Assembly (NCBI GenBank): GCA_023150555.1
Contig: JAKLKQ010000033.1
Location: 5,088 to 69,087, forward strand
Source: Planctomycetota bacterium
GTDB lineage: Bacteria; Planctomycetota; SZUA-567; H5-PLA8
DNA: 64,000 nt
Direction of reading: 5' to 3'
In this document: one piece after another, positions 1 through 64,000 of the stretch
Numbering within the stretch: the first letter of the stretch is position 1
Layout of the letters: each line of letters opens with the position of its first letter
Made by a program: the position numbers and the translations under genes
The notes under the pieces: model-generated
The model's input: only the letters and a program-made list of their open reading frames with translations
The model's database searches: none
What the model was told of the DNA's origin: nothing

Positions 1-285
1 GCGCTGACCGCGCGCGCGCACCTCTTCGTCGGCAACGACACCGGCCCGCTGCACCTGGCCGTGGCGCTGGGCGTCGGATGCGTGGCGGTCTTTGGCGCCA
101 CCGACCCGCTGCGCAACGGACCCTACGGCACGGGCAACCGCATCCAGGCGGCGGGCCCCGAGTGCCAGCCGTGCTGGAAGACGCAGTGCGCGCACAGCGA
201 GCCGCTCGCGTGCCTGAACCGCGTGCAGTCCAAGCAGGTCGTCACCAGTTGCGCATCGATTCTCGGGCGGAGGGCGCTGACGTGA
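1..285 (+). CDS. ADP-heptose:LPS heptosyltransferase (GT9 family), C-terminal fragment; the 5' end lies outside the window
   Basis: Frame-1 translation ...ALTARAHLFVGNDTGPLHLAVALGVGCVAVFGATDPLRNGPYG... matches the GT9 C-terminal donor-binding region (GNDSGPMHLAAALG...FGPT). Stop TGA at 283-285. Confidence 0.7.
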   Translation, partial: ALTARAHLFVGNDTGPLHLAVALGVGCVAVFGATDPLRNGPYGTGNRIQAAGPECQPCWKTQCAHSEPLACLNRVQSKQVVTSCASILGRRALT

Positions 286-2888
286 TCAAGGCCTTCCGCG
301 CCCGCGTCCTCCACTACTACGTCGCCCGCGAGTACCTGAAGAATCTCGCGCTGGCGCTGGTGGCAGTGACGATCGTCTGGACGGCCTTCCTGCTGATCCT
401 GAAGGCTACGGAGGTCGAGGACTTCGGCATCTCGGTCGGCGACCTGATCCTGCTGACGCCGTTCATGATGCCGTGGGTGATGACCGGCGCCTTCCCGCTC
501 GCGTGCATGATGGCGGCGATCACGGTCTTCGGGCGCATGGCCAGCGACAACGAGATCCAGGCGGCGCACGCCGGCGGCGCCTCGGTGGGGCTGCTGGCGA
601 TGCCGGTGCTGTTCCTGGCCTTCGTCATCTCCAGCGTCTCGCTGTGGTGCAGCGACCAGGGCATGGACTGGGGCTTCTCGAAGATCCGCAATCACTTCCT
701 GACGCTTGAGAACGAAGACCTGCTCGAGAAACTCGAGAAGCCCGGCTCCACCTTTCCGCTGCAGATGGACGGCGGCCGCGTCGCGGTGATCAGCATGCTG
801 CCGCGCATGCCCGAGCGCGAAGGCAGCCAGCGCATCCTGCGTCCGATCCACATCGCCTTCTTCGACGGCGTGCAGCTGGTCGACAGCCTCTACGCGCGCG
901 AGCACGAGTATTCCGCACCGTCGGCGGACGAAAGCGGCAGCCTGAGCATGGGCATCACGCTTCAGGGCGCGCAGACGCTGAGCGAGAACCCGATGTTCTT
1001 CGAGCAGCTGGAGCTGACCCTGCCGCTGCCGAAGCTCGAAGAGCAGATCACCCTCTTCTCGGGCTCGGGCAGCGAGCCGCTGCTGATCAACTGGCGCGAG
1101 GCGCGCGAGTTGCGCGCCAGCATCCCGGTGCGCCAGGACTTCATCCTCGACCGCGCCGCCGAACTGGTCGCGCAGGCCGCGGCCGGCTCGCCCGCCGACC
1201 CGTCCATGCCGCTCTTGGCGGGCAAGCAGTGGATGGAAGTCCGCACGGCAGCCGCGCAGGTGGACGGCGCGCGGAACAAGGCACAGAAGAAGCTGGCGGA
1301 GTTCCACCGCAAGCTGGCACTGGCGTTCCTGCCGCTGAGCCTGGTGGTCCTGGGCATCGGGCTGGGACTGCTGGTGCGCAAGGGCAACCGCGCGGTCGGT
1401 TTCGTGCTGGGCCTGCTGGCCTACCTGCTGACGTTCTATCCCCCAATGGTGATCTCGAAGGAGTTCGCCAACGCCGGGGCCGCGCCGCCGTGGGTGCTGT
1501 GGGCCCCGAACCTTCTGATCCTGGTGCTGGGCATCGCGCTGTGGTGGTCGCACAACCGCGGCTACTTGGACGCGTCGCTGCCGCAGTGGATGCGCCTGGG
1601 CTGGCTGGTGCCGTCGCGCAAGGTGCTGTACGGCGCGTTCTACAACGCGATCTGGCAGCGGCTCACGCGGCTGGAATGGTGGCGCGCGCTGCCGTTCCGG
1701 CGCAAGGCCGAACGCCACGTGGCGGCGTCGTTCCTCGCGCCGCTGCTGCTGATCGCGCTGGCGGTGGCGCTGCTGTTCGTGCTGCTGGACTTGGTCGAGC
1801 ACGGCGGCGAGGTGATCAAGGGCGTCCAACTGCACCTGGAACCGCTGGGCAACATGGAACCGCGCAGCCTGCCGCGCGCGCTGACCGATGTCGGCGTCTA
1901 CTACGCCATCCGCGGCCTCTCCATGCTCTTCGACCTGATGCCGGTGGTGATCCTGATCGCCGGCGTGCTGGCCGTCACCATCATGGTGCGTAACAACGAG
2001 CACCTGATCTTCAAGTCGGTGGGCACTCCGCTGCAGCGCGTCTTCCGCCCCATCCTGCTGACGTCGGCGCTGCTGGCGCTGGGCATCACGCTGGTGCGCG
2101 AGACCGTCCTGCCATCGCTGATCATGGAGCGCGACCGCCTCAAGCCTCTCGTCTACCACCGCACGCCCAAGTCCAAGTCCATGGCCGGGCAGAGCGAGGA
2201 CGCGCAGGGCCGCCCGATCATCTACGAGATCGAGCGCTTCTCGCGAAACCTGCACCGCTGCGAAGGCCTGCGCATCTACATGCCGCAGGAGGCCGTCGAC
2301 GGGCGCATCCCGCGGCTGGTCGCCGACCGCGCCGACTGGGACCACGAGTACCAGTGCTGGAACCTGAAATCCCGCAAGCCGCACGTGCCGGCCAACAGCG
2401 AAGACGACGAGCATTTCACCGCCGGCGGACGCCTCGTCAAGCCCATCCCCACGCCGCCGGAGCAGCGCAGCCAGCGCGGGGCGTTCTTCATGCATGCCGA
2501 GGATAAGCGCACCTTCGACGGCGTGCTCTCGCCGGCCTTCCTCGAAAGCGAGAAGCTGGGCACCAAGGTCATGCGCCTGGGCGAACTGTGGACCCTGCGC
2601 AGCCGCCCGGCCTTCGGCGCCGAACTGTGGCGCCGGGCCTGCGAGTGGCTCACCGGACTGCTGCTCCTGATGGTCTGCATCCCGCTGCTGGTGCGCAACG
2701 AGATCCGCAACCCGCTGATCGGCATTGCCGTCTGCATGGGCTACGGCGCCGTCTACCTGGGCCTGACGCTGGGCGTGACCGAGGCGGCCAGCCGCGCGAT
2801 GCTGGGCAGCACCGCGTTCGTCGCGCTGCCGCACCTGCTCTTCCTCGCGATGGCGATGGTGAGTTACCGGTACAAGATGGAGACGTGA
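282..2888 (+). CDS. LPS export permease, fused LptF-LptG (two YjgP/YjgQ permease domains in one 868-aa polypeptide)
   Basis: The N-terminus VIKAFRARVLHYYVAREYL resembles the LptF/LptG start. There are two blocks of multiple TM helices, each followed by a periplasmic region. GTG 282 overlaps the upstream stop (GTGA). The first in-frame ATG (78) would overlap the upstream gene by 200 bp, so it is rejected. Confidence 0.7.
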   Translation: MIKAFRARVLHYYVAREYLKNLALALVAVTIVWTAFLLILKATEVEDFGISVGDLILLTPFMMPWVMTGAFPLACMMAAITVFGRMASDNEIQAAHAGGASVGLLAMPVLFLAFVISSVSLWCSDQGMDWGFSKIRNHFLTLENEDLLEKLEKPGSTFPLQMDGGRVAVISMLPRMPEREGSQRILRPIHIAFFDGVQLVDSLYAREHEYSAPSADESGSLSMGITLQGAQTLSENPMFFEQLELTLPLPKLEEQITLFSGSGSEPLLINWREARELRASIPVRQDFILDRAAELVAQAAAGSPADPSMPLLAGKQWMEVRTAAAQVDGARNKAQKKLAEFHRKLALAFLPLSLVVLGIGLGLLVRKGNRAVGFVLGLLAYLLTFYPPMVISKEFANAGAAPPWVLWAPNLLILVLGIALWWSHNRGYLDASLPQWMRLGWLVPSRKVLYGAFYNAIWQRLTRLEWWRALPFRRKAERHVAASFLAPLLLIALAVALLFVLLDLVEHGGEVIKGVQLHLEPLGNMEPRSLPRALTDVGVYYAIRGLSMLFDLMPVVILIAGVLAVTIMVRNNEHLIFKSVGTPLQRVFRPILLTSALLALGITLVRETVLPSLIMERDRLKPLVYHRTPKSKSMAGQSEDAQGRPIIYEIERFSRNLHRCEGLRIYMPQEAVDGRIPRLVADRADWDHEYQCWNLKSRKPHVPANSEDDEHFTAGGRLVKPIPTPPEQRSQRGAFFMHAEDKRTFDGVLSPAFLESEKLGTKVMRLGELWTLRSRPAFGAELWRRACEWLTGLLLLMVCIPLLVRNEIRNPLIGIAVCMGYGAVYLGLTLGVTEAASRAMLGSTAFVALPHLLFLAMAMVSYRYKMET

Positions 2889-2921
2889 GCGTCTCCCGGA
2901 ACTGAAGAGAACCGATCGACC

Positions 2922-4610
2922 ATGCCCCTGCTGGACGCCTACACCGTCGCCGACCTGCTCGACGAGATCGGCGCGCGCCTGGAACTCAGCGGCGAGTCGC
3001 CGTTCAAGGTCCGCGCGTACCAGAACGGCGCGGAAGTCCTGCGCGCGCTCAAGCTCCCGCTGGCGGGCCTGGTCGAGGACCGCAAGCTCAAGGCGCTGCC
3101 CGGCATCGGCGAGGCCCTGGCCGAGAAGATCAGCAAACTCCACCGCACCGGCTCTCACCCGCTGCTGGAACGCCTGCGCGAGGAAGTGCCCGACGGCCTC
3201 CTGCGCCTGGTCGCGCTGCCCGGCCTGGGCCCCAAGAAGGCCCTGCGCCTCCGCGAAGACCTGGGCATCGACGACCTCGACGCGCTCGAGCGCGCCATCG
3301 ACGACGGGTCGCTCGCGAAGGCCAAGGGTTTCTCTGCCAAGGCCGCCGAGAAACTCAAGCACGCCCTCGGCTTCGTGCGCGCCTCGGCCGGGCGCCTGCG
3401 CCTGAACGACGCCGACGCGCTGCTGTCCGTCGCCGCCGCGGAACTCCGCGCGCAGCCCGGCGTGACGCAGGTCTGGCCCGCCGGCGAGGCCCGGCGCCGC
3501 TGCGAGACCGTCGGAGAACTGTGCGTCGTCGCCGCCGCGGATAGACCAGAGCGGCTGCCCGCGAAGGCCGGCCCCGGCGAACGCGTGCGCGTGCTGGCCG
3601 TGAAGCCCGGCTGCTTCGGCGCCGCGTTGCTGTGCGCGACGGGGTCCGAGAAGCACGTCGCGGAACTGAACGCCCGCGCGAAGAAGGAGGGCCTGGCGCT
3701 CTCGGAGGACGGCCTCACTCGCAAGGGCAAGGCCGTCGCCGCGCCGGCCGAGGCCGACATCTACGAGAGCCTCGGCTTGCCGTACATCGAACCCGAACTG
3801 CGCGAAGGCCGCGGAGAACTCGACGCAAAGGACCAGAAGGCGCGCGGGAAACTCGTCGCCGACGCTGACCTGAAGGGCATCGTGCACTGCCACAGCACCT
3901 ACAGCGACGGCGCGAACACGCTGGAGCAGATGGCCGAGGCCGTGCGCGCCATGGGCCTGCAGTACTTCGGCATCGCCGACCACAGCAAGAGTGCCGGGTA
4001 CGCCGGCGGCCTGAAGGAAGACCGCGTCAAGCGCCAGCGCGAGGAAGTCGACGCGCTCAACGAGCGCTACGCGAAGGAGAAGGCGCCCTTTCGCGTCTTC
4101 CACGGCATCGAGAGCGACATCCGGGAGGACGGCAGCCTCGACTACGACGACGAGGTGCTCGCCAACTTCGATTACGTCGTCGCCAGCGTGCACAGCCGCT
4201 TCGACCTCGACGAGGCCGCGCAGACCGCGCGCATCGTGAAGGCCATCTCCCACCCGGCCACCACAATCCTGGGCCACGCCACCGGCCGCCTGCTGCTGCG
4301 GCGCGAAGGCTACAAGGTGGATCTGGAGCAGGTGCTGGCCGCCTGCGCGAAGCACGGCGTGGCGGTGGAGGTCAACGCGCATCCCGTGCGCCTGGATCTC
4401 GACTGGCGCTGGCACGCGCGCGCCCTGGAACTGGGCGCGTGGCTCTCGATCAACCCCGACGCGCACAACACCGAGGAGCTGAAACTGGTGGCCTACGGCG
4501 TCGCCGTCGCGCGCAAGGGCGGCGTGCCCCCGGACAAGGTGCTGAACGCGCTCGACGCGAAGGCCTTCGAGAAGCACCTCCTGGCCCGCAGGAAGCGCTG
4601 GAAAAAGTAG
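2922..4610 (+). CDS. polX: Family X DNA polymerase PolX with C-terminal PHP phosphoesterase domain
   Basis: N-terminal Pol-beta-like HhH region (LPGIGEALAEKI, LPGLGPKKALRL). C-terminal PHP motif HCHSTYSDGANTLEQMAEA...GIADHS. Length 562 aa. Confidence 0.85.
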   Translation: MPLLDAYTVADLLDEIGARLELSGESPFKVRAYQNGAEVLRALKLPLAGLVEDRKLKALPGIGEALAEKISKLHRTGSHPLLERLREEVPDGLLRLVALPGLGPKKALRLREDLGIDDLDALERAIDDGSLAKAKGFSAKAAEKLKHALGFVRASAGRLRLNDADALLSVAAAELRAQPGVTQVWPAGEARRRCETVGELCVVAAADRPERLPAKAGPGERVRVLAVKPGCFGAALLCATGSEKHVAELNARAKKEGLALSEDGLTRKGKAVAAPAEADIYESLGLPYIEPELREGRGELDAKDQKARGKLVADADLKGIVHCHSTYSDGANTLEQMAEAVRAMGLQYFGIADHSKSAGYAGGLKEDRVKRQREEVDALNERYAKEKAPFRVFHGIESDIREDGSLDYDDEVLANFDYVVASVHSRFDLDEAAQTARIVKAISHPATTILGHATGRLLLRREGYKVDLEQVLAACAKHGVAVEVNAHPVRLDLDWRWHARALELGAWLSINPDAHNTEELKLVAYGVAVARKGGVPPDKVLNALDAKAFEKHLLARRKRWKK

Positions 4611-4670
4611 AGAAGAAGGCGCGGGACGAGCCGTCTAGTAGGCAGCCCCGGAAAACGGATCACGAGAGGA

Positions 4671-5753
4671 ATGGACGTGCCGAAGCGCAAGAGCGTCAAG
4701 ACACGCCGGGCCGCGCCCCGTCCTGAGCAGAACGGGACGCGCCGGCTTCGCAGCTTCTCCTCGGCTTCGTCGCGCGCGCGCGGCGTCGACCTGGGCTTCG
4801 CGCGGCAGGTGATCGCCAGCGAGGCGCGCGCGGTCGCGGCCCTGAAGCGCTGCGTCAACGCCGACTTCCGCAAGGCCGCCGAGTGGATCCTCAAGCAGGG
4901 TGGCCCCAACGGCGGGCGCGTGGTCGCCACCGGCATGGGCAAGGCGGGCATCGTGGCGCAGAAGGTCTGCGCGACGCTGGCCAGCACCGGCACGCCGGCG
5001 CTGTTCATGCATCCAGCCGAGGCCATGCACGGCGACCTGGGCATGGTCACCGGCAAGGACGTGCTGCTGGCGTTCTCGAACTCGGGCGACAGCGAGGAAG
5101 TGGTGCGCCTGCTTCCGACGGTGAAGAAGATGCGCGCGAAGGTCGTCGCGATCACCGGCAACCGCAACTCGCCGCTGGCGCGCACCGCCGACGTGGTCCT
5201 GGACCTGGGCAAGATCGTCGAACCCTGCCCGCTGCGCCTGGCGCCCAGCGCCAGCACCACCGCGATGCTGGCCCTCGGCGATGCGCTCGCGCTTTGCGTA
5301 CTGAAGGCCCGCGGCTTCACGGCGAACGACTTCGCCCAACTGCACCCCGGCGGCGCCCTGGGCCGCAAGCTCCTGCGCGCCGCCGACCTGATGCGCCGGG
5401 GCCCGCGCCTGCCCCTCGCCCGCCCCGCCGACAGCGTGCGCTCAGCCATCGCCAAGATGACCAAGGCGCGCGGCGGCGCCGTGGTGATCGTCGACGGCAA
5501 GAAGCGCCTGCTCGGCATCCTCACCGACGGCGACTTCCGCCGCACGGTAATGGACAACAAGGGCGCGGTGGACGAACCCGTCGCCAAGCACATGACCAGC
5601 CCCTGCACCGCGATCCGCGACGACACGCTGGTCGCCGAAGCGCAGGAGATCGTCGCCGAGCGGCGCATCAACGCGCTGCCGGTCGTGAACCGCAAGCGCG
5701 TGGTGGTGGGCCTGCTCGACATCCAGGACCTCGTGGCCTGGCCGGTGCTTTAA
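4671..5753 (+). CDS. kdsD: Arabinose-5-phosphate isomerase KdsD/KpsF (SIS domain plus tandem CBS)
   Basis: GRVVATGMGKAGIVAQKVCATLASTGTPALFMHPAEAMHGDLGMV and GDALALCVLKARGFTANDFAQLHPGGALGRKLL match KdsD. The N-terminus is about 25 aa longer than E. coli KdsD, so the true start may lie downstream. Confidence 0.8.
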   Translation: MDVPKRKSVKTRRAAPRPEQNGTRRLRSFSSASSRARGVDLGFARQVIASEARAVAALKRCVNADFRKAAEWILKQGGPNGGRVVATGMGKAGIVAQKVCATLASTGTPALFMHPAEAMHGDLGMVTGKDVLLAFSNSGDSEEVVRLLPTVKKMRAKVVAITGNRNSPLARTADVVLDLGKIVEPCPLRLAPSASTTAMLALGDALALCVLKARGFTANDFAQLHPGGALGRKLLRAADLMRRGPRLPLARPADSVRSAIAKMTKARGGAVVIVDGKKRLLGILTDGDFRRTVMDNKGAVDEPVAKHMTSPCTAIRDDTLVAEAQEIVAERRINALPVVNRKRVVVGLLDIQDLVAWPVL

Positions 5754-6352
5754 TGAACGCGAACGACAACGCGAACGCCCACAGCGAGATCCGCCCCGGC
5801 GGGCGCGGCCTGCCCGCGGCCGAGGTCTACCGCGGCATCAAGCTCGTCGTCTTCGACGTCGACGGCGTGCTGACCGACGGGCGCATCGCCATCGACGGCA
5901 ACGGCATCGAGACGAAGTTCTTCGACGTGCGCGACGGCACCGGCATGACGCTGCTGGACCTCGCCGGTATCAAGATGGCCATGCTCAGCGGGCGCTTCTC
6001 GCCCGTCACCGACCGCCGCGCCAAGGACGTGAAGGTGCCGACCGAACGCGTCTTTCAGGGCGTGAAATACAAACTGCCGGTTTATCTGGAACTCCTGAAG
6101 TCCCTGGGCGTCCAAGACCACGAGACCGCCTACATGGGCGACGACGTGATCGATCTGCCGGTGCTGGACCGCGTGGCCGTGGCCTGCTGCCCCGCCGACG
6201 CGCGGCCCGAAGTCCGCACCGCTTGCCACGTGCAGGCCACGCTGCCCGGCGGGCGCGGCGGCGTGCGGCAGGTCTGCGAGCACCTGCTAAAGGCGCGCGG
6301 CGACGGCGCCTGGGACCTCGCGCTGCGGCGCTACCTGCGGGAGGACGCATGA
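5753..6352 (+). CDS. kdsC: 3-deoxy-D-manno-octulosonate 8-phosphate phosphatase KdsC (HAD family)
   Basis: IKLVVFDVDGVLTDGRIAIDGNGIETKFFDVRDGTGM...YMGDDVIDLPVL is the KdsC HAD signature. ATG overlaps the kdsD stop (TAATG). Confidence 0.8.
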   Translation: MNANDNANAHSEIRPGGRGLPAAEVYRGIKLVVFDVDGVLTDGRIAIDGNGIETKFFDVRDGTGMTLLDLAGIKMAMLSGRFSPVTDRRAKDVKVPTERVFQGVKYKLPVYLELLKSLGVQDHETAYMGDDVIDLPVLDRVAVACCPADARPEVRTACHVQATLPGGRGGVRQVCEHLLKARGDGAWDLALRRYLREDA

Positions 6353-9300
6353 TGGCGCACAGCATGCGAGTCGCCTTCGCTGCGGCGGTGCTGCTCGCGG
6401 CCGCCTGCCCGCTTAGCGTCCTGCGCGCGGGCGAACCCAAGAAAGACCCCGCCGAAACGGTGGTAATCGACCCGCCCGAGGCTGCCGCCGAGAGCGCCAT
6501 CGTCTCGAACACGCTCTTCCGCGTCTCCGACAGCGAACAGATCTGGAACGCCGCGCACCGCCGCGCCACCGAGACGACCGAAGGCCAGGGCCAGGGCTTC
6601 TTAAGCGCCAGCAGCATGATGGTCGCGAACTTCCACCGCATGAAGGGCGCGCGCATCGAACGCTACGTGCGCGGCACGCCCGACAGCGACCTCGCCTTCT
6701 CTCTCGTGGCCGACGAAGTCGCCAGCGACGGCGAAGTCGTGAAACTCTCCGAACTGCGCATCACGTATTACGGTGGCACCGAGACGCTGCAAACGGTGCT
6801 CTCCTCCAGTGCTAAGGACAAGGGACAGGACAAGACGGAAAAGGCCGGCAAGGCGGAGAAGAGCGAAAAGGCCGCGAAGAGCGAGAAGCCCGAAAAGACC
6901 GCGGGAGACGGGCAGCAGAAGAAAGGCCCAAAGGACGGTGAGGAAGTCGAGATGCCGGCGCTCTTCACCATGATGAAGAAGAGCCGGGTCGAGATCTACG
7001 CCAAGAGCGGCACATACCGCCCCGAGACGGCCGTCGGCGAAGCCGAAGGCGGCGTGCGCATCGAGATCTACTCGATGGACCTGCATAGCTCCGGTGCCGA
7101 GCCCGTCGCCGTCATCAGCAGCGAACGCCTGCGCTGGCGCGCGTGGACCAACCCCGCCGTCGGCTCCAGCGAACTCTCGCTGTACGTCGTCTCCGACGAT
7201 CCCGACAAGCCCGATCCGGTCGTGCAGGCCAAGCTCACCACCGTGCAGCCCGACGGGCAGCGCTCGATGATGGAACTCCAGGCCAACGGCATGATCGTGG
7301 AACTCGCCGTGCTCGACCACCTAACCGAAGTCACCGACGAGACCGGCCGCCTGATCGGCAAGACGGATGTGAAGCGCCGCCGCGTGATCTTCCACCGCGA
7401 CATCCGCTTCACCTCCGTCGGCGCGGCCAGCACCGCGCTGATCCCGTTCCAGCAGCAGCCCGATGCCGCGGAGAAACTGAACGCCAAGGATGCGGCGAAG
7501 CCGCCGGCCGGCGAACTGGCCGCGCCCAAGGCGCCCAAGAAGCCCTCCGCTCCGCCGACGCTCACCAAGATCCGCTGCAACGGGCCCGGCCTGCTGGACC
7601 TGGCCACGCGCCCGCGCATCATCGGCGAGATCGCCCCCGACAAGCAGATCCCGCTTTCGCTGCGCTTCGAGTTCCTCAACGGCGTGCTGATGGTCACGCG
7701 CGCCGTCACGCCCGATCCCGCGGCCAAGGGCAGCGACGGGAAACTCGAATGCCGCCACCTCTGCCTGCAGTACCCGCTCGGCAACGCCGGCTCGTCGCTG
7801 CCGGAGTTCGCGGAGGCCATCGGCGGCGTGGTCGTGGAAGGCACCAAGAACACGCAGGCCGCGGTCGCCGACGCCAAGCCCTTCCGCATCGACGCGCAGC
7901 GCATGTATTACGACGGCGTCAGCGACTCGATCTTCCTCGAAGGCCTGCCGGGCACGCCGCTGCGCATGACCGACGACCTCGGCGACCTCGGCACCAACCT
8001 GCTGGTCTACAGCCGCCGCGAACAGCGGCTCTCGATGCCCAAGACCGGGCCCAAATGGTTGCGCATCAACCCCGCGGCGATGGCCGCGCTGGCCGCCAGC
8101 AAGGATCCGGAGAAGGACCCCAAGAAGGAACCTCCCCCGGACGAAGGCGCGGCGATGCTGGACCTCACCAAGGGCGGCGAGCTCAAGGTCGACTGGTACG
8201 ACAGCTTCACGCGAATGATCACGCGCATTCCGGTGAAGGTCGGCGAGCCGCTGCAGGAGAAGGAGATCCTCACCTTCAAGGACCGGGTGAACATCCGCCA
8301 GCCCGAGAAGGACCTGCAACTGAAGGGCGAGGACATCCGCATCGTGCGCGACACCAAGACCGGGCACGTCGAACGCATCGTCGGCTCGGGCAAGGTGCTG
8401 GTGCGCGTGGAAGGCATCCAGGTGAAGGGCGAAGACCTCGCCATGGACCTCGCCTACGACGCGCAGGGCAAGATCACCAAGAATATGATCATCGTGCGCG
8501 GCGATCCCAAGACGGGCGCGAAAGCGATCCTGTGGGAAGGCGAGAGCGCCATCGCGGGCGAACGCTTCGAGATCGACGTGCTGAACAACAACTTCATCGC
8601 CGACGGCGGCGGCGTCGCGCGCTTCAACCTGCCCGCCCAGGACGCCGGCACGAACCGGCCCAAGGAAGTCGCCGGAAGCGAAAGCATGATGCCCAAGTTC
8701 GACATGGCGCCCGGCGGCAAGGTCACGCTGCAGTTCGACGGCAGCCTGAAGTTTGCCAGCGCCGACGGACAGCTGCACGTCACCGACAACGTGCTGATCC
8801 ACCAGGAAGGCATGCAGATCCTCGCCGACCACCTGGTCCTGCGCCTGGACCCGCCCAAGCCCGACGCACCGGCCAAGACGGAGAAGAAGGAGAAGCCCAA
8901 GGACGGCAAGAAGGAAGACCCGAAGGACAAGAAGGGCGAGAAGAAGGACCCCGACGTGAAGCCCGGCATCTTCGCCGGCAGCGTCCGGTCCGCCGAGTGC
9001 ACCGGTCGCGTCGAACTGAAGACCGACAGCCACTACATCCGTTGCGACCGCATCTTCTTCGACATGAAGAACCAGCAGCACCGCCTGGCCGCCGACGATC
9101 CGTCCAAGGCCGTGCGCATCTACATGAAGGACCCGTCGTCGGGCAGCAAGCTCCTGCAAGTCCACGCGCCCGAGATGGAACGGCTGATCAAGCTGCGCAA
9201 CGATCTGCAAAGCGCCTCGCCCACCGAAAAGATCGCGCTGCAGTCCGAGATCGGTCAGGTCGAGCGCCAGATGGCCAAACGCCCGCCGCCCAGCCTGGAC

Positions 9301-9387
9301 TACGACGGCAAGACCGGAAAATTCACGCCCACCGGGCGCTACCTGATCATGCCCTACCCCAAGCACTCGCCGGAGGAAGGGCCATGA
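6349..9387 (+). CDS. Giant secreted OstA/LptA-like protein (1013 aa) with Lys/Glu-rich low-complexity linkers; likely LptC/LptA-type periplasmic LPS bridge component
   Basis: Signal peptide MMAHSMRVAFAAAVLLAAACPLSVLRA. C-terminal motifs GQLHVTDNVLIHQEGMQILADHLVL and ECTGRVELKTDSHYIRCDRIFFD resemble the LptA core (TGNVVVTQGTIKINADKVVV). It follows kdsD-kdsC, as lptC-lptA do in E. coli. Start overlaps the kdsC stop (ATGA). Confidence 0.6.
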   Translation: MMAHSMRVAFAAAVLLAAACPLSVLRAGEPKKDPAETVVIDPPEAAAESAIVSNTLFRVSDSEQIWNAAHRRATETTEGQGQGFLSASSMMVANFHRMKGARIERYVRGTPDSDLAFSLVADEVASDGEVVKLSELRITYYGGTETLQTVLSSSAKDKGQDKTEKAGKAEKSEKAAKSEKPEKTAGDGQQKKGPKDGEEVEMPALFTMMKKSRVEIYAKSGTYRPETAVGEAEGGVRIEIYSMDLHSSGAEPVAVISSERLRWRAWTNPAVGSSELSLYVVSDDPDKPDPVVQAKLTTVQPDGQRSMMELQANGMIVELAVLDHLTEVTDETGRLIGKTDVKRRRVIFHRDIRFTSVGAASTALIPFQQQPDAAEKLNAKDAAKPPAGELAAPKAPKKPSAPPTLTKIRCNGPGLLDLATRPRIIGEIAPDKQIPLSLRFEFLNGVLMVTRAVTPDPAAKGSDGKLECRHLCLQYPLGNAGSSLPEFAEAIGGVVVEGTKNTQAAVADAKPFRIDAQRMYYDGVSDSIFLEGLPGTPLRMTDDLGDLGTNLLVYSRREQRLSMPKTGPKWLRINPAAMAALAASKDPEKDPKKEPPPDEGAAMLDLTKGGELKVDWYDSFTRMITRIPVKVGEPLQEKEILTFKDRVNIRQPEKDLQLKGEDIRIVRDTKTGHVERIVGSGKVLVRVEGIQVKGEDLAMDLAYDAQGKITKNMIIVRGDPKTGAKAILWEGESAIAGERFEIDVLNNNFIADGGGVARFNLPAQDAGTNRPKEVAGSESMMPKFDMAPGGKVTLQFDGSLKFASADGQLHVTDNVLIHQEGMQILADHLVLRLDPPKPDAPAKTEKKEKPKDGKKEDPKDKKGEKKDPDVKPGIFAGSVRSAECTGRVELKTDSHYIRCDRIFFDMKNQQHRLAADDPSKAVRIYMKDPSSGSKLLQVHAPEMERLIKLRNDLQSASPTEKIALQSEIGQVERQMAKRPPPSLDYDGKTGKFTPTGRYLIMPYPKHSPEEGP
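6811..6950 (+). repeat. Coding low-complexity Lys/Glu-rich imperfect tandem repeat (KDKGQDKTEKAGKAEKSEKAAKSEKPEKT...)
   Basis: Reiterated aag-gcc/gag-aag codon units inside CDS 6349-9387. A second K/E/D/P-rich tract lies at about 8851-8965 (KTEKKEKPKDGKKEDPKDKKGEKKDPDVKPG). Confidence 0.6.
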
Positions 9388-10664
9388 GCAAACGCATTGC
9401 GTATGTCGTAGCAGGGACGCTCCTGCTGTCCGCCTTCGTCACGCGCGCCGGCGAAGGCGGCGGCGCGGGGGAAAAGCCCGCGCCCAAGTTCACCATCAAG
9501 GAAGAGGACCTGCAGCGCGTGGCGGTCCTGCGCGGCGGCACCTTCCCGTGGCTGGCGAAGGGCCAGTCCGAGGCCACGCCCAAGGCCGCCCCCAACACGG
9601 CCGAGACCGCGGGCGGGCTGATGGACGTCTCGGGCGGCGACATTTACCTGCGCGGCGACGGCAGCTTCTCGCGCTTCGAACGCGAGGAGGAACTCGACAA
9701 GAAGGAAGTCTTCGCGCTCGTCGACCACGTCCAGATCGACCAACTCAGCACGCGCACCATCCTGCGCGGAGAATCGATCGAAGTCGTGCGCGATATCAAA
9801 CGCGGCAACATGGAAAAACTCTCGGCCAGCAAGGACGTCGAGATGAACATGCCGGGGCGCAGCGCGAAGGGCGCTAAGCTCGAATACATCACCGAGTTCA
9901 ACGACAACGGGCAGCTGATCCTCCACATGGTGACGCTGGAAGGCGACCGCGAAGGCCGCAAGCCGGCGACCCTGTGGTCCGAAAAGGATGCGATTCAGTC
10001 GTACAAATTCATCATGGACCTGCGCCTGGATACCTTCCACGCGCTCGGTGGCGTGCTGGTGAACGTCACCCTCGCCGACCCGGCGGCCGCGCCCGCGGGC
10101 GATGCCGCCGCGCCGGCGCCCGCCGCGGGCGGAATGCTGCCGTCCCTCGCCTTCGCTGGAGGCATCGTCTCGATCTCCTGCGACGGCGAACTCCGGTACG
10201 AAAGCTTCTCCGGCCAGCTGCAGCTGAAACGCAACGTGGTCATCACACAGGCCGGCCTGGTGATCCACGCCGACGAACTGCTCGTCAAGATGGAGGCCGG
10301 CGGCGGCGAGGCCGCGCCGGTGCCGGGCGGCGTCTTCTCCGGCGCGATGCAGTCGCTGGAATGCACAGGGCGCGTGGAGATCCAGACAGGCTCGCACATT
10401 ATCCAGTGCGACAAGATCGTCTTCGATCTCGCGGAGACGAACCTGAAGCTGGAGATGGACGACGCGGATAAGGACGTGAAGATCTACTTCCTCGACACGG
10501 CCCATGCCGGCGGCCGCATGGCCAAGCACCTGACCATGGCCAAGCACCGCATCGAGATCGTCGGCGGCAAACAGATGTCCGATGTCGCCGTGAGCCTGAA
10601 ACTCTTCAACGGCGAGGTCCCGCGCATCCGCCAGGAACGGCAGCCGGTCATCCCCGGAAAGTGA
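9384..10664 (+). CDS. Secreted OstA/LptA-like protein (426 aa), paralog of the upstream giant protein
   Basis: Signal peptide MSKRIAYVVAGTLLLSAFVTRA. GQLQLKRNVVITQAGLVIHADELLVKM is LptA-like. It shares ECTGRVEIQTGSHIIQCDKIVFD with the upstream protein's ECTGRVELKTDSHYIRCDRIFFD. Start overlaps the upstream stop (ATGA). Confidence 0.6.
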   Translation: MSKRIAYVVAGTLLLSAFVTRAGEGGGAGEKPAPKFTIKEEDLQRVAVLRGGTFPWLAKGQSEATPKAAPNTAETAGGLMDVSGGDIYLRGDGSFSRFEREEELDKKEVFALVDHVQIDQLSTRTILRGESIEVVRDIKRGNMEKLSASKDVEMNMPGRSAKGAKLEYITEFNDNGQLILHMVTLEGDREGRKPATLWSEKDAIQSYKFIMDLRLDTFHALGGVLVNVTLADPAAAPAGDAAAPAPAAGGMLPSLAFAGGIVSISCDGELRYESFSGQLQLKRNVVITQAGLVIHADELLVKMEAGGGEAAPVPGGVFSGAMQSLECTGRVEIQTGSHIIQCDKIVFDLAETNLKLEMDDADKDVKIYFLDTAHAGGRMAKHLTMAKHRIEIVGGKQMSDVAVSLKLFNGEVPRIRQERQPVIPGK

Positions 10665-10700
10665 TGCCGCGGCCGCGGAACGGATGTGGAAGGAACTGCC

Positions 10701-10970
10701 ATGGCGCCGGACATCGAGCAGCGCATCGAAGCCGACTTCGGCCCTGGCGCGTTGAACGGTATCGCGCCAGTGCTTGCGTCGCTGCTCCAAGGGCCCGGCG
10801 GCGAGCGGATCGCTCGGTGCGTCCTTATCCTGGCCGCTGGGGACATCGCCAAGCTGCGCCATTTCGCCACGCAGGCGAGGCAAGACTTTCGCGACGTGAT
10901 CTATTGGGCCGAATACGATGCCAAGGGCCGCGTCCGGGACTGCGGCAAACCGTTCCCTTGCCTCATTTGA
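10701..10970 (+). CDS. Small hypothetical protein (89 aa); doubtful
   Basis: ORF sits in the gap between the LPS cluster and meaB. Third-codon-position GC is visibly lower than in neighbours (ctt, ggt, tat, gat, att). No recognisable motif. Confidence 0.3.
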   Translation: MAPDIEQRIEADFGPGALNGIAPVLASLLQGPGGERIARCVLILAAGDIAKLRHFATQARQDFRDVIYWAEYDAKGRVRDCGKPFPCLI

Positions 10971-11002
10971 AGACCTTTGCGGAAACGAATAGTATCTCCA
11001 TC

Positions 11003-12028
11003 ATGAGCCCCAAGGCCGCCGCCACCGCCGAAACGCTCGCCGCCGCCACGCGAAACGGCGACCGGCGCGCCGCCAGCAAGCTGATCTCGCAGCTGGAATC
11101 CGCCGAACCGGAAACGGCCCGCGCGGCCTCGCGCGCGGTCGCGGCGCTGCCCCTGCCGCCGCACACCGTCGGCCTGACGGGCCCGCCGGGCGCCGGCAAG
11201 TCGACGCTCGTCGATTACCTGACCGCGATCCTGCGCAAGCGCGGAAAGCGCGTCGGCGTCGTCGCGGTGGACCCGTCGAGTCCCTTCACCGGCGGTGCGC
11301 TGCTGGGCGACCGCATCCGCATGTCCAGCCACCGCAGCGACACCGGCGTCTTTGTGCGCAGCATGAGCAACCGCGGCGCGACCGGCGGCCTCGCCGCCGC
11401 TGCCAGCGATACGCTTCGCGTATTGGGCGGCGCGGGCTTCGACGTGGTCTTCGTCGAGACCGTCGGCGCGGGACAGGCCGAGACCCAGGTCGTGGCGCTG
11501 GCCGACACCGTCTGCGTCGTGCAGGTGCCGGGCCTCGGCGACGACATCCAGCTGATGAAGATGGGCATCCTCGAGATCGCGGACCTCTTCGTCGTCAACA
11601 AGTCCGACCGCCCCGGCGCGCGTGAGCTGAAACTCCAGATCGAGCAGGCGCTGGGCGAATCGCCCGGCGAAGTCTGCCGCGCGCTGCGGCAACTGGGACG
11701 GGATTTCGCCACGGGCTACGAGGGCCCGAAGTGGATGCCCGAGGTCCACCTGCTCTCGGGGCTCGACCAGAAAGGCGGCGACGAACTGGTCGACGGGATG
11801 CTGCGCCACCGCGCGTTCCTGAACCAGCCCAAGCTTGCCGCCGAATTGACGCGCAACCGCCTCGCGCGCGAGATTCTCTGGCGCGCCACGCGCCGCGCCG
11901 GCGACGCCTGGGAAGCGAGCCTGGCCCCCGGCGGATCCCTGCGCAAGCTCGTCGGCGACTGCGCGGACGGCAAGATGGATCTCGAGAGCGCCGTCGAGAA
12001 AGTGTTGAAAGCAAAGGTGAAGCCGTGA
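11003..12028 (+). CDS. meaB: Methylmalonyl-CoA mutase-associated GTPase MeaB (ArgK family)
   Basis: P-loop GLTGPPGAGKSTLVDYL. VDPSSPFTGGALLGDRIRM and VETVGAGQAETQV match the MeaB/ArgK family. Confidence 0.85.
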   Translation: MSPKAAATAETLAAATRNGDRRAASKLISQLESAEPETARAASRAVAALPLPPHTVGLTGPPGAGKSTLVDYLTAILRKRGKRVGVVAVDPSSPFTGGALLGDRIRMSSHRSDTGVFVRSMSNRGATGGLAAAASDTLRVLGGAGFDVVFVETVGAGQAETQVVALADTVCVVQVPGLGDDIQLMKMGILEIADLFVVNKSDRPGARELKLQIEQALGESPGEVCRALRQLGRDFATGYEGPKWMPEVHLLSGLDQKGGDELVDGMLRHRAFLNQPKLAAELTRNRLAREILWRATRRAGDAWEASLAPGGSLRKLVGDCADGKMDLESAVEKVLKAKVKP

Positions 12029-13707
12029 GCGACCCGCTGCGCGACGCGGCCGAAAACGCTGAAGCTTGGCGCAAGGCCAACCACGACGCCGCGGCGCCGG
12101 GCAAGGGCTACCGCAAGGAGATCGGGCCCGTCCCGCCACGCTCGATCAGCGGCGACGAATTGAAGCCGCTCTACACGCCTGCCGACGTCGACGCCGCGAA
12201 GTTGGAGGCCGAGGCCTTTCCCGGCGCGCCGCCGTTCACGCGCGGGCTGCATCCGGGCATGTACCGCCAGCGCCTGTGGACCTTCCGCCAGTACGCCGGC
12301 TTCGGCAGCGCCGCCGAGACCAACGCGCGCTTCCGCAAGCTGCTCGCCGCGGGCCAGACGGGCCTATCGGTCGCCTTTGACCTGCCCACGCAGCTGGGCC
12401 TCGACCCCGACCACCCGCGCGCGTCGGGCGAAGTCGGGCGCGTGGGCGTCTCGATCGCCAGCGTTGACGACATGCTGCGGCTCTTCGAGGAGATCGACCT
12501 GGGCCGCGTCTCGACCTCGATGACGATCAACGCGCCGGCGGCGGTGCTGCTGGCGTTCTACCAGGTCGCGGGCGAAGAACGCGGCGTCGCGCCTGAGAAG
12601 CTGCGCGGGACGGTGCAGAACGACATACTCAAGGAGTACGCCGCGCGCAACAATTACATCTACCCGCCCGCGCCCAGCATGGCGCTGACGGTGGACGTGA
12701 TGGCGCACTGCGCGAAGACGCTCAGCGGCTTCCACCCGCTCTCGATCAGCGGCTACCACGTGCGCGAGGCCGGCTGCACCGCGCCGCAGGAGATCGCTTT
12801 CACGCTCGCGAACGGCATTGCCTACGTCGAGGCCGCGCGAGCACGCGGGCTGAACATCGAACGCGTGGGTGAGCAGCTGAGCTTCTTCTTCGCGGCGGCG
12901 ACGGAGTTCCTCGAGGAGATCGCCAAATTCCGCGCGGCTCGGCGCATGTGGGCGAAGCTGATGGCCGAACGTTTCGGCGTGAAGAACGACAAGGCTCGGC
13001 AGCTGCGTTTTCACGTGCAGACCTGCGGTTCTCTGCTGACCAGCCAGCAGCCCGAGAACAACCTCGTGCGCGTCGCGATCCAGGCCATGGCCGCGGTGCT
13101 GGGCGGTTGCCAGTCGCTGCACACCAACGCGTACGACGAGGCGCTTGGCCTGCCCGGCGAACTCTCTGCGCGCCTGGCGCTGAACACGCAGCAGGTGCTT
13201 GCGTACGAAACCGGCGCGGCGCTGACCGCCGACCCGCTGGGCGGCAGCTTCGCAATCGAGGCCATGACCGACGAACTGGAAGCGCGCGCGACGGCCATCA
13301 TGGCCGAGATCGAGAAGCGCGGCGGCGCGGTCGCGGCCGTCGACGCCGGCTACTACCAGCAGTGCATCGCCGAGGCGGCTTTCCGCTACCAGCGCGAGAT
13401 CGAACGCGGCGAGCGCAAGGTCGTCGGCGTGAACGTGAACGTCAGCGGCGTCGAGGACGAGAGCGGGCCGTCGTTCCAGAAGATCGATGCGTCGCTCGAG
13501 AAGGAGTCCGTCTCGCGCGTGCATGCGCTGCGCAAGAAACGCGACGGCGCGAAGGCCAAGGCGGCGCTTTCCGCCGTTCAAAACGCCGCGCGTGAGGACA
13601 AGGACCGCATGGGCGCGATCCTTTCCGCCGCGCGGGCGCGCTGCACCGTCGGCGAGATCTGCGGCGCGCTGCGCGAGGTCTACGGCGAATACAGGGGGAG
13701 GAAATGA
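12025..13707 (+). CDS. Methylmalonyl-CoA mutase catalytic (TIM-barrel) subunit; no C-terminal B12-binding domain
   Basis: FTRGLHPGMYRQRLWTFRQYAGFGSAAETNARFRKLLAAGQTGLSVAFDLPTQLG and SISGYHVREAGCTAPQEIAFTLANG are MCM large-domain signatures. The protein ends after the barrel (560 aa). GTG overlaps the meaB stop. Confidence 0.85.
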   Translation: MSDPLRDAAENAEAWRKANHDAAAPGKGYRKEIGPVPPRSISGDELKPLYTPADVDAAKLEAEAFPGAPPFTRGLHPGMYRQRLWTFRQYAGFGSAAETNARFRKLLAAGQTGLSVAFDLPTQLGLDPDHPRASGEVGRVGVSIASVDDMLRLFEEIDLGRVSTSMTINAPAAVLLAFYQVAGEERGVAPEKLRGTVQNDILKEYAARNNYIYPPAPSMALTVDVMAHCAKTLSGFHPLSISGYHVREAGCTAPQEIAFTLANGIAYVEAARARGLNIERVGEQLSFFFAAATEFLEEIAKFRAARRMWAKLMAERFGVKNDKARQLRFHVQTCGSLLTSQQPENNLVRVAIQAMAAVLGGCQSLHTNAYDEALGLPGELSARLALNTQQVLAYETGAALTADPLGGSFAIEAMTDELEARATAIMAEIEKRGGAVAAVDAGYYQQCIAEAAFRYQREIERGERKVVGVNVNVSGVEDESGPSFQKIDASLEKESVSRVHALRKKRDGAKAKAALSAVQNAAREDKDRMGAILSAARARCTVGEICGALREVYGEYRGRK

Positions 13708-14117
13708 TGTCCGGCCTCGACGGGTTCCCCCTCGCCCATCTCGCGATCGCGGTCGAATCGCTGAAGGCCGCGGCGCCCACCTACGTGGCGCTGGGCTTCA
13801 ACGTCGGAGAGCCGGAGGAACTGGCACGCGAAAAGATCCGCGCGCGCATCGCCGAGAAGGACGGCTTCCGCATCGAGTTGCTGGAACCGCTTGCGCCCGG
13901 CGAAGGCCCGATCGGAAAGTTCATCGCCAAGCGTGGGCCGGGCCTGCACCACGTCGCGCTGCGCACCACGGACCTCGACGGGGACTTGCAGCGCCTCGCC
14001 GCGACGGGCGTCGTGCCGTTGAAAGGCTATCCCGCCTCTGGGCTTCACGGTACCCGCGTGGCGTTCCTCGATCCCAAGACCACCTGCGGCGTCCTGTACG
14101 AGTTAGTGCAAGGGTGA
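13704..14117 (+). CDS. Methylmalonyl-CoA epimerase (VOC/glyoxalase fold)
   Basis: LAHLAIAVESLKAA...FRIELLEPLAPGEGPIGKFIAKRGPGLHHVALRTTDLD is the typical MCE pattern. It follows the mutase gene directly (ATGA overlap). Confidence 0.8.
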   Translation: MMSGLDGFPLAHLAIAVESLKAAAPTYVALGFNVGEPEELAREKIRARIAEKDGFRIELLEPLAPGEGPIGKFIAKRGPGLHHVALRTTDLDGDLQRLAATGVVPLKGYPASGLHGTRVAFLDPKTTCGVLYELVQG

Positions 14118-14169
14118 GACCTATTTGAACCACCAAGACACGAAGGCACCGAGAAATTCATGAAGCAAC

Positions 14170-14829
14170 TTACGGCCGCAGCGAAGGTTTATCAATGGTG
14201 AGCGCTATATCGATGCGCGCCTTGCCAAAATCAAACAAGCAGGAAACAACCCAGTCGCCCCAAAACAGAAGAAGGCAAGATTCTGGCTTCAATTCTTTCG
14301 AAAAGGACGAGGCATACTGCCTGAGCGCTAATTCAAATTTGTCGAACTTGAGGCTTTCGCCGTCGGCCCGAACCCAAACGAGCTCTTCTTTTGAACCCTC
14401 TTGGTATTTGCCGTACCACATCCCAGAAGGACGCTCCACCCGAATAAACTGCATGCGGGACCGCAAAACATCCATAACCACTACATTCAACACGGTAATC
14501 CAGGGGCGAGCTTCCTCTGGCATGGCCAGCAGAGCACGTTCGATATCCAGTATCATCTGCGTGGGAAACTTCGGTGCAGGGTGGTACTTCTTCAATGCCC
14601 AATCAAGCGACTCTTCCGTTACTAAAATGGGCTCTATCTGCGTCCCTAATAGGAACTCGATGTCAATGCCTACCACAAGCCACGCGTCCCCTTCTTCTCG
14701 GTCGGTAGCAAACTGAACTTTGCTTTCGGTCCTACGGACGACAGGTGCGCGCAGGGTGTGAGATTGCGCTGCGGTCAATACCTGCGTTGCGCCTGTGTCG
14801 ATTGGTAGATTTCTGAGGTTTTCGCGCAT
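14170..14829 (-). CDS. Hypothetical protein (219 aa) encoded in a low-GC islet
   Basis: Long ORF in a segment that is clearly AT-richer than its flanks (about 14118-14910). No recognisable family motif. Confidence 0.5.
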   Translation of the reverse strand: MRENLRNLPIDTGATQVLTAAQSHTLRAPVVRRTESKVQFATDREEGDAWLVVGIDIEFLLGTQIEPILVTEESLDWALKKYHPAPKFPTQMILDIERALLAMPEEARPWITVLNVVVMDVLRSRMQFIRVERPSGMWYGKYQEGSKEELVWVRADGESLKFDKFELALRQYASSFSKELKPESCLLLFWGDWVVSCLFDFGKARIDIALTIDKPSLRP

Positions 14830-14910
14830 GTAGCTGTAGCCCGTAACACGAGCCCTTCGCCCATAGGATCTGAACCCGTTTCGTTCGAGCGAGTCACATA
14901 GCAGTATGGG

Positions 14911-15522
14911 CTACCGTTTCAGCGTATTGAGCGCCCGGTAGGCCGCGTTGCGCACAGCGATGTGCTTGTCGCGCGTGAGCCGATTCAACGCGGCGCGCGC
15001 CTTGACGGCCTTGCGCGCGCCCAGGGCGTCGGCGGCTTGCTGCCGCACGTACCACTTTTCGTCGCGCGTGGCCTTGATCAGGGCGGCTTCGGACTTCGGC
15101 ACCTTAAAGCGCGCCAGCGCCTGCACCGTTCGCGCCCGCACGCCGCCGGATTCGTCCTTCACCAGGGGGAGGAGGTACTTCGCCATCGATTCGTCGCCCA
15201 GGCGCACAATGCCGTCGACCGCGTGCAGGCGCACGGACATGTGCGAGTCCTTCAACGCTTTGCGTATGGCGGTGCGGGACTCGGCGCCGCCGATATGCCC
15301 CAGCGTTTCGGCCGCCCAGCGCCGGATGCGCGCATTGCGGTTCTTGGCACAGGCGTGCACGAGATCCGGAACGGCGCGCTCGCCCAGCGCGGCGAGCTGC
15401 TTCACCACCTTGCGGACCTCGACCTCGCCTTCCTGGTTGAGCTCCAGGATCAGGCGCTCGGTCCGACTCGGAGGACGCGGAGCCGACTTCTTGACGGCTC
15501 GTGCGGACTTGGCGGTCGGCAT
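14911..15522 (-). CDS. HEAT-repeat (PBS-lyase-like) protein
   Basis: Repeated units of the form ...VRRWAAETLGHIGGAESRTAIRKALKD, SVRLHAVDGIVRLGDES and GGVRARTVQALARF are characteristic of HEAT_2/PBS lyase repeats. Confidence 0.65.
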   Translation of the reverse strand: MPTAKSARAVKKSAPRPPSRTERLILELNQEGEVEVRKVVKQLAALGERAVPDLVHACAKNRNARIRRWAAETLGHIGGAESRTAIRKALKDSHMSVRLHAVDGIVRLGDESMAKYLLPLVKDESGGVRARTVQALARFKVPKSEAALIKATRDEKWYVRQQAADALGARKAVKARAALNRLTRDKHIAVRNAAYRALNTLKR

Positions 15523-15531
15523 GGCAATCTC

Positions 15532-16614
15532 CTATGCAAAAACGCCCAGCTTCTCGAGTTCGCCTGCGACTTCCTGCGCGGCGATCTGCGTCAAACAATT
15601 GTAGTGCCCGAAGCGGCAGGTGCGCTTCAGGCACGGACTGCATTCGATGGCGTGGTAGATCGTCTTCGTTTTCGGCCCCAGCGGGCCGGTGCGGTCGGCG
15701 CGCGTGGAGCCGTAGATTCCCACCGTCGGCAGCGAGAGCGCGCCGGCGACGTGCATGCTGCCGCTGTCGTTGCCCGCGAAGCCGCCGCAGAGGCTCAGCA
15801 GCGCCAGCGCTTCGCCGACGCCGGTCTCCCCGGCGGCCACCAGCGCGCCGGCTTTGCATTGCGCGGCAATCTCTTCGCTCTTGCGCCGTTCGCTCGGCGC
15901 GCCGACGAGCACGCACTCCGCGCCGTGCTTTTCGGCGAGCAGATCGATCAAGGCCGCGAAGTGCGCCGCAGGCCATTCCTTGGCCGGTCCGTACGCCGCC
16001 GCCGCGGCCAGCGCGATCAACTTCCCGCCCGGGCGCTTGCGGCGTTCGTTCAGCCACGCCTGCATCTTGGCGCGGTGCGGTTCGTGGACGTCCGGCGCGA
16101 AAGCGCTGGCGTCGCCGTCCAGGCCCAGGGTCTCGTGGAGCATGTGCAGGTAGTAGTGGACCTGGTGCGTCTCGAGGATCTCGGCGGTCGGGCGCGTGCC
16201 GTGCGTGAGCATCAAACCGCGGCCGTCGCGCACGTAGCCGGCTCGGCGCGGCACGCGCGCCAGCAGCGACCAGAAGGCCGACTCGAAGCTGTTGGGAAAG
16301 AGCACCGCGAGATCGAAGCGCCGCAAACGCAGCTCGCCGATCAGCCTGCGCCGGTCGCCGATGCCCGCAAGGCCCTTGCCGACGCGGTAGGGAATCACCT
16401 CGTCGATCCACTTCGAGCCGTCGAAGAAGCCAGCGAGTTCCTTCTTGATCAGGAGGCTGAGCTTCGCCTTGGGCCATGCGGCGCGCACGGCCTTCAGCGC
16501 GGGGAGGCTCATCACGATGTCGCCGAGCCAATTGACTTCCTTCACGAGCACGCGCTCGGGCGATTCGCGACCCACGCTGGCAGTCGGTGCGGCGCTCATG
16601 GTTGCCTGGATCAT
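15532..16614 (-). CDS. ADP-heptose:LPS heptosyltransferase (GT9, RfaF/WaaC-like)
   Basis: RVLVKEVNWLGDIVMSLPALKAVRAAWPKAKLSLL at the N-terminus. GNDSGSMHVAGALSLPTVGIYGSTRADRTGP at the C-terminus. Confidence 0.8.
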   Translation of the reverse strand: MIQATMSAAPTASVGRESPERVLVKEVNWLGDIVMSLPALKAVRAAWPKAKLSLLIKKELAGFFDGSKWIDEVIPYRVGKGLAGIGDRRRLIGELRLRRFDLAVLFPNSFESAFWSLLARVPRRAGYVRDGRGLMLTHGTRPTAEILETHQVHYYLHMLHETLGLDGDASAFAPDVHEPHRAKMQAWLNERRKRPGGKLIALAAAAAYGPAKEWPAAHFAALIDLLAEKHGAECVLVGAPSERRKSEEIAAQCKAGALVAAGETGVGEALALLSLCGGFAGNDSGSMHVAGALSLPTVGIYGSTRADRTGPLGPKTKTIYHAIECSPCLKRTCRFGHYNCLTQIAAQEVAGELEKLGVFA

Positions 16615-16781
16615 CCCGTAGGCCCTAGGCTCGACGATGATACGGCGCGCGGGGAATGACCGCCAGCGCGTTGTGCGCTGAAAGGTCCCGGCGTTCTAAA
16701 TGACGTTCCGACCTGGCTTTCGTGCTACAAAATATTCAAAAATAAGGGCTTATGGTTTTTGAGTATTTATTAACGGCACCG

Positions 16782-16810
16782 TTGACATTGCCTGAAATCC
16801 GGTGTATCAA
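16782..16810 (+). promoter_or_regulatory. Candidate sigma70 promoter for the ROK gene: TTGACA (16782-16787), 17-nt spacer, TATCAA (16805-16810)
   Basis: Near-consensus hexamers in the 228-bp AT-richer divergent intergenic region, about 33 bp upstream of ATG 16843. Confidence 0.35.
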
Positions 16811-16842
16811 GGGGCAGGATTAATAACGGGACTGGGATTAAA

Positions 16843-18063
16843 ATGCTCGACCTAAGCACACCGCAGAACGTCAACCAGACCCTCAAGCGCGCCTTCAACC
16901 GCGGCTTGGTCCTGGACGCCCTGCGCCCCGGCCCAGCCTCGCGCCTGGCCATCCATCGCCGCACGAGGATCCGCCTGACCACCGTCGGCGAACTCGTCGA
17001 CGAGATGCTCGGCGCGAACCTGCTCACCGAATGCGGCAGCCTCCCGCGCGGCGAAGGCGAGCGCGGGCGCCCCGAACTGCTCGTCGGGCTGAACCTCGAC
17101 GGCCCCTACGCGCTGGGCGTTTCGATGGATCGCGAGCGCCTCCGCGCCGGCCGCGTGAACCTGGCCGGCGAGATGCTCGCGAGCCACGAACTCGCCGTGG
17201 CCGCGCCCGACCAGCCTTCGCGAGTCGTGCAGCAGATCGCCGAGGCCGTCGCGGCGGTGCTCCCCGGCGGTGCCGAGCCGCTCTACCGCTGCCTGGGCCT
17301 GGGGCTCTCCGTGCCGGGCATCCTCGACACGGATGCCGGGCGCGTGATCCAGGCGACGGCCTTCCGCAGCCTCGACGAAGGCGCTCCGCTGGTGCAGCGT
17401 GTGCGCGAGGCCACCCGCATCGAACACGTCGTCATCGGAAACGTCGCCAACGCACACCTTTCGGCCGAGCGCCTGTACGGCGCGGCGGCGGGCGTGAAGG
17501 ACGCGGTCCTGGTGCTGCTTGAGCCCGGGCAGATCGGCGCGGCGATCCTGGCCGACGGCCGCCCGCTGCGCGGCGCGATGGAAGCCAGCGCGGAGCTGGG
17601 ACACTTCAAGATCGAGCCCGGCGGCCCGCTGTGCGCGTGCGGCGGACGCGGCTGCCTGGAGACGTTCATCGGCTGGAGCTATTTGCGCCGCGAGCTGATC
17701 GACCGCGGGCGCTGCGACCTGGCCGAGGCCAATGCCGAGGGCGGTTTGAACGAGTTCTGGAGCAGCCCGAAGGCCGCCGTCGCTTCCCTGCGCGACGGTG
17801 CGCTGCAGCGCATTGGACGCGCGGTGGGCAACCTCGTGAACCTCACCCGTCCCACGCTGGTGCTGCTGAGCGGCTCGCTGGCCGCGCACTCCGACGCGGT
17901 GGTCATCCCGCTGAAGCGCCAGATCGCCCGCGAAGCCATGCGCCCCTTCGCCGAGCGGCTTGAAGTGAAGGCCTCGGCGCTGGGCCCCCACGCCGGGGTG
18001 CTTGGCGGCGCGTCGCTGGTCTTGCAGCAGGTCTTCGCCATCCCGCAGGTGGCAGCCGTCTGA
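16843..18063 (+). CDS. ROK family transcriptional regulator (NagC/XylR-like; N-terminal wHTH plus ROK sugar-kinase-like domain)
   Basis: ELGHFKIEPGGPLCACGGRGCLETFIGWSY is the ROK Zn motif. N-terminal LKRAFNRGLVLDALRPGPASRLAIHRRTRIRLTTVGELVDEM is wHTH-like. Confidence 0.8.
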   Translation: MLDLSTPQNVNQTLKRAFNRGLVLDALRPGPASRLAIHRRTRIRLTTVGELVDEMLGANLLTECGSLPRGEGERGRPELLVGLNLDGPYALGVSMDRERLRAGRVNLAGEMLASHELAVAAPDQPSRVVQQIAEAVAAVLPGGAEPLYRCLGLGLSVPGILDTDAGRVIQATAFRSLDEGAPLVQRVREATRIEHVVIGNVANAHLSAERLYGAAAGVKDAVLVLLEPGQIGAAILADGRPLRGAMEASAELGHFKIEPGGPLCACGGRGCLETFIGWSYLRRELIDRGRCDLAEANAEGGLNEFWSSPKAAVASLRDGALQRIGRAVGNLVNLTRPTLVLLSGSLAAHSDAVVIPLKRQIAREAMRPFAERLEVKASALGPHAGVLGGASLVLQQVFAIPQVAAV

Positions 18064-18098
18064 ATCGAACGCGATTGGACCCGAAAAGGAGCCCGAGC

Positions 18099-19451
18099 AT
18101 GAGTCCGCAAAGCGTATCCGCCGAACCGAAGACGCCCGCCAAGGCCAAGACGATGACCGGGCGCGAGCGCATGGCGCTGGCGATGCGGCACCAGAAGGCC
18201 GACCGCGTGCCCGTGATGTGCCAGCTGAGCATCGGGCACTACATGGTCAACACCGAGTTTCCCGGTTACGAGATCTGGCATTCGAGCGAGGTCTTCGCCG
18301 AGTGCCTGGTGCGCCTGGCGCGCAAGTACCGCTTCGACGGCGTGATGATCAATCTGCCCGGGCGCCCCGAGAACTGGAAGAAGAACGTCGAGCGCCTGGT
18401 TGTGTCGGACGAGAAGGAAGGCGAGGATCTGATCTTTTGGAAGAACTACCCCGGCGCGACCAAGTGCCCGCACGACGACAACGCGCACCACTACGTCCCT
18501 CTCCCCGGCGCCGACCCCAACGACGTCGAGAAGCTGGTGAAGGACAACGACATGGCCGTGCGCCCGGAACTCGACGACATCGACCTCGACAAGATCTACT
18601 ACGACGACCCGCACACCGAGGCCGGCCTGAAGTACCCGTATTTCTTCGGCAACGACAAGTACGAACCGCCCTACGGCGACGCGGACAATTATTTCCCGCC
18701 GCACGAGTACCGCACCATCGAGCTGGTGCGCAAGATGGCGCCGGACCTGAGCGTGCACGGCGAGTTCTTTAGCCCCATGAGCCAGATCATGGAACTTTTC
18801 GGTTACGAGCGCGCATTGATGGGATTCATCGACAACCCCGACCTGATGAAGGAGATCCTGGCACGCTACGCCATCGGCTGCATCGACAACGCCGAGCGCA
18901 TCGCGAAGCGCGGCGTCGACGCGCTGCTGATGTCCAGCGCCTTCGCCGGAGGTGGGTTCTTCAGCAAGGAGCACTACGAGGAGTTCGTGCTGCCCTGCGA
19001 GCAGGCGGTCTGGAAAGGCATCCGCGCGCGCGGCGTGGACATCCCCTTCTACGTCCACACCTGCGGCGCGATCGGCGACCGCCTGGACCTGATGGTCGAG
19101 ACCGGCGTGGATGGCATCGATACGCTCGACCCGCCGCCCCTGGGCAACACCGACATCGAAGAGGCCAAGAGGAAGTACGGCGAGAAGTTCTTCTTCAAGG
19201 GCAACGTCGACAGCGTCTCGAACCTGCTCCAGCAGCGCGGCGGCAAGGAGGCCTGCGAGAACGACATCAAGTGGCGCCTGAAGGCCGGCAAGCCCAACGG
19301 CGGCTTCGTGCTCTCGACGGCGTGCTCGGTGGCGCCCTACGTGAAGCCCGAGAACATCGTGTGCATGGTCGAACTGGCCGAGGAGTATGGCCGCTACGAC
19401 GGGTTCGGCAAGGAACCCGGCGACGAAGTGAAGCCGCTGACCGTCGTATAA
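18099..19451 (+). CDS. Uroporphyrinogen decarboxylase (URO-D) family protein, MtaA/CmuA-like paralog
   Basis: GRERMALAMRHQKADRVPVMCQLSIGHY...FDGVMINLPG is the URO-D family N-terminal pattern. SD AAAAGGAG lies 7 nt upstream of ATG 18099. Confidence 0.7.
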   Translation: MSPQSVSAEPKTPAKAKTMTGRERMALAMRHQKADRVPVMCQLSIGHYMVNTEFPGYEIWHSSEVFAECLVRLARKYRFDGVMINLPGRPENWKKNVERLVVSDEKEGEDLIFWKNYPGATKCPHDDNAHHYVPLPGADPNDVEKLVKDNDMAVRPELDDIDLDKIYYDDPHTEAGLKYPYFFGNDKYEPPYGDADNYFPPHEYRTIELVRKMAPDLSVHGEFFSPMSQIMELFGYERALMGFIDNPDLMKEILARYAIGCIDNAERIAKRGVDALLMSSAFAGGGFFSKEHYEEFVLPCEQAVWKGIRARGVDIPFYVHTCGAIGDRLDLMVETGVDGIDTLDPPPLGNTDIEEAKRKYGEKFFFKGNVDSVSNLLQQRGGKEACENDIKWRLKAGKPNGGFVLSTACSVAPYVKPENIVCMVELAEEYGRYDGFGKEPGDEVKPLTVV

Positions 19452-19518
19452 CGGAAATCTTGCGGGGACCGGGGGCCGGGATCCGGATGCCGGGATTCTC
19501 GACCGCAGGTTCTGACAG

Positions 19519-20175
19519 TTAGCCGTCTTTGCGGGCGAGGTCCGTCACCAGAAGCGGATTGGACTTGCGGCGCGCGTCGATCAGCGCCTCGGCGGTCTGT
19601 TTGGTGTCCTTGAACGATTCCAATTCCTGCTTCGTGATGCCGAAGGCCTGGATGAACTCCACGCGGCCGTGCGGAGTATCGATGCCGCCCAGCACGGGGT
19701 CCAACAGGAACGCCAAGCCCACCAGGTCGGTATCGAAATCCGCCCGGATGGGGCTGTTGGTGGGAATCCAGTGGTAGGGCTCAAACCAGCGGCCGCTCTT
19801 GAAGACGTACCGGGCCAGGTTCTGGAGCAGGTTGCAGACCCATAGCGGTTGTTCGGCCGGCGGAAGTTCGCTGGCCAGCCGGAAGGTCATCTCCAATCCG
19901 TACCGGCTGAACTCGCCGCCGGCAGCTTCCTCGTCGTAGTACAGAGACGAGTATCCATAAGTGACGAAATGCAGATGGCTCTTCCCGCCATCCCTGCATT
20001 CGAACGCGCTGATGCCGTCGAGCGGGTCCGGCCCGCCGAGCATGTGCTTGATGAGCGTGCCCCAGTGCTTGGGCTCCTGCGCGCCATACACCTGTTCCAG
20101 CCGCGCGTTGATGGCGTCCCAGCCGGGCGTGGCATCCTTGCCTTCGTAGCGGCGTCTGTATTCGGCGAGATCCAT
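19519..20175 (-). CDS. SUFU-like (suppressor-of-fused) domain protein, bacterial type
   Basis: MDLAEYRRRYEGKDATPGWDAINARLEQVYGAQEPKHWGT...GISAFECRDGGKSHLHFVTYGYSSLY resembles bacterial SUFU/Imm-SUFU domains. SD AAAGAGGTGG lies upstream of ATG 20175. Confidence 0.5.
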   Translation of the reverse strand: MDLAEYRRRYEGKDATPGWDAINARLEQVYGAQEPKHWGTLIKHMLGGPDPLDGISAFECRDGGKSHLHFVTYGYSSLYYDEEAAGGEFSRYGLEMTFRLASELPPAEQPLWVCNLLQNLARYVFKSGRWFEPYHWIPTNSPIRADFDTDLVGLAFLLDPVLGGIDTPHGRVEFIQAFGITKQELESFKDTKQTAEALIDARRKSNPLLVTDLARKDG

Positions 20176-20273
20176 AGCGAACCACCTCTTTCTGAAATTC
20201 GCCTTCATACTAGAATTCGGCGCGCTGAGGTCAACTTGGCCCCCGGCGTCCGGAGCCCGGTCCCCGCTGCGCG

Positions 20274-20747
20274 TTACTTCTCCCGGTCGGTGCGGTGCAA
20301 CCGCACTTTGATGGCCTGCTCGAGGCCTTCGGGATCGTCGGTGCCGATGCGCAGGCGCTTGCCGCTGGCCAGGTCCAACTCGACGGCATTCAGCCCCGAG
20401 ACGTTGTACAGCCAGCCGCGGCCGATGTAGCGGATGCCCCAGCCGTACAGCGGGGTGTTCCGCACGCGGCGGCAGGCCTTCACGTCGGCCAGCGGGACCG
20501 TCTTCCGCAGCAGCCCGACGCCGAAGCGCAGGCGGATGCATTCGGCTTCGACGTCCACGTGCAGGTCGTGGAAGAGCAGCAGCACGAAGGCCATCAGGCC
20601 GCCGATGCTCCCCGCGATGACCCACTCTCCGGCCAGGCCCGCGGCGATGAAGATGCCGGCGCCGATGAGGCCGAAGAGCACGCGCATCAGCGTGCCGGCT
20701 TGAGTATGGCGATAGGCGTTCTGCATGCGGATCGTGGCGTTCATCAT
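20274..20747 (-). CDS. Membrane protein with bacterial PH (bPH_2/YdbS-like) domain
   Basis: Two TM helices (LMRVLFGLIGAGIFIAAGLAGEWVIAGSIGGLMAFVLLLF) followed by a small beta-rich domain. SD AAGGAG lies upstream. Confidence 0.5.
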   Translation of the reverse strand: MMNATIRMQNAYRHTQAGTLMRVLFGLIGAGIFIAAGLAGEWVIAGSIGGLMAFVLLLFHDLHVDVEAECIRLRFGVGLLRKTVPLADVKACRRVRNTPLYGWGIRYIGRGWLYNVSGLNAVELDLASGKRLRIGTDDPEGLEQAIKVRLHRTDREK

Positions 20748-20922
20748 AAGGCTCCTTGCGAGGCGGTGGCTACCCCCTACAGGTCGAATAATAATTCGCC
20801 CCGCGTGCGCCTTTTGGCGAATCGGCGGATACCCGCAACTTGAAGCAGGCGAGGCACTTACGACGCACGAAAAGGTCTTGGATTGAAAATGAATCGATCT
20901 GAGAACAAGACGGCGGACGGGA

Positions 20923-21390
20923 TTACATGTGTTCGATGTCCCAGATCATCTGCTCGAGTTCCGGCAGGTTGTTCTGGAGGTCGATGGTGAACTTGCCCTT
21001 CGCGGGCGGCTGCGTGTTGACGTACTTGATCTTCTCGGGGCCGATCTTGGCGTAGAGCGCCTTGTAGCGCTTGTTGACCTTCAGGCGAATGGGTTTGATC
21101 TTGGGCCGCAGGTTGGGCTTCGGCGGCTTGCTCTGGATCGTCACCAGCGCCTGGCCCGAAAACTGGATCATGTACCGGAACTTGGTGCCGTAGAAGGTCT
21201 CGGACTCGCCCTCGACGGTGGCGGTGCCGCCTTCGCCCGTTTCCTCGGCCTTCGGGATCGGGATGGTGATGTTCATCTTCAGGCCCTTGGACTCCTTGGG
21301 CGCTTTGGACGCCTTGGGCTCTTCCTGGTCTTCCTGATCTTCCAATTCTTCCTCCGCTTTGTTTGACGTGGCACACTCTCCTTTCTTCAT
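20923..21390 (-). CDS. Hypothetical protein (155 aa) with acidic N-terminus
   Basis: Genome-typical GC3 codon bias. The opposite-strand ORFs here are Arg/Gly-rich artifacts. No known motif. Confidence 0.45.
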   Translation of the reverse strand: MKKGECATSNKAEEELEDQEDQEEPKASKAPKESKGLKMNITIPIPKAEETGEGGTATVEGESETFYGTKFRYMIQFSGQALVTIQSKPPKPNLRPKIKPIRLKVNKRYKALYAKIGPEKIKYVNTQPPAKGKFTIDLQNNLPELEQMIWDIEHM

Positions 21391-21504
21391 TTTAAGTAAC
21401 TATAGAACAGGACTTACGCTTTTTCAATACCACGTGAAAAGCGCTCCCTGAGCATGGGGTGCACATGTGCTTTTTCGGCGAAATTCAGGCGAAGAACCGC
21501 ACGC

Positions 21505-23370
21505 TCAGCGCTTCTTGGCGTTCTTCTGGGCGGACTTCTTCTTCGGTTTGGTCTCGACGGTCTTCCAGCGCACACGCTTGGCGGGCTGCCTGAATGCGTT
21601 TTTCTGCGCGCAACGTTCGCGGGCCTGGCGGCGTTGCTCCTTCAGATCTTCTTCCGCGCGCGACTTCGCCGCCAGGTCGGCGGCCGCCATTAACACTTCC
21701 GCGCGTTCTTCCAGAATGCCGCGCTTCTTAGCCGGCGCGCCCTTCAGCAGGCCTTCCACCGCGAGTTTCTGTTTGGCCTGTTTGCCTTCCTCGCTCCGGG
21801 CGTTCTTCGCCAGCGCGACCAGGATCTCGCGCCCGAACTCGCGGCCGCTCTGCATTCGCTCCGCGAAGTGGTGGCCGACGTAGTACTGGATGCGGCGGCT
21901 GAGCGTGCGGTCCTTGAGGACCTGGCGCGCCAGTTCCTTGGGCCTGAAGGCCGAGCCGGACACGGCTTCCTCGAGCAATCGTAGGTTCGGATCGGCGGCG
22001 CGGGCGGTGCGCGAAAGGTCCAGTGGCGTGACGGCCAGTCCGGCCAGCGCCTGCTCGACGCGGTGCTCTTCGTTCCAGCCTTCTACTCCGGCGACCGAGC
22101 GCAGCAGGCTGAGTGCACGCTGGGGCTCGCCCTTCGTGCGTAGAGCGCGGGCTTCCTTGAGCGCTTCGGAGGCGAGCGTAGACTTGCCAGCCGCGCGCAG
22201 CACCAGCAGCAGCGCGCCGCGCCGCGCGTCGGCGTTGCGGCGCAGGTCGTCTTCGCTCTCGCCGGCCTTGGCCTTGCGCTTGGCGCCGGCGGCCAGTTCC
22301 ACGTACGCCTGGGCAAGACGGGTAACGACCCGGTCGGGGATGCCGTCCGCCATCTCGCGGAGGACGTTCGCGATGGTGCGGCTGGCCTCGCCATCGTCAA
22401 CCGCAGCGAGCTTCTCGCTCAGCGGGACGGCGGCGTTGGGCGCGCGTGCCAAGGCCTGGGCGGCGTCCTCCCGAACCGTGCGGTCGGGGTCGTCGAGGCA
22501 CTTGATCAGTTCGGCCAGCGTGCGCGGTGTGGCGTGCACGGCCAGCGCGCGCATGGCGAACTCGCGGACCTCTGGGAAGGTGGAGGCGACCAGCTTCTCG
22601 AGCGCCCGGCGGTGCTCGCCGCCGATGTCGGCGCCGTCGAGGGCGCGCAGCGTGGGTTCCACGGTGTGCGAGAAGTCGGTCTCGTGCAGCAGCGGCAGGA
22701 GCTTGCCGGCAAGGCGCCCGCGCTTGTCGGCATCGAGGCGCAGCATGCCGATGGAACGCAGCGCGGCGCCGCGTGCGCGCGGCGTGGCGTCCTTCCCCGT
22801 GTGCTTGAGCAGCAACTGCAGCGCATCGGCGTCGCGCAGGTCGCCGACCATCTCCAGCGCCGCGACGGCAGCGGACTCGTTTTTCACGAAGGTCGCAGCG
22901 CCCAGTGCACGCGTAAGCTGCGCCAGCAGTGCGCCGCGGGCCTTTTCGTCCAGCCCGGAGATCGCGTGGCGCACGCCTTCGCGGATGGCACGCGCCGTTT
23001 CGGGCTCGCGCAGTTCCTCAACGACGGCGGCGAACCCCTGGCGTTCGCCCGTGCGCACGATGGCCTCGGCCAGTTTCGGCTGAAGGTCCGGCGGCGCCTT
23101 GGGGAGCATTTTCGCGAGGGGCTTCAATGCACCGGCGCCGGCGTGGGCGACCGCGCGCAGGGCTTCCTCGCTGACCGGCCCGCCGGCCTGGATGCAGGGC
23201 ACCAGCGCGTCGGCGGCCTGCGGAGTGCCGATACGGCCCAGCGCGTCGATCACGAAGCTGCGCAGGGTCCCGTCGCTCTTCTCGAGCGCCTCTTTCAGCG
23301 CGGAGGTGACGGCCGGATCGCGCGGCGCGAGTTCGGCAAGAATCACCGCCGAGGCGCTGGCCAGCCGCAT
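21505..23370 (-). CDS. Large HEAT/ARM-repeat protein (621 aa) with Lys-rich C-terminal tail
   Basis: Many repeats of the type VR..A..ALG.IG.P.A...L. The start is set at the internal ATG 23370 (MRLASASAVILAELAP) because the upstream extension overlaps the neighbouring gene. The C-terminal tail is basic (KPKKKSAQKNAKKR). Confidence 0.6.
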   Translation of the reverse strand: MRLASASAVILAELAPRDPAVTSALKEALEKSDGTLRSFVIDALGRIGTPQAADALVPCIQAGGPVSEEALRAVAHAGAGALKPLAKMLPKAPPDLQPKLAEAIVRTGERQGFAAVVEELREPETARAIREGVRHAISGLDEKARGALLAQLTRALGAATFVKNESAAVAALEMVGDLRDADALQLLLKHTGKDATPRARGAALRSIGMLRLDADKRGRLAGKLLPLLHETDFSHTVEPTLRALDGADIGGEHRRALEKLVASTFPEVREFAMRALAVHATPRTLAELIKCLDDPDRTVREDAAQALARAPNAAVPLSEKLAAVDDGEASRTIANVLREMADGIPDRVVTRLAQAYVELAAGAKRKAKAGESEDDLRRNADARRGALLLVLRAAGKSTLASEALKEARALRTKGEPQRALSLLRSVAGVEGWNEEHRVEQALAGLAVTPLDLSRTARAADPNLRLLEEAVSGSAFRPKELARQVLKDRTLSRRIQYYVGHHFAERMQSGREFGREILVALAKNARSEEGKQAKQKLAVEGLLKGAPAKKRGILEERAEVLMAAADLAAKSRAEEDLKEQRRQARERCAQKNAFRQPAKRVRWKTVETKPKKKSAQKNAKKR

Positions 23371-23444
23371 GTCCTTGCCGGCGACCAGATGTGTCAGACG
23401 GGTGAGCGTGGCATCCAAGGGACAGTCTCTCCTCTGGTGTTCGC

Positions 23445-24269
23445 TTAAGGGACCTTCGGCGTATCGGTCTTGGAATCGTTTTCGAGCGACGAATCCATCA
23501 CGATGGCATCGGGGAAGGACGACTGGTCTGCGCGCAGCTTCGACTTTTCCCTGTCCTTGGGCTTTCCGACGATGCCGCCGGAGATCACGAGCTTGATCGC
23601 GTCCTGAACGGAGATGGGCAGCTCGAAAGCCTCGCTGCGCGGCAGTATCAGCGTGAAGCCTTGCGTCGGCAGGGGCGTCGTGGGCACGAAGACGGTGATG
23701 ATCTCGTCGGCCGGCAGCCCGGCGGCCTCGGTCTGCTTCTTCAGCGATTCGCTGAGCGTCTTTCCCAGCAGGCCCGCCTTGCCGGTCACGAAGCCGATCA
23801 CCCACGTGCCCTTGATCGGGAACTGCACCAGCACGGCACTCTGGAACCGCGTCTCGCCCTTGTCGTTGACGAAGGCCTCGCCTAACTGCTTGACCGAGAT
23901 GTACAGCCAACCGACCAGCGGCACGCGCGCCACCAGGCCCTCAAGCACGCGCAGCAGCCAGCGGCCGATAAAGCTGCGGATCACGATGCCCAGCACAAGG
24001 ACCAACAGGATCAGCAGCGCCAGTCCAAGCAGAGGAATCAACAACTGCTCGTAGTCGGATTTCTGGATCGCGTCCACAACGCGCTCGTAGGAGCCCCCGC
24101 CAACCCCGCCGACCTGGCTGAGGCCGAAGACGAAGCGCAGCGGGCCGTCCATGGCGTTCCAGAACCACAGCAGCACGACCACCGTAATGGCGGTTGGCAC
24201 CGCGACGAACAGGCCCGCGATAAAATTCGAACGAATGAAGGCCCGAATGGGTTTAACGATCTTAGCCAT
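23445..24269 (-). CDS. DUF502-family membrane protein
   Basis: N-terminal TM (FIAGLFVAVPTAITVVVLLWFW), a second TM segment, and a conserved core (PIKGTWVIGFVTG). The architecture matches DUF502. Confidence 0.6.
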   Translation of the reverse strand: MAKIVKPIRAFIRSNFIAGLFVAVPTAITVVVLLWFWNAMDGPLRFVFGLSQVGGVGGGSYERVVDAIQKSDYEQLLIPLLGLALLILLVLVLGIVIRSFIGRWLLRVLEGLVARVPLVGWLYISVKQLGEAFVNDKGETRFQSAVLVQFPIKGTWVIGFVTGKAGLLGKTLSESLKKQTEAAGLPADEIITVFVPTTPLPTQGFTLILPRSEAFELPISVQDAIKLVISGGIVGKPKDREKSKLRADQSSFPDAIVMDSSLENDSKTDTPKVP

Positions 24270-24410
24270 GAGCGTCGTTGCGCCGGTTGCCGTCCACGGT
24301 ACGGTCCCGGACCACGCGGCCTGTCCTCCTCTTATCGACCGTTGCAGCCGTCCAAGTATAGACGCGCGAGGCCGGTCCGCCTCCTCGAAAACCGGTCTTC
24401 TTGCGCTGCG

Positions 24411-25142
24411 TCAGCCGCCCAGGTAGGCCTTGCGCACGTCGGGGTCATCGGCCAGAGCGCGGGCCGGCCCATCCTTGACAATACGCCCGGTCTCCAGAAC
24501 GTAGCCGCGGTCGGCCACCTGGAGCGCCTGGCGCGCGTTCTGCTCCACCAGCAGGATCGTGACGTGCTCCCGCTTCAGGTTCGCCAGCACCTGGAAGATC
24601 TGTTCGACCAGCTTCGGCGCCAGGCCGAGGCTGGGTTCGTCGAGCATAAGCAGCTTGGGCCGCGACATCAGCGCGCGCGCGATGGCCAGCATCTGCTGTT
24701 CGCCGCCGGAGAGCGTCCCGGCCAGTTGCTTGGCGCGCTCGGCCAGGATCGGAAAGAGCCCGCGCATCTTGTCGCGGTCGCTGCGGATCTCGGCGCGGTC
24801 ACTACGGATGTAGGCGCCCAGGTCGAGATTCTCGTCGACGGTCAGGTTTGGGAAGATGCGCCGCCCTTCGGGGCACAGAGCCAGCCCCCGACGCACGATG
24901 TCGTGCGAAGGGCGTCCCTCGATGGGCTGCTCCTGAAAGACCACCTTGCCCGCCTTGGGCTTGAGCATGCCCGAGACGGTCTTCAACGTAGTGCTCTTGC
25001 CGGCGCCGTTGCAGCCGATCAGCGTGACGAGTTCACCCTTGCGAACGTCCAAGGAGACGCCGCGCAGCGCCTGAATGCCGCCGTAGAAAACGTCCAGTCC
25101 GTCGACGCGAAGCACCGGTGCCGATCCGTTCGGGGCGCTCAT
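24411..25142 (-). CDS. livF: Branched-chain amino acid ABC transporter ATP-binding protein LivF
   Basis: Walker A GCNGAGKSTTL. Signature LSGGEQQMLAIARAL. Walker B LLMLDEPSLGLAP. Confidence 0.85.
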   Translation of the reverse strand: MSAPNGSAPVLRVDGLDVFYGGIQALRGVSLDVRKGELVTLIGCNGAGKSTTLKTVSGMLKPKAGKVVFQEQPIEGRPSHDIVRRGLALCPEGRRIFPNLTVDENLDLGAYIRSDRAEIRSDRDKMRGLFPILAERAKQLAGTLSGGEQQMLAIARALMSRPKLLMLDEPSLGLAPKLVEQIFQVLANLKREHVTILLVEQNARQALQVADRGYVLETGRIVKDGPARALADDPDVRKAYLGG

Positions 25143-25933
25143 TGGTGCGCCTCCTGGCCCAGATAGGCTTCGATGACCTTGGGGTCTTCGCGAACGGTCT
25201 CGGGCAGCCCCTGCGCGATCGTCACGCCGTGGTCGAGCACCAGCAGACGCTTGGCCAGGCTCATGACGAAGGGCATGTCGTGCTCGATAACGAGAATCGT
25301 GAGATCGAAGCGCTCGCGGATGTCGCGAATCAACTGCTGTAGGTCGGCAGATTCGCTCTCGTTGGCGCCTGCGGCGGGCTCGTCGAGCAGCAGGACCTTG
25401 GGCCGACTGGCCAGCGCACGGGCGATTTCCAGACGCCGCTGCTGCCCGTAAGCCAAGCTCGCCGATCGCGCGCTTGCCAGGTCCTGGAGCCCCATGAGCT
25501 CCAGGAGTTCCGTAGCCTCCCGGTCAATTTCCTTTTCTTCGTGCCGGAATGCCGGCGAACGGAAGACGGCGCCCAAAATCGATTGGCGCTTCACCGGCGT
25601 GAATCCGACCTTTACGTTCTCGACCACACTCATGTCGCGAAAGAGCCGGATGTTCTGAAAGGTGCGCGCGATGCCCAGCCCGGTGATGCGGTCGGGCGAT
25701 AGCCAGCCGGTGTCCACGCCTCGAACGGAAATCGAGCCCGCGTCCGGCTTGTATACCCCCGTCAGCAGATTGAAGACGGTCGTCTTGCCGGCTCCGTTCG
25801 GTCCGATCAAGCCCACCACTTCGCCCGGCGCCAGTTCCAGGGTGAAGTCGTCGACCGCGACCAGCCCGCCGAAGGTCTTGCGAATGTCCTTCACCGCCAG
25901 CAGGGGTTCGGTTGTAGAAGCGCTCGCGCTCAT
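25139..25933 (-). CDS. livG: Branched-chain amino acid ABC transporter ATP-binding protein LivG
   Basis: GPNGAGKTTVFNLLTGVYKPDAGS, LAYGQQRRLEIARALA, LLLDEPAAG. Start set at MSASASTT with SD GGGAGG upstream. Confidence 0.85.
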   Translation of the reverse strand: MSASASTTEPLLAVKDIRKTFGGLVAVDDFTLELAPGEVVGLIGPNGAGKTTVFNLLTGVYKPDAGSISVRGVDTGWLSPDRITGLGIARTFQNIRLFRDMSVVENVKVGFTPVKRQSILGAVFRSPAFRHEEKEIDREATELLELMGLQDLASARSASLAYGQQRRLEIARALASRPKVLLLDEPAAGANESESADLQQLIRDIRERFDLTILVIEHDMPFVMSLAKRLLVLDHGVTIAQGLPETVREDPKVIEAYLGQEAHQ

Positions 25934-26991
25934 GCTCCGGCCTCCCCGGATGTGGAGGCCGATTCGGATTTCTTTCCGAACAGCCGTCGCCAGAGTTTCA
26001 CCAGCGAGAACTCGCGGTTTCCCATCAGGCCCTGCGGCCGCAACAAGACAACGATAATTAACATCAGCGAAAAGAAGACTTGCCACAGGTCCTTCAGGGA
26101 ACGGTGCACGACGCCGCCTTGGGTCGGATCGTAAAAGATCGGGATGACCCACGTATCCGGTGCGAACGTAAGGAAGACGGGTACCGCGTAGATCAGCAGC
26201 GCCGCCAGGATGGTGCCGGAGAAACTGCCCATTCCGCCCATCACCACGATAACCAGGAAAATCACGCCCTGCATGAACCCGAACTGGTTGGGCGAGACGT
26301 AGCGCTGGTAATTCGCGTAAACGGCGCCGGCCAAGCCCGCCAGCGCGGCGCCGAGGACGAAGACCAGGACCTTGTAGCGCGTCAGGTTCACGCCCAATAA
26401 TTCTGCGGCGGTCTCGTCGTCGCGGATTGCAGTGATGGCGCGGCCGTGCGCCGAACGCATCAGATTTCGTAGCAGGAGCAGCGTCAACAGGGCGACCGCC
26501 CAGGATAGCGCGATGTAGAAAAACATCTCGGCGCGCCGGGCTGCCATGCGCTCGAGGCCTATCTGTTCCTGCAGGAACGCGCGGAAGACGTTAGGTACGG
26601 ACAACCCCTGCGACGTGCCTAGCCATTCGCTGTTGATCGCGATGTTGCGAAAAATCTCGCCGAAGCCCAGCGTCGCGATGGCCAAGTAGTCACCGCGCAT
26701 GCGCAGGCACGGCACGCCGACGATGAGGCCAAATAGGGCCGCGACAAGCATCGCCAGCGGGAAGGTCATCAGAAAGGATAACATGCCCGCGTCGGCCCAG
26801 CCCATCTCGGCGGGCAGCACGGTCAGGACAACCGCCGTCACATACGCGCCGACGCCCCAGAAGCCCTGGTGCCCCAACGAGAAAAGCCCGGTGAATCCAT
26901 TGATGAGATTCAACGACAGCGCCAGCGCAATCCAAACGCCGGCCATCACCAAGTGGTGGCCCCAGAAGTTGAGGAGCTTGTCGAAATCCAT
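25930..26991 (-). CDS. livM: Branched-chain amino acid ABC transporter permease LivM
   Basis: A polytopic permease. LNLINGFTGLFSLGHQGFWGVGAYVTAV is a LivM-type motif. Confidence 0.8.
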   Translation of the reverse strand: MDFDKLLNFWGHHLVMAGVWIALALSLNLINGFTGLFSLGHQGFWGVGAYVTAVVLTVLPAEMGWADAGMLSFLMTFPLAMLVAALFGLIVGVPCLRMRGDYLAIATLGFGEIFRNIAINSEWLGTSQGLSVPNVFRAFLQEQIGLERMAARRAEMFFYIALSWAVALLTLLLLRNLMRSAHGRAITAIRDDETAAELLGVNLTRYKVLVFVLGAALAGLAGAVYANYQRYVSPNQFGFMQGVIFLVIVVMGGMGSFSGTILAALLIYAVPVFLTFAPDTWVIPIFYDPTQGGVVHRSLKDLWQVFFSLMLIIVVLLRPQGLMGNREFSLVKLWRRLFGKKSESASTSGEAGA

Positions 26992-27008
26992 TCGTCAACG
27001 CCCCCGCC

Positions 27009-28130
27009 CTACACCTTTTCGCCTTCGAATCGGCCCAGGATGCCACTGGGCTTGACCAGCAACACGGCGATCAGGATCCCGAATGCAAACGCGTCGCGCA
27101 GGCCCGAACTGACATACGCCTCCACCATCTTCTCGCTCATACCCAGGATCAGTGCGCCCAGAATGGCACCGGGGATACTGCCAATGCCGCCCAGTACCGC
27201 AGCGACGAAGGCCTTCAAGCCCGGCATCAGGCCCATCAGCGGGTCAATGCGCTCATAGTACATTCCGCCCGCCAGCACGCCGCCCAGCCCGGCTACGAAT
27301 GCGCCAATGAAGAACGTTCCCGAAATGATGCGATCCACGGGCACGCCCATCAGCTGCGCAGCTTCGAAGTCCACCGATACCGCTCGCATGGCGCGCCCGA
27401 AGCGCGTGTGCTGGACCAGCAGATACAACCCCGCCGCAACAAGCAGCAGCGTAACCACGATCAGCGCCTGCTTGTTGTTGATTGTCACACGCGCGTAGGA
27501 ATAGGCGTGGGCCTCGAGCGCTGAGTTCTGCGCCAGCGCGCGCGCCTGCGCCAATTGGCCGGCTTCGACGGGTTCTCCGGCCAAAGCAACTGTTGCGCTG
27601 CGCTGCTGCGGGCGCCCGTCCTCGGCGATCACCGCATAGGTCAGGATGACGTTGCGCGAGAAAATATCGCCGGGCTGGATCGAGTCGAGCGGCACCTCGC
27701 TGCGCGGGAAGCGGCTGTCGGCAATCGTAGGCGGGAACTTCCGGTAGTTGGCGCTTACGGTCTGCTGCCCAAGATTCTGCAGGAACAAGGAGACGCCCAG
27801 CGCAGAAAGCAGTGCTACAATACGGCCCGCATTGCGCAGCGGCCGGTAGCACAACCGTTCCACGATGACGGCTAATACCGCGGTGGCCACGCCCGCCACC
27901 AGGATCGCCGCCAGCAGCGGCAGGTAACCGGGCTCGCCGCCGCTGGCCGGCACACCAAAGGCGAACATCAGCGCCGTGTAGCCGACGAAGGCGCCGAACA
28001 TGTAGAACTCGCCGTGGGCGAAATTGATGAGCTTGATGATGCCGTAGACCATTGTGTAGCCGACGGCGATCAGGGCATAGATCGAGCCGATCGAGAGGCC
28101 GTTAAGCAGGAAGTTGAAGAAGTCCGCCAC
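27009..28130 (-). CDS. livH: Branched-chain amino acid ABC transporter permease LivH, with an extra ~70-aa insert
   Basis: MADFFNFLLNGLSIGSIYALIAVGYTMVYGIIKLINFAHGEFYMFGAF is the LivH signature. It is about 370 aa versus about 300 aa typical. Confidence 0.8.
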   Translation of the reverse strand: MADFFNFLLNGLSIGSIYALIAVGYTMVYGIIKLINFAHGEFYMFGAFVGYTALMFAFGVPASGGEPGYLPLLAAILVAGVATAVLAVIVERLCYRPLRNAGRIVALLSALGVSLFLQNLGQQTVSANYRKFPPTIADSRFPRSEVPLDSIQPGDIFSRNVILTYAVIAEDGRPQQRSATVALAGEPVEAGQLAQARALAQNSALEAHAYSYARVTINNKQALIVVTLLLVAAGLYLLVQHTRFGRAMRAVSVDFEAAQLMGVPVDRIISGTFFIGAFVAGLGGVLAGGMYYERIDPLMGLMPGLKAFVAAVLGGIGSIPGAILGALILGMSEKMVEAYVSSGLRDAFAFGILIAVLLVKPSGILGRFEGEKV

Positions 28131-28207
28131 GATTCAGCGCCACCTGATTCCTGCAGCATCCGGCAGCACCCCGATGGTCTTCCGGACTACGGTCCAGTCG
28201 TGCGGCG

Positions 28208-29386
28208 TTATTTGAAGTTCATGTGGAATACGTGTTCCTTCTCGCCGGTCTTCAGAATCATCGCGGGCTTGATGACCTCGCGGTCCTCGCCCATGGTGAC
28301 GTCGCCGCAGAGCGTCTTCACGTCCTTGAGCGTTTGGATCGCGTCGCGCAGCTTCTCCGGATCGCTGGATCCGGCGCGTCGCGCGGCATCCGCTATGCAG
28401 TAGATGGCGTCGTAGCCCAGTGCGGCCATGGCGCCTGGCTTTGCGTTGTATTTTGCGCCGTAATTCTTCACGAAAGTCTGGACCATCGGGTTGGTCGATG
28501 AGGGGCTGAAGTGGTTGCAGAAGTAGTTGTCCTTAATGTCCGCGCCGCCGAGATCGTACAGCTTGGGGTCGTCCCATCCGTCGCCGCCCAGGAACGGCTT
28601 TTGGAATCCGATCGCGCGGGCCTGCTTTATGATCAGCGGAACTTCGTTGTAGTACCCCGGCACCCATACCACGTCGGGATCCGCCGACTTGATCTTGGTG
28701 ACCAGCGTCTGGAAATCGGTGTCGCCTTCCTGGTAGGCCTCTTCGCTCAGGACTTTGCCGCCGCCGGCAGTGAAGGCTTCTTTGAAGCTCTTGACCAGGC
28801 CTTCCGAGTACGCGTTGCCCTTCGCCACCACCAGGACCGCCGACTGCGCCTTCAACTCGTCCTTGGCGAACTTGGCCATCACCTGGCCCTGGAAGTCGTC
28901 GTGGAAGCAGATCCGGAAGATGCACTTGCCGCCCTTCTGCGTGATCGTGACGTTGGTCGAGGCGTGCGTAACCATCGGGATGTGTTCGTCACGCGCGACT
29001 TCCATGGCGGCCATGGTATCGTTCGAAGCCACCGCGCCCACCACCACGTTCACGTTGTCCTGCAGGATCAGCTTCTTGACCGCGTCTTTGGATTTCGCGG
29101 CGTCAGACGCATTGTCCTCGAAGAGAATGCTCAGCTTCACGCCGCTCTTGGGGTCCGCATTCAGCTCGTCAACGGCCAGTTGCATGCCCTTCTTGCTGTC
29201 CTCGCCCCAGCCGGCGACCTTGCCAGAGAGTTCCAGGTTCGCGCCGATCTTAAGTTCAACCGGGCCGGCCTCTCCGTTCTTCACTGAGGACCCGCCTTCG
29301 GTCTTCGTCTTGCCGCTGCAACCCGCAAGGCCCAGCAGGAACCCGGCGCTCAGCAGCAGCCCCGCGATCCAAGGTCGGCGATTCAT
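28208..29386 (-). CDS. ABC transporter periplasmic substrate-binding protein, LivJ/LivK-like lipoprotein
   Basis: Signal peptide with lipobox (LLLSAGFLLGLAGCSG). The LIVBP-like fold motif KIGANLELSGKVAGWGED is present. It sits first in the liv operon. Confidence 0.75.
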   Translation of the reverse strand: MNRRPWIAGLLLSAGFLLGLAGCSGKTKTEGGSSVKNGEAGPVELKIGANLELSGKVAGWGEDSKKGMQLAVDELNADPKSGVKLSILFEDNASDAAKSKDAVKKLILQDNVNVVVGAVASNDTMAAMEVARDEHIPMVTHASTNVTITQKGGKCIFRICFHDDFQGQVMAKFAKDELKAQSAVLVVAKGNAYSEGLVKSFKEAFTAGGGKVLSEEAYQEGDTDFQTLVTKIKSADPDVVWVPGYYNEVPLIIKQARAIGFQKPFLGGDGWDDPKLYDLGGADIKDNYFCNHFSPSSTNPMVQTFVKNYGAKYNAKPGAMAALGYDAIYCIADAARRAGSSDPEKLRDAIQTLKDVKTLCGDVTMGEDREVIKPAMILKTGEKEHVFHMNFK

Positions 29387-29553
29387 CGTTCTATTTCTCC
29401 TCGAAACAGGACTCGCCGGGCACCAGGCCCAGACGATCCGTTGGCGCCAAAGATAGGTTCGGCAGATGTGATTTTCGCCCCATCCACGCCTCATGCAAGG
29501 CCGAAAACCGCCCGGATCTGCACTTTGGGTGGCCGTCCGGATACAGCCCAAGG

Positions 29554-31935
29554 TCAGGGCGTGGCAGGGGTATGGGAGGCAAGCGCGGCCCGGCGCTGCC
29601 CGATGCGCTCGAGGTAGTAGCGCAGGTCCGCCCGCGAGGCCACCGGAATGATCTCGCAGTTCTCGCCCAGCAGCACCACCGGCCCACCGGCATCCAGTTC
29701 CTTTAACAGGTCCGCGGTGGCCTGCATCTGCGCGAGGACATCTGCGGCCGGTTGGTCGTTGGGCCCGTTGGCCAGCGCGGCGATCTTCTCGATCGCCTTA
29801 GCATCGAGGCCGGCCTGTTCGAGGGTGCGTTGCCAGAAGAGCCGCCCGCGGCGTGCCCCGCGCAGGCGCAGGTAGTCGAGGTGCTTCTCCGGCGCGGCTT
29901 GCTTCACGGCCAGCGCCAGCGCGGCCTCGTCGATTTCCGCGATGCCATTCTGCGCGGCGAGCTGGCGCAGGGGCTTGCCGTCGGGTCCAGGGGCCTCGTT
30001 CCAGACGAGCGCGTCGCGGATCTCGACGTCCGGGACGCCCTGCGGCCACGCGAACGCCTCAAGCGCGACGTCCACCGCCTGCTGGCCCTCCTTCGAGAAG
30101 CGCGCGACGAACACCTCCGCGCGCCCGCGGATGCGTTCCCGCCCCGCGATGCGGTGCGCGCCCACCGCCGAGCCCGCGATGACCAGTTGGCCATCGGCCT
30201 CGCGGACGATCGGCCTGAGCATCTCGGCGTACTGGTATTCCGTCTTCGCCGCCGGGTCGAGCAGGTACGCGGGCAGTCGCTCGATCTTGTACTTCTCGAT
30301 CAGGCCCCTGCCCTCCGCGCTCGCCGGATCGACAAAGCGCCAGTTCAGGCCCGGCAGGTAGTCGAGCAGGATCGGCAGGATGCGCTCGTGGTTCGACCAC
30401 AGCGCGTCGGCTTCGACGAGCACCGTCGCGGCGACGGGCACGGCCTTCTGCGAGTAATCGCACTGCGCCTCGGGCTTGCCCGCGTCGCGGCAGCGCCCGA
30501 TGAAGCCGCGCTTGCGGCAGTCGCGGTCGCTGAAGCAGGCCGGCACGCCTTCGCAGACGGCGGGCTTGGGCTCGTCGAACATCCCGCAGAGCGCGCGCAG
30601 GAGTTGCAGACGCTCGTTGGGGCCTTCGTAAAGGCGATTGGCGATCACCAGCGTCGGCGTGCCGGGCACGCGGCGGCGCGGGACCAGTTCGGCGTCGGCC
30701 AAGAGCGCCTGGTCGACCTCGCCGCCTTCTTCCAGCGCACCCTTCAATCGCGCGGGCAGCAGGTTCAGCGCCTTCGCGCCGTCTTCCCACGAAGCGGCGG
30801 CGTTCTCGGGGCGCGCGCGCCAGCGCAGCCAGTCGACAAAGCGTTCCGGATAGTGCTTCGCGACGGCCGCCTCGACGCGCGTCTCGGCCAGCCAGTCTTG
30901 CTTGCCCATCAGTTTGCCGTCCGCGTCCTTGTGCACCAGGAAGTGCGGTACGAAGACCGCGCGGTCCTTCAGCTCCCTGCCGAACTCTTCGAGCACGGGC
31001 CAGAGTTCCAGGCAGTACGGGCAGCCCGGCTGCGTCCAGACCTCGATCTCGACCGATTTCTTCGTTTTCTTGCGCAGCGCGTCGAGGTGCGGCGCGAGCA
31101 GCTTCGCGACCTCGGGGTCGTCGGGGATTTCCGACGTGAGCGGCTCGTGTTTGACGCGGATCTGCCAGCGTGGGCCGGGATCGCCGGGCTTCCAGCCCCT
31201 GCGCGCGTAGCACTCGGCGACGCCCAGGCGCTGGGCCTGGTAATCGAAGTTCGCGATCACCGTATTGCCGGCGGTCCACGCCACGCGGTTCGAGGATTTT
31301 CGGCCCGCGTTAATGATAAAATGAACTGGGGAATCATTCACCAGCGACTCGACATTCTCCTCACCCAGTTGCGAAAGGTAGATGTCCATGGGAGCCGCAA
31401 GCGAACTGGTTATGTATGCCTCAGCGAATCTCTTTTCGCGCCCCAGGACCCCTATCGCATTAACGATGATTGCAGACTCTGGTGGCGCATCACCGCCCGT
31501 CCGTATCTGTTCGTCATGCCGCATTACCTTTTTAATGCCTGCTCCCCGCAGCACCTCCTCTTCCCGGTCTGTGGCAAGGACAACATCATACTTCATCGCC
31601 GCCATGGCCTTCGCCATCAGCTCAGTGCGGAGCTTGTCGCGTACGGGATCGCCGTCGGAGTCTTCGTCGTAGATGCCGCCGGCCGCCCAACCGCCGGCAT
31701 CGACCAGCAGCACGGGACCGCGTTCGCGGTAGCGCTTGATCAGCGTCGCGCGCCGCGCCACGCCGCCCAAGGGCTGCAACGGGCAGTCGCACGGCAGCAG
31801 CGCCGCGTGTGCCTCGCCCGTGAATAGGATGGTGAGATCGGGCTTGGATTTACCGTCCTTGCCGTCCTCGCCCGCGAAGGCGGCGCAGGCGAACGCGAAG
31901 GCGAATGCGAACAACAGCGCCGCCCAAATCCTCAT
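29554..31935 (-). CDS. Secreted 793-aa multidomain protein with DsbA/thioredoxin-like CPYC domain and Cys-rich module
   Basis: Signal peptide MRIWAALLFAFAFAFACAAFA. WTQPGCPYCLELWPVLEEFG is a thioredoxin-fold CxxC. The Cys-rich segment is VCEGVPACFSDRDCRKRGFIGRCRDAGKPEAQC. Its start overlaps the upstream gene's stop. Confidence 0.6.
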   Translation of the reverse strand: MRIWAALLFAFAFAFACAAFAGEDGKDGKSKPDLTILFTGEAHAALLPCDCPLQPLGGVARRATLIKRYRERGPVLLVDAGGWAAGGIYDEDSDGDPVRDKLRTELMAKAMAAMKYDVVLATDREEEVLRGAGIKKVMRHDEQIRTGGDAPPESAIIVNAIGVLGREKRFAEAYITSSLAAPMDIYLSQLGEENVESLVNDSPVHFIINAGRKSSNRVAWTAGNTVIANFDYQAQRLGVAECYARRGWKPGDPGPRWQIRVKHEPLTSEIPDDPEVAKLLAPHLDALRKKTKKSVEIEVWTQPGCPYCLELWPVLEEFGRELKDRAVFVPHFLVHKDADGKLMGKQDWLAETRVEAAVAKHYPERFVDWLRWRARPENAAASWEDGAKALNLLPARLKGALEEGGEVDQALLADAELVPRRRVPGTPTLVIANRLYEGPNERLQLLRALCGMFDEPKPAVCEGVPACFSDRDCRKRGFIGRCRDAGKPEAQCDYSQKAVPVAATVLVEADALWSNHERILPILLDYLPGLNWRFVDPASAEGRGLIEKYKIERLPAYLLDPAAKTEYQYAEMLRPIVREADGQLVIAGSAVGAHRIAGRERIRGRAEVFVARFSKEGQQAVDVALEAFAWPQGVPDVEIRDALVWNEAPGPDGKPLRQLAAQNGIAEIDEAALALAVKQAAPEKHLDYLRLRGARRGRLFWQRTLEQAGLDAKAIEKIAALANGPNDQPAADVLAQMQATADLLKELDAGGPVVLLGENCEIIPVASRADLRYYLERIGQRRAALASHTPATP

Positions 31936-32765
31936 GGCGTGCCCCGCAACTGCTCGACTCGCTCCAGGGCGCCGACGACGCCCTGCTCGTAGGCGTGCGT
32001 CGTCTTCGTCGCGCCGCTGATGACATCGACCTGCGCGTCCTTCTTGAGCGTACGGCCGATGAACTGCTTGAGCAGCTGGTCGGTGCGTTCCTTCGACATG
32101 GGAGTGCCGTACAGCTCAAGCGCACGCACCGGCTTGATCGTCTTGACCGCGGGGACTTCTTCGTTGCTGGTCAGCACCAGCAGCTGCGCGTCGTTGCAGA
32201 TCGGGCAGTGGATCGCGCGGTAGGCGTCGATGACCCAACCGACGGTCTTGCCGCCGGCGCGGACCTCGTAGACGCGGTCGGTGTCGCTGTCGAGGATCTG
32301 CGTCACCTCCAGGTCCTTGCGCCCCAGGGCCTCTCGGGCGAAGGCCGCCGCGTCGGCCGGCAGGCGGCCCTTGTTCCCGCGCTCGTCGAAGGCCCGGCGC
32401 AGCAGTTCATCGAGTTTGTCCTCGACGCCGCGGCGCTTGCCCTTGCTGGTCAGCATTAGGCTTCCGATCACGACGGTGATCTCGCCGGTCTGCTCGCCCT
32501 TGTGCGCCTTCTCGACCTCCCGCAGCTTCGCATAGCCTTCCTTGTCGTCGATGGAGATCTTCTCGACGGTCAGCCGGTCGGCGTACGGCCTCACCGCCGC
32601 GTCGATCGCCTCCTCGGCCTTCTTCCAGTTCGGGTCCTCCTTCGAGTAGTAGACCTGGATCGCGATGGGCTCGGGCTTGGGCTTCTCTTCGCCCGCCGCG
32701 CGCGGCGCCCAGAAGGCGCCCGCCGCTAGCAGGGCCAGGATCGCGATGGCCGCTCGTACACTCAT
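31932..32765 (-). CDS. Periplasmic FMN-binding domain protein (NqrC/RnfG-type FMN_bind)
   Basis: Signal peptide MSVRAAIAILALLAAGAFWAP. C-terminal VDVISGATKTTHAYEQGV matches the flavinylation motif (S/T)GAT(T/S). It also has a CPIC motif. Confidence 0.6.
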   Translation of the reverse strand: MSVRAAIAILALLAAGAFWAPRAAGEEKPKPEPIAIQVYYSKEDPNWKKAEEAIDAAVRPYADRLTVEKISIDDKEGYAKLREVEKAHKGEQTGEITVVIGSLMLTSKGKRRGVEDKLDELLRRAFDERGNKGRLPADAAAFAREALGRKDLEVTQILDSDTDRVYEVRAGGKTVGWVIDAYRAIHCPICNDAQLLVLTSNEEVPAVKTIKPVRALELYGTPMSKERTDQLLKQFIGRTLKKDAQVDVISGATKTTHAYEQGVVGALERVEQLRGTP

Positions 32766-33721
32766 GGCCTCTCTACCCCTACGCCTTTCAGGATCGCGCG
32801 CGCGCGGACCTCGTCCTTACGGATCTGCTCGACCAGCGCCTCGATATCCGGAAATCGGCGTTCGTCGCGCAGCTTCTCGACGAAGTGCACTTCCATGCGC
32901 TGGCCGTACAGGTCGCCGGTGAAATCGAAGAGGTGCGTCTCGATCAGCAGGTCGGGGCGTTCGCCGGCCTTCGATGGCGCAACCGTCGGCCGGTAGCCGA
33001 CGTTGGTGATCGAACCGTAGGTCTTGCCGCCGACCTCGGCCAGCGTCGCGTACACGCCGAAGGGCGGACGCACCTGGCGGTCCAGGTCCAGGTTCGCGGT
33101 GGCGTAGCCCAGGCGCCGGCCGCGCGCGTCGCCCTTGACCACGTGGCCCAGCACGCTGATGCGGCGGCCCAGCATTGCCTCCGCTTCGCGCAGGCGTCCT
33201 TCCCAGATGGCATCGCGGATGAGGGTGCTCGAGACCGGCTCGCCGGCTGCGGACTGCACGGGCGCCAGGCACTCGACGCCGAAGCCGAGGCGTTCGCCCA
33301 GGGGCTTCAGTTCCTTGCTGTCGACGCCCATGCGGTCACAGCCGAATCGGCTGTCGAAGCCCAGCACCAGCGCCGCGATGCCCAGCTTACCGGCGAAGTA
33401 CGTCTTGGCGAAACGTTCGGCGGTCAGCTTGCTGAGTTCCGGCGTGAAATCGAGCACCCAAGCGAAGTCCACGCCAGCTCGTTCGAAAAGCAGCAGGCGG
33501 TGTTCGAGCGTCGTCAGCAGGTCCGGCCCGCGGCCGTCGAGGACTTTCCGCGGGTGCTGGCCGAAGGTGAGTACGCCCGCCGTGGCCTTGCGCGCCCGTG
33601 CGGCCAGAAGAAGGCTGTCCAGCACCGCGCGGTGCCCGCGGTGGACGCCATCGAAGGTGCCGATGGTCACGACGGCGCCACGTTCGGACGGAGGCTGTGC
33701 GTCGCCGCGATAGATCTTCAT
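32762..33721 (-). CDS. ribF: Bifunctional riboflavin kinase / FMN adenylyltransferase RibF
   Basis: VVTIGTFDGVHRGHRAVL (FAD synthetase). GRRLGYATANLDL and YRPTV (riboflavin kinase). Confidence 0.85.
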   Translation of the reverse strand: MKIYRGDAQPPSERGAVVTIGTFDGVHRGHRAVLDSLLLAARARKATAGVLTFGQHPRKVLDGRGPDLLTTLEHRLLLFERAGVDFAWVLDFTPELSKLTAERFAKTYFAGKLGIAALVLGFDSRFGCDRMGVDSKELKPLGERLGFGVECLAPVQSAAGEPVSSTLIRDAIWEGRLREAEAMLGRRISVLGHVVKGDARGRRLGYATANLDLDRQVRPPFGVYATLAEVGGKTYGSITNVGYRPTVAPSKAGERPDLLIETHLFDFTGDLYGQRMEVHFVEKLRDERRFPDIEALVEQIRKDEVRARAILKGVGVERP

Positions 33722-33855
33722 TCCGGTCTGTTCCGGGCCCACTGGCGCTACTCCAGCATTGTGGCCGCTTTGCGAAGCCCCGGCAAGGACCGCCGGCCCC
33801 TGATTGGGTATGCCGCGGGCATGGCGCTGGCGTGGAATTGCGGTACTTTCAAGAC

Positions 33856-34719
33856 ATGAGTTCGATGGCATTCAAGATCATCTCCTCCGTCGCGGTCCTG
33901 GTGATCGTCGCCACGACCGTCGGCATCTTCCTGGCCGGTCGCGTCCCGCCGGACCTGCAGGGGGCGCAGCCTCAGACGCCCACCCCCGAAGAGACGGGCG
34001 ACCTGCCGCAGTTCTTCACCGATGAAGAAGCGCAGAGCATGCTCGCCGACGTGATGGAGGCCGGTCTGAGCAAGAAGCCCGAGGACTTGGTCTTCCTGGC
34101 CGAATGCCTGGGCGACCGGCGCCAGATCCCCGCCCCACCCGAGCCCGAGAAGACGGGCAAAGAGAAGGAGAACGCGAAGACCGAGGCTGAACCTCAACGG
34201 CCCAAGCCGATGATCGACCTGCCCAAGACCGTCAGCGTTTCTTCCGTGGCCCAAGGCTGGCTGGCCACCACGGGCATGCCCGCCGTACCGCCGATTATGA
34301 ACCGCATGCGCAAGCTGCTGGACGAGTGCGCCGACCCGAAGCAGCCGCTGACGCTAAAGGAACTGCGCGTGCTGAAGGACGGCCTGGTGGTGCTCAGCGA
34401 GATCCAGCGCAAGCTGCTCAACGACATGAAGAAGGCAGGCAAGCCCATGCCCTCCGACCCGCCGATCATGGTGATGGCCAAGTCCAAGCTCGTGGACGCC
34501 GTACCGGTCGCCGGAAGCACGCAGGTTCGGGAGATGACGCAGGAACGCGAATTTCCCCTGGCCTGGGTGCTGGTCACCGATCCATCGATCGCGACGGCGG
34601 CCACTCAAGGCAGTTGGGTGCGCGGTCCAACCTACGAGGTCTCGCGCGACAACATCGGCAAGGCGTTGGATGCCGTCGAGTCCGACACGAAGAAGCTGGA
34701 CGAAGTGCTGCAGAAGTAA
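33856..34719 (+). CDS. Hypothetical membrane-anchored protein (287 aa)
   Basis: N-terminal TM (FKIISSVAVLVIVATTVGIFLAG) followed by a Pro/Glu-rich linker and a globular domain. No known motif. Confidence 0.45.
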   Translation: MSSMAFKIISSVAVLVIVATTVGIFLAGRVPPDLQGAQPQTPTPEETGDLPQFFTDEEAQSMLADVMEAGLSKKPEDLVFLAECLGDRRQIPAPPEPEKTGKEKENAKTEAEPQRPKPMIDLPKTVSVSSVAQGWLATTGMPAVPPIMNRMRKLLDECADPKQPLTLKELRVLKDGLVVLSEIQRKLLNDMKKAGKPMPSDPPIMVMAKSKLVDAVPVAGSTQVREMTQEREFPLAWVLVTDPSIATAATQGSWVRGPTYEVSRDNIGKALDAVESDTKKLDEVLQK

Positions 34720-34907
34720 CGCACAAGTTCCTTGCGCGACACGCGAATTCCTTTCATTTTTCCCCCAACAACTTGCCCGCCATTTTCAGCGTGGGGTATA
34801 GTCGTTTCTGGAGGCCATACACAGGGGGCGGCTGGATCGCCATGGGCGGACCGTGAGGGTAGCACGGGCTGGCCTGTTTTAGGCGATCCGCAAGCTGCGG
34901 GTGCGCC

Positions 34908-36203
34908 ATGAACCCGACGGTCCTCTGTTCCCTCTGCGGGCATGCGGTTCCGTGCCCGGACCTCACCAAGAACGATCCCATTCCCTGCCCCGTCTGCGGC
35001 GAGACCTGTTCGCCGCCGCGGGAGGTCTCGCTACAGGGCCTCGATAACCTTCAACTCGAGGTTGAAGCCGAGGCCATCACTCGCAGCCTGTGGAAGGACG
35101 ACCGGGCGATCCTCAACGACGTCGAGCACGAAGATGAAACGAATGAAACGCCCGTGGCGGCCGCACCCGCCCAACCGGCGGCGGCGGCGGACGGCGAGGT
35201 TGATCTGGCCGCCGGCGCGGGACTTGACTTGCATGCGGAGTGCGAAGCGCTGTGCGATTACGCGATGGCGCTCTTCCAGGATCTCGGCTGGGCCTGCGAG
35301 CGCTGGGACGACTTCCACGCTTTCTCCATGCGCGCCCAGGTCGCCAACCCGGCGACCGACAAGGCCGATTCCGTCAACGTCACCGTCAGCTCCATGGGCG
35401 GCATCCTCTCGTTCGAGACCGTCGCCATGGCGCTGCCCGAACCGCCGTGGCACCGTCTTCGCGAAGCCATGAACCACCTCAACTTCTGCTCCAACAGCAG
35501 CGTCTTCCTGCTGCGGGAGTGCGGCGTGGTGGTGCGGCACTGCGTGGTGCCGCGCAAAGGAGAGGAATGGTTCACCAGCGCCGAGCTGATGCTGGCCGTC
35601 CGCCGGCTGAATTATGACCGCGCGGTGGCCGTGTCGCTCCTGGAGCCCGTCGCGCGCACCGGGCTGATCGATTATCCGGCCATCCGCCGCAGCCTTCAGA
35701 AGCCGTTGACCTTGCACCACACGCGCCCGGTCTCGCACGCACAACTCGAAGCGCTCAGCAAATTCGTCGGCTACCGCGCCGCCTGGGACGAGACGACGAT
35801 GCACTTGTCTAAGGACCGCCGCCCGCCCGAGCGCTGCCCCGTGCATCTGCAGATCGCCGAAGGCGCGCTGCGCGTCTGGGCCGTGCCGGGCAGTTCGGGT
35901 TCGTCGGCGTGGCCTGGACTGAAATGGGGCATCGTTCGGCAGGTGATGCGGAACTTCGGCAAGGACGGCGAGCCGCTCAGCCGCAGCCAGGCCGGCCGCC
36001 TTCTGGAACGCCTGAACGCGCTCAACGAGACCGCCAGCGTGCTGCGCTTCGTCTGGAATCAGGGACAGATCCTGGCGCTGGCTACCTATCCTCCGACGGA
36101 ACGCGACCTGCCCGTGGAAAGGTACCACTTGATCGTCGAGGCCATGATGCGCTGCGCCCAGGAGCAGGGCAACGAGATCCGCATCACCAAGCTGGCGATG
36201 TGA
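34908..36203 (+). CDS. Hypothetical protein with N-terminal zinc-ribbon (CxxC...CxxC) and two related C-terminal domains
   Basis: MNPTVLCSLCGHAVPCPDLTKNDPIPCPVCGETCSPP is a zinc ribbon. An acidic linker follows, then two ~120-aa blocks of similar character (possibly YbjN-like). Confidence 0.5.
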   Translation: MNPTVLCSLCGHAVPCPDLTKNDPIPCPVCGETCSPPREVSLQGLDNLQLEVEAEAITRSLWKDDRAILNDVEHEDETNETPVAAAPAQPAAAADGEVDLAAGAGLDLHAECEALCDYAMALFQDLGWACERWDDFHAFSMRAQVANPATDKADSVNVTVSSMGGILSFETVAMALPEPPWHRLREAMNHLNFCSNSSVFLLRECGVVVRHCVVPRKGEEWFTSAELMLAVRRLNYDRAVAVSLLEPVARTGLIDYPAIRRSLQKPLTLHHTRPVSHAQLEALSKFVGYRAAWDETTMHLSKDRRPPERCPVHLQIAEGALRVWAVPGSSGSSAWPGLKWGIVRQVMRNFGKDGEPLSRSQAGRLLERLNALNETASVLRFVWNQGQILALATYPPTERDLPVERYHLIVEAMMRCAQEQGNEIRITKLAM

Positions 36204-36270
36204 GCGCCCCTTCCCTGCCCGCCCAAAGTCCGGTAGATTCGGAGCGGGCTGGACGACGAGGCGAGGCGCG

Positions 36271-36963
36271 ATGGCCGGTACCCAACCTTTCGGTAACCTT
36301 GATCCTGGCGACGAGGAACTCACCTCGCGCCGGCTCTTTCTGCCGCAGACGGACGCCCCGCACACCGTCGAAGTCTATCGCGACCTGCTGAAGGCCTCGG
36401 GCCTCTGGCGCCATGCGCGCAAACTCGCCTTCGAACACCTCAAGCTCGCCGGCAACGAAAGCCTTCTCCACGTGGGCTGCGGGCGCGGCAGCCTGACCCT
36501 GAAACTGAAGAAACGCTACCCTGGCCTGGATATCACCGGGATCGAGGCCGACGAAAACAGCCTCGCCACGGCGGCGGAAGACGCGGAGAGCGACGGGCTG
36601 CACGTGCTCTTTCAGAAGGGCTACCTCCAGGACCTGCCCACCACAACCGAACGCCACGACGTGGTGCTTTGCGTATTGGCGCTCAGCCGTGTCTCGGGCA
36701 GCGACCGCGGGGAGGCCTTCGATGAGATCCGGCGCGTGCTGAAGCCCGGCGGCCAGCTGCTGGCCGTGGATATCGGCGCCTCCGCACCCGGCGTGCGCGG
36801 CCTGTTGGTGCGGCGGCTGGCCCTGAACCAGAAAGGCCTGGCCGATCATCTGGCGCTGGGACTCGCGGAGATCCTCCGCTTCGGCGGAATGGAAGGCGTG
36901 AGCAAGCTCGCGGAAGGGCCCTTCGGACTTCAGGTGGTCAGCGGGCGCAAGAGCGAACGGTAG
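36271..36963 (+). CDS. Class I SAM-dependent methyltransferase
   Basis: LLHVGCGRGSLTLKL is motif I (GxGxG). VLKPGGQLLAVD is the post-I motif. Confidence 0.7.
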   Translation: MAGTQPFGNLDPGDEELTSRRLFLPQTDAPHTVEVYRDLLKASGLWRHARKLAFEHLKLAGNESLLHVGCGRGSLTLKLKKRYPGLDITGIEADENSLATAAEDAESDGLHVLFQKGYLQDLPTTTERHDVVLCVLALSRVSGSDRGEAFDEIRRVLKPGGQLLAVDIGASAPGVRGLLVRRLALNQKGLADHLALGLAEILRFGGMEGVSKLAEGPFGLQVVSGRKSER

Positions 36964-36975
36964 ACGGCTGCCCCC

Positions 36976-37482
36976 TCACGCGGGCTTGAGCTTCCTCGCG
37001 CGAATCAGCAGAACCAGCGAAACGGCCGGAGGAATCAGCAGCACGGCCGCCAGGAGGCCCTGCCGCTGGATCCCGTCGAAGGCCGCAAACCTCCCGCCCA
37101 CTGCCACGGCATAGGCTGTAAACAGCCCGGGGAGCGTGGTGAGCGGCGCAAGAATCCCGCAGAGATAGCCGGCCCAACGCTTCCAGGCTGCTGACATTTC
37201 CAGTGCCCGCGCAATTGCGGCTCCTAGAAAGAGTCCAACCCCCATCAGAAGCAGGAACGCGAAGTTGAAGACGAGCAGGTTCATGGGTGATTCGACGGGT
37301 TCGCCGTAGGGGTCCACCTCTATTGGCGGAACCACAGACACGTTGAAGAGGCCCAGCAGCAGACCATAGACAAGGAATCCGCAGACCATCTCGCTCAGCC
37401 GGATCTTGCTCCGCCGCAACAACAGCCACCCGATCGCAAGCGCGACCAGCCCAATCACGACAAACAGCACACGTTCAATCAT
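36976..37482 (-). CDS. Small polytopic membrane protein (168 aa)
   Basis: Four or five hydrophobic helices. The internal start MIERVLFVVIGLVALAIGWLL was chosen because it overlaps the upstream nifS-like stop by 8 bp. Confidence 0.45.
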   Translation of the reverse strand: MIERVLFVVIGLVALAIGWLLLRRSKIRLSEMVCGFLVYGLLLGLFNVSVVPPIEVDPYGEPVESPMNLLVFNFAFLLLMGVGLFLGAAIARALEMSAAWKRWAGYLCGILAPLTTLPGLFTAYAVAVGGRFAAFDGIQRQGLLAAVLLIPPAVSLVLLIRARKLKPA

Positions 37483-38686
37483 GACGCGGCTGCCGCAAAC
37501 GTCCTGATACGAGCGCCACGGCCTCGACAGCCTGGCGAATCTCAAGCGCGGTTGTTGAAGCGCCCAGCGAGAACCGCACGCCCGCCGCGGCAAGGTCCGG
37601 CGCCACGCCCATCGCTTCGAGCACGTGGCTCGGAGTGGAGGTCCCTTCCGAGCAAGCCGCGCCCGTCGAAACCGCAAGGCCCTCGACGTCCATCGCACGC
37701 ACCAAGACTTCGCCGCGAAGGCCCGGGAACGAGATGAAACTCGTGTTGGCGACGCGATCCGCCCTGCGGCCGTGCACGACGGCGTCCGGAACCTTCGCGC
37801 AGATCCCGAGTTCAAGCTGATCGCGCAGAGTCCGCAGGCGCACGGTCGATGCAGGACGTTCGGCCTCGGCCAGGCGCAGGGCCTCGGCCAGGCCAACGAC
37901 CCCCGCGACGTCGTGCGTCCCGCAGCGCATGCCGCCTTCCTGATGCCCGCCAGTAAGTTGCGGGATCACGGCGACGCCGCGCCGTATATAAAGGAGGCCC
38001 GCGCCCTTCGGCCCGCCGAACTTGTGCGCACCCATGGCCAGCGTCGCGCAGCCCAGCGCTTCGACATCCAGCGGCAGCTTTCCCGGTGCCTGCACCGCAT
38101 CGACGTGCAGCGGCACGCCCCGCCCCCGGCACGCCGCGGCGGCCTCCGCCACCGGTTGCACGACCCCGGTCTCGTTGTTGGCCAGCATCAGCGCGCAGAC
38201 CGAGGCGCCTCCTTCAATAACCGCCGCCACGGCCTCTGCCGGCACTTGGCCCTCCGCGTTTGGCGCGATCCACGTGGACGTAAAGCCCTGCGCCTCCAGC
38301 GCGCGAACGGTCTCGCGCACGCAGGCGTGCTCGATGGCGCTGCACGCGATGCGCTTCGACGTCTCGCGCCGAGCCCAAGCCAATCCGCGCAGCGCGAGGT
38401 TGTTGGCCTCGGTTCCGCCGGAGGTGAAGACGATCTCTCCGGGCGAACAGTTCAGAACCTTCGCGCATGCCGCGCGAGCGCGCTCGACAGCCACGCGCGC
38501 CTGCTGGCCGTAACGGTGCAGGCTCTCGGGGTTTCCGAAGGCGGCTTCGAGGTACGGCGCCATTGCCGCACGGACCTCGGAGCGCAGCGGCGTCGTGGCG
38601 TTGTGGTCGAGGTAGATGCCCGGCGTGCGCGCCTGCTCCTGCAGCGCGCGCTTGAGGGCCTCTGGATTGGGTACGCTCGCGTCCAT
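37475..38686 (-). CDS. Cysteine desulfurase (NifS/IscS, class V aminotransferase)
   Basis: IYLDHNATTP, FTSGGTEANNLA, the PLP-Lys motif GAHKFGGPKGAGLL, and STGAACSEG. Confidence 0.85.
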   Translation of the reverse strand: MDASVPNPEALKRALQEQARTPGIYLDHNATTPLRSEVRAAMAPYLEAAFGNPESLHRYGQQARVAVERARAACAKVLNCSPGEIVFTSGGTEANNLALRGLAWARRETSKRIACSAIEHACVRETVRALEAQGFTSTWIAPNAEGQVPAEAVAAVIEGGASVCALMLANNETGVVQPVAEAAAACRGRGVPLHVDAVQAPGKLPLDVEALGCATLAMGAHKFGGPKGAGLLYIRRGVAVIPQLTGGHQEGGMRCGTHDVAGVVGLAEALRLAEAERPASTVRLRTLRDQLELGICAKVPDAVVHGRRADRVANTSFISFPGLRGEVLVRAMDVEGLAVSTGAACSEGTSTPSHVLEAMGVAPDLAAAGVRFSLGASTTALEIRQAVEAVALVSGRLRQPRHD

Positions 38687-38877
38687 CGTTCGCGTCGGGT
38701 CTCCGTGGAACGGCTCGACCAGATTACCCGCGGGCGTTGCACTTCCCAAGGGGCTTTGTGGGGGCGTACGTTGACAGGATTTCCCAGGGCCGTACGCTGG
38801 AGTAGTTCCATTCACCGAACCTGACCGCACGCACGGCCAATCCGCGCACCGTGCGTGAATGCAGAGGAGATTCCGAC

Positions 38878-39924
38878 ATGCCGCGACCGGTTACGCTCTT
38901 TACGGGCCAGTGGGCCGACCTCCCCTTCGAGACGATGTGTGAGAAGGCCAAGTCCTTCGGGTACGACGGTGTAGAGATCGGCTGCTGGGGCGACCATCTG
39001 GACGTCCTGCAGGCCGCCGGCGACAAGAAGTACGCCGCGACGCGCAAGGCCATCGCCAAGAAACACGGCCTGGAAGTCTTCGCGATCTCGAACCACCTCG
39101 TAGGCCAGTGCGTCTGCGACAACATCGACGCCCGGCACCAGGCGATCCTGCCCGAGCGCTTGTGGGGCGACGGCGATATCGAAGGCGTGCGCCGCCGCTG
39201 CGCCGAGGAGATGAAGCTGACCGCGCAGGCCGCGAAGAACGTGGGCGTGAAGGTCGTCAACGGATTCACGGGCAGCTCGATCTGGCACCTGCTCTACAGC
39301 TTCCCGCCCGTCCCGCCGGCGATGATCGAGGCCGGCTATGCGGACTTCGGCAAGCGCTGGCGCCCGATCCTGAATCACTTCGACAAGTTGGGCATCAACT
39401 TCGCGCTGGAGGTGCACCCCACGGAGATCGCCTTCGACATCGCCTCGGCCGAGCGAGCGCTCAAGGCTGTGCGCAACCACCGCCGCTTCGGGTTTAACTA
39501 CGACCCGAGCCATTTCGTCTACCAGAACGTCGACTACGTGAAGTTCATCCGCCGCTTCGCCGACCGCATCTTCCACGCGCACATGAAGGACGCGTACCTG
39601 TCCCCGACGCTCACGGAAGTCGGCGTCTTCGGCGGCCACGTGGACTTCGGCGACCACCGCCGTGCGTGGGATTTCCGCAGCCTGGGCCGCGGCAGCGTGG
39701 ACTTCGAGGAGATCATCCGAGCGCTGAACGACGTCGGTTACCAGGGCCCGCTCTCTGTCGAGTGGGAAGACGGCAAGATGGATCGCGAACACGGCGCGCG
39801 CGAAGCCTGCCATTTCGTTAGAGGGCTGGATTTCAAGCCCAGCGCCATCGCCTTTGACGCGCAATTCGACAAGAAGAAGCAGCCCGGCAAAAAGGGCGCC
39901 AAGAAGACCGCCAAGAAGCGCTGA
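38878..39924 (+). CDS. Sugar phosphate isomerase/epimerase (xylose-isomerase-like TIM barrel) with Lys-rich C-terminal tail
   Basis: [25 protein letters not shown] and FHAHMKD are metal-binding motifs of this fold. SD AGGAG lies 8 nt upstream of ATG 38878. The tail is [17 protein letters not shown]. Confidence 0.75.
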
Positions 39925-39951
39925 AGAAAGCGCCACTAAGGAAATCTAGAA

Positions 39952-40476
39952 ATGGCCGACGAAGAGAAAAAGGACGGCGTCCCCGGCTTCCGGTTTCCCG
40001 AGAAGCGCGTGGACAGCTCCTGGAAGGAGGAAGTCCGTCGGGAGCGCGAGCGCATGGCGCAGCAGGCCGAGGCCAAAGCGGCCACGCCCAAAGAAGGCGC
40101 GCCGGGCGAGACCGCCCCCGCCGCCAAGGGCGCCAAGCCCAAGGAAGGCGCCGGGGACGAAAAGGCCAAGCCTGACGAGACGAGCAAGGTCTTCCTTAAC
40201 TTCATCGCCAGCCTGGTGCAGCAGACGCTGATGCAATTGGGGCAGATGGAAAACCCCATGACCGGGCAGCGCGAGTTGGACCTGGAAGGCGCGCGCTATA
40301 CCATCGACCTGCTCACCGCGCTGGAAAAGAAGACCGCAGGCAATCTGAGCGACCACGAGGAGCAGGGCCTGTCGCAGTCGTTGCGCGACCTGAAGATGTA
40401 CTACGTCGAAGTTGCCCGGATGGTCCAGCAGAAGATGAAGGAACAGCTCGACAAGAAACCGCCCGGCCGCAAGTGA
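39952..40476 (+). CDS. DUF1844 domain protein
   Basis: FLNFIASLVQQTLMQLGQMENPMTG matches the conserved DUF1844 core. The N-terminal region is acidic and Lys-rich. Confidence 0.5.
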   Translation: MADEEKKDGVPGFRFPEKRVDSSWKEEVRRERERMAQQAEAKAATPKEGAPGETAPAAKGAKPKEGAGDEKAKPDETSKVFLNFIASLVQQTLMQLGQMENPMTGQRELDLEGARYTIDLLTALEKKTAGNLSDHEEQGLSQSLRDLKMYYVEVARMVQQKMKEQLDKKPPGRK

Positions 40477-40501
40477 GCGCCGGGCGGACGCCGCATCCAG
40501 C

Positions 40502-41608
40502 TCAGATCTTCTTGAACTTCACCCGCTTGGGCGTGTGCTTCAACGGCAGCTTCACCGCCTTGCCGGTCAGCGCCGACGCGTAGATGCTCAGGATCAGCTC
40601 GATCGACTTGCGCGCCTCGGCCCCCTCGACCAGGGGCTTCTCGGCGCCCGAGATGGCGTGGACGAAATTCTCGAACTGCTTCTGGTGGCCTACGAAGCTG
40701 ATCGCGCGCGGATCGGCGGCGCCGCCCTTGCCCGCGACATCGGGTTTCGGCGCGTACTCCGCGCGGATGCGGTCGTCGCCCGGCTGGCCCTTCGTAAACT
40801 GCCACTGCACCAGGTTACCGCCGCGCAGCCACGCCGAACCTTCCGAGCCGCAGATGTGAAGCTCGACGACGTTGCCCGGCCACATCGCGGTGCTGCCCAC
40901 AATCACGCCGATGGCGCCGGACTTGTACTTCAGCGCGGCAACTGCGGCGTCCTCGACCTCGATGCGCTTGTGGATCAGGTTCCCGGCATACGCGCTGACT
41001 TCCTTGATCGGGCCCGCCAGCCACTGCAACAAGTCGATGGTGTGGATCGACTGGTTCATCAGCGCGCCGCCGCCGTCGAGCTGCCAAGTGCCGCGCCACG
41101 CGCCGCTGTCGTAGTACTCCTGCGTACGGTGCCACGGGATGATCGCGTTGCAGACCGTCAATTGCCCGAATCGCCCGCCCGCGATGGCGAGCTTGATCTC
41201 GTTGACCGCGCCGCCGGTGCGAGAAGGAAAGATGCCGCCCAGCGTGACCTTGTTCTTCTTGCAGGCCTTGATGATGCCGTCGCAGCGCTCGAGCGTGACT
41301 TCCAGCGGCTTCTCGACGATGACGTGCTTCTTGGCCGCAGCCGCAGCAGCCACCGGCTCCAAGTGCGCGCCCGAAGGCGTAGCGATGGTGACCGCGCCCA
41401 GGCCGGGGTGCTTCAGGAAGGCGTCGTAGTCGTCGGTGTAAACCTTCGCGCCGAACTGCTTGGCAAATTTCTCGGCATTCGGGCCGCCTTTGCGCGAGAA
41501 CCCGCAAACCAGGTGGCCGCCGTCCATCGCCTGGATCGCATTCGCGTGGAACTCCGCGATCATCCCCAGGCCCACGACGCCGAATCCGATGCCGCCCGAA
41601 CTGGCCAT
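40502..41608 (-). CDS. Gfo/Idh/MocA family NAD(P)-dependent oxidoreductase
   Basis: IGFGVVGLGMIAEFHANA is a Rossmann motif. The EKPL motif is present. SD GAGGAGG lies upstream of ATG 41608. Confidence 0.85.
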   Translation of the reverse strand: MASSGGIGFGVVGLGMIAEFHANAIQAMDGGHLVCGFSRKGGPNAEKFAKQFGAKVYTDDYDAFLKHPGLGAVTIATPSGAHLEPVAAAAAAKKHVIVEKPLEVTLERCDGIIKACKKNKVTLGGIFPSRTGGAVNEIKLAIAGGRFGQLTVCNAIIPWHRTQEYYDSGAWRGTWQLDGGGALMNQSIHTIDLLQWLAGPIKEVSAYAGNLIHKRIEVEDAAVAALKYKSGAIGVIVGSTAMWPGNVVELHICGSEGSAWLRGGNLVQWQFTKGQPGDDRIRAEYAPKPDVAGKGGAADPRAISFVGHQKQFENFVHAISGAEKPLVEGAEARKSIELILSIYASALTGKAVKLPLKHTPKRVKFKKI

Positions 41609-41771
41609 GACGCGCCCCTCCTCTTTCGAGTTCCCGTTCCGTTCGATTGTGCGAAGCGCCTGCATTCTGGCCCAAGGCCCGGGCGATGCAACTGTAGGCA
41701 CGCGGACTTTTTTCCTGATGCCCCGCGGCGGCGGCGGTATCATCGGGCGCCGCTAATGGGAGGCTGCTCGA

Positions 41772-42575
41772 ATGAACCGCCTGCGCATCGGACTGTGGCT
41801 CAACGACCTTCGCGTATCGTTGCGCGAAGCGCTAAAACGCGTGCAGCCGTGGGCCGTTGAGGACGTGGGGCTCGACGCCTTCGCGAAGGAAGTCGCGCCG
41901 CGTGAACTGAGCGTCACCGGACGCCGCCACTTGGCGCACCACCTGCGCGGCGCCGGATTGAATCTCGTCGCCTTGCGCGCGGATCTGGGCGGGCGGCGAC
42001 TCGCCGAACCCAAGGCCCTCGACGCAAACCTGACACGCCTGCGCGAGGCTTACGAACTCGCCCGCGACTTGGGCGCGCGCCGGCTTTGGCTTCCCCTGGG
42101 ATTCATTCCCGAGAAGGAGGAGGCCGCAGAGAACCTCGCTGCCGTCGTCGAGGGCACGCGCGCGGCGCTGAGCATGGCCGCATCGGCGGGCGTGCGCCCC
42201 TGCGTGCCCGTGGGCAGCGAACCGCCCGAACGGTTGGCGGCCTTCCTCAAGCAGCACGATGCCGGCGGCTTGGCCGAGGCCGATCTGAATCCCGGCGGCC
42301 TGGTCTCGCGCGGCGCCGAGCCTTTGAAGGGGCTGGAGGCGCTCCCCGAACGCGTCGCGATGGCAACGGCGGCCGACGCTTTCCGCGGAGGCGGCGAGGC
42401 GCCCTTCGGCAAAGGCGACGTGCGTTGGGGCGAGATCGTCGTGGCCCTGTCGACATTGTCGCGTAACGAACCGCCCTCGGTCCTCGCCGGCTGTACGCGC
42501 GAATGCGACCGCGCCGAGGCGCTGCAGACGGCCATCGAAGTCCTGAGAAAGCTGCGGGTGAACCCGATCGCATGA
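41772..42575 (+). CDS. Sugar phosphate isomerase/epimerase family (TIM barrel) protein, divergent
   Basis: MNRLRIGLWLNDLRVSLREALKRV...ARDLGARRLWLPLGF shows weak xylose-isomerase-like barrel features. Confidence 0.5.
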   Translation: MNRLRIGLWLNDLRVSLREALKRVQPWAVEDVGLDAFAKEVAPRELSVTGRRHLAHHLRGAGLNLVALRADLGGRRLAEPKALDANLTRLREAYELARDLGARRLWLPLGFIPEKEEAAENLAAVVEGTRAALSMAASAGVRPCVPVGSEPPERLAAFLKQHDAGGLAEADLNPGGLVSRGAEPLKGLEALPERVAMATAADAFRGGGEAPFGKGDVRWGEIVVALSTLSRNEPPSVLAGCTRECDRAEALQTAIEVLRKLRVNPIA

Positions 42576-42973
42576 ACGGCGAGATGAAACACGGCGTCGT
42601 CGCGGTACTGAACGACGGCGCGGGGCGCTACCTGCTGATCCGCCGAGGCCTGGAACTGGCACGCGCGCCCGGCGTGTGGTGCTTCGTCGGCGGCGAGGTC
42701 GAGACCGGGGAGTCGCTGGAGGCGGCCATCGAGCGGGAAGTGATGGAAGAGGTCGGCCTGCGCGTGCGGGCGCTGGAGAAAATATTCGAATCGATCTCGC
42801 CCAACGGCGAGTTCAAGCTTCACTGGCTGCGCGTGCAGCGGCTGGACGACGCCGCGCCACGCCCACACCCAAAGGAAGTGGACGAGATCCGCTGGCTGCG
42901 GATCGAGGAAGCCGTGGCGCTCGAACCGATCCTACCCACGCTGCGCGCGTGGCTGCAGGACCGGATCGAATAA
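42572..42973 (+). CDS. NUDIX hydrolase
   Basis: GGEVETGESLEAAIEREVMEEVGL matches the Nudix box GX5EX7REUXEEXGU. Start overlaps the upstream stop (ATGA). Confidence 0.65.
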   Translation: MNGEMKHGVVAVLNDGAGRYLLIRRGLELARAPGVWCFVGGEVETGESLEAAIEREVMEEVGLRVRALEKIFESISPNGEFKLHWLRVQRLDDAAPRPHPKEVDEIRWLRIEEAVALEPILPTLRAWLQDRIE

Positions 42974-42988
42974 ACCACCGGCGAAACG

Positions 42989-44005
42989 CTACTTCCCCTT
43001 TTTCGTGTCCTTGAACGAGAAGGCCTTTTCAACGGCGACGGGTTTGCCGTCGGCTTCCGCGTAGGGATAGACGAAGTAGTTCAGCGCGGGGCCCGCCTGC
43101 TTGGGCACAAGGTCCACGTCGCGCCCGACGGTCAGTTGCACGCGGCTGGGCGTCAAATTGCCATAGTAATACTCGCCGTATTTCTCCTTCTCCTTCCAGG
43201 CCTCGCTGATGTCCACGGGCACCCAGCCGATGCCGCCGAGGTAGAACTTGGCCCAGCAGTGGTAGCCGCCAATCGGCCCTTCGGTCTTGTCTTCCGGCAA
43301 CGGGATGCCCATCTCGAACTTCACCGGCACGCCGCGGCTGCGCGCGATGGACATGAAGAGCGCGTGGAAATCGGTGCAGTTGCCGTACTTCGTTTCGCAA
43401 GCCCACATGGTGCTGCCTTTGCCCCACCCCTCGCCTTCCTTGCTGTAGCGCATGTTGCCAAGCACGTAATCGTACGCTTTGCGCGATACGGCCACGGGCG
43501 TGTCGGCGTCGCCGACGGCGGTCTTCACCACCTCGTTGACCGGCTCGCCCACGGGAACCAACGCGTCGGCCTGTAGGAAGGGCCCCAGCACCGCCTTCTC
43601 TTCGGCGGTCAGCGCACGTGCCGTGTCGAGTTCCTTCGCAGCGATCTCCTTGCGCTTGCAGCGGAAGGTCATCGCCACGGTGAACGCTTTCAGCGCATCG
43701 CCCTCCAACTTCCAGTAGGCGATCTTGTTACCGTGCTCGGGCTCCACAGCAACCGCGGGCTCGCCCAGTCCAGCAAACTTCAGGTCGGAGATGTCCTGGT
43801 GCGCGGTTTTCTGCGGGACCGGCAGCCAGAGTTCCAGCTTTTTCGTGCCGGCGGGCACTTCCTTCAGACTTGCCTGGTAAGTGAGTTCAAAGTCGCGCTT
43901 CTTCTCGCCGGACGCAGCTTCCTTCTTGAGAACCTTCTCGCTGTCGGCAGCCGATAGCGAGAACAGCAACCCAAACGCAAGACAGACCGCGGCCATGCGC
44001 TCCAT
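42989..44005 (-). CDS. Secreted transglutaminase-like cysteine protease domain protein
   Basis: Signal peptide MERMAAVCLAFGLLFSLSAA. CTDFHALFMSIARSRGVPVKF...GYHCWAKFYL is the Cys/His transglutaminase-core pattern. Confidence 0.65.
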   Translation of the reverse strand: MERMAAVCLAFGLLFSLSAADSEKVLKKEAASGEKKRDFELTYQASLKEVPAGTKKLELWLPVPQKTAHQDISDLKFAGLGEPAVAVEPEHGNKIAYWKLEGDALKAFTVAMTFRCKRKEIAAKELDTARALTAEEKAVLGPFLQADALVPVGEPVNEVVKTAVGDADTPVAVSRKAYDYVLGNMRYSKEGEGWGKGSTMWACETKYGNCTDFHALFMSIARSRGVPVKFEMGIPLPEDKTEGPIGGYHCWAKFYLGGIGWVPVDISEAWKEKEKYGEYYYGNLTPSRVQLTVGRDVDLVPKQAGPALNYFVYPYAEADGKPVAVEKAFSFKDTKKGK

Positions 44006-44296
44006 TGTCGCACTCCTTGAATAGAGAGGATGTAAAGGAAAGACGGGGACGGACGATCGGACGCCTACGCCTCGCGGGCAGGCGCCAAGGACTCCTCGAG
44101 CAATTCGGTATGGCCAAGCGCGCACACGCGCCTCCCGGCTGGCAACGTCACGCGGCGCACGCGCCGCGATACGCGGCCAGCGATTCAGTGACGATTCGGT
44201 TGCCAGCGGTGCACCACGATTTGCTCCTTAAAGCACCCAACCACGAAGTCTGGGTCCACATAAGAACCTTAGAAGCACGCGCGCGCAAGCGCCGAA

Positions 44297-46297
44297 TCAG
44301 CTCTTCGCGAGACGGCGCTTGTCGCCCACGCGCATGGTCACACCGCGCGCATCGAGATGCTCCAGCAGCGGGACGGCATACTTGCGGCTGGTATTCAATG
44401 CCTTGCGGATGTCGGACGTCGTCCACTCCGGCCCCTGCGCGAAGAGTTCGCGCACCCTTGCCAACATCAAGTCGTAGACGCTGCGGTGCAGATGAAACTC
44501 GTTGGAGATCGGGACCGCCTTACCGGTGTCGGCGAGGTAGCGCAGGACTTCTCGCAATGCCTTCGGCGGAATCGCCAAAGCTGCCTCCAATTCGGCCGTC
44601 GAAGGCGGAGCCAGCGCGCCGGCCTTCAGCGCGGCTTCCGCTTTGCGTGCGTGATCGGCCCACTTCGCGTCCAGTTTCGGCTCGCGTCCGGCGAGTTTGA
44701 CCTGGTTTGCTTCAAGCTTGAGCAGACCGCGTGCGGCCAAGAGCGAAAGCAACTCATCGAAGTACAGCGCAATCGCCCCCCAACGCGCGCGCAGCCGGGC
44801 CTTCATGCACGTCTTCAACTCCGGTTTGTCCACCGAAACCAGCGCGGGGTGTTCCTTGAAAAAGCCGGCCATGCAGGCGCCCACTTCTTTGCTCCAGGCT
44901 TCAACAGCGCCGGCGCCAAGGTAGGCTTCGCCCGGCTTCAGCGTGCATGCAAGCCCGGCCTTTTCCAGGGCAGCCAGGTCTTCCCCGACCTGAACCGGCA
45001 AACGCCCCAGCGCGGCGCAGAGGTCGCCGCAGGTCCTAGCGGCCGGCGAGCCATGCAGGATCACGTTCAGGAATGCGCGAGGATCCTCGAGCGCAGCCAG
45101 CCGCGCTTGGAGGTGCTCGATGACCTCCGGTGCCTGGCGCTTGAGTGTGCGCTCCTCGTTGTCGAGGATCGTGCCTCCACCAAGCGTCACCATGGGCGAC
45201 TGGTAGCGCAGGATGAACCGGTCCCCCGGACAGAGCACCGTGGGCTCCTCGAGCAGCACTTGCACGAAGGACTCCGCGCCCGGCGCAAGGCGCTCGCCAT
45301 CCAACAGGCGCACACGTCCGAGCAACTCGGCGGTCCCGGCGTGAAAGCGCACCGGCGCCCGGTGCTTGAGCGGGTACGGCGCGTCCGGCAGGTGAATGAG
45401 CTTCGCCGCCACGAGTTTCGACGGGCGAAAGACTTCCGGTGTCGCTGCAACCATACCGCGCGTGACGTTCTTGCGTTCCACGCCGGCTACATTCACGGCT
45501 GTCGAGTGGCCCGCGCGGGCGCAGTCGATGCGTTCTTTGTACGCGTGAAGGCCCTTCACCCGGCCCACGCCGCCGGCGGGCAGGACCGCCAGCGCGTCGC
45601 CGATGCGCAGCGTGCCGCTAAGCGGCACACCCGTGACCACACAGCCGAAACCCTCCTTGGCGAAGACGCGCTGGATCGGCATACGGAACGGCCCTTCCGC
45701 CGGACGGTGCACCAGTTCCGCGAGGGCGGTCTCCAACCGGGCGCGCAGATCATCCAAACCCTGGCCGGTCTTCGACGAGACCGGGACGATGGGCTTGCCT
45801 TCAAGGCAGGTGCCCTTCGCCAAGCCGGCAACCTCCTCGGCGACAAGCTTCACGAAATCGGGCTCGGCGAGGTCGGTCTTCGTGATTGCGACCATGCCGT
45901 CGCGCACGCCCAGCAGGCGGATGATCTGCAGGTGCTCGCGCGTCTGCGCCATCACGCCGTCGTCGGCGGCGACAACCAGGAGAACAAAGTCGATACCGGT
46001 GGCCCCGGCGACCATGTTCTTGATGAAGCGCTCATGCCCCGGCACGTCGATGATGCCGACGCGCAGGCCGCTCTTCAGAACCAGGGGCGCGAAGCCCAGG
46101 TCGATGGTGATGCCGCGCTCCTGCTCTTCCTTCAGGCGGTCGGGGTTGATGCCCGTCAGAGCCTGGACCAGCAGGGACTTCCCGTGGTCGATGTGGCCTG
46201 CGGTGCCGAGCACGACATTGAAAATCTTCTCGTCGGCCGCGGAGCCGGCGGCGGGCAGAACGGGAGGCGCGGGGGGCGCGGGTGTGGACTTGGCCAT
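44297..46297 (-). CDS. selB: Selenocysteine-specific translation elongation factor SelB
   Basis: GTAGHIDHGKSLLVQALTG, DVPGHERFIKNM and TKTDL are the G domain. The long C-terminal extension with winged-helix character is typical of SelB. Confidence 0.85.
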   Translation of the reverse strand: MAKSTPAPPAPPVLPAAGSAADEKIFNVVLGTAGHIDHGKSLLVQALTGINPDRLKEEQERGITIDLGFAPLVLKSGLRVGIIDVPGHERFIKNMVAGATGIDFVLLVVAADDGVMAQTREHLQIIRLLGVRDGMVAITKTDLAEPDFVKLVAEEVAGLAKGTCLEGKPIVPVSSKTGQGLDDLRARLETALAELVHRPAEGPFRMPIQRVFAKEGFGCVVTGVPLSGTLRIGDALAVLPAGGVGRVKGLHAYKERIDCARAGHSTAVNVAGVERKNVTRGMVAATPEVFRPSKLVAAKLIHLPDAPYPLKHRAPVRFHAGTAELLGRVRLLDGERLAPGAESFVQVLLEEPTVLCPGDRFILRYQSPMVTLGGGTILDNEERTLKRQAPEVIEHLQARLAALEDPRAFLNVILHGSPAARTCGDLCAALGRLPVQVGEDLAALEKAGLACTLKPGEAYLGAGAVEAWSKEVGACMAGFFKEHPALVSVDKPELKTCMKARLRARWGAIALYFDELLSLLAARGLLKLEANQVKLAGREPKLDAKWADHARKAEAALKAGALAPPSTAELEAALAIPPKALREVLRYLADTGKAVPISNEFHLHRSVYDLMLARVRELFAQGPEWTTSDIRKALNTSRKYAVPLLEHLDARGVTMRVGDKRRLAKS

Positions 46298-46370
46298 GGC
46301 ATGGGCGCGCAACTGCGCGCGTGAACAAAGAATACCGTTTGCGGCGTTTCCTACAAGCGTGAGGCGGGCG

Positions 46371-48347
46371 TCAGGACGTCTTGAGGAAAAGCGGTACGGT
46401 GACCAGCAGGCCGCCGATCACGATCACCGCGGCAAACCATGGAATAAACCAGCCGTACATGATCATCAGTGCGCCGGCGATGCCGAAAGTCAGGTCCTTC
46501 TTACCGCGCGAGTAGATCAAGTACGCCATCCCGATGATGCTCATGATGAAGCAGAAAACCATCTTGGACGTGCCGCCGCTGGTGAAAAGCCCGTCCTCGC
46601 TGGAAACCGACGAGATCGGCGTCATCGGCGCCACGATCTTCTGCTTCTCACCCATCGCCATGGCCTTCTCAAGCGACCCTGCGACGCCTTCCATGTAGTC
46701 CTTCTTGAACTGGCCTTCCTTGGTGTTCAGTTCGAGTTCCTGCTTCTTCGGATCGAAGGCCGCCTTGGCCTGCGTGCGCTGTACTTCCTGCACCGATTCC
46801 TTCGCCATCTGCGCGGCCTGGTCGGTGTCGCGTGCGAACTTTGAGACCGCGTTGTCCGGTTCGGGATTCGGTTCGCCGCCACCCATGAAAAGCACTGCAA
46901 TCCCGGCACCCATGAACAGCGCCAGCAGCACTGCGGCCACCGTCGTGCGCTGGCTGTTGCGCGGCGCTTCATCGCGCAGCTGCGGCATCCCCGCGGCGCG
47001 CTGGCGGAACGCCGACTGCGCCTGCATCGTGGGATCGAACTGTGCGGGATCGGGCGCTGGCGTCTTGTCGTCTTTCAACGGCGCCGTCAAACCCGCGCGA
47101 AACTGCGCAACGGCCTCGCTCTGCAGATCGCCGGTGCGGCCAAGGATCTTTCGGCACCACTTCAACGCCTTGAGCAGTTCCTTCACGTCGGCGAATCGCC
47201 GCTGGGGCTCTTTGGCCAGGCAGCGGTCGATCAGGGCGCAGCTGGCCGGGCTGGCGTCGGGGCGGAGGTTGCTGAGTGCTTCGTGAGGCTTGTTCAGCGT
47301 GTCCATCAGGATTTCCATCTGCGCCTTGCCGTGGAACGGCGCGCGCCCGCTCAGCAGCGCGTAGAGCGTGGCGCCCATGGAAAAGAGATCCGCAGACTTG
47401 CCGGCCTTGCGCGCGTCCATGGCCTGCTCCGGGGCCATGTACCCCGGCGTGCCCATGGACATCTGGCTGGCCGTCAGCGACTGGCCATGCTCCTCCAGTC
47501 GCGCCAGGCCAAGGTCGGCGAGTTTCGCCTGATCGAACTTCAAGGCGCCGGACTGGGCATCCTGCGGGATAAGAATGTTGTCGGGCTTGATGTCGCGGTG
47601 GATCACGCCGGCCGCATGCGCGGTAATCAGGCCTTCCGTGGCGGCGATGCAAAGATCCAACGCGTCGGCTTCGGGCAGACCGCTCTTGTGGCTCAGTTTC
47701 ATGTGTTTCCCGGCCGACGGCCCCGCGACAAACTCCATCACGAGGTAATAAAGTCCCTGTTCCTCCCGCGCTTCGCCAGTCTCGACCAGGTGCGCGCCCT
47801 TGACCTGCGATGCGATCTTGGCTTCGCGGATGAAGCGCTGGATCATCTCCGGATCCTGCTCTGCCTGGTGGAACGGCAGGATCTTGACGGCGACTTCCCG
47901 GTTCGTCTGCGGCTCGATGCCGAAGTACACCGCGCCCATGCCGCCCTGGCCGAGCTTGGCCAGCAGGGGAATGCCGCCCAAAGCGGGGACCGGCCGGCCT
48001 TCAAAGGTGCTGCGGCCCGCGGGCATCAGCAGCTTCTCGCTGCTCAAGTCCTGCTGCGCGACGCTGGACATTGTGCTGGAAGTGATGGAGAGCATGGACG
48101 CCAGGTTGCGGTGCGGCTGTGCCATGGTTGGCGCCAACGCGGGGGCGGTCGTGGAACGCGGCGGCGGGATCGGCTTCGGCGGAAGGGGCGGCGAAGGTGG
48201 TTTGAACGGCCCGCCGGCCGTGGGCTTCCGAATGGTCGGGCCGGGCTCCTGCGGCGAGGGCGAAGGTTTGTTGGGCGGAGCGGCCGGCTTCTTCGGCACC
48301 GGAGTGCCGAACCCAAAGGGGTCGTTGGCCTGAGATTTATCGCTCAT
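46371..48347 (-). CDS. Ser/Thr protein kinase with Pro-rich N-terminus and C-terminal membrane segments
   Basis: LGQGGMGAVYFG...AVKIL (subdomains I-II). HRDIKPDNILI (VIb). DLGLAR (VII). GTPGYMAPE (VIII). C-terminal TM helices. Confidence 0.85.
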   Translation of the reverse strand: MSDKSQANDPFGFGTPVPKKPAAPPNKPSPSPQEPGPTIRKPTAGGPFKPPSPPLPPKPIPPPRSTTAPALAPTMAQPHRNLASMLSITSSTMSSVAQQDLSSEKLLMPAGRSTFEGRPVPALGGIPLLAKLGQGGMGAVYFGIEPQTNREVAVKILPFHQAEQDPEMIQRFIREAKIASQVKGAHLVETGEAREEQGLYYLVMEFVAGPSAGKHMKLSHKSGLPEADALDLCIAATEGLITAHAAGVIHRDIKPDNILIPQDAQSGALKFDQAKLADLGLARLEEHGQSLTASQMSMGTPGYMAPEQAMDARKAGKSADLFSMGATLYALLSGRAPFHGKAQMEILMDTLNKPHEALSNLRPDASPASCALIDRCLAKEPQRRFADVKELLKALKWCRKILGRTGDLQSEAVAQFRAGLTAPLKDDKTPAPDPAQFDPTMQAQSAFRQRAAGMPQLRDEAPRNSQRTTVAAVLLALFMGAGIAVLFMGGGEPNPEPDNAVSKFARDTDQAAQMAKESVQEVQRTQAKAAFDPKKQELELNTKEGQFKKDYMEGVAGSLEKAMAMGEKQKIVAPMTPISSVSSEDGLFTSGGTSKMVFCFIMSIIGMAYLIYSRGKKDLTFGIAGALMIMYGWFIPWFAAVIVIGGLLVTVPLFLKTS

Positions 48348-48456
48348 ACGATTTGCCCGACGCCCGATTGCACACGTGCGCAAATGTGTGCCCCATGCAC
48401 GTTCAGACTATACTCGATTTCTCGATGCGTAGAAACGGTTTAGCGCGGCTGCGAGT

Positions 48457-49647
48457 TCAAGAAACGGCCAGGGTTTCGGCGCTGCTGCGCTTCGACTGGA
48501 TGCTGCGGCATGGCGGCTCATCGGGAAGTTCGCGCGGCGGGCCGCCGATCTTCGAGAGGTCGTAATCACGCGCCGTCTCGTAGAACGCGACGACGTTCTC
48601 GATCGAACAGTCGAAGCTCACCACGTTGGACGCGCGGAACATGTATCCGCCGTTGTAGGCGCAGCAGCGCATCAGGTAGTCGACCTCGCGCTTGACGTCC
48701 GCGACCGTCCCGAAAGGCAGCGTGCGCTGTACGCTGCCGCCGCCGTCGAGGGTGATCTTATCGCCGAAATCGCGTTTGATTCGCGCCGGGTCGACGCTTT
48801 CGGGCTGCAGCGGGTTGACTATGTTAAAGCCGACCTCGATCAGATCCGGGATGATCTCCGTGATGTTCCCGTCGCTGTGAAAGAAGAAGGTCACGTCCGG
48901 GTTGACCTCGCGCGTGCCGGCGATCAGGCGCTTCCAGAACTGCTTGTCCAGATTGCGCCAACTCTCGGGCGAGACCATCATGCGCTTCTGCATCGCCACG
49001 TCGCCCCAATAGCTGAACTGGTCGACGCCCGCCGCCGCACAGGGCCGCGTAACCAGCAGGCAGTACTGCAGGATGCGGTCTTGGAAGGCCTCCACCCATT
49101 CCGGATTCTCGACGTAGTCACACAGGAAGTTCTGCATTCCGCGCATGCGCCACGCCTGCTTGAAGGGATGCGCGCCGCTGCTTCCATGGACCCAATAGCC
49201 TTGCGCCTTGAGCAAGCGTACCTTTTCGGCGAGGTCCGGCGGCACGACAATGCGGTCGGCCTTCGGCCAGTCGAAGCTGTCGAGATCGTCGGTTTTGGCG
49301 AACGGCCCGCTGATCCACTCCAGGTACTTTCCGTTCTCCCCCACCCGTTCCACGACGCCCCAGCGGTCCTCGAAGGTACGCTCGTCGTGCAGGATCGTCC
49401 GCCCGATGTTGCCGAAAGGGCCGTACAGTTCACCGTTGATGCATTTCTCATACTCCGGAAAGAGTGTCTTGACGCCGGCCGAGCGCGAGAGGTCCGCATC
49501 GAGAATCATAGCCACCTCTTGCTCGCTGCCGACCTTGTAGTACGCCTTCGCCGCCTCTGTGACCTCGTCGCGCCAGCCCAGACTGATCGGGATGCGGTCG
49601 GGCATCTGGTGATTGAGGACGGCACGAATGCGTTCGCGCGGGGTCAT
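48457..49647 (-). CDS. Uroporphyrinogen decarboxylase (URO-D) family protein, MtaA/CmuA-like paralog
   Basis: MTPRERIRAVLNHQMPDRIPISLGW is the URO-D family N-terminal pattern. A similar paralog lies at 18099-19451. Confidence 0.7.
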   Translation of the reverse strand: MTPRERIRAVLNHQMPDRIPISLGWRDEVTEAAKAYYKVGSEQEVAMILDADLSRSAGVKTLFPEYEKCINGELYGPFGNIGRTILHDERTFEDRWGVVERVGENGKYLEWISGPFAKTDDLDSFDWPKADRIVVPPDLAEKVRLLKAQGYWVHGSSGAHPFKQAWRMRGMQNFLCDYVENPEWVEAFQDRILQYCLLVTRPCAAAGVDQFSYWGDVAMQKRMMVSPESWRNLDKQFWKRLIAGTREVNPDVTFFFHSDGNITEIIPDLIEVGFNIVNPLQPESVDPARIKRDFGDKITLDGGGSVQRTLPFGTVADVKREVDYLMRCCAYNGGYMFRASNVVSFDCSIENVVAFYETARDYDLSKIGGPPRELPDEPPCRSIQSKRSSAETLAVS

Positions 49648-49985
49648 GGATGGCTCCTTGCCGGGCCGGAAGAATCCATTTCTTTAATCTATGTGTATAT
49701 CCTAATACCCAGAATGTCACGTATCTACCGCTGCAATATTCTTGTCCGATCCTGCAACCTGGCCCAGGCAAAGGCACTAGGTGTGCCCTCCGGCTCGAAT
49801 ACGGCGCACCACTTTTGCTGAAATCCGGCCCGGGTGCCGCCACATATGGCCAGTGCAGCCAACCCGCAACACGCGAAAAAGAGTAGATTTCAGATATAAA
49901 GCTCGTTATATATACTTTCGTGCGCCCCTTGCCCTGTTAGGGCTCGGCGCGGGTATGCCTCTTCCTCCTGTCGGGAAGGCAGGCT

Positions 49986-51365
49986 ATGGAACGTTGGATC
50001 CCCGGCCTATTAGTGGTTCTCGCAACCGCGGCGCTGACGTCGTGGCTGCTGGCAAATCCCTCCGTACCCGTCGAACCGCGCGTACCCGCCAGCACCGTAG
50101 ACGAATCGCCTGCCGAGACTAAGGCGGGCGCAGCGTCCAGCCGGCTGATCCCAGGTTCCGGCACGCCTTCGTCCCATCCGGGCGCATGGACGTGTTTTCG
50201 CGGCGAGGAGCGCGACGGACTCGGCCACGACACCGTGCGCCTGTCGCGGCAGTGGCCGGCCGATGGTCCTCGCGAGCGCTGGCGCCTGGACGCCGGCGAA
50301 GGCTACGCCGGCGCGGCGGTCCGGGCCGGCCGTGTCTATCTGCACGACTACGACCAAGCTACACAGGTAGAAGCCATCCGATGCCTCTCCTTTGACGACG
50401 GCCGCGAGATCTGGCGCTTCGCCTACCCCAACGTGATCAAACGCAACCACGGCATGTCTCGCACCGTGCCCGCCGTCGGCGAGAAGCACCTGGTCGCCTT
50501 CGGGCCGAAGTGCCATGTCACCTGCCTGGATCCGGCGACCGGCGCGCTGCGCTGGCAGCTGGATCTCGTACGGGACTTTGGCTCCAAGGTTCCGCCGTGG
50601 TACGCGGGGCAGTGCCCGCTGCTGGAAGATGGCCGGGTGATCCTGGCACCCTGCGGAGACGACCTGCTGATCGCGGTGAATGCCGACGACGGCAAGGTTC
50701 TTTGGCGCACGCCCAACCGTCTTGCCTGGAAGATGACCCACGCGAGCGTCGTGCCCATGGCGCTCGCCGGACGCCGAACGTACCTGTATGCAGGCAGCGG
50801 CGGCATTGCGTGCGTCGACGCCGCAGGCGGCACGCTGCTGTGGACAACGGACCTCTGGAAGATCAGCATCGCGACGATCGCCACCCCGGTTCCAGCCGGC
50901 GATGGCCGCATCTTCGTGGCCGGGGGCTACAACGCCGGCGCGGCGATGCTGCAGGTCGAGCCCGACGGTGCGGGCTACGGCGTGCGCGAGGCCTGGCGCC
51001 TGGCGCCCGAAGTCTTCGGCGCGACGCAGCAGACGCCCATCCTCTTCGAGAACCATCTTTACGGTATCCGGCCCGACGGCGAACTGGCCTGCCTGGACCT
51101 CGACGGAAAGCTGCGCTGGACGAGTGGCCCGCAGCACCGCTTCGGGCTGGGGCCGCTCCTGATCGCCGGCGGTCTGCTCTACGCGATGAATGACGACGGA
51201 TTGCTCTCGATGTGCGAGGCCGTGCCGGACGCCTTCCGTCTGCTCGCGCAGGCCAAGGTGCTCTACGGGCACGACGCATGGGGTCCGATGGCCCTGGCAG
51301 GCGGGCGCTTGATCGCGCGTGATCTTACCCAACTCGTTTGCCTCGACGTCGCGGAGAAGCCCTGA
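49986..51365 (+). CDS. Membrane-anchored PQQ-like beta-propeller repeat protein (BamB-like family)
   Basis: N-terminal TM (IPGLLVVLATAALTSWLLA). WTCFRGEERDG and repeated A..A.DG..LW motifs are typical of PQQ_2/PQQ_3 propellers. Confidence 0.7.
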   Translation: MERWIPGLLVVLATAALTSWLLANPSVPVEPRVPASTVDESPAETKAGAASSRLIPGSGTPSSHPGAWTCFRGEERDGLGHDTVRLSRQWPADGPRERWRLDAGEGYAGAAVRAGRVYLHDYDQATQVEAIRCLSFDDGREIWRFAYPNVIKRNHGMSRTVPAVGEKHLVAFGPKCHVTCLDPATGALRWQLDLVRDFGSKVPPWYAGQCPLLEDGRVILAPCGDDLLIAVNADDGKVLWRTPNRLAWKMTHASVVPMALAGRRTYLYAGSGGIACVDAAGGTLLWTTDLWKISIATIATPVPAGDGRIFVAGGYNAGAAMLQVEPDGAGYGVREAWRLAPEVFGATQQTPILFENHLYGIRPDGELACLDLDGKLRWTSGPQHRFGLGPLLIAGGLLYAMNDDGLLSMCEAVPDAFRLLAQAKVLYGHDAWGPMALAGGRLIARDLTQLVCLDVAEKP

Positions 51366-51379
51366 GGCGAGGCCACACG

Positions 51380-52414
51380 ATGGCGGCGGAAGAGATTCCT
51401 AACGAGGCCCCAAAGTCTCTGCACGCGGGAAACCTGGCCATCGGCCTGGGCGCTGCTGCGATGGTGGCGCTCGCGCTTTTCCTGGTCTGGCGCGAAGGCC
51501 GCAGCGGGCGCCAAGCCGCGGAACTGGGCCCGGCCTTCCAGTACGACCTTGACGCGCTCAAAGAAGTGGATCCCGCGTTGATCGCCTACCACGAGACGGG
51601 CCGCGTCGAGAGCGGCTTGGAGCACGTGCGTGGCCTGGCGCTGGCGCCCGACGGAATGCTCTGGATCGCCGGTGACCGCGCGGTGAAGCGCTTCGACGCA
51701 CAGGGTCATCCCGGCGGCGAGATCGCTTTCGACGAAGACGTGCGTTGCGTCGCAGTGGACGGTGATCGGCTCTTGGTTGGCCTTCCGCGCCGGCTGATCA
51801 TCCTCGATACGAATGGCGTCGAATTGGCCCGTGGTCCCGACTTGGGGTCCGACGCGCTGCTGAGCGCCGTCGCGGTCTCGGGCGAGACGATCTACCTCGC
51901 CGATTCGGGACGCCGCCTGGTCCTTTGCTGCGATGCGTCGGGGAAGATCCTTGCGGAGATCGGCGCGCGCGACGCGGAGCGCGGCGTGCCCGGCCTGATC
52001 GTGCCCAGCCCCTACCTGGACGTGGCGGCCGGCGACGGCGAGGTCGTGTACGTCACCAACCCTGGACGCCATCAGGTGGAATCGTACACGCGCTCGGGAG
52101 ATCTAATCGGCAGTTGGGGCAAGCCAGCCATGCGCGTAGAAGGCTTCTCCGGCTGCTGCAACCCCGTCGCTTTCGCGCCCCTGCCCGGCGGGCGCTGCGT
52201 CGTCAGCGAGAAAGGACTCGCGCGCGTGAAGGTCATGGATGACGAAGGCAAGCTGCTCAGCCTCGTCGCCGCGCCGTCCGGTTTCGCGGAGAACGCCTTC
52301 GGCATCGACCTGGCCGCCGACGCGGCCGGGCGCGTCTACGTCCTCGACACAGGCACGCGCGCGGTGCGCATCTTCGAGCCGAACGCCGCGGTCGGCGGGA
52401 GCCCCGCGCCATGA
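51380..52414 (+). CDS. Membrane-anchored NHL-repeat / six-bladed beta-propeller protein
   Basis: N-terminal TM (LAIGLGAAAMVALALFLVW). Repeats such as GLALAPDGMLWIAGDRAVKRFD and IYLADSGRRLV are NHL-like. Confidence 0.55.
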   Translation: MAAEEIPNEAPKSLHAGNLAIGLGAAAMVALALFLVWREGRSGRQAAELGPAFQYDLDALKEVDPALIAYHETGRVESGLEHVRGLALAPDGMLWIAGDRAVKRFDAQGHPGGEIAFDEDVRCVAVDGDRLLVGLPRRLIILDTNGVELARGPDLGSDALLSAVAVSGETIYLADSGRRLVLCCDASGKILAEIGARDAERGVPGLIVPSPYLDVAAGDGEVVYVTNPGRHQVESYTRSGDLIGSWGKPAMRVEGFSGCCNPVAFAPLPGGRCVVSEKGLARVKVMDDEGKLLSLVAAPSGFAENAFGIDLAADAAGRVYVLDTGTRAVRIFEPNAAVGGSPAP

Positions 52415-52644
52415 CGAATGAACCTTGGCAAACGAACCGCCGCGGGTTCCTGCACAGCGCGGTGCGCTTGGGCGTATTCGGGGCGTTGGGCTGGTTGTTC
52501 ACGCACTTGGCCGGACGCGCGCTGCGGAATCCCGAAGCCTGCTCGGGGCAGGGCCTCTGCGGGCGCTGCGGCCTGGCGCGGAATTGCGCGTTGCCCCGCG
52601 CCATCCTGCACCGCGCCGACCAAAAGGAGCGTCTCCGTGGCTGA
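52411..52644 (+). CDS. Small Tat-signal Cys-rich protein (77 aa), hypothetical
   Basis: Twin-arginine motif TNRRGFLHSAVRLGVFGALGWLF. Four Cys in CSGQGLCGRCGLARNC. SD GGGAG upstream. Start overlaps the upstream stop, and its 3' end overlaps the next gene by 8 bp. Confidence 0.4.
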   Translation: MTNEPWQTNRRGFLHSAVRLGVFGALGWLFTHLAGRALRNPEACSGQGLCGRCGLARNCALPRAILHRADQKERLRG

Positions 52645-53239
52645 CGCGCACCAGCACGCACCAGAGTCGCCCGCCTCCGGCGGCGCCGGGCCCTCGCGCC
52701 GCGACTTCCTGCGCCAGAGCCTGCGCGGCGCGGCGTTCCTGGCCCTGGGCGGCGCAGCAGGATTTCTGGCCTCGCGAACCGCGCGCGCCGGAAACATCTG
52801 GCAGATCGATCCCTACCTATGCGTGCAGTGCGGCAAGTGTGCCACGCATTGCGTCTTGAACCCGTCGGCCGTGAAGTGCGTGCACGCCTACGAGATGTGC
52901 GGGTACTGCGAACTCTGCACGGCCTTCTTCGAGCCCGATCCCAACGGACTGAACACCGGCGCCGAGAACCAGCTCTGCCCGACCGGCGCCATCGTGCGCA
53001 CCTTCGTCGAGGATCCCTACTTCGAGTATCGCATCACCGAGGACCTCTGCATCGGCTGCGCGAAATGCGTGAAGGGCTGCACCGCCTTCGGCAACGGTTC
53101 CATGCACCTGCAAGTCCGCCACGACCGCTGCCTCAACTGCAACGAATGTTCCATCGCAGTGGCCTGCCCCGCGGGCGCCTTCAAGCGCGTGCCCGCGAAC
53201 CGCCCGTACCTGATGAAGGGCAAAAGGAGCGAGCCGTGA
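52637..53239 (+). CDS. Tat-exported tetra-[4Fe-4S] ferredoxin, NapG/MauM-like
   Basis: Tat signal SRRDFLRQSLRGAAFLALGGAAG. Four Cys clusters: CVQCGKCATHC, CGYCELC..CPTGAI, CIGCAKCVKGC, CLNCNECSIAVACP. SD AAGGAG lies 8 nt upstream of GTG 52637. Confidence 0.7.
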   Translation: MADAHQHAPESPASGGAGPSRRDFLRQSLRGAAFLALGGAAGFLASRTARAGNIWQIDPYLCVQCGKCATHCVLNPSAVKCVHAYEMCGYCELCTAFFEPDPNGLNTGAENQLCPTGAIVRTFVEDPYFEYRITEDLCIGCAKCVKGCTAFGNGSMHLQVRHDRCLNCNECSIAVACPAGAFKRVPANRPYLMKGKRSEP

Positions 53240-54549
53240 GACGGACGCGGGGGCTCCTCCTGCTGGCCGCGCTGGCCGCCGCATGTACCGGGGCGTTCGG
53301 GGAAGAGCGCTTCCCGCCGCCGGAGTTCACCGCCACCCAGTACGCTTTGCCCGCTCCCACCCGCCCGGAAGCACGCGACGGAATGCGTGCCGGCGTGGAT
53401 GTCGCGGTGCTGTTCGGCGCGCTTTGCCTTTCCGCATGGCTGGTCTTGCGCAAGCGTTCGCGCCGCGGCGTCTATGCGCTGATGGTCTTCTCCATCGCCT
53501 ACTTCGGGTTCTACCGCGAAGGGTGCGTATGCCCCATCGGCGGTATCCAGAACGTCTCGCAGGCCGCGTGGGCCGCGGACTTCGTTCTGCCGCTCTCGGC
53601 GCTGGCCTTCTTCTTCCTGCCTCTGGTCTTCACCCTGATCTTCGGGCGCGTCTACTGCGCATCGGTCTGTCCGCACGGCGCGTTGCAGGACGCAGTCGTA
53701 TTGAAACCCGTACAGGTGCCGGCCTGGCTCGATCACGCGCTGGGGCTGCTCGCCTACCTCTACCTCGGCCTGGCGGTGCTATGGGCCGTAACGGGCGCGG
53801 CGTACGTCATCTGCGAGTACGATCCCTTCGTGCCGCTCTTCCGCATGACCGGCAGCGTCAACATGCTCACGCTCGGCGCCGTCTTCCTGCTGGCCGGCGC
53901 CTTCGTGGGTCGGCCGTACTGCCGCTACCTCTGCCCGTACGGCGCGATCCTGCGCCTGCTCTCGCCGCTCTCGCGTTGGAAGGTCTCGATCTACCCCGAC
54001 CGCTGCATCGACTGCCGGCTCTGCGACACGTCCTGTCCCTACGGTGCCATCCGTCCGACCACGCCGGTAGGCCCCGCGCCGCCGCGCGCGCCCGACCGCA
54101 GGCGGCTCGCCATAACGATGGTACTGCTGCCGCTGATCGTGGCGCTTTGCGCCTTGCTGGGTTCCGGTCTGTCCGGACCTTTGGCGCGCATGCATCCTGC
54201 GGTGCAGCGTGCGGAGGCCGTCGCGCGCGGCGCCGAGAGCGTTGCGGATCTCACGAAGGACGACGCCGACCGCCTGCTGGCCTTCCGGCAGAACGCGGCA
54301 ACGGCGGCGGCTCTTCCGGAGGAAGCGCGCGACGTGATGGAACGCTTCCATCGCACCGCACCCTGGTTCGGCGCGTGGGTCGGCCTGGTGATCGCCGTGA
54401 AGTTGATCGCCTTGACGCTGCGACGCCGCCGCGACGAATACCTCGCCGACCGTGGCGCCTGCGTCGCCTGCGCGCGCTGCTTCGACTACTGCCCCGGCGA
54501 GAAGGGGCTGCTCGATCCGGAGATCGCCGCAAGGGCACGGCGGCCATGA
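53236..54549 (+). CDS. Integral-membrane polyferredoxin, NapH/MauN/CcoG-like
   Basis: TM helices with two CxxxCP motifs (YCASVCPHGALQD, YCRYLCPYGAI). C-terminal CIDCRLCDTSCPYGAI and CVACARCFDYCP are [4Fe-4S] motifs. SD AAGGAG lies upstream of GTG 53236. Confidence 0.7.
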   Translation: MRRTRGLLLLAALAAACTGAFGEERFPPPEFTATQYALPAPTRPEARDGMRAGVDVAVLFGALCLSAWLVLRKRSRRGVYALMVFSIAYFGFYREGCVCPIGGIQNVSQAAWAADFVLPLSALAFFFLPLVFTLIFGRVYCASVCPHGALQDAVVLKPVQVPAWLDHALGLLAYLYLGLAVLWAVTGAAYVICEYDPFVPLFRMTGSVNMLTLGAVFLLAGAFVGRPYCRYLCPYGAILRLLSPLSRWKVSIYPDRCIDCRLCDTSCPYGAIRPTTPVGPAPPRAPDRRRLAITMVLLPLIVALCALLGSGLSGPLARMHPAVQRAEAVARGAESVADLTKDDADRLLAFRQNAATAAALPEEARDVMERFHRTAPWFGAWVGLVIAVKLIALTLRRRRDEYLADRGACVACARCFDYCPGEKGLLDPEIAARARRP

Positions 54550-56312
54550 TGCGCCCTGTTCCCCCCTCCGACCCGCAGGCCCTGCGCCGGCACCAGGCGC
54601 GGTACCTGCTGGCCAGCCGCAGCGCGTTGGTGGCCGGCGTTTTCACGCTGCTGGTGGCCGCGCTGCTGGCGCTGAACTTCGCGCAGCGGCAGAGCACCGA
54701 TCCGCTCGAGCACCCCGAACTGGCGGCGCTGAAAGTACGGCTGGCGGCGGAGCCGCGCAGCAGCGCGTTGAAAACGCAGATCCGGCAACTCGACCAGGAA
54801 CTGCGCGCCGAGTACTTCCGCTACCAGTCGCGCGCGCATGCGGGCGCATGGCTGCTGCTCGGCGGCGCCGTCGTCTTCCTGGTCTCCATTTTCGGAATGA
54901 CCACGCTGCACCCTTCTGCGCCGCAGCCCCTTCGGGGGCTGGAACGCGACGCGCGGCAGTGGAGCGAACCGCGGCGCGCGCGCTGGGCGGTGGGCCTGCT
55001 CGGAGCAGCCGTTATCGGCGGCCTCGCACTGATTGCGGTGCTCGTCAGCGCACCGGCGCTGCCCGATAGCTCCGATGCAGCGGCTGGCGCCGTCGCCGCC
55101 TCGGGCCAGGCTTCGCCCGAAGCCCCGATTGACGAAACCGCCATCGCACGCAATTGGCCGCGCTTCCGCGGACCCGACGGCAGCGGCCGCGCCGCTGACG
55201 GCGGTATCCCGGCGACGTGGGACGTCTCGAGCGGCGAGAACGTGCTTTGGAAGTCGCCGATCCCGCTGCCCGGGGTAGGCTCGCCCATCGTCTGGGAGAA
55301 CCTCGTCGTCGTGACCGGCGCGGAAAAGGATCAACGCGCAGTGTACGGTCTCGACGCGGCGACGGGCAAGCTGCTCTGGACGGGCCGCGGGGAACGCATC
55401 GCCGAAAGCCCCGCCGAAGCGCCCGAGGTCATGGAAGACACGGGCTTCGCCGCGCCCACGCCCGCCACCGACGGCCAGCGCGTCTACGCGATCTTCGCCA
55501 ACGGCGACCTGATCGCCTTCACGCTGAAAGGCCAGCGCGTCTGGGCGCGCGCGCTGGGCATGCCGGCCAACGGGTACGGACACGCCGCCTCGCTGCTGGT
55601 TTGGAAGGACCTTCTGCTTGTGCCCTGGGACCAGTCGGAGAACGGCAGACTGTTCGCACTCGATGCAGCCACGGGCAAAACGGTCTGGGAGGAGCCGCGC
55701 GAAGTTCACTGTTCGTGGACGACGCCCGTCGTCGCGAAGCTTGCCGGCGGCGATGCACTAATCACCGCCGCCGCGCCCAAGGTCATTGCCTACGGCCTGC
55801 CCAAGGGCGAGGAAACATGGTCGGTCGAAGGCCTCGAAGGCGAACTGGGGTCGTCGCCTGTCTGGGACGGCCAGCACGTATTTGCGGTCGGCACCGATTC
55901 GAACCTGCTTGCCATCGAGCCCGGCGCGCACGGAAGCGCACGGGTGGCATGGAAGACCGACAAGGACCTCCCCGACATCACCAGCCCGCTGTCCGACGGC
56001 GAGCGGCTCTGGCTGCTCACCACGCAGGGCCGGGTGACCTGCCTTGCGGCGAAAGACGGAACGGAATTTTACGGCCAGGAACTCGACGCCAGCTTCTTCG
56101 CCTCGCCGACGCTGGTTGGCGAACGCGTTCTGCTCATATCGGCCTCGGGCAAGGCCTTCTGGCTCGCGTCCGGAGCCGAGTACCGCCTGCTGGGCACCGC
56201 CGAATTCGGCGAGAAAGTTCATGCTTCGCCGGCCTTGGCGGGCGGGCGCCTGTTCGTGCGCGGCGAACGCCATCTCTTCTGCATCGCACCACGCGGAGGG
56301 CCCAAGCCGTGA
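54546..56312 (+). CDS. Membrane-anchored PQQ-like beta-propeller repeat protein, paralog of 49986-51365
   Basis: N-terminal TM (ALVAGVFTLLVAALLAL) and a second helix. NWPRFRGPDGSGRA plus repeated PQQ-like blades (LWK, GLDAATGKLLW, ALDAATGKTVW). ATG overlaps the upstream stop. Confidence 0.7.
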   Translation: MMRPVPPSDPQALRRHQARYLLASRSALVAGVFTLLVAALLALNFAQRQSTDPLEHPELAALKVRLAAEPRSSALKTQIRQLDQELRAEYFRYQSRAHAGAWLLLGGAVVFLVSIFGMTTLHPSAPQPLRGLERDARQWSEPRRARWAVGLLGAAVIGGLALIAVLVSAPALPDSSDAAAGAVAASGQASPEAPIDETAIARNWPRFRGPDGSGRAADGGIPATWDVSSGENVLWKSPIPLPGVGSPIVWENLVVVTGAEKDQRAVYGLDAATGKLLWTGRGERIAESPAEAPEVMEDTGFAAPTPATDGQRVYAIFANGDLIAFTLKGQRVWARALGMPANGYGHAASLLVWKDLLLVPWDQSENGRLFALDAATGKTVWEEPREVHCSWTTPVVAKLAGGDALITAAAPKVIAYGLPKGEETWSVEGLEGELGSSPVWDGQHVFAVGTDSNLLAIEPGAHGSARVAWKTDKDLPDITSPLSDGERLWLLTTQGRVTCLAAKDGTEFYGQELDASFFASPTLVGERVLLISASGKAFWLASGAEYRLLGTAEFGEKVHASPALAGGRLFVRGERHLFCIAPRGGPKP

Positions 56313-58684
56313 ACGCCCCCGCATCGCTCCCGATAGATCCCGCGCCAGCTGCGCCGCGCGCCGACCTCGCACCAATCGAGACAATCGTCGGCAAACTGGG
56401 CCGCACGCGCGAGCAGCTCATCCCGATCCTCCAGGCGATCCAGGCGCATTACCGGTACCTGCCGAAAGAGGCCCTGGAGCGCGTCTGCGCACTGACTGAG
56501 ATCACACCCGCGCAACTCGTCAGCGTCGCTACCTTCTATAAGCAGTTCCGCCACACGCCCTGCGGCAAGCACCTGATCCGCGTCTGCCACGGCACGGCTT
56601 GCCACGTGTCCGGAGCAGGCGCGATCAGCGAAGCTTTCGAGAAGCACCTGCACCTGCCGCCCGGTCAGAGCACCGACGCGGAAGGCGCCTTCACGCTCGA
56701 AAAGGTCGCCTGCCTGGGCTGCTGCAGCCTCGCGCCCGCTGTGCAGATCGACGATGGCGTCTACGGAAACCTCACACCGGGCGCGGTGCCGTACGTGCTC
56801 GAGGAAGTGCGCCGCGCGGAGAAGCAGGGGTCGACGAACGGCGACCGCCCGTCGCGCAACGGCGACGGCGCATTCGGCGAGATCCGCATCGCGCTGGACT
56901 CCTGCTGCCTGGCGCGCGGCGCCGACAAGGTCTTTGCTTCGCTGCAGCACGTCGCCGAACGCTTCCGCCTTCCCGCGCGCGTCAAACCGGTGGGCTGCAC
57001 CGGCCTGAGCTGCCACGCGCCGCTGATCGAAATCGTGCGACCCGGCCTGCCCAGGATCCTCTACGCGGACATAAAGCCGGAGGACGCCGAAGCCATCGCG
57101 CTGCGGCACTTCGAGCCGCGCTCCTGGTGCAACCGCCTGCGCTCGGCCGCGACGCGGGCTTTGGACGCGCTCGTCGACGATACCTTGCCTGCGCGGAATG
57201 CTCTGCCGGCCGAGGCCGCTCCGGTACGCGAATTCCTAGGGCGGCAGCTGCGCTTGGCCACCGAGCACAGCGGCGAGATGAATCCGCTGGACCTCGCCGA
57301 GTACCAGGCGCGCGGCGGCTTCCAGGCGCTGGAACGCGCTATGAAGGAACGCACGCCCGACGAACTGATCGCCGAGATCACGAAGAGCGGCCTGCGCGGG
57401 CGAGGCGGCGCAGGGTACTCCACAGGGACGAAATGGCGCCAGGTGCGCGACGCCTCCGGCTTGACCAAGTACGTGATCTGCAACGGCGACGAAGGCGATC
57501 CCGGCGCCTTCATGGACCGCATGATCCTGGAGTCGTATCCCTTCCGCGTGATCGAGGGCCTCGCCGCCAGTGCGTGGGCCGTCGGCGCGAGGGAAGGCAT
57601 CTTCTACATCCGCGAGGAGTATCCGCTGGCCGTGCAGCGCATCGAACAGGCAATCGCGCGCTGCGAAGACGCCGGCATCCTGGGGCGAACGGAGAGCGAC
57701 AGCGCGCCATGCTTCCGCGTCGTGCGCGGGGCCGGCGCGTTCGTCTGCGGCGAAGAGACCGCGCTGATCGCCTCGCTGAAAGGCGAGCGCGGCCGCCCGC
57801 GTCTGCGACCGCCCTATCCCAGTGAGTGCGGCTTCCGCGGTTGCCCGACGCTGGTGAACAACGTCGAAACGCTCGCGCTGGTGTCATGGATCCTGCGCAA
57901 TGGCGCCGAATCCTTCACAAAGCTCGGCACCCCGCGCAGCGCAGGCACCAAGGTCTTCGCGCTGGCCGGCAAGGTCCGCCGCAGCGGACTTGTGGAAGTA
58001 CCGATGGGCATCACCCTGCGCGAGATCGTGGAGAAACTGGGCGGCGGCGTTCCCAACGGCAAGCGCTTGAAGGCCGTGCAGATCGGCGGGCCCAGCGGAG
58101 GTTGCGTGCCGGCGTCGCTGGCCGACACGCCCATCGATTACGAGGCGCTGGTCGATGCCGGCGCGATCATGGGTTCCGGCGGCATGGTGGTACTCGACGA
58201 AGACGACTGCATGGTCGACATCGCACGCTACTTCCTGCGCTTTGCCAACGACGAATGCTGCGGGCGCTGCTCCTTCGGGCGCATCGGCAGCCGCCGCTTG
58301 CTAGACATCCTCGAACGAATCTGCACGGGCCAGGGCCGTCCCGGCGACCTGGACGACATGCAGCGACTGGGCCGGGCGATGAAAGTGGCCTGCCTTTGCG
58401 GCTTAGGTAAGACCGCGCCCAACCCGGTGCTCTCCACGCTGCGGCATTTCCGCGAGGAATACGAGGCTCATCTGGCGGGCCGCTGCCCGGCCGGACGCTG
58501 CAAGGAGTTGATCCGCTACGAGATCGGGGAGAGCTGCATCGGCTGCACGCTCTGCGCGCAGCACTGCCCCGCCGACTGCATTCCCATGGCGCCGTATCAG
58601 GTCCACACCATCGACAGCGCGAAGTGCACGCGCTGCGACGCATGCCGGCAGGTCTGCCCGGTGGACGCCGTGAAGGTGAGGTGA
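56309..58684 (+). CDS. Fused NuoE-like [2Fe-2S] plus NuoF-like (NAD(P)H/FMN/[4Fe-4S]) plus C-terminal 2x[4Fe-4S] ferredoxin subunit; Bfu-family (HydB/HndC/StnAB-like) flavoprotein
   Basis: NuoE motifs: CHGTACHVSGA...CLGCCSLAP. NuoF motifs: GLRGRGGAGYSTGTKW, VICNGDEGDPGAFMDR, CGRCSFGR. C-terminal CIGCTLCAQHCP and CTRCDACRQVCP. GTG overlaps the upstream stop (GTGA). SD GGAGGG lies 8 nt upstream. Confidence 0.85.
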   Translation: MNAPASLPIDPAPAAPRADLAPIETIVGKLGRTREQLIPILQAIQAHYRYLPKEALERVCALTEITPAQLVSVATFYKQFRHTPCGKHLIRVCHGTACHVSGAGAISEAFEKHLHLPPGQSTDAEGAFTLEKVACLGCCSLAPAVQIDDGVYGNLTPGAVPYVLEEVRRAEKQGSTNGDRPSRNGDGAFGEIRIALDSCCLARGADKVFASLQHVAERFRLPARVKPVGCTGLSCHAPLIEIVRPGLPRILYADIKPEDAEAIALRHFEPRSWCNRLRSAATRALDALVDDTLPARNALPAEAAPVREFLGRQLRLATEHSGEMNPLDLAEYQARGGFQALERAMKERTPDELIAEITKSGLRGRGGAGYSTGTKWRQVRDASGLTKYVICNGDEGDPGAFMDRMILESYPFRVIEGLAASAWAVGAREGIFYIREEYPLAVQRIEQAIARCEDAGILGRTESDSAPCFRVVRGAGAFVCGEETALIASLKGERGRPRLRPPYPSECGFRGCPTLVNNVETLALVSWILRNGAESFTKLGTPRSAGTKVFALAGKVRRSGLVEVPMGITLREIVEKLGGGVPNGKRLKAVQIGGPSGGCVPASLADTPIDYEALVDAGAIMGSGGMVVLDEDDCMVDIARYFLRFANDECCGRCSFGRIGSRRLLDILERICTGQGRPGDLDDMQRLGRAMKVACLCGLGKTAPNPVLSTLRHFREEYEAHLAGRCPAGRCKELIRYEIGESCIGCTLCAQHCPADCIPMAPYQVHTIDSAKCTRCDACRQVCPVDAVKVR

Positions 58685-58687
58685 ACG

Positions 58688-60313
58688 ATGCCGCGAGTGA
58701 CCATCGACGGCCGTAGCGTTGACGTCGAACCCGGCACAACCATTCTTGATGCCGCGCGGAAACTCGGCATCGAGATCCCCACGCTCTGCCACCTCGCCGA
58801 TCACGACCCCGAGACCAGCTGCATGGCCTGCGTTGTGCGCGTCAACGGCAGCGCGAGCCTGACGCCGTCCTGCGCGCGCATAGCGGAAGAAGGCATGGCC
58901 GTCGAGAGCGAGGTCGAGGATATCCGCGCGATCCGCCGCATGGCGTTCGAACTCTTGCTCAGCGACCACATCGGCGACTGCATCGCGCCGTGCCACCACA
59001 CCTGCCCCGCGCACATGGAGATCCCGCTGATGCTGCGGCAGGTCAGCGAGGGCCAGATGCGCGAAGCCCTGCGCACGATCAAGAAGGACATCGCGCTGCC
59101 CGCCGTGCTCGGACGCGTCTGTCCGGAGGTCTGCGAACGCACCTGCCGCCGCACGTTCTACGACCACCCGGCTTCGATCTGCATGGTCAAGCGCATCGTG
59201 GCCGACGAAGACTTCGCCAGCGGCGATCCCTACGTGCCCGAGCGCGCGCCCGCCAGCGGCAAGCGCGTCGCCGTCGTGGGAAGCGGACCAGCGGGCCTCG
59301 CCGCCGCCTATTACCTCGCGCAGGATGGCCACGAGGTCGTCATCTACGATGCGAGAGACGAACCCGGCGGCGCGCTGCGTTACAATGTTCCGGAGGAGAA
59401 GCTGCCACGCGGCGTCCTGAACGCGGAAATCGGGATCATCCGCCGCCTGGGCGTGACGTTCCGGATGAACACGAGGCTGGGCAGCGACCTGACCTTGGCG
59501 GATCTGCGCGGCGATTTCGACGCCGTCTTTCTCGGCACCGGCGAACTGGAACCCGGCAAGGCGTACGAGTTGGGCTTGCACGCGCCCGGTACCCGGCTTC
59601 CGGCGAACCTCTCCACGCTCGAGACCGCCGCGCCCGGCGTCTTCGCGGGCGGCGACCTCGTGCGTCGGCGCAGGCTGGCGGTACGGTCCATTGCCGACGG
59701 AAAAATCGCTGCGCATGGCATTTCGCGGTACCTGCGCGGATTGAAACCCGAAGGCGAATCGCACGGCTGCGCCTCGCGCATGGGCCAAGTGGACCGCGAG
59801 ACCATCGATCTGCTGATGACTGGCAAGGTGAGCTCCGAGGACCGCCACGTGCCCCAGACCGGGCCATCCGAAGGCTTCACGCCGACGGAAGCACGGGTCG
59901 AGTCCATGCGCTGCCTGCATTGCGACTGCCGTGCGAAAGACAACTGCGGCCTGCGGGACTTTTCCGAATCCTACGAGGCCGCCCAAGGCCGCTTCAAAGG
60001 CAGCCGCCGCGTGCTGGTGCCGCTCCAGGAAGGCAGCCGGCTGATCTTCGAACCGGGCAAGTGCATCGCCTGCGGGCTGTGCGTGCAGATCACATGCAAG
60101 GGCGGCGAGCCCCTGGGCCTCACGTTTATCGGGCGCGGCTTCGACATGCGCATCGGCGTGCCGTTCGACCGGCCGATTGCGGATGGCCTAACCGTCACTG
60201 CCGACGCCTGCGTGAACGCGTGCCCTACCGGCGCGATCGCCTTCGCCGATTCCGAATTGCTCCGGCAGCCCTGGGAACCGCGCGTGGCCGTGGAGGACCG
60301 CGTCCATGACTGA
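58688..60313 (+). CDS. NuoG-N-like [2Fe-2S] ferredoxin domain fused to GltD/NfnB-like NAD(P)H-FAD oxidoreductase, plus C-terminal ferredoxin (StnC-like)
   Basis: MPRVTIDGRSVDVEPGTTILDAARKLGIEIPTLCH...SCMACVV is 2Fe-2S. The GltD-like motifs are CPAHMEIPLMLRQVSEGQ..AL, CPEVCERTC, GKRVAVVGSGPAGLAAAYYLAQDGHEVVIYD and GGDLV. C-terminal CIACGLCVQ. SD AAGGTGAGGTGA lies upstream. Confidence 0.85.
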   Translation: MPRVTIDGRSVDVEPGTTILDAARKLGIEIPTLCHLADHDPETSCMACVVRVNGSASLTPSCARIAEEGMAVESEVEDIRAIRRMAFELLLSDHIGDCIAPCHHTCPAHMEIPLMLRQVSEGQMREALRTIKKDIALPAVLGRVCPEVCERTCRRTFYDHPASICMVKRIVADEDFASGDPYVPERAPASGKRVAVVGSGPAGLAAAYYLAQDGHEVVIYDARDEPGGALRYNVPEEKLPRGVLNAEIGIIRRLGVTFRMNTRLGSDLTLADLRGDFDAVFLGTGELEPGKAYELGLHAPGTRLPANLSTLETAAPGVFAGGDLVRRRRLAVRSIADGKIAAHGISRYLRGLKPEGESHGCASRMGQVDRETIDLLMTGKVSSEDRHVPQTGPSEGFTPTEARVESMRCLHCDCRAKDNCGLRDFSESYEAAQGRFKGSRRVLVPLQEGSRLIFEPGKCIACGLCVQITCKGGEPLGLTFIGRGFDMRIGVPFDRPIADGLTVTADACVNACPTGAIAFADSELLRQPWEPRVAVEDRVHD

Positions 60314-61442
60314 ACGTCATCGTCACTACTTCGACTACGCAGCCTCCTGCCCGCCGTGGAAGGAGGCCCTCGATGCCGCCGACCGCTGCGCGCTGGAATT
60401 CCCGGGCAATCCGTCCGCGCAGCACGAAGCAGGACGGTGCGCGCAGGAAACGTGGGAGACCCTGGCGCAGCGATTCACGGCGCTCTGCAAATTCACAAAC
60501 GGGCGATTGGTAGCCTGCTCCGGCGGCACCGAGGCGAACAACCTGGCGATTCGCGGCGTCATGAACCGGTATCCGGCCGGGCGCCTGCTGCTCGCCGCCG
60601 ACGCCCATCCCTCCGCATGGTTCGCGACCAAAGAGTACGCAAAGCGCGTAGACATTCTGCCGCTCGAGAAAAACGGAGAGATCTCACCGCTGAAACTATC
60701 CAAGATGATCCGGAAAGACACGCTGCTCGTCAGCTGCATGCACGCGTCAAACGAGACCGGATTCGTACAAAACATCGCCGTGCTGGGCGCCGCATGCGCG
60801 GAGCGGAAGGTCCTCTTTCACGTCGATGGCGTACAGGCCGTCGGACACCTTCCGCTGGACCTGAAAATCGTTCCTGTCAATTTGTATGCCTTTTCGGTGC
60901 ACAAATTCGGTGGCCCGCGCGGCTTCGGGGGCCTGTTCGTTCGGTTCCCGGACCTTTCGCCGCAGATCCTTGGCGGCGACCAGCAGGACGGCCTGCGCGC
61001 CGGCACCGAGAACCTTCCCGGACTCGCGGGGTCCGTAGCGGCCCTGGAACAGTGTCTGGCGCGGATTGAGACGGAAATCCCGCGCCAGCGCGAGTTGGCG
61101 GCCGAACTGGTCGCCTCGGTTCAAGCATCTTTCCCATCGGTCCTCGTGAACTCGGACTCGGCGCACGGCCTGCCGGGCCTAGTGAGCCTCTCCTTTCCCG
61201 GCATCGACGCGCAGGTCTTGATCGCGGATCTGGATCTGCAGGGTTTCGCCGTCGCTGCGGGCGGCGCCTGCCATGCGCACCGCCGCGAACCGTCGCGCGC
61301 GATCCTGGCCCTGGGCCGCAGCAAGCGGGAGGCACAAGGCACGATCCGCATCAGCATGGGGCACGCCACGCGTCGGGACGAGGTCCTCGCGCTCGCCGAG
61401 GTGCTGGTCCAGGCGGCGGCACGCCAGGCGGCCTTGGCATGA
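60306..61442 (+). CDS. Cysteine desulfurase-like class V aminotransferase (NifS/IscS family)
   Basis: SGGTEANNLAIRG, the PLP-Lys motif SVHKFGGPRGFGGLFV, and AAGGACHA. ATG overlaps the upstream stop. Confidence 0.8.
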   Translation: MTERHRHYFDYAASCPPWKEALDAADRCALEFPGNPSAQHEAGRCAQETWETLAQRFTALCKFTNGRLVACSGGTEANNLAIRGVMNRYPAGRLLLAADAHPSAWFATKEYAKRVDILPLEKNGEISPLKLSKMIRKDTLLVSCMHASNETGFVQNIAVLGAACAERKVLFHVDGVQAVGHLPLDLKIVPVNLYAFSVHKFGGPRGFGGLFVRFPDLSPQILGGDQQDGLRAGTENLPGLAGSVAALEQCLARIETEIPRQRELAAELVASVQASFPSVLVNSDSAHGLPGLVSLSFPGIDAQVLIADLDLQGFAVAAGGACHAHRREPSRAILALGRSKREAQGTIRISMGHATRRDEVLALAEVLVQAAARQAALA

Positions 61443-62326
61443 AGCCCGCGTTCTCGATCCAACCTCCTGCGGTCGCCGCCCTTCCGGCGCCCGCGGCCGT
61501 GGCCACGGCGAAGACCGATGCTGCCCTGCTCGCACAGGCCCCGCCGGCCTTGAAGGAATGCCTGCTGCGCATGATCGAGACCGGCGCGCCGCACCTGATT
61601 CTCTCCGGCAGCGACCCGATTGATCCGCACGGCTGCTGCCCCGAAAGCCTGGTCGGCGCGGCAAACCGCCTGGTCGAGGCCGGCGTCCTCGGCCGGTGGC
61701 GAAGGCCCGGGCCCATCGGCGCCTGCCCCGTCACCGTCTACGCCTTTCGCGGCGAGATCTCGATAGTGGACCGGCAGTCGGTGTTTACCGTGGACGTGAC
61801 CTTGCGGCGTTCCCTCCTGCCGGCATTGAAGGGCGAACGCCGCCGAGCGAGGGTCCTCATCGCCCTGCGCGCCGGGTTACTCGCCTTCGTTATCGCCACG
61901 CTGGTGGTGATCGCCTTCGGCGCCAGCGTCCAATCGACGGGCGGCAACGGCGCCGCGGCCCTGACCGCCGGACTCCCCCGCGAGAACATGACGGTCCTGG
62001 TGCTCTTCCGTACATCGGCTCGCTGCCGATTCTGCGAGCACATGGACGTCTTCGCGCGTGAAGGTCTGTCCGCTCAATTCAATGACAACCTGCGCGACGG
62101 ACGCATCGCCTACCGCGAGATCGATTTCGACCGCACGGAATACCGCGACTTGCGCGGCGCCTTCGGGCTCGCGTCCACGACGCTGGCGCTCTTCGAGATT
62201 CGCGGCGGCCAGGCGGTGCGCTGGAAGGTCCTGGAGGAGGCCTGGCAACTGACGGAGGACCGCGAGGCGTTTCTCGAGATGACCGCGCGCGAAGTCGCGG
62301 CCTTTAGGGAGGCGCCCCATGAATGA
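61439..62326 (+). CDS. Membrane-anchored thioredoxin-like protein with CxxC (CRFC) motif
   Basis: Central TM helix (VLIALRAGLLAFVIATLVVIAFGA). C-terminal VLVLFRTSARCRFCEHMD...YREIDFD is a thioredoxin-fold pattern. ATG overlaps the upstream stop. Confidence 0.45.
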   Translation: MKPAFSIQPPAVAALPAPAAVATAKTDAALLAQAPPALKECLLRMIETGAPHLILSGSDPIDPHGCCPESLVGAANRLVEAGVLGRWRRPGPIGACPVTVYAFRGEISIVDRQSVFTVDVTLRRSLLPALKGERRRARVLIALRAGLLAFVIATLVVIAFGASVQSTGGNGAAALTAGLPRENMTVLVLFRTSARCRFCEHMDVFAREGLSAQFNDNLRDGRIAYREIDFDRTEYRDLRGAFGLASTTLALFEIRGGQAVRWKVLEEAWQLTEDREAFLEMTAREVAAFREAPHE

Positions 62327-63008
62327 GGCGCTTGCACTATCGTTGAGCGCCGCCGGGCTGGGACTCCTGACCGCGGTACATCCCTGCCCCTTGGCAGGAC
62401 ACCTCGGCGCGCTCGCCGCTCTGAGCGGCTGGTCGGGGTGCCCGAGGCGCGTCTGGTTCGCAGGCCTGGCGCTCGCAGCGGGATTCGCCGTAGCGTACGC
62501 TGCGCTGGGCATCCTGCTGAGTTGGGGGCTCGCCTCGGCGCCCTACACGTCCGAAGTTCTGCGATCGTACCTAACCCGCCTGCTGGGCCCGTTCCTGGTG
62601 GTCGCGGGCATGCTGATGGCAGGATTGCTCGGCGGAAGCGGAGCACCAGCGCTGCGCGAGCGGGTATCGGCGTGGCTTGACCGGCGCGCATGGGGAAGTT
62701 GGATCGCCTTCCCCGCCGGCATGCTGCTCGCGCTGAGTTTCTGCCCTGCTTCCGCGGCGCTCTTCTTCGGCGTACTGCTGCCGCTGGCGCTGACAAAGCA
62801 GATGCCGGTTATCCTGCCGGTCGCTTACGGCGCGGGCGTGGCCTTGCCGCTGGCGGCCGTAGCATTCTTCGTCGCGTTCGGAACGCAGTGGCTAGGGCGG
62901 AAATCGGAACGCGAGGCGCGGACCCGAACGGTGCGCCTGGCGGCGGGCACCGTTTTGATCCTGGTGGGCATCGCCCACGCATTGCAGCATGTGTACGGCA
63001 TTCTCTAG
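62319..63008 (+). CDS. CcdA/DsbD-family transmembrane thiol-disulfide electron transporter (DsbD_2)
   Basis: A polytopic protein with two membrane-embedded Cys in helix-start positions (VHPCPLAG and LSFCPASAALFFG), the DsbD/CcdA hallmark. Confidence 0.6.
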   Translation: MNEALALSLSAAGLGLLTAVHPCPLAGHLGALAALSGWSGCPRRVWFAGLALAAGFAVAYAALGILLSWGLASAPYTSEVLRSYLTRLLGPFLVVAGMLMAGLLGGSGAPALRERVSAWLDRRAWGSWIAFPAGMLLALSFCPASAALFFGVLLPLALTKQMPVILPVAYGAGVALPLAAVAFFVAFGTQWLGRKSEREARTRTVRLAAGTVLILVGIAHALQHVYGIL

Positions 63009-63022
63009 CAACCTGCACCGGA

Positions 63023-63118
63023 TGGCGGGAGTGCATGGGAATCGAACCCACCCAACGCCCTTGCGGACGTCGCTACGGCTTTGAAGGCCGCGGCCGTCAC
63101 CAGACGACCTCCACTCCC
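63023..63118 (-). tRNA. selC: tRNA-Sec (selC), anticodon UCA, 96 nt
   Basis: The reverse complement reads GGGAGTGG A GGTCGTCTGGTGACGGCCGC GGCCTTCAAAGCC ... long variable arm ... GGGTTCGATTCCC ... GCACTCCC G CCA. The anticodon loop CUUCAAA matches E. coli selC. The D-arm TCGTCTGGTGA is nearly identical to E. coli selC. A long variable arm, an extended acceptor stem and a CCA end are all present. Confidence 0.8.
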
Positions 63119-63138
63119 AACCGTTGCAGCGTAAGGAC

Positions 63139-64000
63139 TTACGCGGTTTTCGCCCGCTGGCGCCCCTGGGGTTGAGGCTTTTTTTGAGGCTTTTCTGTCG
63201 CCAGTTTTCGCAGGTGGTTCCCCATCTTGCGGATCCCGGTGGTCGACTCGAGGGCGGACCAGTCGAGGTATTCGCGCTCGGCGATGGCGATCGAGTGCCG
63301 GTTCCGCTTGGCCTCTTGCTGGGGCAGCATGCCGGCGACGGCGTAGCACATCGTCGTGTGGTACTTGCGCAGGGCCTCGAGGTTGACGCGGGCCGGGAGC
63401 TCCGCCTTGGCGCGCAGCCTCCGGATCTCCCGGTAGGCCATGGACTCGGCCTTGGGCCAGAGAGGGTCGTCTTCCTTGCCGGGGTGATCAGCCAGCCAGG
63501 CGCGGAGTTCGGCGGCGGTCCAGGCGTCGAGGCGCACGGCGCCGCGCACGTTCTTCTCGATCGTCCAGACCTTGGGCTGCTGGCCGGCGAGCTCGAGATG
63601 GCGGCGGCAGACGCGGTTGATGGCGGCGACGGGGCGCAGGCCGGCGCCGGCGCAGAGCAGCACCAGGGGGTAGGCCAAGGTGCCGCGCGAGATCTGGATC
63701 AGGGCGCCGACCTCGGCGGCGGAGGCGGGGATGCTCTCGCCCTGGACCTCGCTGGGGAGTTCGAGTTTCTTTTTCGTCGCGGGGTTGGCTTCCCAATTCG
63801 TGAACGTCCGGCGCATGAGGCTTTCGAAGAAGCGGTGCACCGCGCGCTGGTGGTTGTGGATCGTGGTGGAACTGTACCCATTCCGGACAAGGGCGTCGAA
63901 ATAGTCCTGGCAGATCTTGCGGCAGCCGCGCAGGCCGAGGCGCGCCAGGTCCTGGTCGGGCTGGGCCTGGGCGAAATGGCCGAGAATCTGAAGGGCCGTG
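63139..64000 (-). CDS. Tyrosine recombinase / phage-type integrase, partial (5' end beyond the window)
   Basis: The frame runs to the window edge. The core-binding region is LGLRGCRKICQDYFDALVRNGYSSTTIHNHQRAVHRFFESL. The catalytic region has GAGLR (box I Arg), LRKYHTTMCYAV (box II HxxR-like) and C-terminal EREY. It is divergent from XerC/D. Confidence 0.55.
   Translation of the reverse strand, partial: TALQILGHFAQAQPDQDLARLGLRGCRKICQDYFDALVRNGYSSTTIHNHQRAVHRFFESLMRRTFTNWEANPATKKKLELPSEVQGESIPASAAEVGALIQISRGTLAYPLVLLCAGAGLRPVAAINRVCRRHLELAGQQPKVWTIEKNVRGAVRLDAWTAAELRAWLADHPGKEDDPLWPKAESMAYREIRRLRAKAELPARVNLEALRKYHTTMCYAVAGMLPQQEAKRNRHSIAIAEREYLDWSALESTTGIRKMGNHLRKLATEKPQKKPQPQGRQRAKTA

Follow-up and report, generated by a model that had tools for sequence, protein, structure and literature searches.

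The window, a 64,000-nucleotide stretch of Planctomycetota DNA, contains a run of eleven plus-strand genes, here termed g1 to g11, for which an independent gene caller returned the same coordinates as the initial annotation. All eleven open reading frames are free of internal stops. Gene calling was repeated on six independent Logan metagenome contigs that carry this DNA, with identical products. GC3 is 0.79-0.87 and GC2 approximately 0.5 across the eleven frames, which is the coding signature expected for a genome of 67% GC. The features of the locus are as follows.

49889..49916, plus strand: sigma-70-like promoter match (TTCAGA-16-TATACT, 9/12 positions), ~70 nt 5′ of g1
49986..51365, plus strand: g1, PQQ_2-type beta-propeller of 459 aa with an N-terminal TM helix/signal anchor (PF13360, 99.9 bits)
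51380..52414, plus strand: g2, membrane-anchored six-bladed NHL propeller of 344 aa with a vicinal Cys-Cys, GCCNP (C259-C260) (AlphaFold2 model)
52411..52644, plus strand: g3, 77-aa peptide with a twin-arginine-type N-terminus, a hydrophobic stretch and C-x5-C-x2-C-x5-C-x-LP (motifs)
52637..53239, plus strand: g4, NapG-like ferredoxin of 200 aa, predicted periplasmic, with an SRRDFL twin-arginine motif and four [4Fe-4S] motifs (Fer4 matches)
53236..54549, plus strand: g5, NapH-like integral-membrane polyferredoxin of 437 aa (PF12801, 61 bits)
54546..56312, plus strand: g6, PQQ_2-type propeller of 588 aa with a three-TM N-terminal anchor (PF13360, 101.7 bits)
56309..58684, plus strand: g7, fused BfuC (NuoE-like [2Fe-2S]) and BfuB (NuoF-like FMN/NADH site), 791 aa (Pfam)
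58688..60313, plus strand: g8, truncated BfuA (NfnA/StnC-like), 541 aa (Fer2_4, Fer4_20, FAD domain)
60306..61442, plus strand: g9, NifS/IscS-type PLP enzyme (class-V aminotransferase), 378 aa (PF00266, 170.6 bits)
61439..62326, plus strand: g10, 295 aa, N-terminal domain (HGCC65-66), one TM helix and a C-terminal thioredoxin-like CxxC domain (NF040494)
62319..63008, plus strand: g11, six-TM ArsG-family/LysE-superfamily membrane protein, 229 aa (NF040495, 159.6 bits against a cutoff of 200)

The junctions are tight, and the earlier description of ATGA or GTGA overlaps or a 3-nt gap from g2 onward applies to six of them: 4-nt overlaps of this type join g2/g3, g4/g5, g5/g6, g6/g7 and g9/g10, and 3 nt separate g7 from g8, but g3/g4, g8/g9 and g10/g11 overlap by 8 nt. 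The g1/g2 junction is a gap of 14 nt. Most start codons of g1 to g11 are preceded, 6-12 nt 5′, by a GGAG-like motif. The promoter match sits in a 338-nt divergent intergenic region and is weak evidence for a promoter, since two such sites were observed against 0.8 expected.

The order of the first eight genes (PQQ_2, NHL, small four-cysteine Tat-type, NapG-like, NapH-like, three-TM PQQ_2, NuoE-NuoF and GltD-like) recurs on one strand in 12 genome loci (L007-L010, L012-L019) from at least four phyla, Planctomycetota, Armatimonadota, Bacteroidota and Ca. Poribacteria. We also examined a set of 80 metagenome loci, counting in each denominator only those long enough to be informative. The flavoprotein, NapGH-like and propeller genes stand together, with their order kept, in ~95% of the informative loci; orthologues were found for g1 in 40/48 (5′ of g2), g4 in 39/41, g5 in 32/34, g6 in 26/28, g7 in 23/24 and g8 in 22/22. 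Exceptions are L015, in which g3 and g6 are missing, as well as L040 and L063, where g2 stands alone and the rest of the cassette is missing. A search seeded with g8 returned to the g1-g8 cassette in Anaerobaca and also found a rearranged Ca. Poribacteria locus (g6-like, g1-like, g7, g8), in which g2-g5 were not seen. Because the order recurs across phyla, the sequence comparisons support g1-g8 (49986-60313) as a conserved and widespread functional unit and not a set of chance neighbours. The combination had initially been matched to no described system, and we likewise found no published description of the cassette in the literature.

The three downstream genes behave differently. The assignment of g9 to the NifS/IscS type was borne out (TIGR03402, 241 bits, cutoff 531), with the SVHK200 and GGAC322 motifs in place. 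In g10, the ArsF family is matched by the C-terminal domain (NF040494, 55 bits, cutoff 60); the protein has a TM segment at 140-158 and C196xxC199, and is a near-orphan with five database relatives, each at least 67% identical. The proposal that g11 is CcdA found no support at the family level: there is no Pfam DsbD match even at E = 10, the best match is NCBIfam ArsG (~160 bits) and the sole Pfam match is LysE (24 bits); HPC23P and FC142P lie inside its TM segments. None of g9, g10 and g11 occurs in any of the 80 metagenome loci, and the NifS and thiol-route genes are missing from the genome loci examined, so that their proposed roles as parts of the machine fall away. As judged from this distribution, g9-g11 is a lineage-specific 3′ extension, co-translated here and outside the conserved system.

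On the cytoplasmic side, the suggested NuoE-NuoF fusion was recovered by domain search (2Fe-2S_thioredx, Complex1_51K, NADH_4Fe-4S, Fer4_21), the C-terminus of g7 being a ferredoxin-facing 2x[4Fe-4S] domain. NfnB (9bov_B, E 1e-189) and StnB (8oh5_B) are matched along their whole length by residues 191-790. Orthologues conserve the B2/Zn-site residues C634, C672, H721, C726 and C731 together with the C-terminal clusters; this His/Cys B2 site is reported to be conserved in bifurcating BfuB and missing from non-bifurcating homologues (Schut et al., PMC9304861). Its partner g8, annotated at first as a NuoG(N)/GltD-like subunit, retains the [2Fe-2S], GltD-type 2x[4Fe-4S] and NuoG-type [4Fe-4S] clusters and the FAD domain, but neither the NADP(H) subdomain nor the FdhF-like tail is present. 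Aligned to the PDB, it splits into two blocks (query 2-287 on chain 4-288 and query 301-517 on chain 451-671), and a 13-residue link replaces StnC residues 289-450, which lie within the NADPH/FAD GltD domain of StnC, residues 102-565 (PMC10482914). The A7-A6-A3-A2-A1 chain ends at FAD (PMC11829005). NfnA and StnC are nearest to g8 in sequence and fold: its AlphaFold2 model (mean pLDDT 86.5) gives query-normalised Foldseek TM-scores of 0.85-0.87 against 9bov_A, 8oh5_C and 9n5u_A. The best 120 database relatives all have lengths of 517-563 aa, and syntenic orthologue frames, called from the first start, are 501-584 aa.

By its domains, the g7-g8 pair is thus a member of the Bfu family of the NfnABC/StnABC type. 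The earlier Stn/Bfu label stands for the Bfu core, but with the NADP(H) subdomain deleted, Stn-type needs qualifying; for the same reason the pair is not expected to be a transhydrogenase, nor its third substrate to be NADP(H). That substrate most likely lies on the other side of the membrane, although the g8 FAD might instead react with a soluble substrate in the cytoplasm.

The membrane branch comprises g3, g4 and g5. As first proposed, g4 is a Tat-type NapG-like ferredoxin; the RR motif is present in 29/31 orthologues, and of its 16 motif cysteines, which leave room for four [4Fe-4S] clusters, 15 are invariant and one is found in 9/10 among ten orthologues. It shares 30% identity and the motif layout with E. 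coli NapG. Profile searches likewise place g5 among NapH/MauN-like proteins (TIGR02163, 47.9 bits against a cutoff of 213), with two CX3CP motifs and two [4Fe-4S] motifs parted by a 140-aa insertion carrying a TM hairpin. GCxC, CxYDPF and both CX3CP motifs occur in 39/39 orthologues, and alignment with E. coli NapH singles out C97, C99 and C193 as subfamily-specific, these three extra invariant cysteines being predicted on the outer face. Tat export of g4 and membrane topology were assigned from motifs, hydropathy (as for the g5 TM segments) and analogy with NapH. The small g3 protein matches no family in profile searches but its R10 R11, C44, C50, C53 and C59 are conserved; an equivalent small frame lies between g2 and g4 in 48/63 loci, 45 of them with the RR motif, and in L028 it is fused in frame with the NapG-like protein. 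E. coli NapGH is a quinol dehydrogenase, so by analogy a quinone link in the g4/g5 branch is possible. NapH-like proteins are seen as modular transmembrane electron-transfer units for periplasmic enzymes (PMC8238504).

Profile searches agreed with the assignment of two PQQ-type propellers (g1 and g6, both PQQ_2) and one NHL propeller (g2). No enzyme family was matched by any of the three; g1 scores 36.6 bits against the BamB equivalog (cutoff 285) and 23 against the PQQ-dehydrogenase model (cutoff 480), and g6 scores 78.7 against BamB (cutoff 285). Hydropathy places TM segments at 5-23 in g1 and at 27-45, 103-121 and 149-167 in g6. Four cysteines are conserved in g1, of which C133, C369 and C452 appear to occupy the first position of a Trp-docking repeat and C176 to lie four residues before such a position (C180). 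The g2 model (mean pLDDT 90.5) places a TM helix at residues 19-41 and the propeller at 70-335, and its only PDB neighbours are non-enzymatic TRIM-type NHL domains. GCCNP is found in 217/221 family members and 41/41 syntenic orthologues; apart from the cysteines, no metal or cofactor site is recognisable in the propellers. Since no enzyme family was matched and the fold neighbours are non-enzymatic, the propellers could be scaffolds. They had been regarded as electron targets; alternatively, they may be subunits.

We consider it somewhat more probable than otherwise (roughly 0.55) that g1-g8 encode one membrane-spanning redox complex of an undescribed kind, most likely with outward electron flow. 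The sequence comparisons show the gene complement, its motifs, the domain lost from g8 and the synteny between phyla. The anatomy of the cassette fits an electron path between the periplasm and the NAD(H)/ferredoxin pool of the cytoplasm, and we infer its physical assembly, topology, direction and substrate as follows. NAD(H) would bind at the FMN of g7, whose C-terminal 2x[4Fe-4S] domain would be the ferredoxin site, and the Fe-S chain of g8 would end at a GltD-type FAD without the NADP(H) subdomain. The membrane branch would take the place of the third substrate of the Bfu enzyme. Electrons may pass from the cytoplasmic [4Fe-4S] pair and CX3CP cysteines of g5 to its three invariant cysteines, predicted to face outwards, then to Tat-type g4 (4x[4Fe-4S]) with the four-cysteine mini-protein g3, and finally to a periplasmic assembly of the anchored propellers g1, g2 and g6. 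No CxxCH haem motif is present in any product, and unbiased clustering of flanking frames revealed no further recurrent catalytic subunit.

The anatomy of the cassette is uninformative on direction, and the same complex might run inwards, the propeller/ferredoxin module oxidising a low-potential external donor through g4, g5 and g8 and the Bfu core bifurcating to NAD+ and ferredoxin, like bifurcating hydrogenases and formate dehydrogenases. Bfu enzymes are reversible, many running from the third substrate to NAD+ and ferredoxin (PMC9304861), and NapH-like modules accompany reductases as well as periplasmic oxidases such as ExaA (PMC8238504). However, NAD+ (~-280 mV) and ferredoxin (~-450 to -500 mV) would require a donor at ~-370 mV or lower (PMC10482914, PMC9304861), the loci share no recurrent low-potential catalytic subunit such as a hydrogenase, formate dehydrogenase or CO dehydrogenase, and the propellers offer only their cysteines as a site, which makes inward flow unlikely. 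The cassette might also comprise two independent neighbours, a NapGH-type quinol dehydrogenase serving the propellers and a soluble NuoEF/GltD-type NADH:ferredoxin or transhydrogenase enzyme. E. coli NapGH draws its electrons from quinol, g7 and g8 resemble the soluble NfnABC/StnABC enzymes, and the g6-g7-g8 spacers are longer elsewhere than in the window; yet g7 and g8 follow g6 in almost every informative locus across phyla, the g8-seeded search again led to the cassette or its rearranged form, and the short g8 carried by the cassette has lost the very subdomain that defines a transhydrogenase. We regard this explanation as very improbable.

In approximately half of the other loci, a module of a propeller, a GT4 glycosyltransferase, a LolD-like ATPase and a duplicated FtsX permease lies upstream (FtsX 16/29, GT4 9/21, propeller 11/19), and in two loci methionine sulfoxide reductase and peroxiredoxin genes are close by. 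This neighbourhood raises the possibility that the complex serves envelope biogenesis or repair and has no respiratory or dissimilatory role; in such a device reducing equivalents process a periplasmic or outer-envelope molecule, for example an oxidised protein thiol, a lipoprotein or a glycolipid, in partnership with the MacB/LolD-like ABC-FtsX exporter and the GT4 enzyme. The GT4 orthologues are 39-53% identical between phyla, and the vicinal Cys-Cys of g2, which points to thiol chemistry, and the methionine sulfoxide reductase and peroxiredoxin neighbours are in keeping with such a role. However, neither the window nor about half of the loci contain the upstream module, which is therefore not obligatory, and GT4 and ABC genes are so common that adjacency may partly reflect shared ancestry of the sampled contigs; we therefore judge such a device quite unlikely.

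With outward flow through a single g1-g8 complex, NADH, possibly together with reduced ferredoxin (confurcation), would drive the reduction of a substrate in the periplasm or envelope. As reactive site, the nearly invariant vicinal Cys-Cys of g2 is the strongest candidate, and it hints at disulfide, persulfide or soft-metal chemistry.

A cluster of eleven genes, here g1 to g11, occupies positions 49986-63008 on the plus strand of the window, in agreement with the initial annotation. Each ORF is open from start to stop codon, and the same product lengths were called on six independent metagenome contigs with identical DNA. In all eleven ORFs the GC content at the third codon position is 0.79-0.87, against ~0.5 at the second, which matches expectation for genes of a genome with 67% GC. 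The window comes from an uncultured Planctomycetes MAG whose locus tags carry the prefix L6R28. The genes and their surroundings are as follows.

1-19500: housekeeping genes (LptF/G-like permease, PolX, KpsF-type SIS/CBS, LptD-like, methylmalonyl-CoA mutase, heptosyltransferase and ROK-family)
17964-19448, plus strand: URO-D / MtaA-CmuA-like (methyltransferase-type) gene, paralogue of that at 48457-49647
44297-46312, minus strand: selB, encoding the selenocysteine-specific elongation factor SelB, 3.7 kb upstream of g1
46371-48383, minus strand: gene for a Ser/Thr protein kinase, predicted to have three TM segments at its C-terminus; located between selB and the URO-D-like gene
48457-49647, minus strand: URO-D / MtaA-CmuA-like gene, divergent from g1
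49986-60313, plus strand: g1-g8 (g1 and g6, PQQ_2 propellers; g2, NHL propeller; g3, 4-Cys peptide; g4, NapG-like; g5, NapH-like; g7, NuoE-NuoF fusion; g8, GltD-like flavoprotein)
following g8 and ending at 63008, plus strand: g9 (NifS-like), g10 (ArsF-like) and g11 (ArsG-like)
63023-63118, minus strand: tRNA-Sec, anticodon TCA (Rfam, 74.8 bits; ARAGORN), convergent with g11 and 15-19 nt past its stop

Of the junctions within g1-g11, five are 4-nt overlaps, three are 8-nt overlaps and two are gaps, of 3 and 14 nt, and a GGAG-like motif precedes most of the starts. Translational coupling from g2 onward had been proposed on the basis of start-stop overlaps of the ATGA or GTGA type or a 3-nt gap; overlaps or the 3-nt gap are indeed present throughout this interval, although three of the overlaps are of 8 nt. 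Upstream of g1 there is a weak sigma-70-like match at a distance of 70 nt, and a search of this region for a riboswitch or other RNA found none. Terminator-like hairpins within the cluster are no commoner than in shuffled sequence. Since the TGA stop of g7 and the ATG of g8 lie in one frame only 3 nt apart (58682-58690) and a tRNA-Sec gene is adjacent, we considered a read-through fusion in which the two proteins are joined through selenocysteine. This was rejected because there is no SECIS-like hairpin (z = -0.47) and orthologues have non-coding spacers at this position; the g7 TGA is probably an ordinary stop. Long ORFs in other loci that resemble g6-g7 or g7-g8 fusions are ORF-extension artefacts.

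To define the conserved unit, we surveyed the gene neighbourhoods of relatives. A genome scan with g5 revealed g1, g2 and g4-g8 in the same order in four Planctomycetota MAGs at 37-72% identity, with a g3-type small ORF recognisable by eye in each. The cassette was also found via g2 homologues in a Mariniphaga MAG (Bacteroidota), an Armatimonadota MAG and four further metagenome or MAG contigs, one of which (L015) is without g3 and g6, and a search from g8 added a Ca. Poribacteria contig and the cultured anaerobe Anaerobaca lacustris, where the cassette lies at 92-114 kb of contig JASCXX010000001.1 (assembly GCA_030012215.1). A profile scan of metagenome contigs identified at least 589 g2 relatives, and the family comprises at least 150 clusters at 50% identity. 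For neighbour counts 80 metagenome loci were kept, and each gene was scored only in loci long enough to judge its presence: g1 was present in 40 of 48 such loci, g4 in 39 of 41, g5 in 32 of 34, g6 in 26 of 28, g7 in 23 of 24 and g8 in all 22. Order and strand relative to g2 are always identical, and 48 of 63 loci have a small ORF with an RR motif and four cysteines in the g2-g4 interval. Chance juxtaposition of g1-g8 is ruled out by this census, in which the flavoprotein and NapGH-like genes, whose co-location elsewhere had been named as a check in the initial annotation, consistently occur together. The cassette tolerates disruption: insertion of a transposase and a PIN-domain gene (4419-5874) separates the propeller genes from g7 in the Ca. 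Poribacteria contig, and another locus, L016, carries apparent frameshifts in g5 and g8 (12206-13328 and 18502-20761), which may be assembly errors.

The last three genes behave differently. Counterparts of g9, g10 and g11 were found in none of the 80 metagenome loci and are absent from the genome or contig loci L007, L008, L013, L014, L017 and L018; g10 is a near-orphan, as its database relatives number only five, none below 67% identity. Hence g9-g11 are an add-on specific to the source lineage and not part of the conserved system, and the earlier proposal that a NifS-type enzyme and a thiol relay belong to the machine was abandoned. Their translational coupling to g8 implies that they are probably co-expressed with it. 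The assignment of g9 as a NifS/IscS-type PLP enzyme holds, as it has a class-V fold (PF00266, 170.6 bits) with motifs for the PLP lysine (SVHK200) and the Cys loop (GGAC322HA); its score does not reach the equivalog cutoffs (241 versus 531), so that its substrate may be either Cys or Sec. The g10 product has one TM helix, an N-terminal domain unique to this protein and a C-terminal CxxC domain matching the ArsF family. Cys-Pro motifs are present in two TM segments of g11, an arrangement also found in CcdA/DsbD proteins, and g11 had been labelled CcdA. This identity was rejected because neither DsbD nor DsbD_2 (Pfam) matches even at E = 10; the closest family is ArsG (159.6 bits against a cutoff of 200; LysE, 24 bits), placing g11 near the ArsG family and LysE superfamily. 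Both g10 and g11 therefore recall the ArsEFG system for detoxification of nitro-aromatic arsenicals in Shewanella, but their scores fall below the NCBIfam cutoffs, and neither ArsE nor other ars genes are nearby. The operon lies between selB and the tRNA-Sec gene, and given this setting g9, which may be a selenocysteine lyase, could as plausibly mobilise selenium or sulfur for the selenocysteine machinery as act in the redox complex. Integration of a genomic island at tRNA-Sec was discounted, since no att-like repeat of the tRNA end occurs elsewhere in the window.

The g7 and g8 products resemble the core of electron-bifurcating Bfu enzymes. The N-terminal part of g7 (residues 23-167) is a NuoE-like subunit (PF01257, 160.7 bits), and residues 191-790 align end-to-end with Caldicellulosiruptor NfnB (9bov_B, E 1e-189) and Sporomusa StnB (8oh5_B), including a NuoF-like FMN/NAD(H) domain with its [4Fe-4S] cluster (PF01512, 143.9 bits; PF10589, 100.3 bits). 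In 10 orthologues the C-terminal 2x[4Fe-4S] cysteines (B3/B4; C743-C753 and C773-C783) do not vary, and their motif is present in 32 of 32. Residues C634, C672, H721, C726 and C731 reproduce the B2/Zn site with spacing within one residue of the published C438/C476/H525/C531/C536, and its H-x-C-x-C motif is likewise found in 32 of 32 orthologues; the B2-site histidine is reported to be present in virtually all bifurcating BfuB proteins and absent from non-bifurcating homologues (Schut et al., PMC9304861). The g8 product, whose best matches by sequence and predicted fold are NfnA and StnC, contains an N-terminal [2Fe-2S] domain (Fer2_4), GltD-type clusters, an FAD domain and NuoG-type clusters, with the cluster cysteines conserved.

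Two blocks of StnC and bacterial NfnA are missing from g8. In the alignment only 13 g8 residues bridge chain residues 288 and 451, so that 289-450 are skipped, with ~140 gap columns in the Foldseek alignment, and g8 ends at chain residue ~671 of 1172-1178, so that the FdhF-like C-terminal domain is lacking. The syntenic orthologues are similarly short (501-584 aa, from first-start ORF calls), as are the best 120 database relatives (517-563 aa). In the GltD/NfnB architecture a nucleotide-binding subdomain is inserted in the FAD domain. By analogy, the internal block absent from g8 would be this NADP(H)-binding subdomain, since it falls within StnC residues 102-565, the GltD-like FAD/NADPH domain (Stn structure paper, PMC10482914). 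The chain of NfnABC runs FAD-A7-A6-A3-A2-A1-[B1-FMN-C1], with FAD as its outer end (PMC11829005), and this end of the g8 chain is predicted to be left without its usual substrate site. Many g8-type proteins are named at source as "NADPH-dependent glutamate synthase beta subunit-like", a label that probably misleads, given the loss of the NADPH subdomain. A Stn/Bfu-type flavoprotein had been proposed for this position; its Bfu features stand, but the resemblance to Stn stops at the NADP(H) subdomain and FdhF-like tail. At the level of sequence, the cassette conforms to the definition of a Bfu enzyme and lacks the defining feature of the Nfn/Stn transhydrogenases.

Of the proteins that accompany this core, g5 aligns with E. 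coli NapH through two CX3CP motifs (C141/C145 and C229/C233) and two [4Fe-4S] motifs (C257-C267 and C409-C419). Beyond NapH it has an N-terminal signal-like segment with an extra TM helix, GCxC and CxYDPF motifs, and a 140-residue insertion with a TM hairpin that separates the two ferredoxin motifs. The published topology of NapH places the CX3CP motifs on the cytoplasmic side. By this analogy and from hydropathy segments, the three extra invariant cysteines of g5, which belong to its GCxC and CxYDPF motifs, would lie on the predicted outer face. The g4 product combines an SRRDFL motif with 16 conserved cysteines in four [4Fe-4S] motifs and 30% identity to E. coli NapG, consistent with the Tat-exported NapG-like ferredoxin predicted earlier. 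The description of g4 and g5 as a NapGH-like relay was accurate with respect to motifs but not to family: g5 scores far below the curated cutoffs (TIGR02163, 47.9 versus 213; NF007013, 41.2 versus 234), and no napA, napB, napC or mau genes occur in any cassette locus. Between g2 and g4, g3 encodes a 77-aa peptide with an RRGFL motif followed by a hydrophobic stretch and four cysteines. In one metagenome locus (L028) the NapG-like ferredoxin carries the 4-Cys motif of this peptide as an in-frame N-terminal fusion, which suggests that the two work as one iron-sulfur unit.

As first annotated, the operon encodes two PQQ-type propellers and one NHL propeller. The g1 product has one N-terminal TM or signal segment, and g6 has three TM segments before its propeller. 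Both carry TM anchors, not lipoboxes, and their scores are far under the cutoffs for BamB (TIGR03300; g1 36.6 and g6 78.7 bits versus 285.2) and PQQ dehydrogenases (TIGR03075; g1 23 and g6 33 bits versus 480), so that, judged by family-level similarity, neither counts as a true member of these families. A metal site formed by four conserved cysteines in g1 was considered and rejected. Three of them, in separate blades, are the first residue of a Trp-docking repeat, and C176 lies four residues upstream of C180, the fourth position of this kind; a structural role is therefore probable. The g2 product is modelled with confidence as a six-bladed NHL propeller preceded by one TM helix, and the hallmark of its family is a GCCNP motif, present in 217 of 221 members. 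Its structural neighbours in the PDB are only TRIM-type NHL domains and offered no functional clue. The g2 NHL-family profile also matches, with very high scores, tandem stretches in two giant proteins: 9 in P0086 (4276 aa) and 16 in P0123 (7428 aa). Haem involvement was rejected, as no g1-g11 product has a CxxCH haem c motif.

Unbiased clustering of all flanking ORFs in 49 loci revealed no other recurrent catalytic subunit; the recurrent families are only propeller paralogues, an ABC ATPase, a duplicated FtsX permease and a GT4 glycosyltransferase. Ahead of the cassette, roughly half of the loci carry a ~400-aa PQQ_2 propeller (11 of 19 loci), GT4 (9 of 21), a LolD/MacB-like ATPase and the ~1100-aa duplicated FtsX permease (16 of 29), as is seen in L087 (1632-8385), and also in L013, L017, L018 (Anaerobaca), L019 (Ca. 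Poribacteria) and about half of the 80 metagenome loci. The FtsX gene is directly 5' of the cassette in Anaerobaca. This accessory module is absent beside the window cassette, where the divergent URO-D/MtaA-like gene takes its place; that gene is not beside the cassette in any other locus. Downstream of the Anaerobaca cassette (11625-21587) are genes for an FMN reductase, a PQQ_2 propeller, a zinc alcohol dehydrogenase, an AhpC/TSA peroxiredoxin and CusCBA-type copper efflux, and in L015 a methionine sulfoxide reductase (MsrA) gene lies upstream. These neighbours possibly hint at stress or metal links, or are a coincidence.

The initial annotation could not match this gene set to a described system, and likewise we found no published account of the g1-g8 combination in the literature searched, which does not cover all journals. 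Like the Type 1 Bfu enzymes NfnABC and StnABC (PDB 9bov, 8oh5, 9n5u), the cassette has the FMN/NADH site, B2/Zn residues and C-terminal 2x[4Fe-4S] of g7 and the [2Fe-2S], GltD-type, FAD and NuoG-type elements of g8. Unlike them, it lacks the NADP(H) subdomain (StnC 289-450) and FdhF-like domain, fuses NuoE to NuoF and is always set among membrane and periplasmic proteins; on this basis it is not a transhydrogenase. NapGH of E. coli, a quinol dehydrogenase serving the periplasmic nitrate reductase, and MauMN share the pairing of a Tat-type 4x[4Fe-4S] ferredoxin with a membrane protein bearing 2xCX3CP and two [4Fe-4S] motifs, but identity is 24-30% and g5 has three extra invariant cysteines, the 140-aa insertion and an extra TM helix; its partner is likely a flavoenzyme on the cytoplasmic side, either instead of quinol or in addition to it. 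A NapH-like protein acts as a modular transmembrane conduit for periplasmic enzymes in extracytosolic systems such as NosR and PceC/RdhC, and beta-propellers (NirS, ExaA, NosZ) are among the enzymes served; the defining element of these systems is an FMN-binding domain flavinylated by ApbE (Meheust et al., 2021; PMC8238504). The cassette would use such a conduit but has no flavinylated FMN-binding domain, and differs in the periplasmic role of its NapG-like ferredoxin and 4-Cys peptide and in its cytoplasmic Bfu module. Coupling of a BfuBC core to a membrane complex has been predicted for Mbh-Bfu and Nuo-Bfu, the only membrane-bound forms in the Bfu survey, which does not list a NapGH-conduit type (Schut et al., 2022; PMC9304861). 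Those forms have proton-pumping arms of the complex-I/Mbh type that use quinone or protons, whereas here a NapGH-like iron-sulfur conduit and periplasmic propellers are present. Because the cassette conforms to the Bfu definition, lacks the Nfn/Stn feature, falls outside NapGH and is unlisted in surveys, we class it, on sequence grounds, as a widespread Bfu variant, predicted to cross the membrane by means of a NapGH-like conduit.

The best-supported reading is that g1-g8 form one complex, whose assembly, topology, direction and substrate we infer. The g7-g8 core would exchange electrons with NAD(H) and probably also ferredoxin, and a third branch would lead from the FAD and iron-sulfur chain of g8 to the cytoplasmic clusters of g5, across the membrane and via g4 and g3 to the propeller assembly. 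We favour outward flow, reducing a periplasmic or envelope substrate, because inward bifurcation would need a donor near or below -370 mV (PMC10482914, PMC9304861) and the genes include none for an enzyme acting on one. The only candidate for a reactive site is the pair of vicinal cysteines in g2, which lies beside iron-sulfur carriers, and this setting suggests disulfide, persulfide or soft-metal chemistry on a putative substrate. We tentatively propose, at a probability of about 0.3, that a cytochrome-free and possibly quinone-independent transmembrane Fe-S wire directly couples a flavin-based Bfu core, bifurcating or confurcating, to a new class of periplasmic reductase, whose active site would be the two vicinal cysteines of an NHL propeller, adjacent to a small Tat-exported [4Fe-4S] protein. 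Its chemistry would resemble that of ferredoxin:thioredoxin reductase or heterodisulfide reductase, but outside the cytoplasm.

Such an enzyme would constitute a fifth, membrane-crossing Bfu type with a wide distribution among anaerobic members of Planctomycetota, Armatimonadota, Bacteroidota and Ca. Poribacteria. Bfu-type enzymes occupy a central place in the energy metabolism of anaerobes, and of the 57 Bfu clades, 18 are without an assigned third substrate (PMC9304861). The proposal is directly testable, since the cassette is present in the cultured anaerobe Anaerobaca lacustris. If correct, a Bfu core can plug into a NapGH-like conduit and move low-potential electrons over the inner membrane without cytochromes, and the uncharacterised "BamB-like" and NHL propellers, a large family, would gain an assigned role.

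Follow-up and report, generated by a model that had tools for sequence, protein, structure and literature searches.

The best sequence matches for the two proteins at the centre of this analysis, F and G, are StnABC from Sporomusa ovata (PDB 8OH5) and the NfnABC (Nfn-Bfu) enzymes of Caldicellulosiruptor saccharolyticus (9BOV) and Thermococcus sibiricus (9N5U), which also give the best structural matches for G. In StnC, an FdhF-like domain mediates tetramerisation (PMC10482914). The Bfu family survey of Schut et al. 2022 (PMC9304861), whose clades are mostly anaerobes, contains no combination of Bfu subunits with a NapH/NapG-like relay and periplasmic propellers. For the membrane partners, the reference is NapH, which touches the cytoplasmic iron-sulfur protein NapF via its first CX3CP motif and also touches the periplasmic NapG (PMC5928378); these contacts are a precedent for the D-centred relay proposed below.

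The window is the whole 64,000-nucleotide stretch analysed. Within it, an eight-gene operon (49986–60313) ends with F and G, which, with a probability of about 0.6, make up the NADH-oxidising, cytoplasmic part of a redox machine that spans the membrane. The operon most likely carries electrons from NADH over the membrane to periplasmic beta-propeller proteins.

A conserved eight-gene operon

The sequence-only reading had been confined to 56309–60313; the genes at those coordinates and nearly all of the motifs described in them are real, but these genes are only the last two of the eight, which are arranged as follows.

49889–49916, + strand: sigma-70-like promoter match, ~70 nt upstream of gene A; weak consensus match
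49986–51365, + strand: gene A, first gene of the operon, PQQ_2/BamB-like beta-propeller, predicted periplasmic (PF13360, E 2e-28)
51380–52414, + strand: gene B, NHL-repeat beta-propeller with an N-terminal membrane anchor (Pfam, orthologue N-termini)
52411–52642, + strand: gene X, small Cys4 ORF of 77 aa (junction sequence; missing from the standard ORF scan)
52637–53239, + strand: gene C, NapG-like periplasmic polyferredoxin with the twin-arginine signal SRRDFLRQ (conservation, N-termini)
53236–54549, + strand: gene D, NapH/NosR-like polytopic membrane iron-sulfur protein (PF12801 Fer4_5, E 8e-17)
54546–56312, + strand: gene E, membrane-anchored PQQ_2 beta-propeller (Pfam, conservation, N-termini)
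56309–58684, + strand: gene F, BfuC-BfuB (NuoE-NuoF) fusion, 791 aa (Pfam, PDB sequence matches, orthologue conservation)
58688–60313, + strand: gene G, truncated BfuA (StnC/NfnA-like), 541 aa (PDB sequence and fold matches, Pfam, family lengths)

Junction sequences showed start/stop codon overlaps along the operon: the start of X overlaps the stop of B, the stop of X overlaps the GTG start of C, and the stop of E overlaps the GTG start of F (GTGA). The promoter match is the only sigma-70-like one on the + strand between 49500 and 64000; two such matches were found against 1.1 expected. For synteny, loci with at least 9 kb upstream were taken as testable (n = 45), and A-B-C-D-E-F-G was colinear in 41 of them, spanning Planctomycetota, Armatimonadota, Poribacteria, Verrucomicrobiota and others; Anaerobaca lacustris has the identical gene order. 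The F–G pair is thus genetically locked to D, C, X and two or three periplasmic beta-propellers, in keeping with the earlier suggestion that it serves the remaining operon genes. No published description of the eight-gene operon was found, and we regard it as conserved and previously undescribed.

The hosts include both aerobes and anaerobes; many of the lineages (Pirellulales, Planctomycetaceae, Chthonomonadales, Fimbriimonadaceae and Poribacteria) consist of aerobic heterotrophs. Recurrent neighbours are envelope-related (a MacB-type ABC transporter, a GT4 glycosyltransferase and further PQQ_2 proteins), and napA, nosZ, rdhA and mauAB were all absent from the vicinity of the operon. Both the neighbours and the spread over aerobes and anaerobes would suit a maintenance or maturation role, in which a cofactor-bearing periplasmic propeller enzyme, or an envelope component, would now and then need low-potential electrons for its assembly, activation or repair. 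An analogous proposal exists for NosR with NosZ, and in pairing a NapH/NosR-like protein with a NapG-like one the operon recalls the accessory modules that accompany periplasmic enzymes. We nevertheless judge such a role quite unlikely, as a 1330-residue multi-cluster NADH dehydrogenase would be a heavy investment and the synteny loci revealed neither a recognisable target enzyme nor a gene of cofactor biosynthesis conserved alongside the operon.

The F and G proteins

The domains and motifs located in the two proteins are given below.

56375–56809, + strand: NuoE/BfuC thioredoxin-like [2Fe-2S] domain of F, residues 23–167 (PF01257, E 3e-47)
56879–57178, + strand: thioredoxin-like domain opening the BfuB part of F (B5 site), residues ~191–290, aligned to residues 2–90 of 9bov_B and 8oh5_B
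57278–58471, + strand: NuoF core of F, residues 324–721 (TIGR01959, 420 bits, under the 559 cut-off; Pfam)
58256–58279, + strand: atypical B1/N3 motif CCGRCSFG of F, residues 650–657, with Gly for the third canonical Cys and an extra Cys at -1
58529–58675, + strand: C-terminal 2x[4Fe-4S] ferredoxin-like domain of F (B3/B4), residues 741–789 (PF14697)
59264–59734, + strand: FAD-binding domain of G, residues 193–349, dinucleotide fold from G198xGxxG
59540–59575, + strand: deletion scar in G, residues 285–296, G-ELEPGK-AYELG, where relatives carry an NAD(P)H Rossmann domain of ~150–170 residues
59912–60235, + strand: C-terminal NuoG-like FeS region of G, aligned to StnC residues 558–671

Gene F combines PF01257, PF01512 (Nuo51 FMN domain, residues 357–525, E 5e-42) and PF10589 (NuoF 4Fe-4S region, residues 637–721, E 6e-29) in one ORF, as expected for the NuoE-NuoF fusion originally proposed; the second thioredoxin-like module and the C-terminal ferredoxin motifs, here a Fer4 dicluster, were likewise recovered. 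The NuoE ligands C93, C98, C135 and C139 have a Cys conservation of at least 0.97 across 65 orthologues, and a comparison of family-wide Cys patterns placed C199, C200, C230 and C235 in the B5-site domain. The NuoF core consists of the FMN/NADH site (GRGGAG, CNGDEGDPGAF), an SLBB domain and a four-helix bundle with the B1/N3 cluster. All eight Cys of the B3/B4 domain are conserved among orthologues, and this domain, a Bfu signature, is proposed as a candidate ferredoxin site. Against PDB sequences, F scored 635 bits with 9bov_B, 619 with 8oh5_B and 608 with 9n5u_B, compared with ~330 bits for complex I Nqo1, and its residues 191–790 aligned end to end with NfnB (9bov_B) and StnB (8oh5_B). Judged from these motifs, F retains its FMN/NADH site, lacks none of the Bfu clusters (C1, B5, B1, B3 and B4) and has the H721/C726/C731 metal-site motif.

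One claim about F did not hold. CGRCSFGR had been put forward as the NuoF [4Fe-4S] motif, but it is an incomplete N3/B1 site: 64 of the 65 orthologues read SCGKCTFCR, whereas F of the window reads ECCGRCSFGR, with Gly in place of the third Cys. A sequencing error does not account for this, because P0122 and P0123, which are 88% identical, have CCGRCSFG in common. The irregular motif in the window lineage is a point against our best explanation.

A full Bfu cluster set would also be unexpected if the acceptor potential were high. None of the Bfu-specific elements (C1, B1, the H/C/C metal site and B3/B4) has been lost from F, which would be best explained by use in bifurcation or confurcation. 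This raises the alternative of reverse flow: the propellers would oxidise a low-potential periplasmic donor, its electrons would reach G by way of C, X and D, and the FMN of F would bifurcate them to NAD+ and ferredoxin. The system would then be a membrane-coupled Bfu enzyme whose third substrate is external. Bfu enzymes can run in both directions, and membrane-bound types are among those predicted for the family (PMC9304861). This direction is nonetheless unlikely, as nothing recognisable as a catalytic site for H2, for formate or for any other low-potential donor was found. For aerobic heterotroph hosts, moreover, a periplasmic donor near -400 mV is hard to name.

For G, the best PDB sequence matches were 9bov_A, 8oh5_C and 9n5u_A (E 5e-102 to 1e-92), the same three complexes as for F, which bears out the suggested homology to StnABC and the Bfu family. 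An AF2 model of G (pLDDT 84.6) matched 9bov_A with a query-normalised TM score of 0.85. The domain order is [2Fe-2S] (residues 4–75, PF13510, the NuoG/HydA-N-like domain already recognised in 58688–60313), two GltD-type [4Fe-4S] clusters (residues 99–177, PF14691, GltD/DPD-type 4Fe-4S domain), the FAD-domain halves and two C-terminal [4Fe-4S] sites (C409-x2-C-x-C-x5-C420, and C459xxCxxC plus C512P), whose Cys are invariant. These matches show G to be a BfuA of the Stn/Nfn lineage that keeps the predicted [2Fe-2S], four [4Fe-4S] sites and FAD fold.

The GltD/NfnB-like NAD(P)H-FAD core attributed to G stands for its FAD half; the NAD(P)H domain is missing. HMMER, Foldseek and orthologue alignment all found G to lack the NAD(P)H Rossmann domain (StnC ~289–457): Pyr_redox_2 matched only residues 193–225, HMMER stepped from 287 to 310 in G while StnC advanced from 288 to 458, and the Foldseek alignment took 678 columns for a query of 541 residues. 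The FdhF-like C-terminal domain (StnC 683–1172) is absent as well. The best 120 matches to G were 517–563 aa long, and of the 150 highest-ranking cluster representatives over 110 measured 505–560 aa with a single matched stretch; by these lengths, the short form dominates a large family and is its conserved state.

These findings bear directly on the earlier proposal of a soluble StnABC-like electron-bifurcating transhydrogenase, in which NADH and reduced ferredoxin would together reduce NADP+. Its appeal is clear: StnABC and NfnABC subunits are the nearest relatives of both proteins, the cluster set of F is complete, and, as had been noted, no hydrogenase or formate dehydrogenase gene was found anywhere in the 64 kb window. 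In orthologous operons, moreover, the long G proteins P0263 (GGGNTAMD) and P0270 (GGGNEALD) keep an intact NADPH motif where window G has a clean ~150-column gap. Among the rare operon variants, however, the motif is intact (L087) or decayed (P0297 in L089; P0312), the domain being deleted elsewhere, so the NADPH site is dispensable and does not represent the function that the operon conserves. No other gene of the operon supplies an NAD(P)H domain, and F–G is locked to membrane and periplasmic partners. The F–G complex is not a transhydrogenase, because G has no NAD(P)H-binding domain; the proposal is already contradicted and is highly improbable.

Membrane and periplasmic partners

Gene D carries two CX3CP motifs (C133/C137 and C221/C225) and two CxxCxxCxxxCP motifs (C249.. 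and C401..), all predicted to face the cytoplasm, with conserved C89, C91 and C185 on the predicted opposite face; this topology derives from hydrophobicity and charge only. Its match to NapH/MauN TIGR02163 (E 1e-12, 48 bits) lies far under the 213 cut-off. Gene C has a GTG start with the RBS AAAAGGAG and encodes 17 Cys in four CxxCxxC(xxxC)-type motifs. Gene X, at the equivalent position in 39 of 44 loci, encodes a twin-arginine motif, a hydrophobic helix, a basic stretch and C-x5-C-x2-C-x5-C-x-LP; in L026 and L054 it is fused onto the N-terminus of C.

The propellers match only generic BamB/PQQ_2/NHL families. A and B have N-terminal signal anchors (hydrophobic in A), replaced in some orthologues by Tat signals or, for B, a lipoprotein signal. 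Conserved polar residues and Cys of A, from 44 orthologues, are H155, S158, R159, T160, Q209, C210, H252, Y315, M321 and Q348; B, which starts at ATG 51380 or TTG 51338, has the conserved vicinal-cysteine motif GF-GCCNP. Gene E encodes TM1, a conserved charged helix of ~55 aa, TM2, a PxP loop and TM3 (three predicted TM) ahead of its PQQ_2 beta-propeller. Fusions of its TM1-helix-TM2 module occur with F in L085 and with NuoE in L087, a locus that lacks propeller gene E (fusion homology weak, 12–17 bits), and in P0384 G shares one polypeptide with a TM segment and a PQQ_2 propeller.

Our best reading is a membrane-docked, Bfu-type NADH (possibly ferredoxin) dehydrogenase feeding a NapH/NapG-like relay to a periplasmic reaction. 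Electrons from NADH would enter at the FMN of F, and reduced ferredoxin may enter too via the B3/B4 domain; the complex may either confurcate NADH and ferredoxin or work as a plain NADH dehydrogenase. The FeS chain of G would then deliver to the cytoplasmic 4Fe-4S/CX3CP face of D, a contact suggested by gene order and fusions, while the N-terminal module of E would dock F and G at the membrane. From D, electrons would cross to X and C and on to propellers A, B and E, for a periplasmic reduction or for keeping a periplasmic cofactor or enzyme reduced. The predicted compartments follow from the twin-arginine motifs on C and X, the signal anchors or Tat signals of A and B and the NapH motif set in D.

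The flavin of G allows a further arrangement, in which G would still work through its FAD: exposed by the loss of the NADPH domain, the flavin would pass electrons to a different two-electron acceptor at the membrane face. Candidates are a quinone and the CX3CP Cys pairs of D, the latter starting a thiol-disulfide relay to X, the GCCNP of B and the Cys of A and E. G198xG200xxG203, D221 and G227G228 are invariant, as is Lys168, which ligates the flavin-proximal cluster; the fold is one of the pyridine-nucleotide disulfide oxidoreductase superfamily; it is unsettled whether CX3CP cysteines pair as disulfides or bind clusters (PMC5928378); and X, B, A and E all carry conserved Cys. Yet just 35 of 73 sequences keep the GD-motif Asp323, which binds the FAD ribityl, suggesting relaxed flavin constraint, and C as a classical Tat-exported polyferredoxin points to FeS- rather than thiol-based transfer. 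We consider this arrangement unlikely, although the conserved FAD fold and Lys168 suggest that the flavin end may retain chemistry beyond the scope of the NADH dehydrogenase reading.

Comparison with known systems

F resembles StnB/NfnB over the full length of its residues 191–790, with the thioredoxin-like domain, FMN/NADH core, H/C/C metal site and 2x[4Fe-4S], and G resembles StnC 6–288 and 458–671, with its [2Fe-2S], GltD-type clusters with the Lys ligand, FAD fold and NuoG-like clusters. Unlike in StnABC, the StnA and StnB equivalents form a single chain, G is without the NADPH Rossmann (~289–457) and FdhF-like (683–1172) domains of StnC, and a three-gene soluble unit is replaced by an eight-gene operon with membrane and periplasmic partners; the CCxxCxxG form of B1 further separates the window lineage from both StnABC and NfnABC. 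By the domain definition of the Bfu family (PMC9304861), F–G comprises BfuB, BfuC and a minimal BfuA. As in the predicted Mbh-Bfu and Nuo-Bfu (PMC9304861), the BfuABC genes lie in an operon with membrane proteins, but here they are joined by a NapH/NapG-like FeS relay and periplasmic propellers in place of an ion-pumping Mbh/Nuo module.

With GltD and NfnB, the large subunit of NfnSL, G shares the Fer4_20 cluster domain and FAD dinucleotide fold. It differs from them in its missing NADPH domain, in having no GltB or NfnA(S) partner, and in its additional N-terminal [2Fe-2S] and C-terminal FeS domains; curated GltD-type models all scored far under their cut-offs on G.

D has the membrane module common to the NapGH(F) quinol dehydrogenase module, NosR, RdhC/PceC and MauMN, with two CX3CP and two 4Fe-4S motifs, and C, like NapG, is a Tat-exported polyferredoxin. 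What sets D apart from this group is its number of predicted helices (about seven), a second FeS motif that is split, scores far under the NapH and NosR cut-offs, and the lack of an FMN-binding domain. Electrons here probably come from a dedicated NADH dehydrogenase instead of the quinol pool.

Gene content and conservation of the operon

The gene map was built from third-position G+C together with the junction sequences, in a window with a G+C content of ~67%. On the + strand, the genes between 49986 and 63008 are closely packed and overlapping, in the following order:

49986-51365 (+), A: PQQ_2 propeller
51380-52414 (+), B: NHL propeller
52411-52642 (+), X: small ORF of 77 codons
52637-53239 (+), C: polyferredoxin with a Tat signal
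53236-54549 (+), D: NapH-like membrane FeS protein
54546-56312 (+), E: membrane-anchored PQQ_2 propeller
56309-58684 (+), F: NuoE-NuoF fusion
58688-60313 (+), G: StnC-like protein
60306-63008 (+): NifS-like, ArsF-like and ArsG-like genes, downstream of G

For comparison, a scan of one genome per species gave 80 related loci, and these were searched by tblastn with the window proteins. Of the 45 loci having at least 9 kb upstream, 41 show A-B-C-D-E-F-G in unchanged order on a single strand, and the annotation of Anaerobaca lacustris shows the same A-G gene order. An extra PQQ_2 gene encoding a signal peptide lies immediately downstream in 27 of 64 loci. Hosts among the 80 loci include Pirellulales, Planctomycetaceae, Thermoguttaceae, Phycisphaerae, Sedimentisphaerales, Poribacteria, Armatimonadota (Chthonomonadales, Fimbriimonadaceae), Verrucomicrobiota/Lentisphaeria, Aminicenantes and Calditrichota. 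Many of these carrier lineages are expected to be aerobic. Recurrent neighbours of the operon, seen in the flanks of six loci (L001, L002, L084, L085, L086 and L089), are a MacB/FtsX-type ABC transporter and its ATPase, a GT4 glycosyltransferase and very large multi-PQQ_2 proteins, which hints at a cell-envelope connection.

The start of the NifS/IscS-like cysteine desulfurase gene overlaps the stop of G, and next come genes for a membrane-anchored, thioredoxin-like protein containing CRFC (a weak ArsF-family match) and for an ArsG/LysE-like permease, in that order. The three genes overlap one another, as in a single transcript. They were rejected as part of the operon core: the window shows them translationally coupled, but at most 1 of the 80 loci has them, and the extension occurs only in the window's lineage. 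A second class-V aminotransferase is encoded at 37475-38830 (-). On either side of the operon are a tRNA-Sec (63023-63118, -) and SelB (44297-46312, -); a selenoprotein reading was discarded, as no in-frame TGA was found at conserved Cys positions in the operon genes of the window or in the 80 loci. The tRNA-Sec is the sole Rfam match in the window, and no riboswitch or regulatory RNA was found upstream of the operon. A divergent URO-D-like gene (48457-49647, -) precedes the operon and a second is found at 18075-19451; a URO-D-like gene near the operon was seen in only 4 loci.

Subunits F and G and the fate of the NADPH site

A metagenome-assembled genome encodes a protein with 100% identity to F, named 'NAD(P)H-dependent oxidoreductase subunit E [Planctomycetes bacterium]'. 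The domains assigned to F by the sequence-only reading were all recovered: a NuoE-type [2Fe-2S] domain (PF01257, residues 23-167, E 3e-47), an Nuo51 FMN domain (PF01512), the NuoF 4Fe-4S region (PF10589) and a C-terminal dicluster domain (PF14697/PF00037). F also has an SLBB domain (PF10531). The B subunits of C. saccharolyticus NfnABC (9bov_B, 635 bits) and of StnABC (8oh5_B, 619 bits) align over their full length with residues 191-790, and the second thioredoxin-like module that had been noted falls within this alignment. In the [2Fe-2S] domain, C93, C98, C135 and C139 are conserved at a level of at least 0.97.

The NuoF motif read as CGRCSFGR is present as a site, but its canonical CxxCxxC is incomplete, the third Cys being Gly (ECCGRCSFG in the window). 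In Bfu enzymes, this site holds the FMN-proximal [4Fe-4S] cluster B1, which is the neighbour of FMN in the B1-FMN-C1 flavobicluster (PMC11829005). It reads SCGKCTFC in 64 of 65 orthologues and CCGRCSFG in the window's lineage (F aa 650-657, 58256-58279, +), where the third Cys is gone and an extra Cys stands at 650, one position ahead of the first. The irregular motif is shared by the window protein and two relatives of 88% identity (P0122 and P0123), so it is real and not a sequencing error. The site of another cluster, B5, is similarly shifted in this lineage (SCC...GCTGLSC vs SCC...GCVGMC). Among the F orthologues (L004-L083), the positions equivalent to aa 199 and 234 are both Ser in 14 of 65, so that two of the four B5-site Cys are jointly lost. 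This resembles the B5 site of NfnB, which reportedly varies between [2Fe-2S] and Zn.

G comprises a [2Fe-2S] domain (residues 4-75, PF13510), a GltD/DPD-type cluster domain (99-177, PF14691) and an FAD dinucleotide fold. Among solved structures, those nearest to G in sequence are C. saccharolyticus NfnA (9bov_A, E 5e-102), S. ovata StnC (8oh5_C, E 2e-99) and T. sibiricus NfnA (9n5u_A). The alignment with StnC falls into two blocks, G 4-287 matching StnC 6-288 and G 310-517 matching StnC 458-671. In StnC, a GltD-like FAD and NADPH unit spans residues 102-565, and an FdhF-like domain at residues 683-1172 holds two off-pathway clusters and mediates tetramer formation (PMC10482914). It follows that G is without ~170 residues, the NADPH Rossmann domain, as well as the entire FdhF-like domain. 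The gap spans ~150-170 residues against StnC, NfnA and the long orthologues from related operons; no second GxGxxG/A motif was found in G, its end corresponds to StnC residue 671, and no molybdopterin Pfam match was obtained. Of the 'NAD(P)H-FAD core' previously ascribed to G, the FAD fold thus stands and the NAD(P)H part does not, Pyr_redox_2 covering residues 193-225 only. An AlphaFold2 model of G from 52 homologues (pLDDT 84.6, pTM 0.84) superimposed on 9bov_A with a query-normalised TM-score of 0.85 over an alignment of 678 columns, which for this model is the pattern expected from an insertion on the target side.

The cluster ligands of G are retained: C34, C45, C48 and C62 for the [2Fe-2S] cluster; H94, C98, C102, C106, C145, C149 and C153 for the two GltD-type clusters; and two C-terminal cluster motifs. 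Lys168 is invariant in 52 sequences and is the equivalent of StnC K170, the unusual Lys ligand of the FAD-proximal [4Fe-4S] cluster (PMC10482914). The FAD fingerprint is likewise invariant (G198xGxxG, D221, G227G228), but the Asp of the GD motif (Asp323) is conserved in just 35 of 73 sequences; flavin is therefore probably bound, and its role may be relaxed. These residues also bear on a rival explanation, in which the exposed FAD of G is itself catalytic and passes electrons to quinone or to the CX3CP disulfides of D: the invariant fingerprint is compatible with it, and the uneven conservation of the GD motif fits it less readily.

The short form of G is the usual one. Its 120 best database matches have 517-563 residues and come chiefly from Planctomycetota. 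When 1.8 billion cluster representatives were searched exhaustively, over 110 of the top 150 had 505-560 residues in one continuous match, ~15 had 630-720 residues and a few had 1080-1270 residues. With family length conserved in this way, an assembly artefact was rejected as the cause of the missing domain. Relatives of 675-709 residues carry a full Pyr_redox_2 domain (Pfam), and the longest forms carry a molybdopterin domain as in StnC. Long forms of G are also found within the same operon type:

L087: PQQ_2, NHL, Fer4, Fer4_5, NuoE, NuoF, then G of 709 residues (10001-12130)
L089: PQQ_2, NuoEF, G of 675 residues (4288-6315), then GT4
L086: short contig (4.6 kb), G of 675 residues (P0270, 1073-3100), then GT4

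In alignment A2, the NADPH motif is intact in P0263 and P0270 (GGGNTAMD, GGGNEALD), decayed in P0297 and P0312 (AAGSPGTD, GSGPMALD), and deleted in the window protein, P0048 and P0050, with a clean gap of ~150 columns. As the motif may be intact, decayed or deleted across one operon type, the conserved function of the operon is independent of NADP(H). The sequence-only reading had proposed F and G as a candidate Stn-like electron-bifurcating transhydrogenase with fused A and B subunits; with the NADPH Rossmann domain missing from G, that role is not upheld, and the F-G module is best regarded as descending from a Stn-like transhydrogenase rather than acting as one today.

Membrane and periplasmic partners

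X (77 aa), which a standard ORF scan missed between B and the NapG-like gene C, combines a twin-arginine motif with a single hydrophobic helix and the pattern C-x5-C-x2-C-x5-C-x-LP, and its start and stop overlap those of its neighbours. It was found at 39 of 44 loci, two of which (L026 and L054) carry it fused to C. C has a twin-arginine signal and 17 Cys arranged in four ferredoxin-type motifs. D has a NapH/NosR-like membrane module with two conserved CX3CP and two conserved CxxCxxCxxxCP motifs. It scored 48 and 41 bits against NapH models with cut-offs of 213 and 234; no NapG model matched C, no napA gene is linked, and D and C are termed only 'NapGH-like'. No PDB homologue of D was found. 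A second rival reading is a NosR-like role in maturation or maintenance.

Signal anchors or membrane helices are present in A, B and E, all three of which gave generic propeller matches only; a structure search returned nothing beyond BamB, designed propellers and TRIM NHL domains, and was uninformative as to function. In A, the conserved residues are H155, S158, R159, T160, Q209, C210, H252, Y315, M321 and Q348. In B, aa 270-276 (window ~52190-52210, +) hold an invariant vicinal Cys pair, C273 and C274, in GF-GCCNP, followed by EKGL-RVK, and this pair could be a redox-active or metal-binding site. No CxxCH heme motif was found among the operon proteins.

Several fusions link the cytoplasmic subunits to membrane and propeller modules. 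L085 has no E gene, and its F (927 residues, 7221-10004) has an N-terminal extension arranged as TM, charged helix, TM and Pro-rich segment, like the N terminus of E. At L087, where NuoE and NuoF are unfused, the N-terminal module of E is found on the separate NuoE (298 residues, 7309-8205). A profile of this module picks up both extensions at E 1e-5 to 1e-6, with low bit scores. In P0384, a hydrophobic/TM segment joins G to a PQQ_2 propeller. Along with the overlap of start and stop codons, these fusions argue for the operon products forming one membrane-bound complex. Other short-G fusions outside the window join G to a complete second GltD-like NAD(P)H/FAD unit (P0248) or, in a single case, to a URO-D-like domain (P0252).

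Proposed electron route and comparison with known systems

The most far-reaching reading, to which we assign a probability of about 0.4, is that the operon encodes an undescribed quinone-independent electron exporter. In it, a NADH/ferredoxin dehydrogenase of Bfu type would dock on a membrane FeS protein resembling NapH and would send low-potential electrons via the Tat-exported Cys4 mini-protein X and the polyferredoxin to β-propeller enzymes for a new periplasmic reduction. Such an exporter would be widespread in Planctomycetota, Armatimonadota, Poribacteria and Verrucomicrobiota, aerobic lineages included, with its transhydrogenase ancestor traceable through intact, decayed and deleted NADPH domains. 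The mechanism that we favour is built on cofactor-binding motifs, missing domains, the operon, fusions and export signals, all of them observed. NADH would be oxidised at the FMN of F, and the conserved B3/B4 domain of F may be where electrons are exchanged with ferredoxin; electrons would then travel via the G clusters and reach D at its cytoplasmic FeS/CX3CP face. By analogy, G would sit on D as NapF, a cytoplasmic FeS protein, sits on NapH (PMC5928378). From D, electrons would pass to the periplasmic X and C and on to the propellers. The same cofactors could alternatively serve reverse electron flow with true bifurcation, a rival that would retain the F-G chain and change the direction of transfer.

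Bfu-type enzymes are usually seen as soluble or ion-pump-linked enzymes of strict anaerobes that have a defined third substrate, such as H2, formate or NADPH. The F-G lineage, Stn/Nfn-derived, very common and found in hundreds of genomes from several phyla, has lost the third-substrate site and is genetically tied instead to a putative NapH/NapG-like transmembrane relay and periplasmic propellers. If this model is right, it gives cytoplasmic NADH or ferredoxin electrons a new quinone-free route into the periplasm, supplies a dedicated partner for the cytoplasmic FeS face, so far enigmatic, of proteins like NapH, and offers a natural series (NADPH domain intact, decayed or deleted) for studying how a bifurcating module is re-used. 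Genes of PVC genomes labelled 'NADPH-dependent glutamate synthase beta subunit-like', Nfn or Stn should not be counted as transhydrogenases.

Both proteins have the domain make-up by which the Bfu family is defined (PMC9304861). F has the FMN/NADH domain, SLBB, NuoF 4Fe-4S region and C-terminal 4Fe-4S ferredoxin-type domain of BfuB, fused to the NuoE-like thioredoxin-fold [2Fe-2S] protein that defines BfuC, and G has the [2Fe-2S] and 4Fe-4S domains of a minimal BfuA (PF13510, PF14691 and C-terminal Cys motifs). Complex I NuoEF was rejected, as TIGR01959 gave 420 bits against a cut-off of 559, NuoE models were below cut-off, Nqo1 scored 330 bits vs 635 for NfnB, and no nuo genes are present in the window. 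GltD proper was rejected as well: GltD-type NCBIfam models all fell far under their cut-offs on G, with coverage ending at residue 286-305, and there is no nearby GltB gene. By sequence, F-G is closest to the Stn/Nfn branch of the family. The Stn/Nfn assignment is right in that this branch holds the nearest sequence kin of both subunits and, for G, the nearest in fold, and falls short in that the NADPH domain, which is defining for Stn, is missing. Compared with StnC and NfnA, G shares the Lys ligand of the FAD-proximal [4Fe-4S] cluster but is without the tetramer-forming domain. Our literature search found no description of the operon or of a NapGH-like or propeller-coupled Bfu enzyme; membrane-bound Bfu enzymes (Mbh-Bfu and Nuo-Bfu) have already been predicted (PMC9304861). 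The operon taken as a whole may represent a new kind of system.

Follow-up and report, generated by a model that had tools for sequence, protein, structure and literature searches.

A temperate-phage-like integrative element very probably supplied the 5′ half of a Planctomycete tRNA-Sec gene

Results

The tRNA-Sec gene and its host flank

The window, a 64,000-nt stretch of Planctomycete DNA, has a tRNA-Sec gene (selC) and the 3′ part of a recombinase gene at its right end (Table 1). ARAGORN found selC as the sole tRNA of the window and named it tRNA-SeC with anticodon tca. Rfam RF01852 (tRNA-Sec) matches it over the full model (1–91) at 74.8 bits against a gathering score of 47 (E = 1.7e-13), and scores the native selC of locus L007, described below, at 72.8 bits. 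Both programs bear out the tRNA-Sec call of the first-pass annotation, which had been made from the letters alone.

The spacings noted in that annotation hold as well. The last gene of the host operon, which faces selC, ends with a TAG stop at 63006–63008, leaving a 14-bp gap (63009–63022) before selC. On the other side, 20 bp separate the tRNA 5′ end from the stop codon of the recombinase gene, whose reading frame stays open to the window edge at 64000. This gene had also been called divergent, which is correct for its sequence and incorrect for its orientation, as it is co-oriented with selC and lies upstream of it.

Table 1. Features at the right end of the window (coordinates of the window; selC nucleotides numbered from the tRNA 5′ end)
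Feature	Position	Strand	Basis or remark
LysE/ArsG-like permease gene, last of the host operon, convergent with selC	62319..63008	+	Host flank of the junction
tRNA-Sec gene (selC), complete, anticodon UCA, CCA encoded	63023..63118	-	ARAGORN, Rfam RF01852, attB/attP comparison
46-nt identity block common to attP and attB, tRNA-Sec nt 1–46	63073..63118	-	Divergence points of L023 and L007
Interval holding the strand-exchange site, tRNA nt 33–46	63073..63086	-	Nt-32 marker and end of the identity block
Marker base at tRNA nt 32, in the pair that closes the anticodon stem	63087..63087	-	Contig alignment
20-nt element-derived spacer GTCCTTACGCTGCAACGGTT, int stop to tRNA +1	63119..63138	-	Replaces the native selD–selC spacer
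Divergent lambda-type tyrosine integrase gene, 3′ 862 nt including stop, last 286 of 396 codons	63139..64000	-	PHROG, P0001, L023
Tandem direct repeat 2 x AAAAGCCTCAA, putative arm-type (P-arm) Int-binding site	63172..63194	-	Repeat search; inside the int 3′ coding region

A very divergent tyrosine integrase

The recombinase ORF runs for 286 codons from base 64000 to a TAA stop at 63141–63139 on the minus strand. All its 286 residues are identical (100%) to NCBI protein P0001, a hypothetical protein of a Planctomycetes MAG on a 70,926-bp contig, and its DNA is 100% identical to the int gene of contig L023, which encodes 396 aa. The ORF encodes a very divergent lambda-type tyrosine integrase. 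The PHROG profile phrog_1 ('integrase') matches it with E = 3.5e-12, and matches P0002, which is 81% identical to the full-length Int of the window's element, with E = 1.3e-21.

Other sequence searches gave less. A Pfam search with the window recombinase did not detect PF00589 and returned one sub-threshold SAM-like match (Phage_int_SAM_1), unlike the distant members of the integrase family, in which precomputed PF00589 matches are present. A PDB sequence search with a two-sequence profile of the integrase found no recombinase. R232, R321 and Y354 never vary across the 61 aligned family members, and conservation reaches at least 90% at K259 and at G344 of the GH motif; the window integrase also has H345. 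Its HxxR motif lacks the His (EALR), which leaves five of the six catalytic positions canonical.

The predicted structure agrees with the profile match. The AF2 model of P0002 had a pLDDT of 35 when made with two sequences only and of 90.7 with 61 aligned homologues. In a Foldseek search of the PDB with the model, the best match was full-length lambda Int (1z1b_A, E = 1.2e-9, 352 columns), and lambda Int, XerA, Tn1549 Int, XerH, Cre and IntI all came at probability 1.00. An N-terminal beta-sheet domain is predicted in the P0002 model; the N-terminus of the window copy itself lies beyond the window. The integrase-like identity first assigned to the gene is thus upheld by phrog_1 and by lambda Int as the top structural match.

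Empty site, free attP and both junctions

Public assemblies hold all four att forms of one phage–host pair at ~100% identity. The empty site (attB) is found in L007, where the gene order is selA-selD-tRNA-Sec, with a 20-nt selD–selC spacer, an in-frame TGA in selD and the same LysE-like gene next to selC. L007 and the window are 99.9% identical as far as 63118, and from 63119 on they are unrelated. The flank on the LysE side is 99.9–100% identical to the window in L001–L003 and L007, and at the empty sites of L012 and L013 fur-selA-selD lies upstream.

The free attP is found in L023, which has the 396-aa int gene, a 20-nt spacer and tRNA-Sec nt 1–46, followed by a 202-aa gene. Its identity to the window is 100% over 928 nt (64000..63073), and the two diverge at 63072. 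The window itself carries the int-side junction, in the order of int, 20 nt, complete tRNA-Sec and host operon. The reciprocal junction is found in L024, where selD, the spacer and tRNA nt 1–46 are followed by phage DNA. Up to the end of nt 1–46, selD and spacer included, this contig matches L007 at 100%, and its stretch from the core into the 202-aa gene matches L023 at 99.88%. No complete tRNA is present in the attP contigs (L011 and L023) or in the far, selD-side junction.

The identity block begins precisely at tRNA +1 and has a single mismatch, at nt 32. This marker base is C in the window and in the attP contigs L011 and L023, and U in every contig of the empty site or the selD-side junction (L001–L003, L005–L008 and L024–L026); its allele segregates with its flank in all 13 contigs, with no exception. 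Because the marker segregates in this way and the block ends at nt 46, the crossover lies within nt 33–46, which comprise the anticodon loop (nt 33–39) and the 3′ strand of the anticodon stem. The window selC is a recombinant, in which at least nt 1–32 come from the element, nt 47–96 come from the host and nt 33–46 are the same in both parents. Its native selD–selC spacer, CAGTACCGAATGCGTAGGAC, is replaced by the element spacer GTCCTTACGCTGCAACGGTT, which starts with the motif GTCCTTAC that occurs also in distant members of the integrase family.

The empty site, the free attP and the reciprocal junction support the junction of an integrated element at selC, which the first-pass annotation had put forward as probable. 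The attB, attP and reciprocal-junction contigs also confirm the layout it had found atypical, with the integrase on the 5′ side of the tRNA. Its expectation of an att repeat of the selC 3′ segment fails, since the duplicated segment is instead the 5′ 46 nt of selC, and the search for a 3′ repeat would have failed. Two other accounts were rejected. A complete tRNA-Sec encoded by the phage does not agree with attP, which has only nt 1–42 or 1–46, and a mere gene-order difference between strains does not agree with the existence of the reciprocal junction.

Putative arm sites

The tandem repeat in the int 3′ coding region is matched by a second tandem repeat pair on the opposite side of the core in attP. 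In L011, tandem repeat copies at 4212–4243 and 4430–4461 flank the core. Analogous paired tandem repeats came up in L021 by the same repeat search, and in L019, L031 and L032 by inspection of the sequences. Judged from sequence, these repeats may act as arm sites.

Relatives of the integrase and their polarity

The integrase family is rare, with 118 representatives among 1.8 billion proteins. The scan of GTDB genomes for the Int family found no relative, and the exact tRNA 5′-half patterns had 0 matches in the viral, GTDB-genome and JGI-metagenome collections. The Int of L011 is 76% identical to the window's partial ORF, and its locus has the same layout as L023.

In 6 of the 10 related integrase loci surveyed, int lies in front of a tRNA 5′ part. 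Such a part follows int in the relatives L019, L022, L029, L031 and L032, and in L019, L022, L031 and L032 the reversed layout involves tRNAs other than tRNA-Sec. A member with the classical 3′ polarity is found at L028, and no recognisable tRNA part follows int at L018, L021 and L027.

Discussion

We consider it very probable that the right end of the window holds the int-proximal junction of a temperate-phage-like integrative element, which inserted site-specifically in a Planctomycete tRNA-Sec gene and supplied its 5′ half. The attP lies directly downstream of int and contains tRNA-Sec nt 1–46, the 5′ half up to and including the anticodon loop. In the proposed mechanism, a lambda-type heterobivalent integrase, with arm-binding N-terminal, core-binding and catalytic domains, would exchange strands within nt 33–46, with the tandem repeats flanking the core as its putative arm sites. 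The most likely place for the exchange is the 7-nt anticodon loop, with the dyad-symmetric stem on either side of it, although the exact cuts are presumed.

Such elements usually carry the 3′ half of the tRNA; this one carries the 5′ half and therefore comes to lie upstream of the tRNA. In the restored selC, nt 1–32 or more are from the element and nt 47–96 from the host, and the gene stands 20 nt after the int stop. The native 5′ fragment that was displaced remains next to selD, at the opposite end of the element.

It is unlikely, at perhaps one chance in several, that the junction is real and the element is something other than a phage, namely an integrative plasmid, an ICE/IME, a satellite or a remnant decayed here. 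The element portion inside the window is limited to 862 nt of the int gene, the 20-nt spacer and the tRNA 5′ part. No capsid, terminase or tail genes were found in L011 (5.7 kb only), L023 and L024, and no excisionase was identified among the element genes seen. The homologues of the 202-aa protein encoded next to attP gave a weak endolysin neighbour only, at L030, the locus of a 48%-identical homologue. Moreover, the NCBI annotation of the window's Int starts at an internal GTG and gives 329 aa, which may reflect an N-terminal defect of the MAG Int.

Against a non-phage element, L011 has phage-type regulators beside int, a cI-like repressor gene (Phage_CI_repr, phrog_4) and two divergent Cro-like HTH genes. 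Distant members of the integrase family lie on IMG/VR viral contigs, one of them with Erf-type and exonuclease-type phage recombination genes. The attP form is 100% identical to the window copy, which argues for recent mobility. A temperate-phage-like element is the reading that we prefer.

Far less probable, and improbable by any measure, is an assembly chimera, in which the MAG contig joins free attP to host attB via their common tRNA-Sec segment and no integration exists in the genome. The two sites do have 46 nt in common, and metagenome assemblies visibly break or branch in the tRNA segment. Among the k=31 Logan contigs, the ends at +94, +78 and nt 29 on the selD side fall where a mixture of attB, attL, attR and attP would branch the graph, which also fits integration; those at +44 and +109 are not accounted for by such branching. 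The int-side junction with the C allele is continuous only in the window's MAG contig, and the Logan contigs branch there.

However, a chimera of C32 with the host 3′ half needs a switch inside nt 33–46, and these 14 exactly shared nt fall short of the k-mer lengths usual in assembly. The reciprocal product of U32 and phage DNA was assembled independently in L024, L025 and L026, from three different runs. Moreover, L004 and L010 break off just ahead of the marker base, which is where contigs should end if the host flank continues into both alleles in those samples.

The least tenable account is a stand-alone or domesticated Xer-like recombinase beside selC with no mobile element, an alternative that the first-pass annotation had kept and that draws on a weak similarity to archaeal XerA and Phage_int_SAM_1 and on XerA and XerH among the structural matches, but the Xer models score far under their cut-offs (NCBIfam XerA NF040815, 28 bits vs 220; XerD TIGR02225, 12 bits vs 330), the gene in attP form at L011 sits in a cI/cro-like lysogeny module, identical host strains lack the integrase and have selD there instead, and the top structural match is full-length lambda Int including the arm-binding domain.

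Bacterial elements that integrate in tRNA genes nearly all restore the 3′ end, and according to reviews including PMC8371274 integration in the 5′ half is very rare in bacteria. With the 3′ end restored by the usual elements, the host promoter stays in charge. The reversed polarity is already known from the archaeal pTN3-like elements and reported to be rare in bacteria, and the present case is a well-documented further example. It is a fully reconstructed bacterial one, with attB, attP and both junctions at ~100% identity and a marker base bracketing the crossover.

The pTN3-like integrases of Thermococcales (TKV4/pTN3) have an attB that corresponds to the 5′ half of a tRNA gene, and the gene is whole again after they integrate; this recombinant tRNA then follows the integrase gene and is reported as expressed from the integrase promoter (PMC8371274). 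Like pTN3, the present element has attP with the tRNA 5′ part co-oriented with int and downstream of it, 20 nt after the stop in L023. Unlike the archaeal pTN3, it is bacterial (from a Planctomycetes MAG), targets tRNA-Sec and has a lambda-like, putatively heterobivalent Int with putative arm sites. The likeness seen is one of layout. A bacterial element with reversed target orientation is that of Zhao and Williams 2002 (J Bacteriol 184:859), as cited in PMC6563490; beyond it, we have here all four att forms and several related integrases of the same polarity.

In the anticodon-loop class of the Williams 2002 classification, the crossover is at or next to the 7-nt anticodon loop flanked by a symmetric stem, as given in PMC8371274. 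The present element resembles this classical class in its tyrosine integrase, in the probable place of its crossover, in an identity block that runs from the crossover to one tRNA end, and in the regeneration of an intact gene with displacement of a fragment to the far end. Its polarity is mirrored, with the block reaching the 5′ end (nt 1–46) and not the 3′ end. Since the block reaches the tRNA 5′ end, the element lies upstream and replaces the upstream control region of the tRNA.

Enterobacterial selC elements such as LEE, SHI-2 and phage phiR73 sit at the selC 3′ end and have P4-type integrases. Pseudomonas Pf phages also use tRNA-Sec as a target (PMC7549136). The present element has the tRNA-Sec target in common with both, but takes its 5′ half and has an integrase of an unrelated, very rare family.

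That integrase is most like lambda Int (1z1b, 1z1g and 5j0n), its best structural match, with ~350 aligned columns including the N-terminal domain, the R-K-R-H-Y catalytic residues and a core flanked by repeats resembling arm sites. Unlike lambda Int, with which it has 13–16% sequence identity, it does not conserve the first His of HxxR (E/Q-A-L-R). It further differs from lambda in that the int coding sequence itself contains one set of putative arm sites and in that the target is a tRNA gene.

The DNA upstream of selC is all element DNA, and tRNA-Sec of the lysogen would consequently have to be transcribed from an element promoter. This transcription is probably by read-through of the cI-like/int operon, no longer in the native selA–selD context. 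Consensus promoter and terminator scans near selC detected no sigma-70-like promoter upstream of the tRNA, so the case for an element promoter is one of logic.

We offer only tentatively, as somewhat doubtful, the wider notion that a rare bacterial integrase clade repeatedly took the mirrored polarity, replacing the promoter-proximal half and all the upstream control of host tRNA genes, and that selenoprotein synthesis is here tied to prophage lysogeny transcription. If that were true, the only detected tRNA-Sec gene would be uncoupled from the selA–selD operon and placed behind the cI-like/int operon. Prophage lysogeny transcription would then be needed to make any selenoprotein, among them SelD, which itself contains Sec. 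The element would bring a built-in dependence or regulatory coupling, as opposed to a neutral insertion.

The target is the sole tRNA-Sec gene detected in the window, in a poorly studied phylum, and the integrase family is missed by standard Pfam annotation. Island and prophage finders limited to 3′ tRNA fragments or PF00589 would miss such elements. The family could also serve to ask what effects a prophage has when it takes over the transcription of an essential decoding component. As several relatives are mirrored on other tRNAs and the one at L028 is classical, the family could be used to study what determines the polarity.

Four att forms at selC

The first-pass annotation placed a probable junction of an integrated element at selC, and the empty site, the attP and the reciprocal junction, all found on other contigs, bear it out. 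Its coordinates and figures for the tRNA and the flanking genes were all correct on rechecking. It took the att repeat to be the selC 3′ segment, but the repeated segment is selC nt 1–46, at the 5′ end.

tRNA-SeC is the single tRNA detected by ARAGORN in the whole 64-kb window. The Rfam tRNA-Sec model RF01852 covers 63027..63118 end to end (E=1.7e-13, gathering score 47), and the discriminator base and CCA are gene-encoded. The recombinase gene is upstream of the tRNA and co-oriented with it.

An exact-protein look-up with the neighbouring host gene yielded Logan contigs with a host side 99.9–100% identical to the window. In the empty-site contig L007, selD and not int lies beyond the tRNA, and the match to the window breaks off precisely at 63119, one base ahead of tRNA +1. 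As the order upstream is fur-selA-selD in the contigs encoding 94%-identical SelD, the native locus is selA-selD, 20 nt and selC.

The contig L011, which encodes the closest relative of the window integrase (P0002), carries int, a gene for a cI-like repressor and, divergently oriented, two for Cro-like HTH proteins. tRNA-Sec nt 1–42 lie 20 nt past the int stop, with unrelated DNA and more genes beyond, and a complete tRNA was not found in this contig. L023 and L024 came from searching with the 200-aa protein whose gene lies just past the L011 core. L023 matches window 64000..63073 with 100% identity over 928 nt, the match stops exactly at tRNA nt 46 and a 202-aa gene follows; it is the attP of the same element as in the window. 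L024, the reciprocal junction, shares 100% identity with L007 over the end of selD, the spacer and tRNA nt 1–46; from the core onwards, into the 202-aa gene, it matches L023 at 99.88% identity.

The four att forms (in tRNA orientation, core shortened)
Form	Left	Core	tRNA nt 32	Right
attP	TAA-GTCCTTACGCTGCAACGGTT	GGGAG...GCGG-C-CTTCAAAGCCGTAG	C	TGCATGCGCG
attB	TGA-CAGTACCGAATGCGTAGGAC	GGGAG...GCGG-T-CTTCAAAGCCGTAG	T	CGACGTCCGC
Window junction	as attP		C	as attB
L024 junction	as attB		T	as attP

Within the 46-nt block, tRNA nt 32 is the sole mismatch, and its allele goes with its flank in 13/13 contigs covering that base. Therefore, strand exchange occurs within nt 33–46, which comprise the anticodon loop (nt 33–39) and the 3′ stem strand. 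The recombinant and native tRNA-Sec score alike with RF01852 (74.8 and 72.8 bits), and the covariance-model search found no scoring tRNA at attP or the far junction. Several Logan (k=31) contigs break where an att mixture would branch, namely one base before the nt-32 marker, 30 nt into the shared block on the host side and at tRNA nt 29 on the selD side. Contig ends at +44 and +109 are not accounted for by branching.

Features at the window edge and at related integrase loci
Locus	Feature	Position	Strand	Remark
Window	Last + strand host gene	62319..63008	+	Stop 14 bp short of tRNA 3′ end
Window	tRNA-SeC, anticodon tca	63023..63118	-	
Window	Discriminator base and CCA	63023-63026	-	
Window	tRNA nt 32	63087	-	
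Window	GTCCTTAC motif	63131-63138	-	
Window	Recombinase ORF, 286 codons	Stop TAA 63141-63139, open to base 64000	-	20 bp upstream of tRNA 5′ end
Window	Tandem repeats, 2 x AAAAGCCTCAA	63172-63194		Within int 3′ coding region
L011	GTCCTTAC motif	4275-4282		
L019	GTCCTTAC motif	~11081-11088		
L032	GTCCTTAC motif	~3626-3633		
L011/L023	tRNA-Sec 5′ part after int			attP forms
L019	Ser(UGA)			Truncated match to tRNA model, 20.5 bits; viral contig (IMG/VR) that also has Erf-type and exonuclease genes
L022	Arg(CCU)			Truncated match to tRNA model, 16 bits
L032	Arg(CCU)			Metagenome contig from JGI
L031	Arg(CCG)			IMG/VR viral contig
L029	Cys(GCA)			Contig stops within tRNA
L028	Ser(CGA) 3′ part, anticodon stem to CCA	4144-4260	Antiparallel	Classical layout; protein P0062, JGI contig

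A divergent lambda-type integrase

The window ORF encodes a lambda-type integrase, very divergent in sequence, and not a Xer enzyme. Pfam gave no PF00589 and only a below-threshold Phage_int_SAM_1 match in the window ORF, and a sequence search of PDB gave no match. The PHROG integrase family phrog_1 matches both the window ORF (E=3.5e-12) and P0002 (1.3e-21). The stand-alone Xer-like enzyme that had been the alternative is rejected, as the protein scores 28 bits with the XerA equivalog model (cut-off 220) and 12 bits with that of XerD (cut-off 330).

Across 61 aligned family members, no variation is seen at R232, R321, Y354 or an N-P motif, and K259 and the GH-motif G show conservation of 90% or more. 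By alignment, these are the tyrosine-recombinase catalytic set, save the first His of HxxR, which is replaced. The AlphaFold2 model of P0002 from this alignment is confident (pLDDT 90.7), and its top Foldseek match is full-length lambda integrase (1z1b_A, E=1.2e-9) over 352 aligned columns that take in the N-terminal domain. Next in rank are XerA, Tn1549 Int, XerH, Cre and IntI.

With the window ORF as query, a search of 5.8 billion proteins found just two, P0002 at 76% identity and the 100% identical P0001, an NCBI hypothetical protein from a Planctomycetes MAG on a 70,926-bp contig. The family is rare, with 118 cluster representatives recovered from 1.84 billion by exhaustive HMM search. The NCBI start of P0001 (329 aa) is an internal GTG, and the 396-aa ORF of L023 (353-1543) has P0001 as its exact suffix and 67 extra residues as a predicted arm-binding domain. 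A misplaced start probably accounts for the short annotation, though an N-terminal defect of the MAG copy is conceivable.

Mirrored polarity in the family

DNA downstream of int was readable at ten related loci; at six of them the int stop is soon followed by the 5′ part of a tRNA gene in the same orientation, and L028 is classical. Thus, the mirrored polarity is recurrent, not universal, and both polarities occur in one family. A tRNA part after int was not recognisable at L018, L021 and L027. At L022, a second integrase gene (2312-3643, 443 aa, PF00589 detected) adjoins that of the family protein P0063 in divergent orientation.

A TAA/TGA...GTCCTTAC motif at or shortly after the int stop is common to ~30%-identical members with different targets (Sec, Ser, Arg), and belongs to a short palindrome in the window and L019. 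It may serve as a core site, as a site for an accessory protein or as a signal in RNA processing.

The tandem repeats near the int end have a counterpart pair in attP ~220 bp away, across the core. Paired repeats likewise flank the core in distant relatives, by repeat search in L021 and by inspection in L019, L031 and L032. Together with the predicted N-terminal domain, they suggest putative arm-type sites of a heterobivalent Int. The Int C-terminal tails are short repeated peptides such as KPQKKPQP, PEQNPEQN and PHKKPRKRK (window 63142-63200; P0058-P0070), because the tandem repeats fall inside the coding sequence, which ties the protein tail to the putative att arm. Between the window and L011, int DNA is 62–90% identical per 60-nt window over most of the gene and climbs to 97–100% across the last ~240 nt, through tRNA nt 42. 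Hence, the int-attP end is a conserved module.

Discussion

The junction is a well-documented case of a rare, known 5′-half integration. For reversed target orientation, a passage of PMC6563490 refers to Zhao & Williams 2002 and to several archaeal cases. According to PMC8371274, the 5′-half use is ‘seldomly encountered in bacteria’, and archaeal pTN3-like integrases take the 5′ half, with the recombinant tRNA expressed from the integrase promoter. The Islander configuration filter also retains candidates with an upstream 5′ fragment. Therefore, 5′-half integrators are already a known kind. New here are a bacterial case with all four att forms, the tRNA-Sec target, the Planctomycete host and an integrase family without Pfam detection in this analysis that repeatedly shows the mirrored polarity.

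The anatomy is that of a classical anticodon-loop integrator, mirrored, with the identity block running from the crossover to the tRNA 5′ end and beginning exactly at +1. As the block reaches the tRNA 5′ end, the element lies upstream of selC. The element appears phage-like, judging from the L011 lysogeny module and the relatives on viral contigs; the window holds its last 862 nt only.

Recombinant bacterial tRNA genes retain their own promoter with very few exceptions (PMC8371274). In the integrated state here, all DNA upstream of selC is element DNA with the int end 20 nt off, so the lysogen tRNA-Sec would presumably come from an element promoter. Most simply, it would be the tail of the cI-like/int transcript, and that of selA-selD at the empty site. 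A sigma-70 consensus scan upstream of the tRNA found no promoter. In L024 (1-1205), selD, the displaced tRNA fragment and the element 202-aa and 78-aa genes are all on one strand, so host selA-selD transcription could run into the element genes.

The L007 selD (1022-2075, minus strand) has an in-frame TGA (2033-2035) that puts Sec at the active-site position (SCAG-U-AAKIP), and gene callers shortened it to 325 aa. SelD being a selenoprotein, its synthesis itself needs tRNA-Sec.

The host operon tail adjoining selC (window 58688-63008) encodes four notable proteins: a GltD-like flavoprotein similar to NCBIfam ‘diclust_near_Sec’ and YgfK (putative selenate reductase subunit), a NifS/IscS-like cysteine desulfurase, an ArsF-like protein (55 bits, cut-off 60) and an ArsG-like permease (159.6 bits, cut-off 200). 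Upstream genes encode NuoE/F-fusion, ferredoxin and PQQ-propeller proteins. The operon may be a redox system tied to metalloid or selenium. Elsewhere in the window, the 1-kb stretch at 14001-15000 has a GC of 0.55 against ~0.66 for the window.
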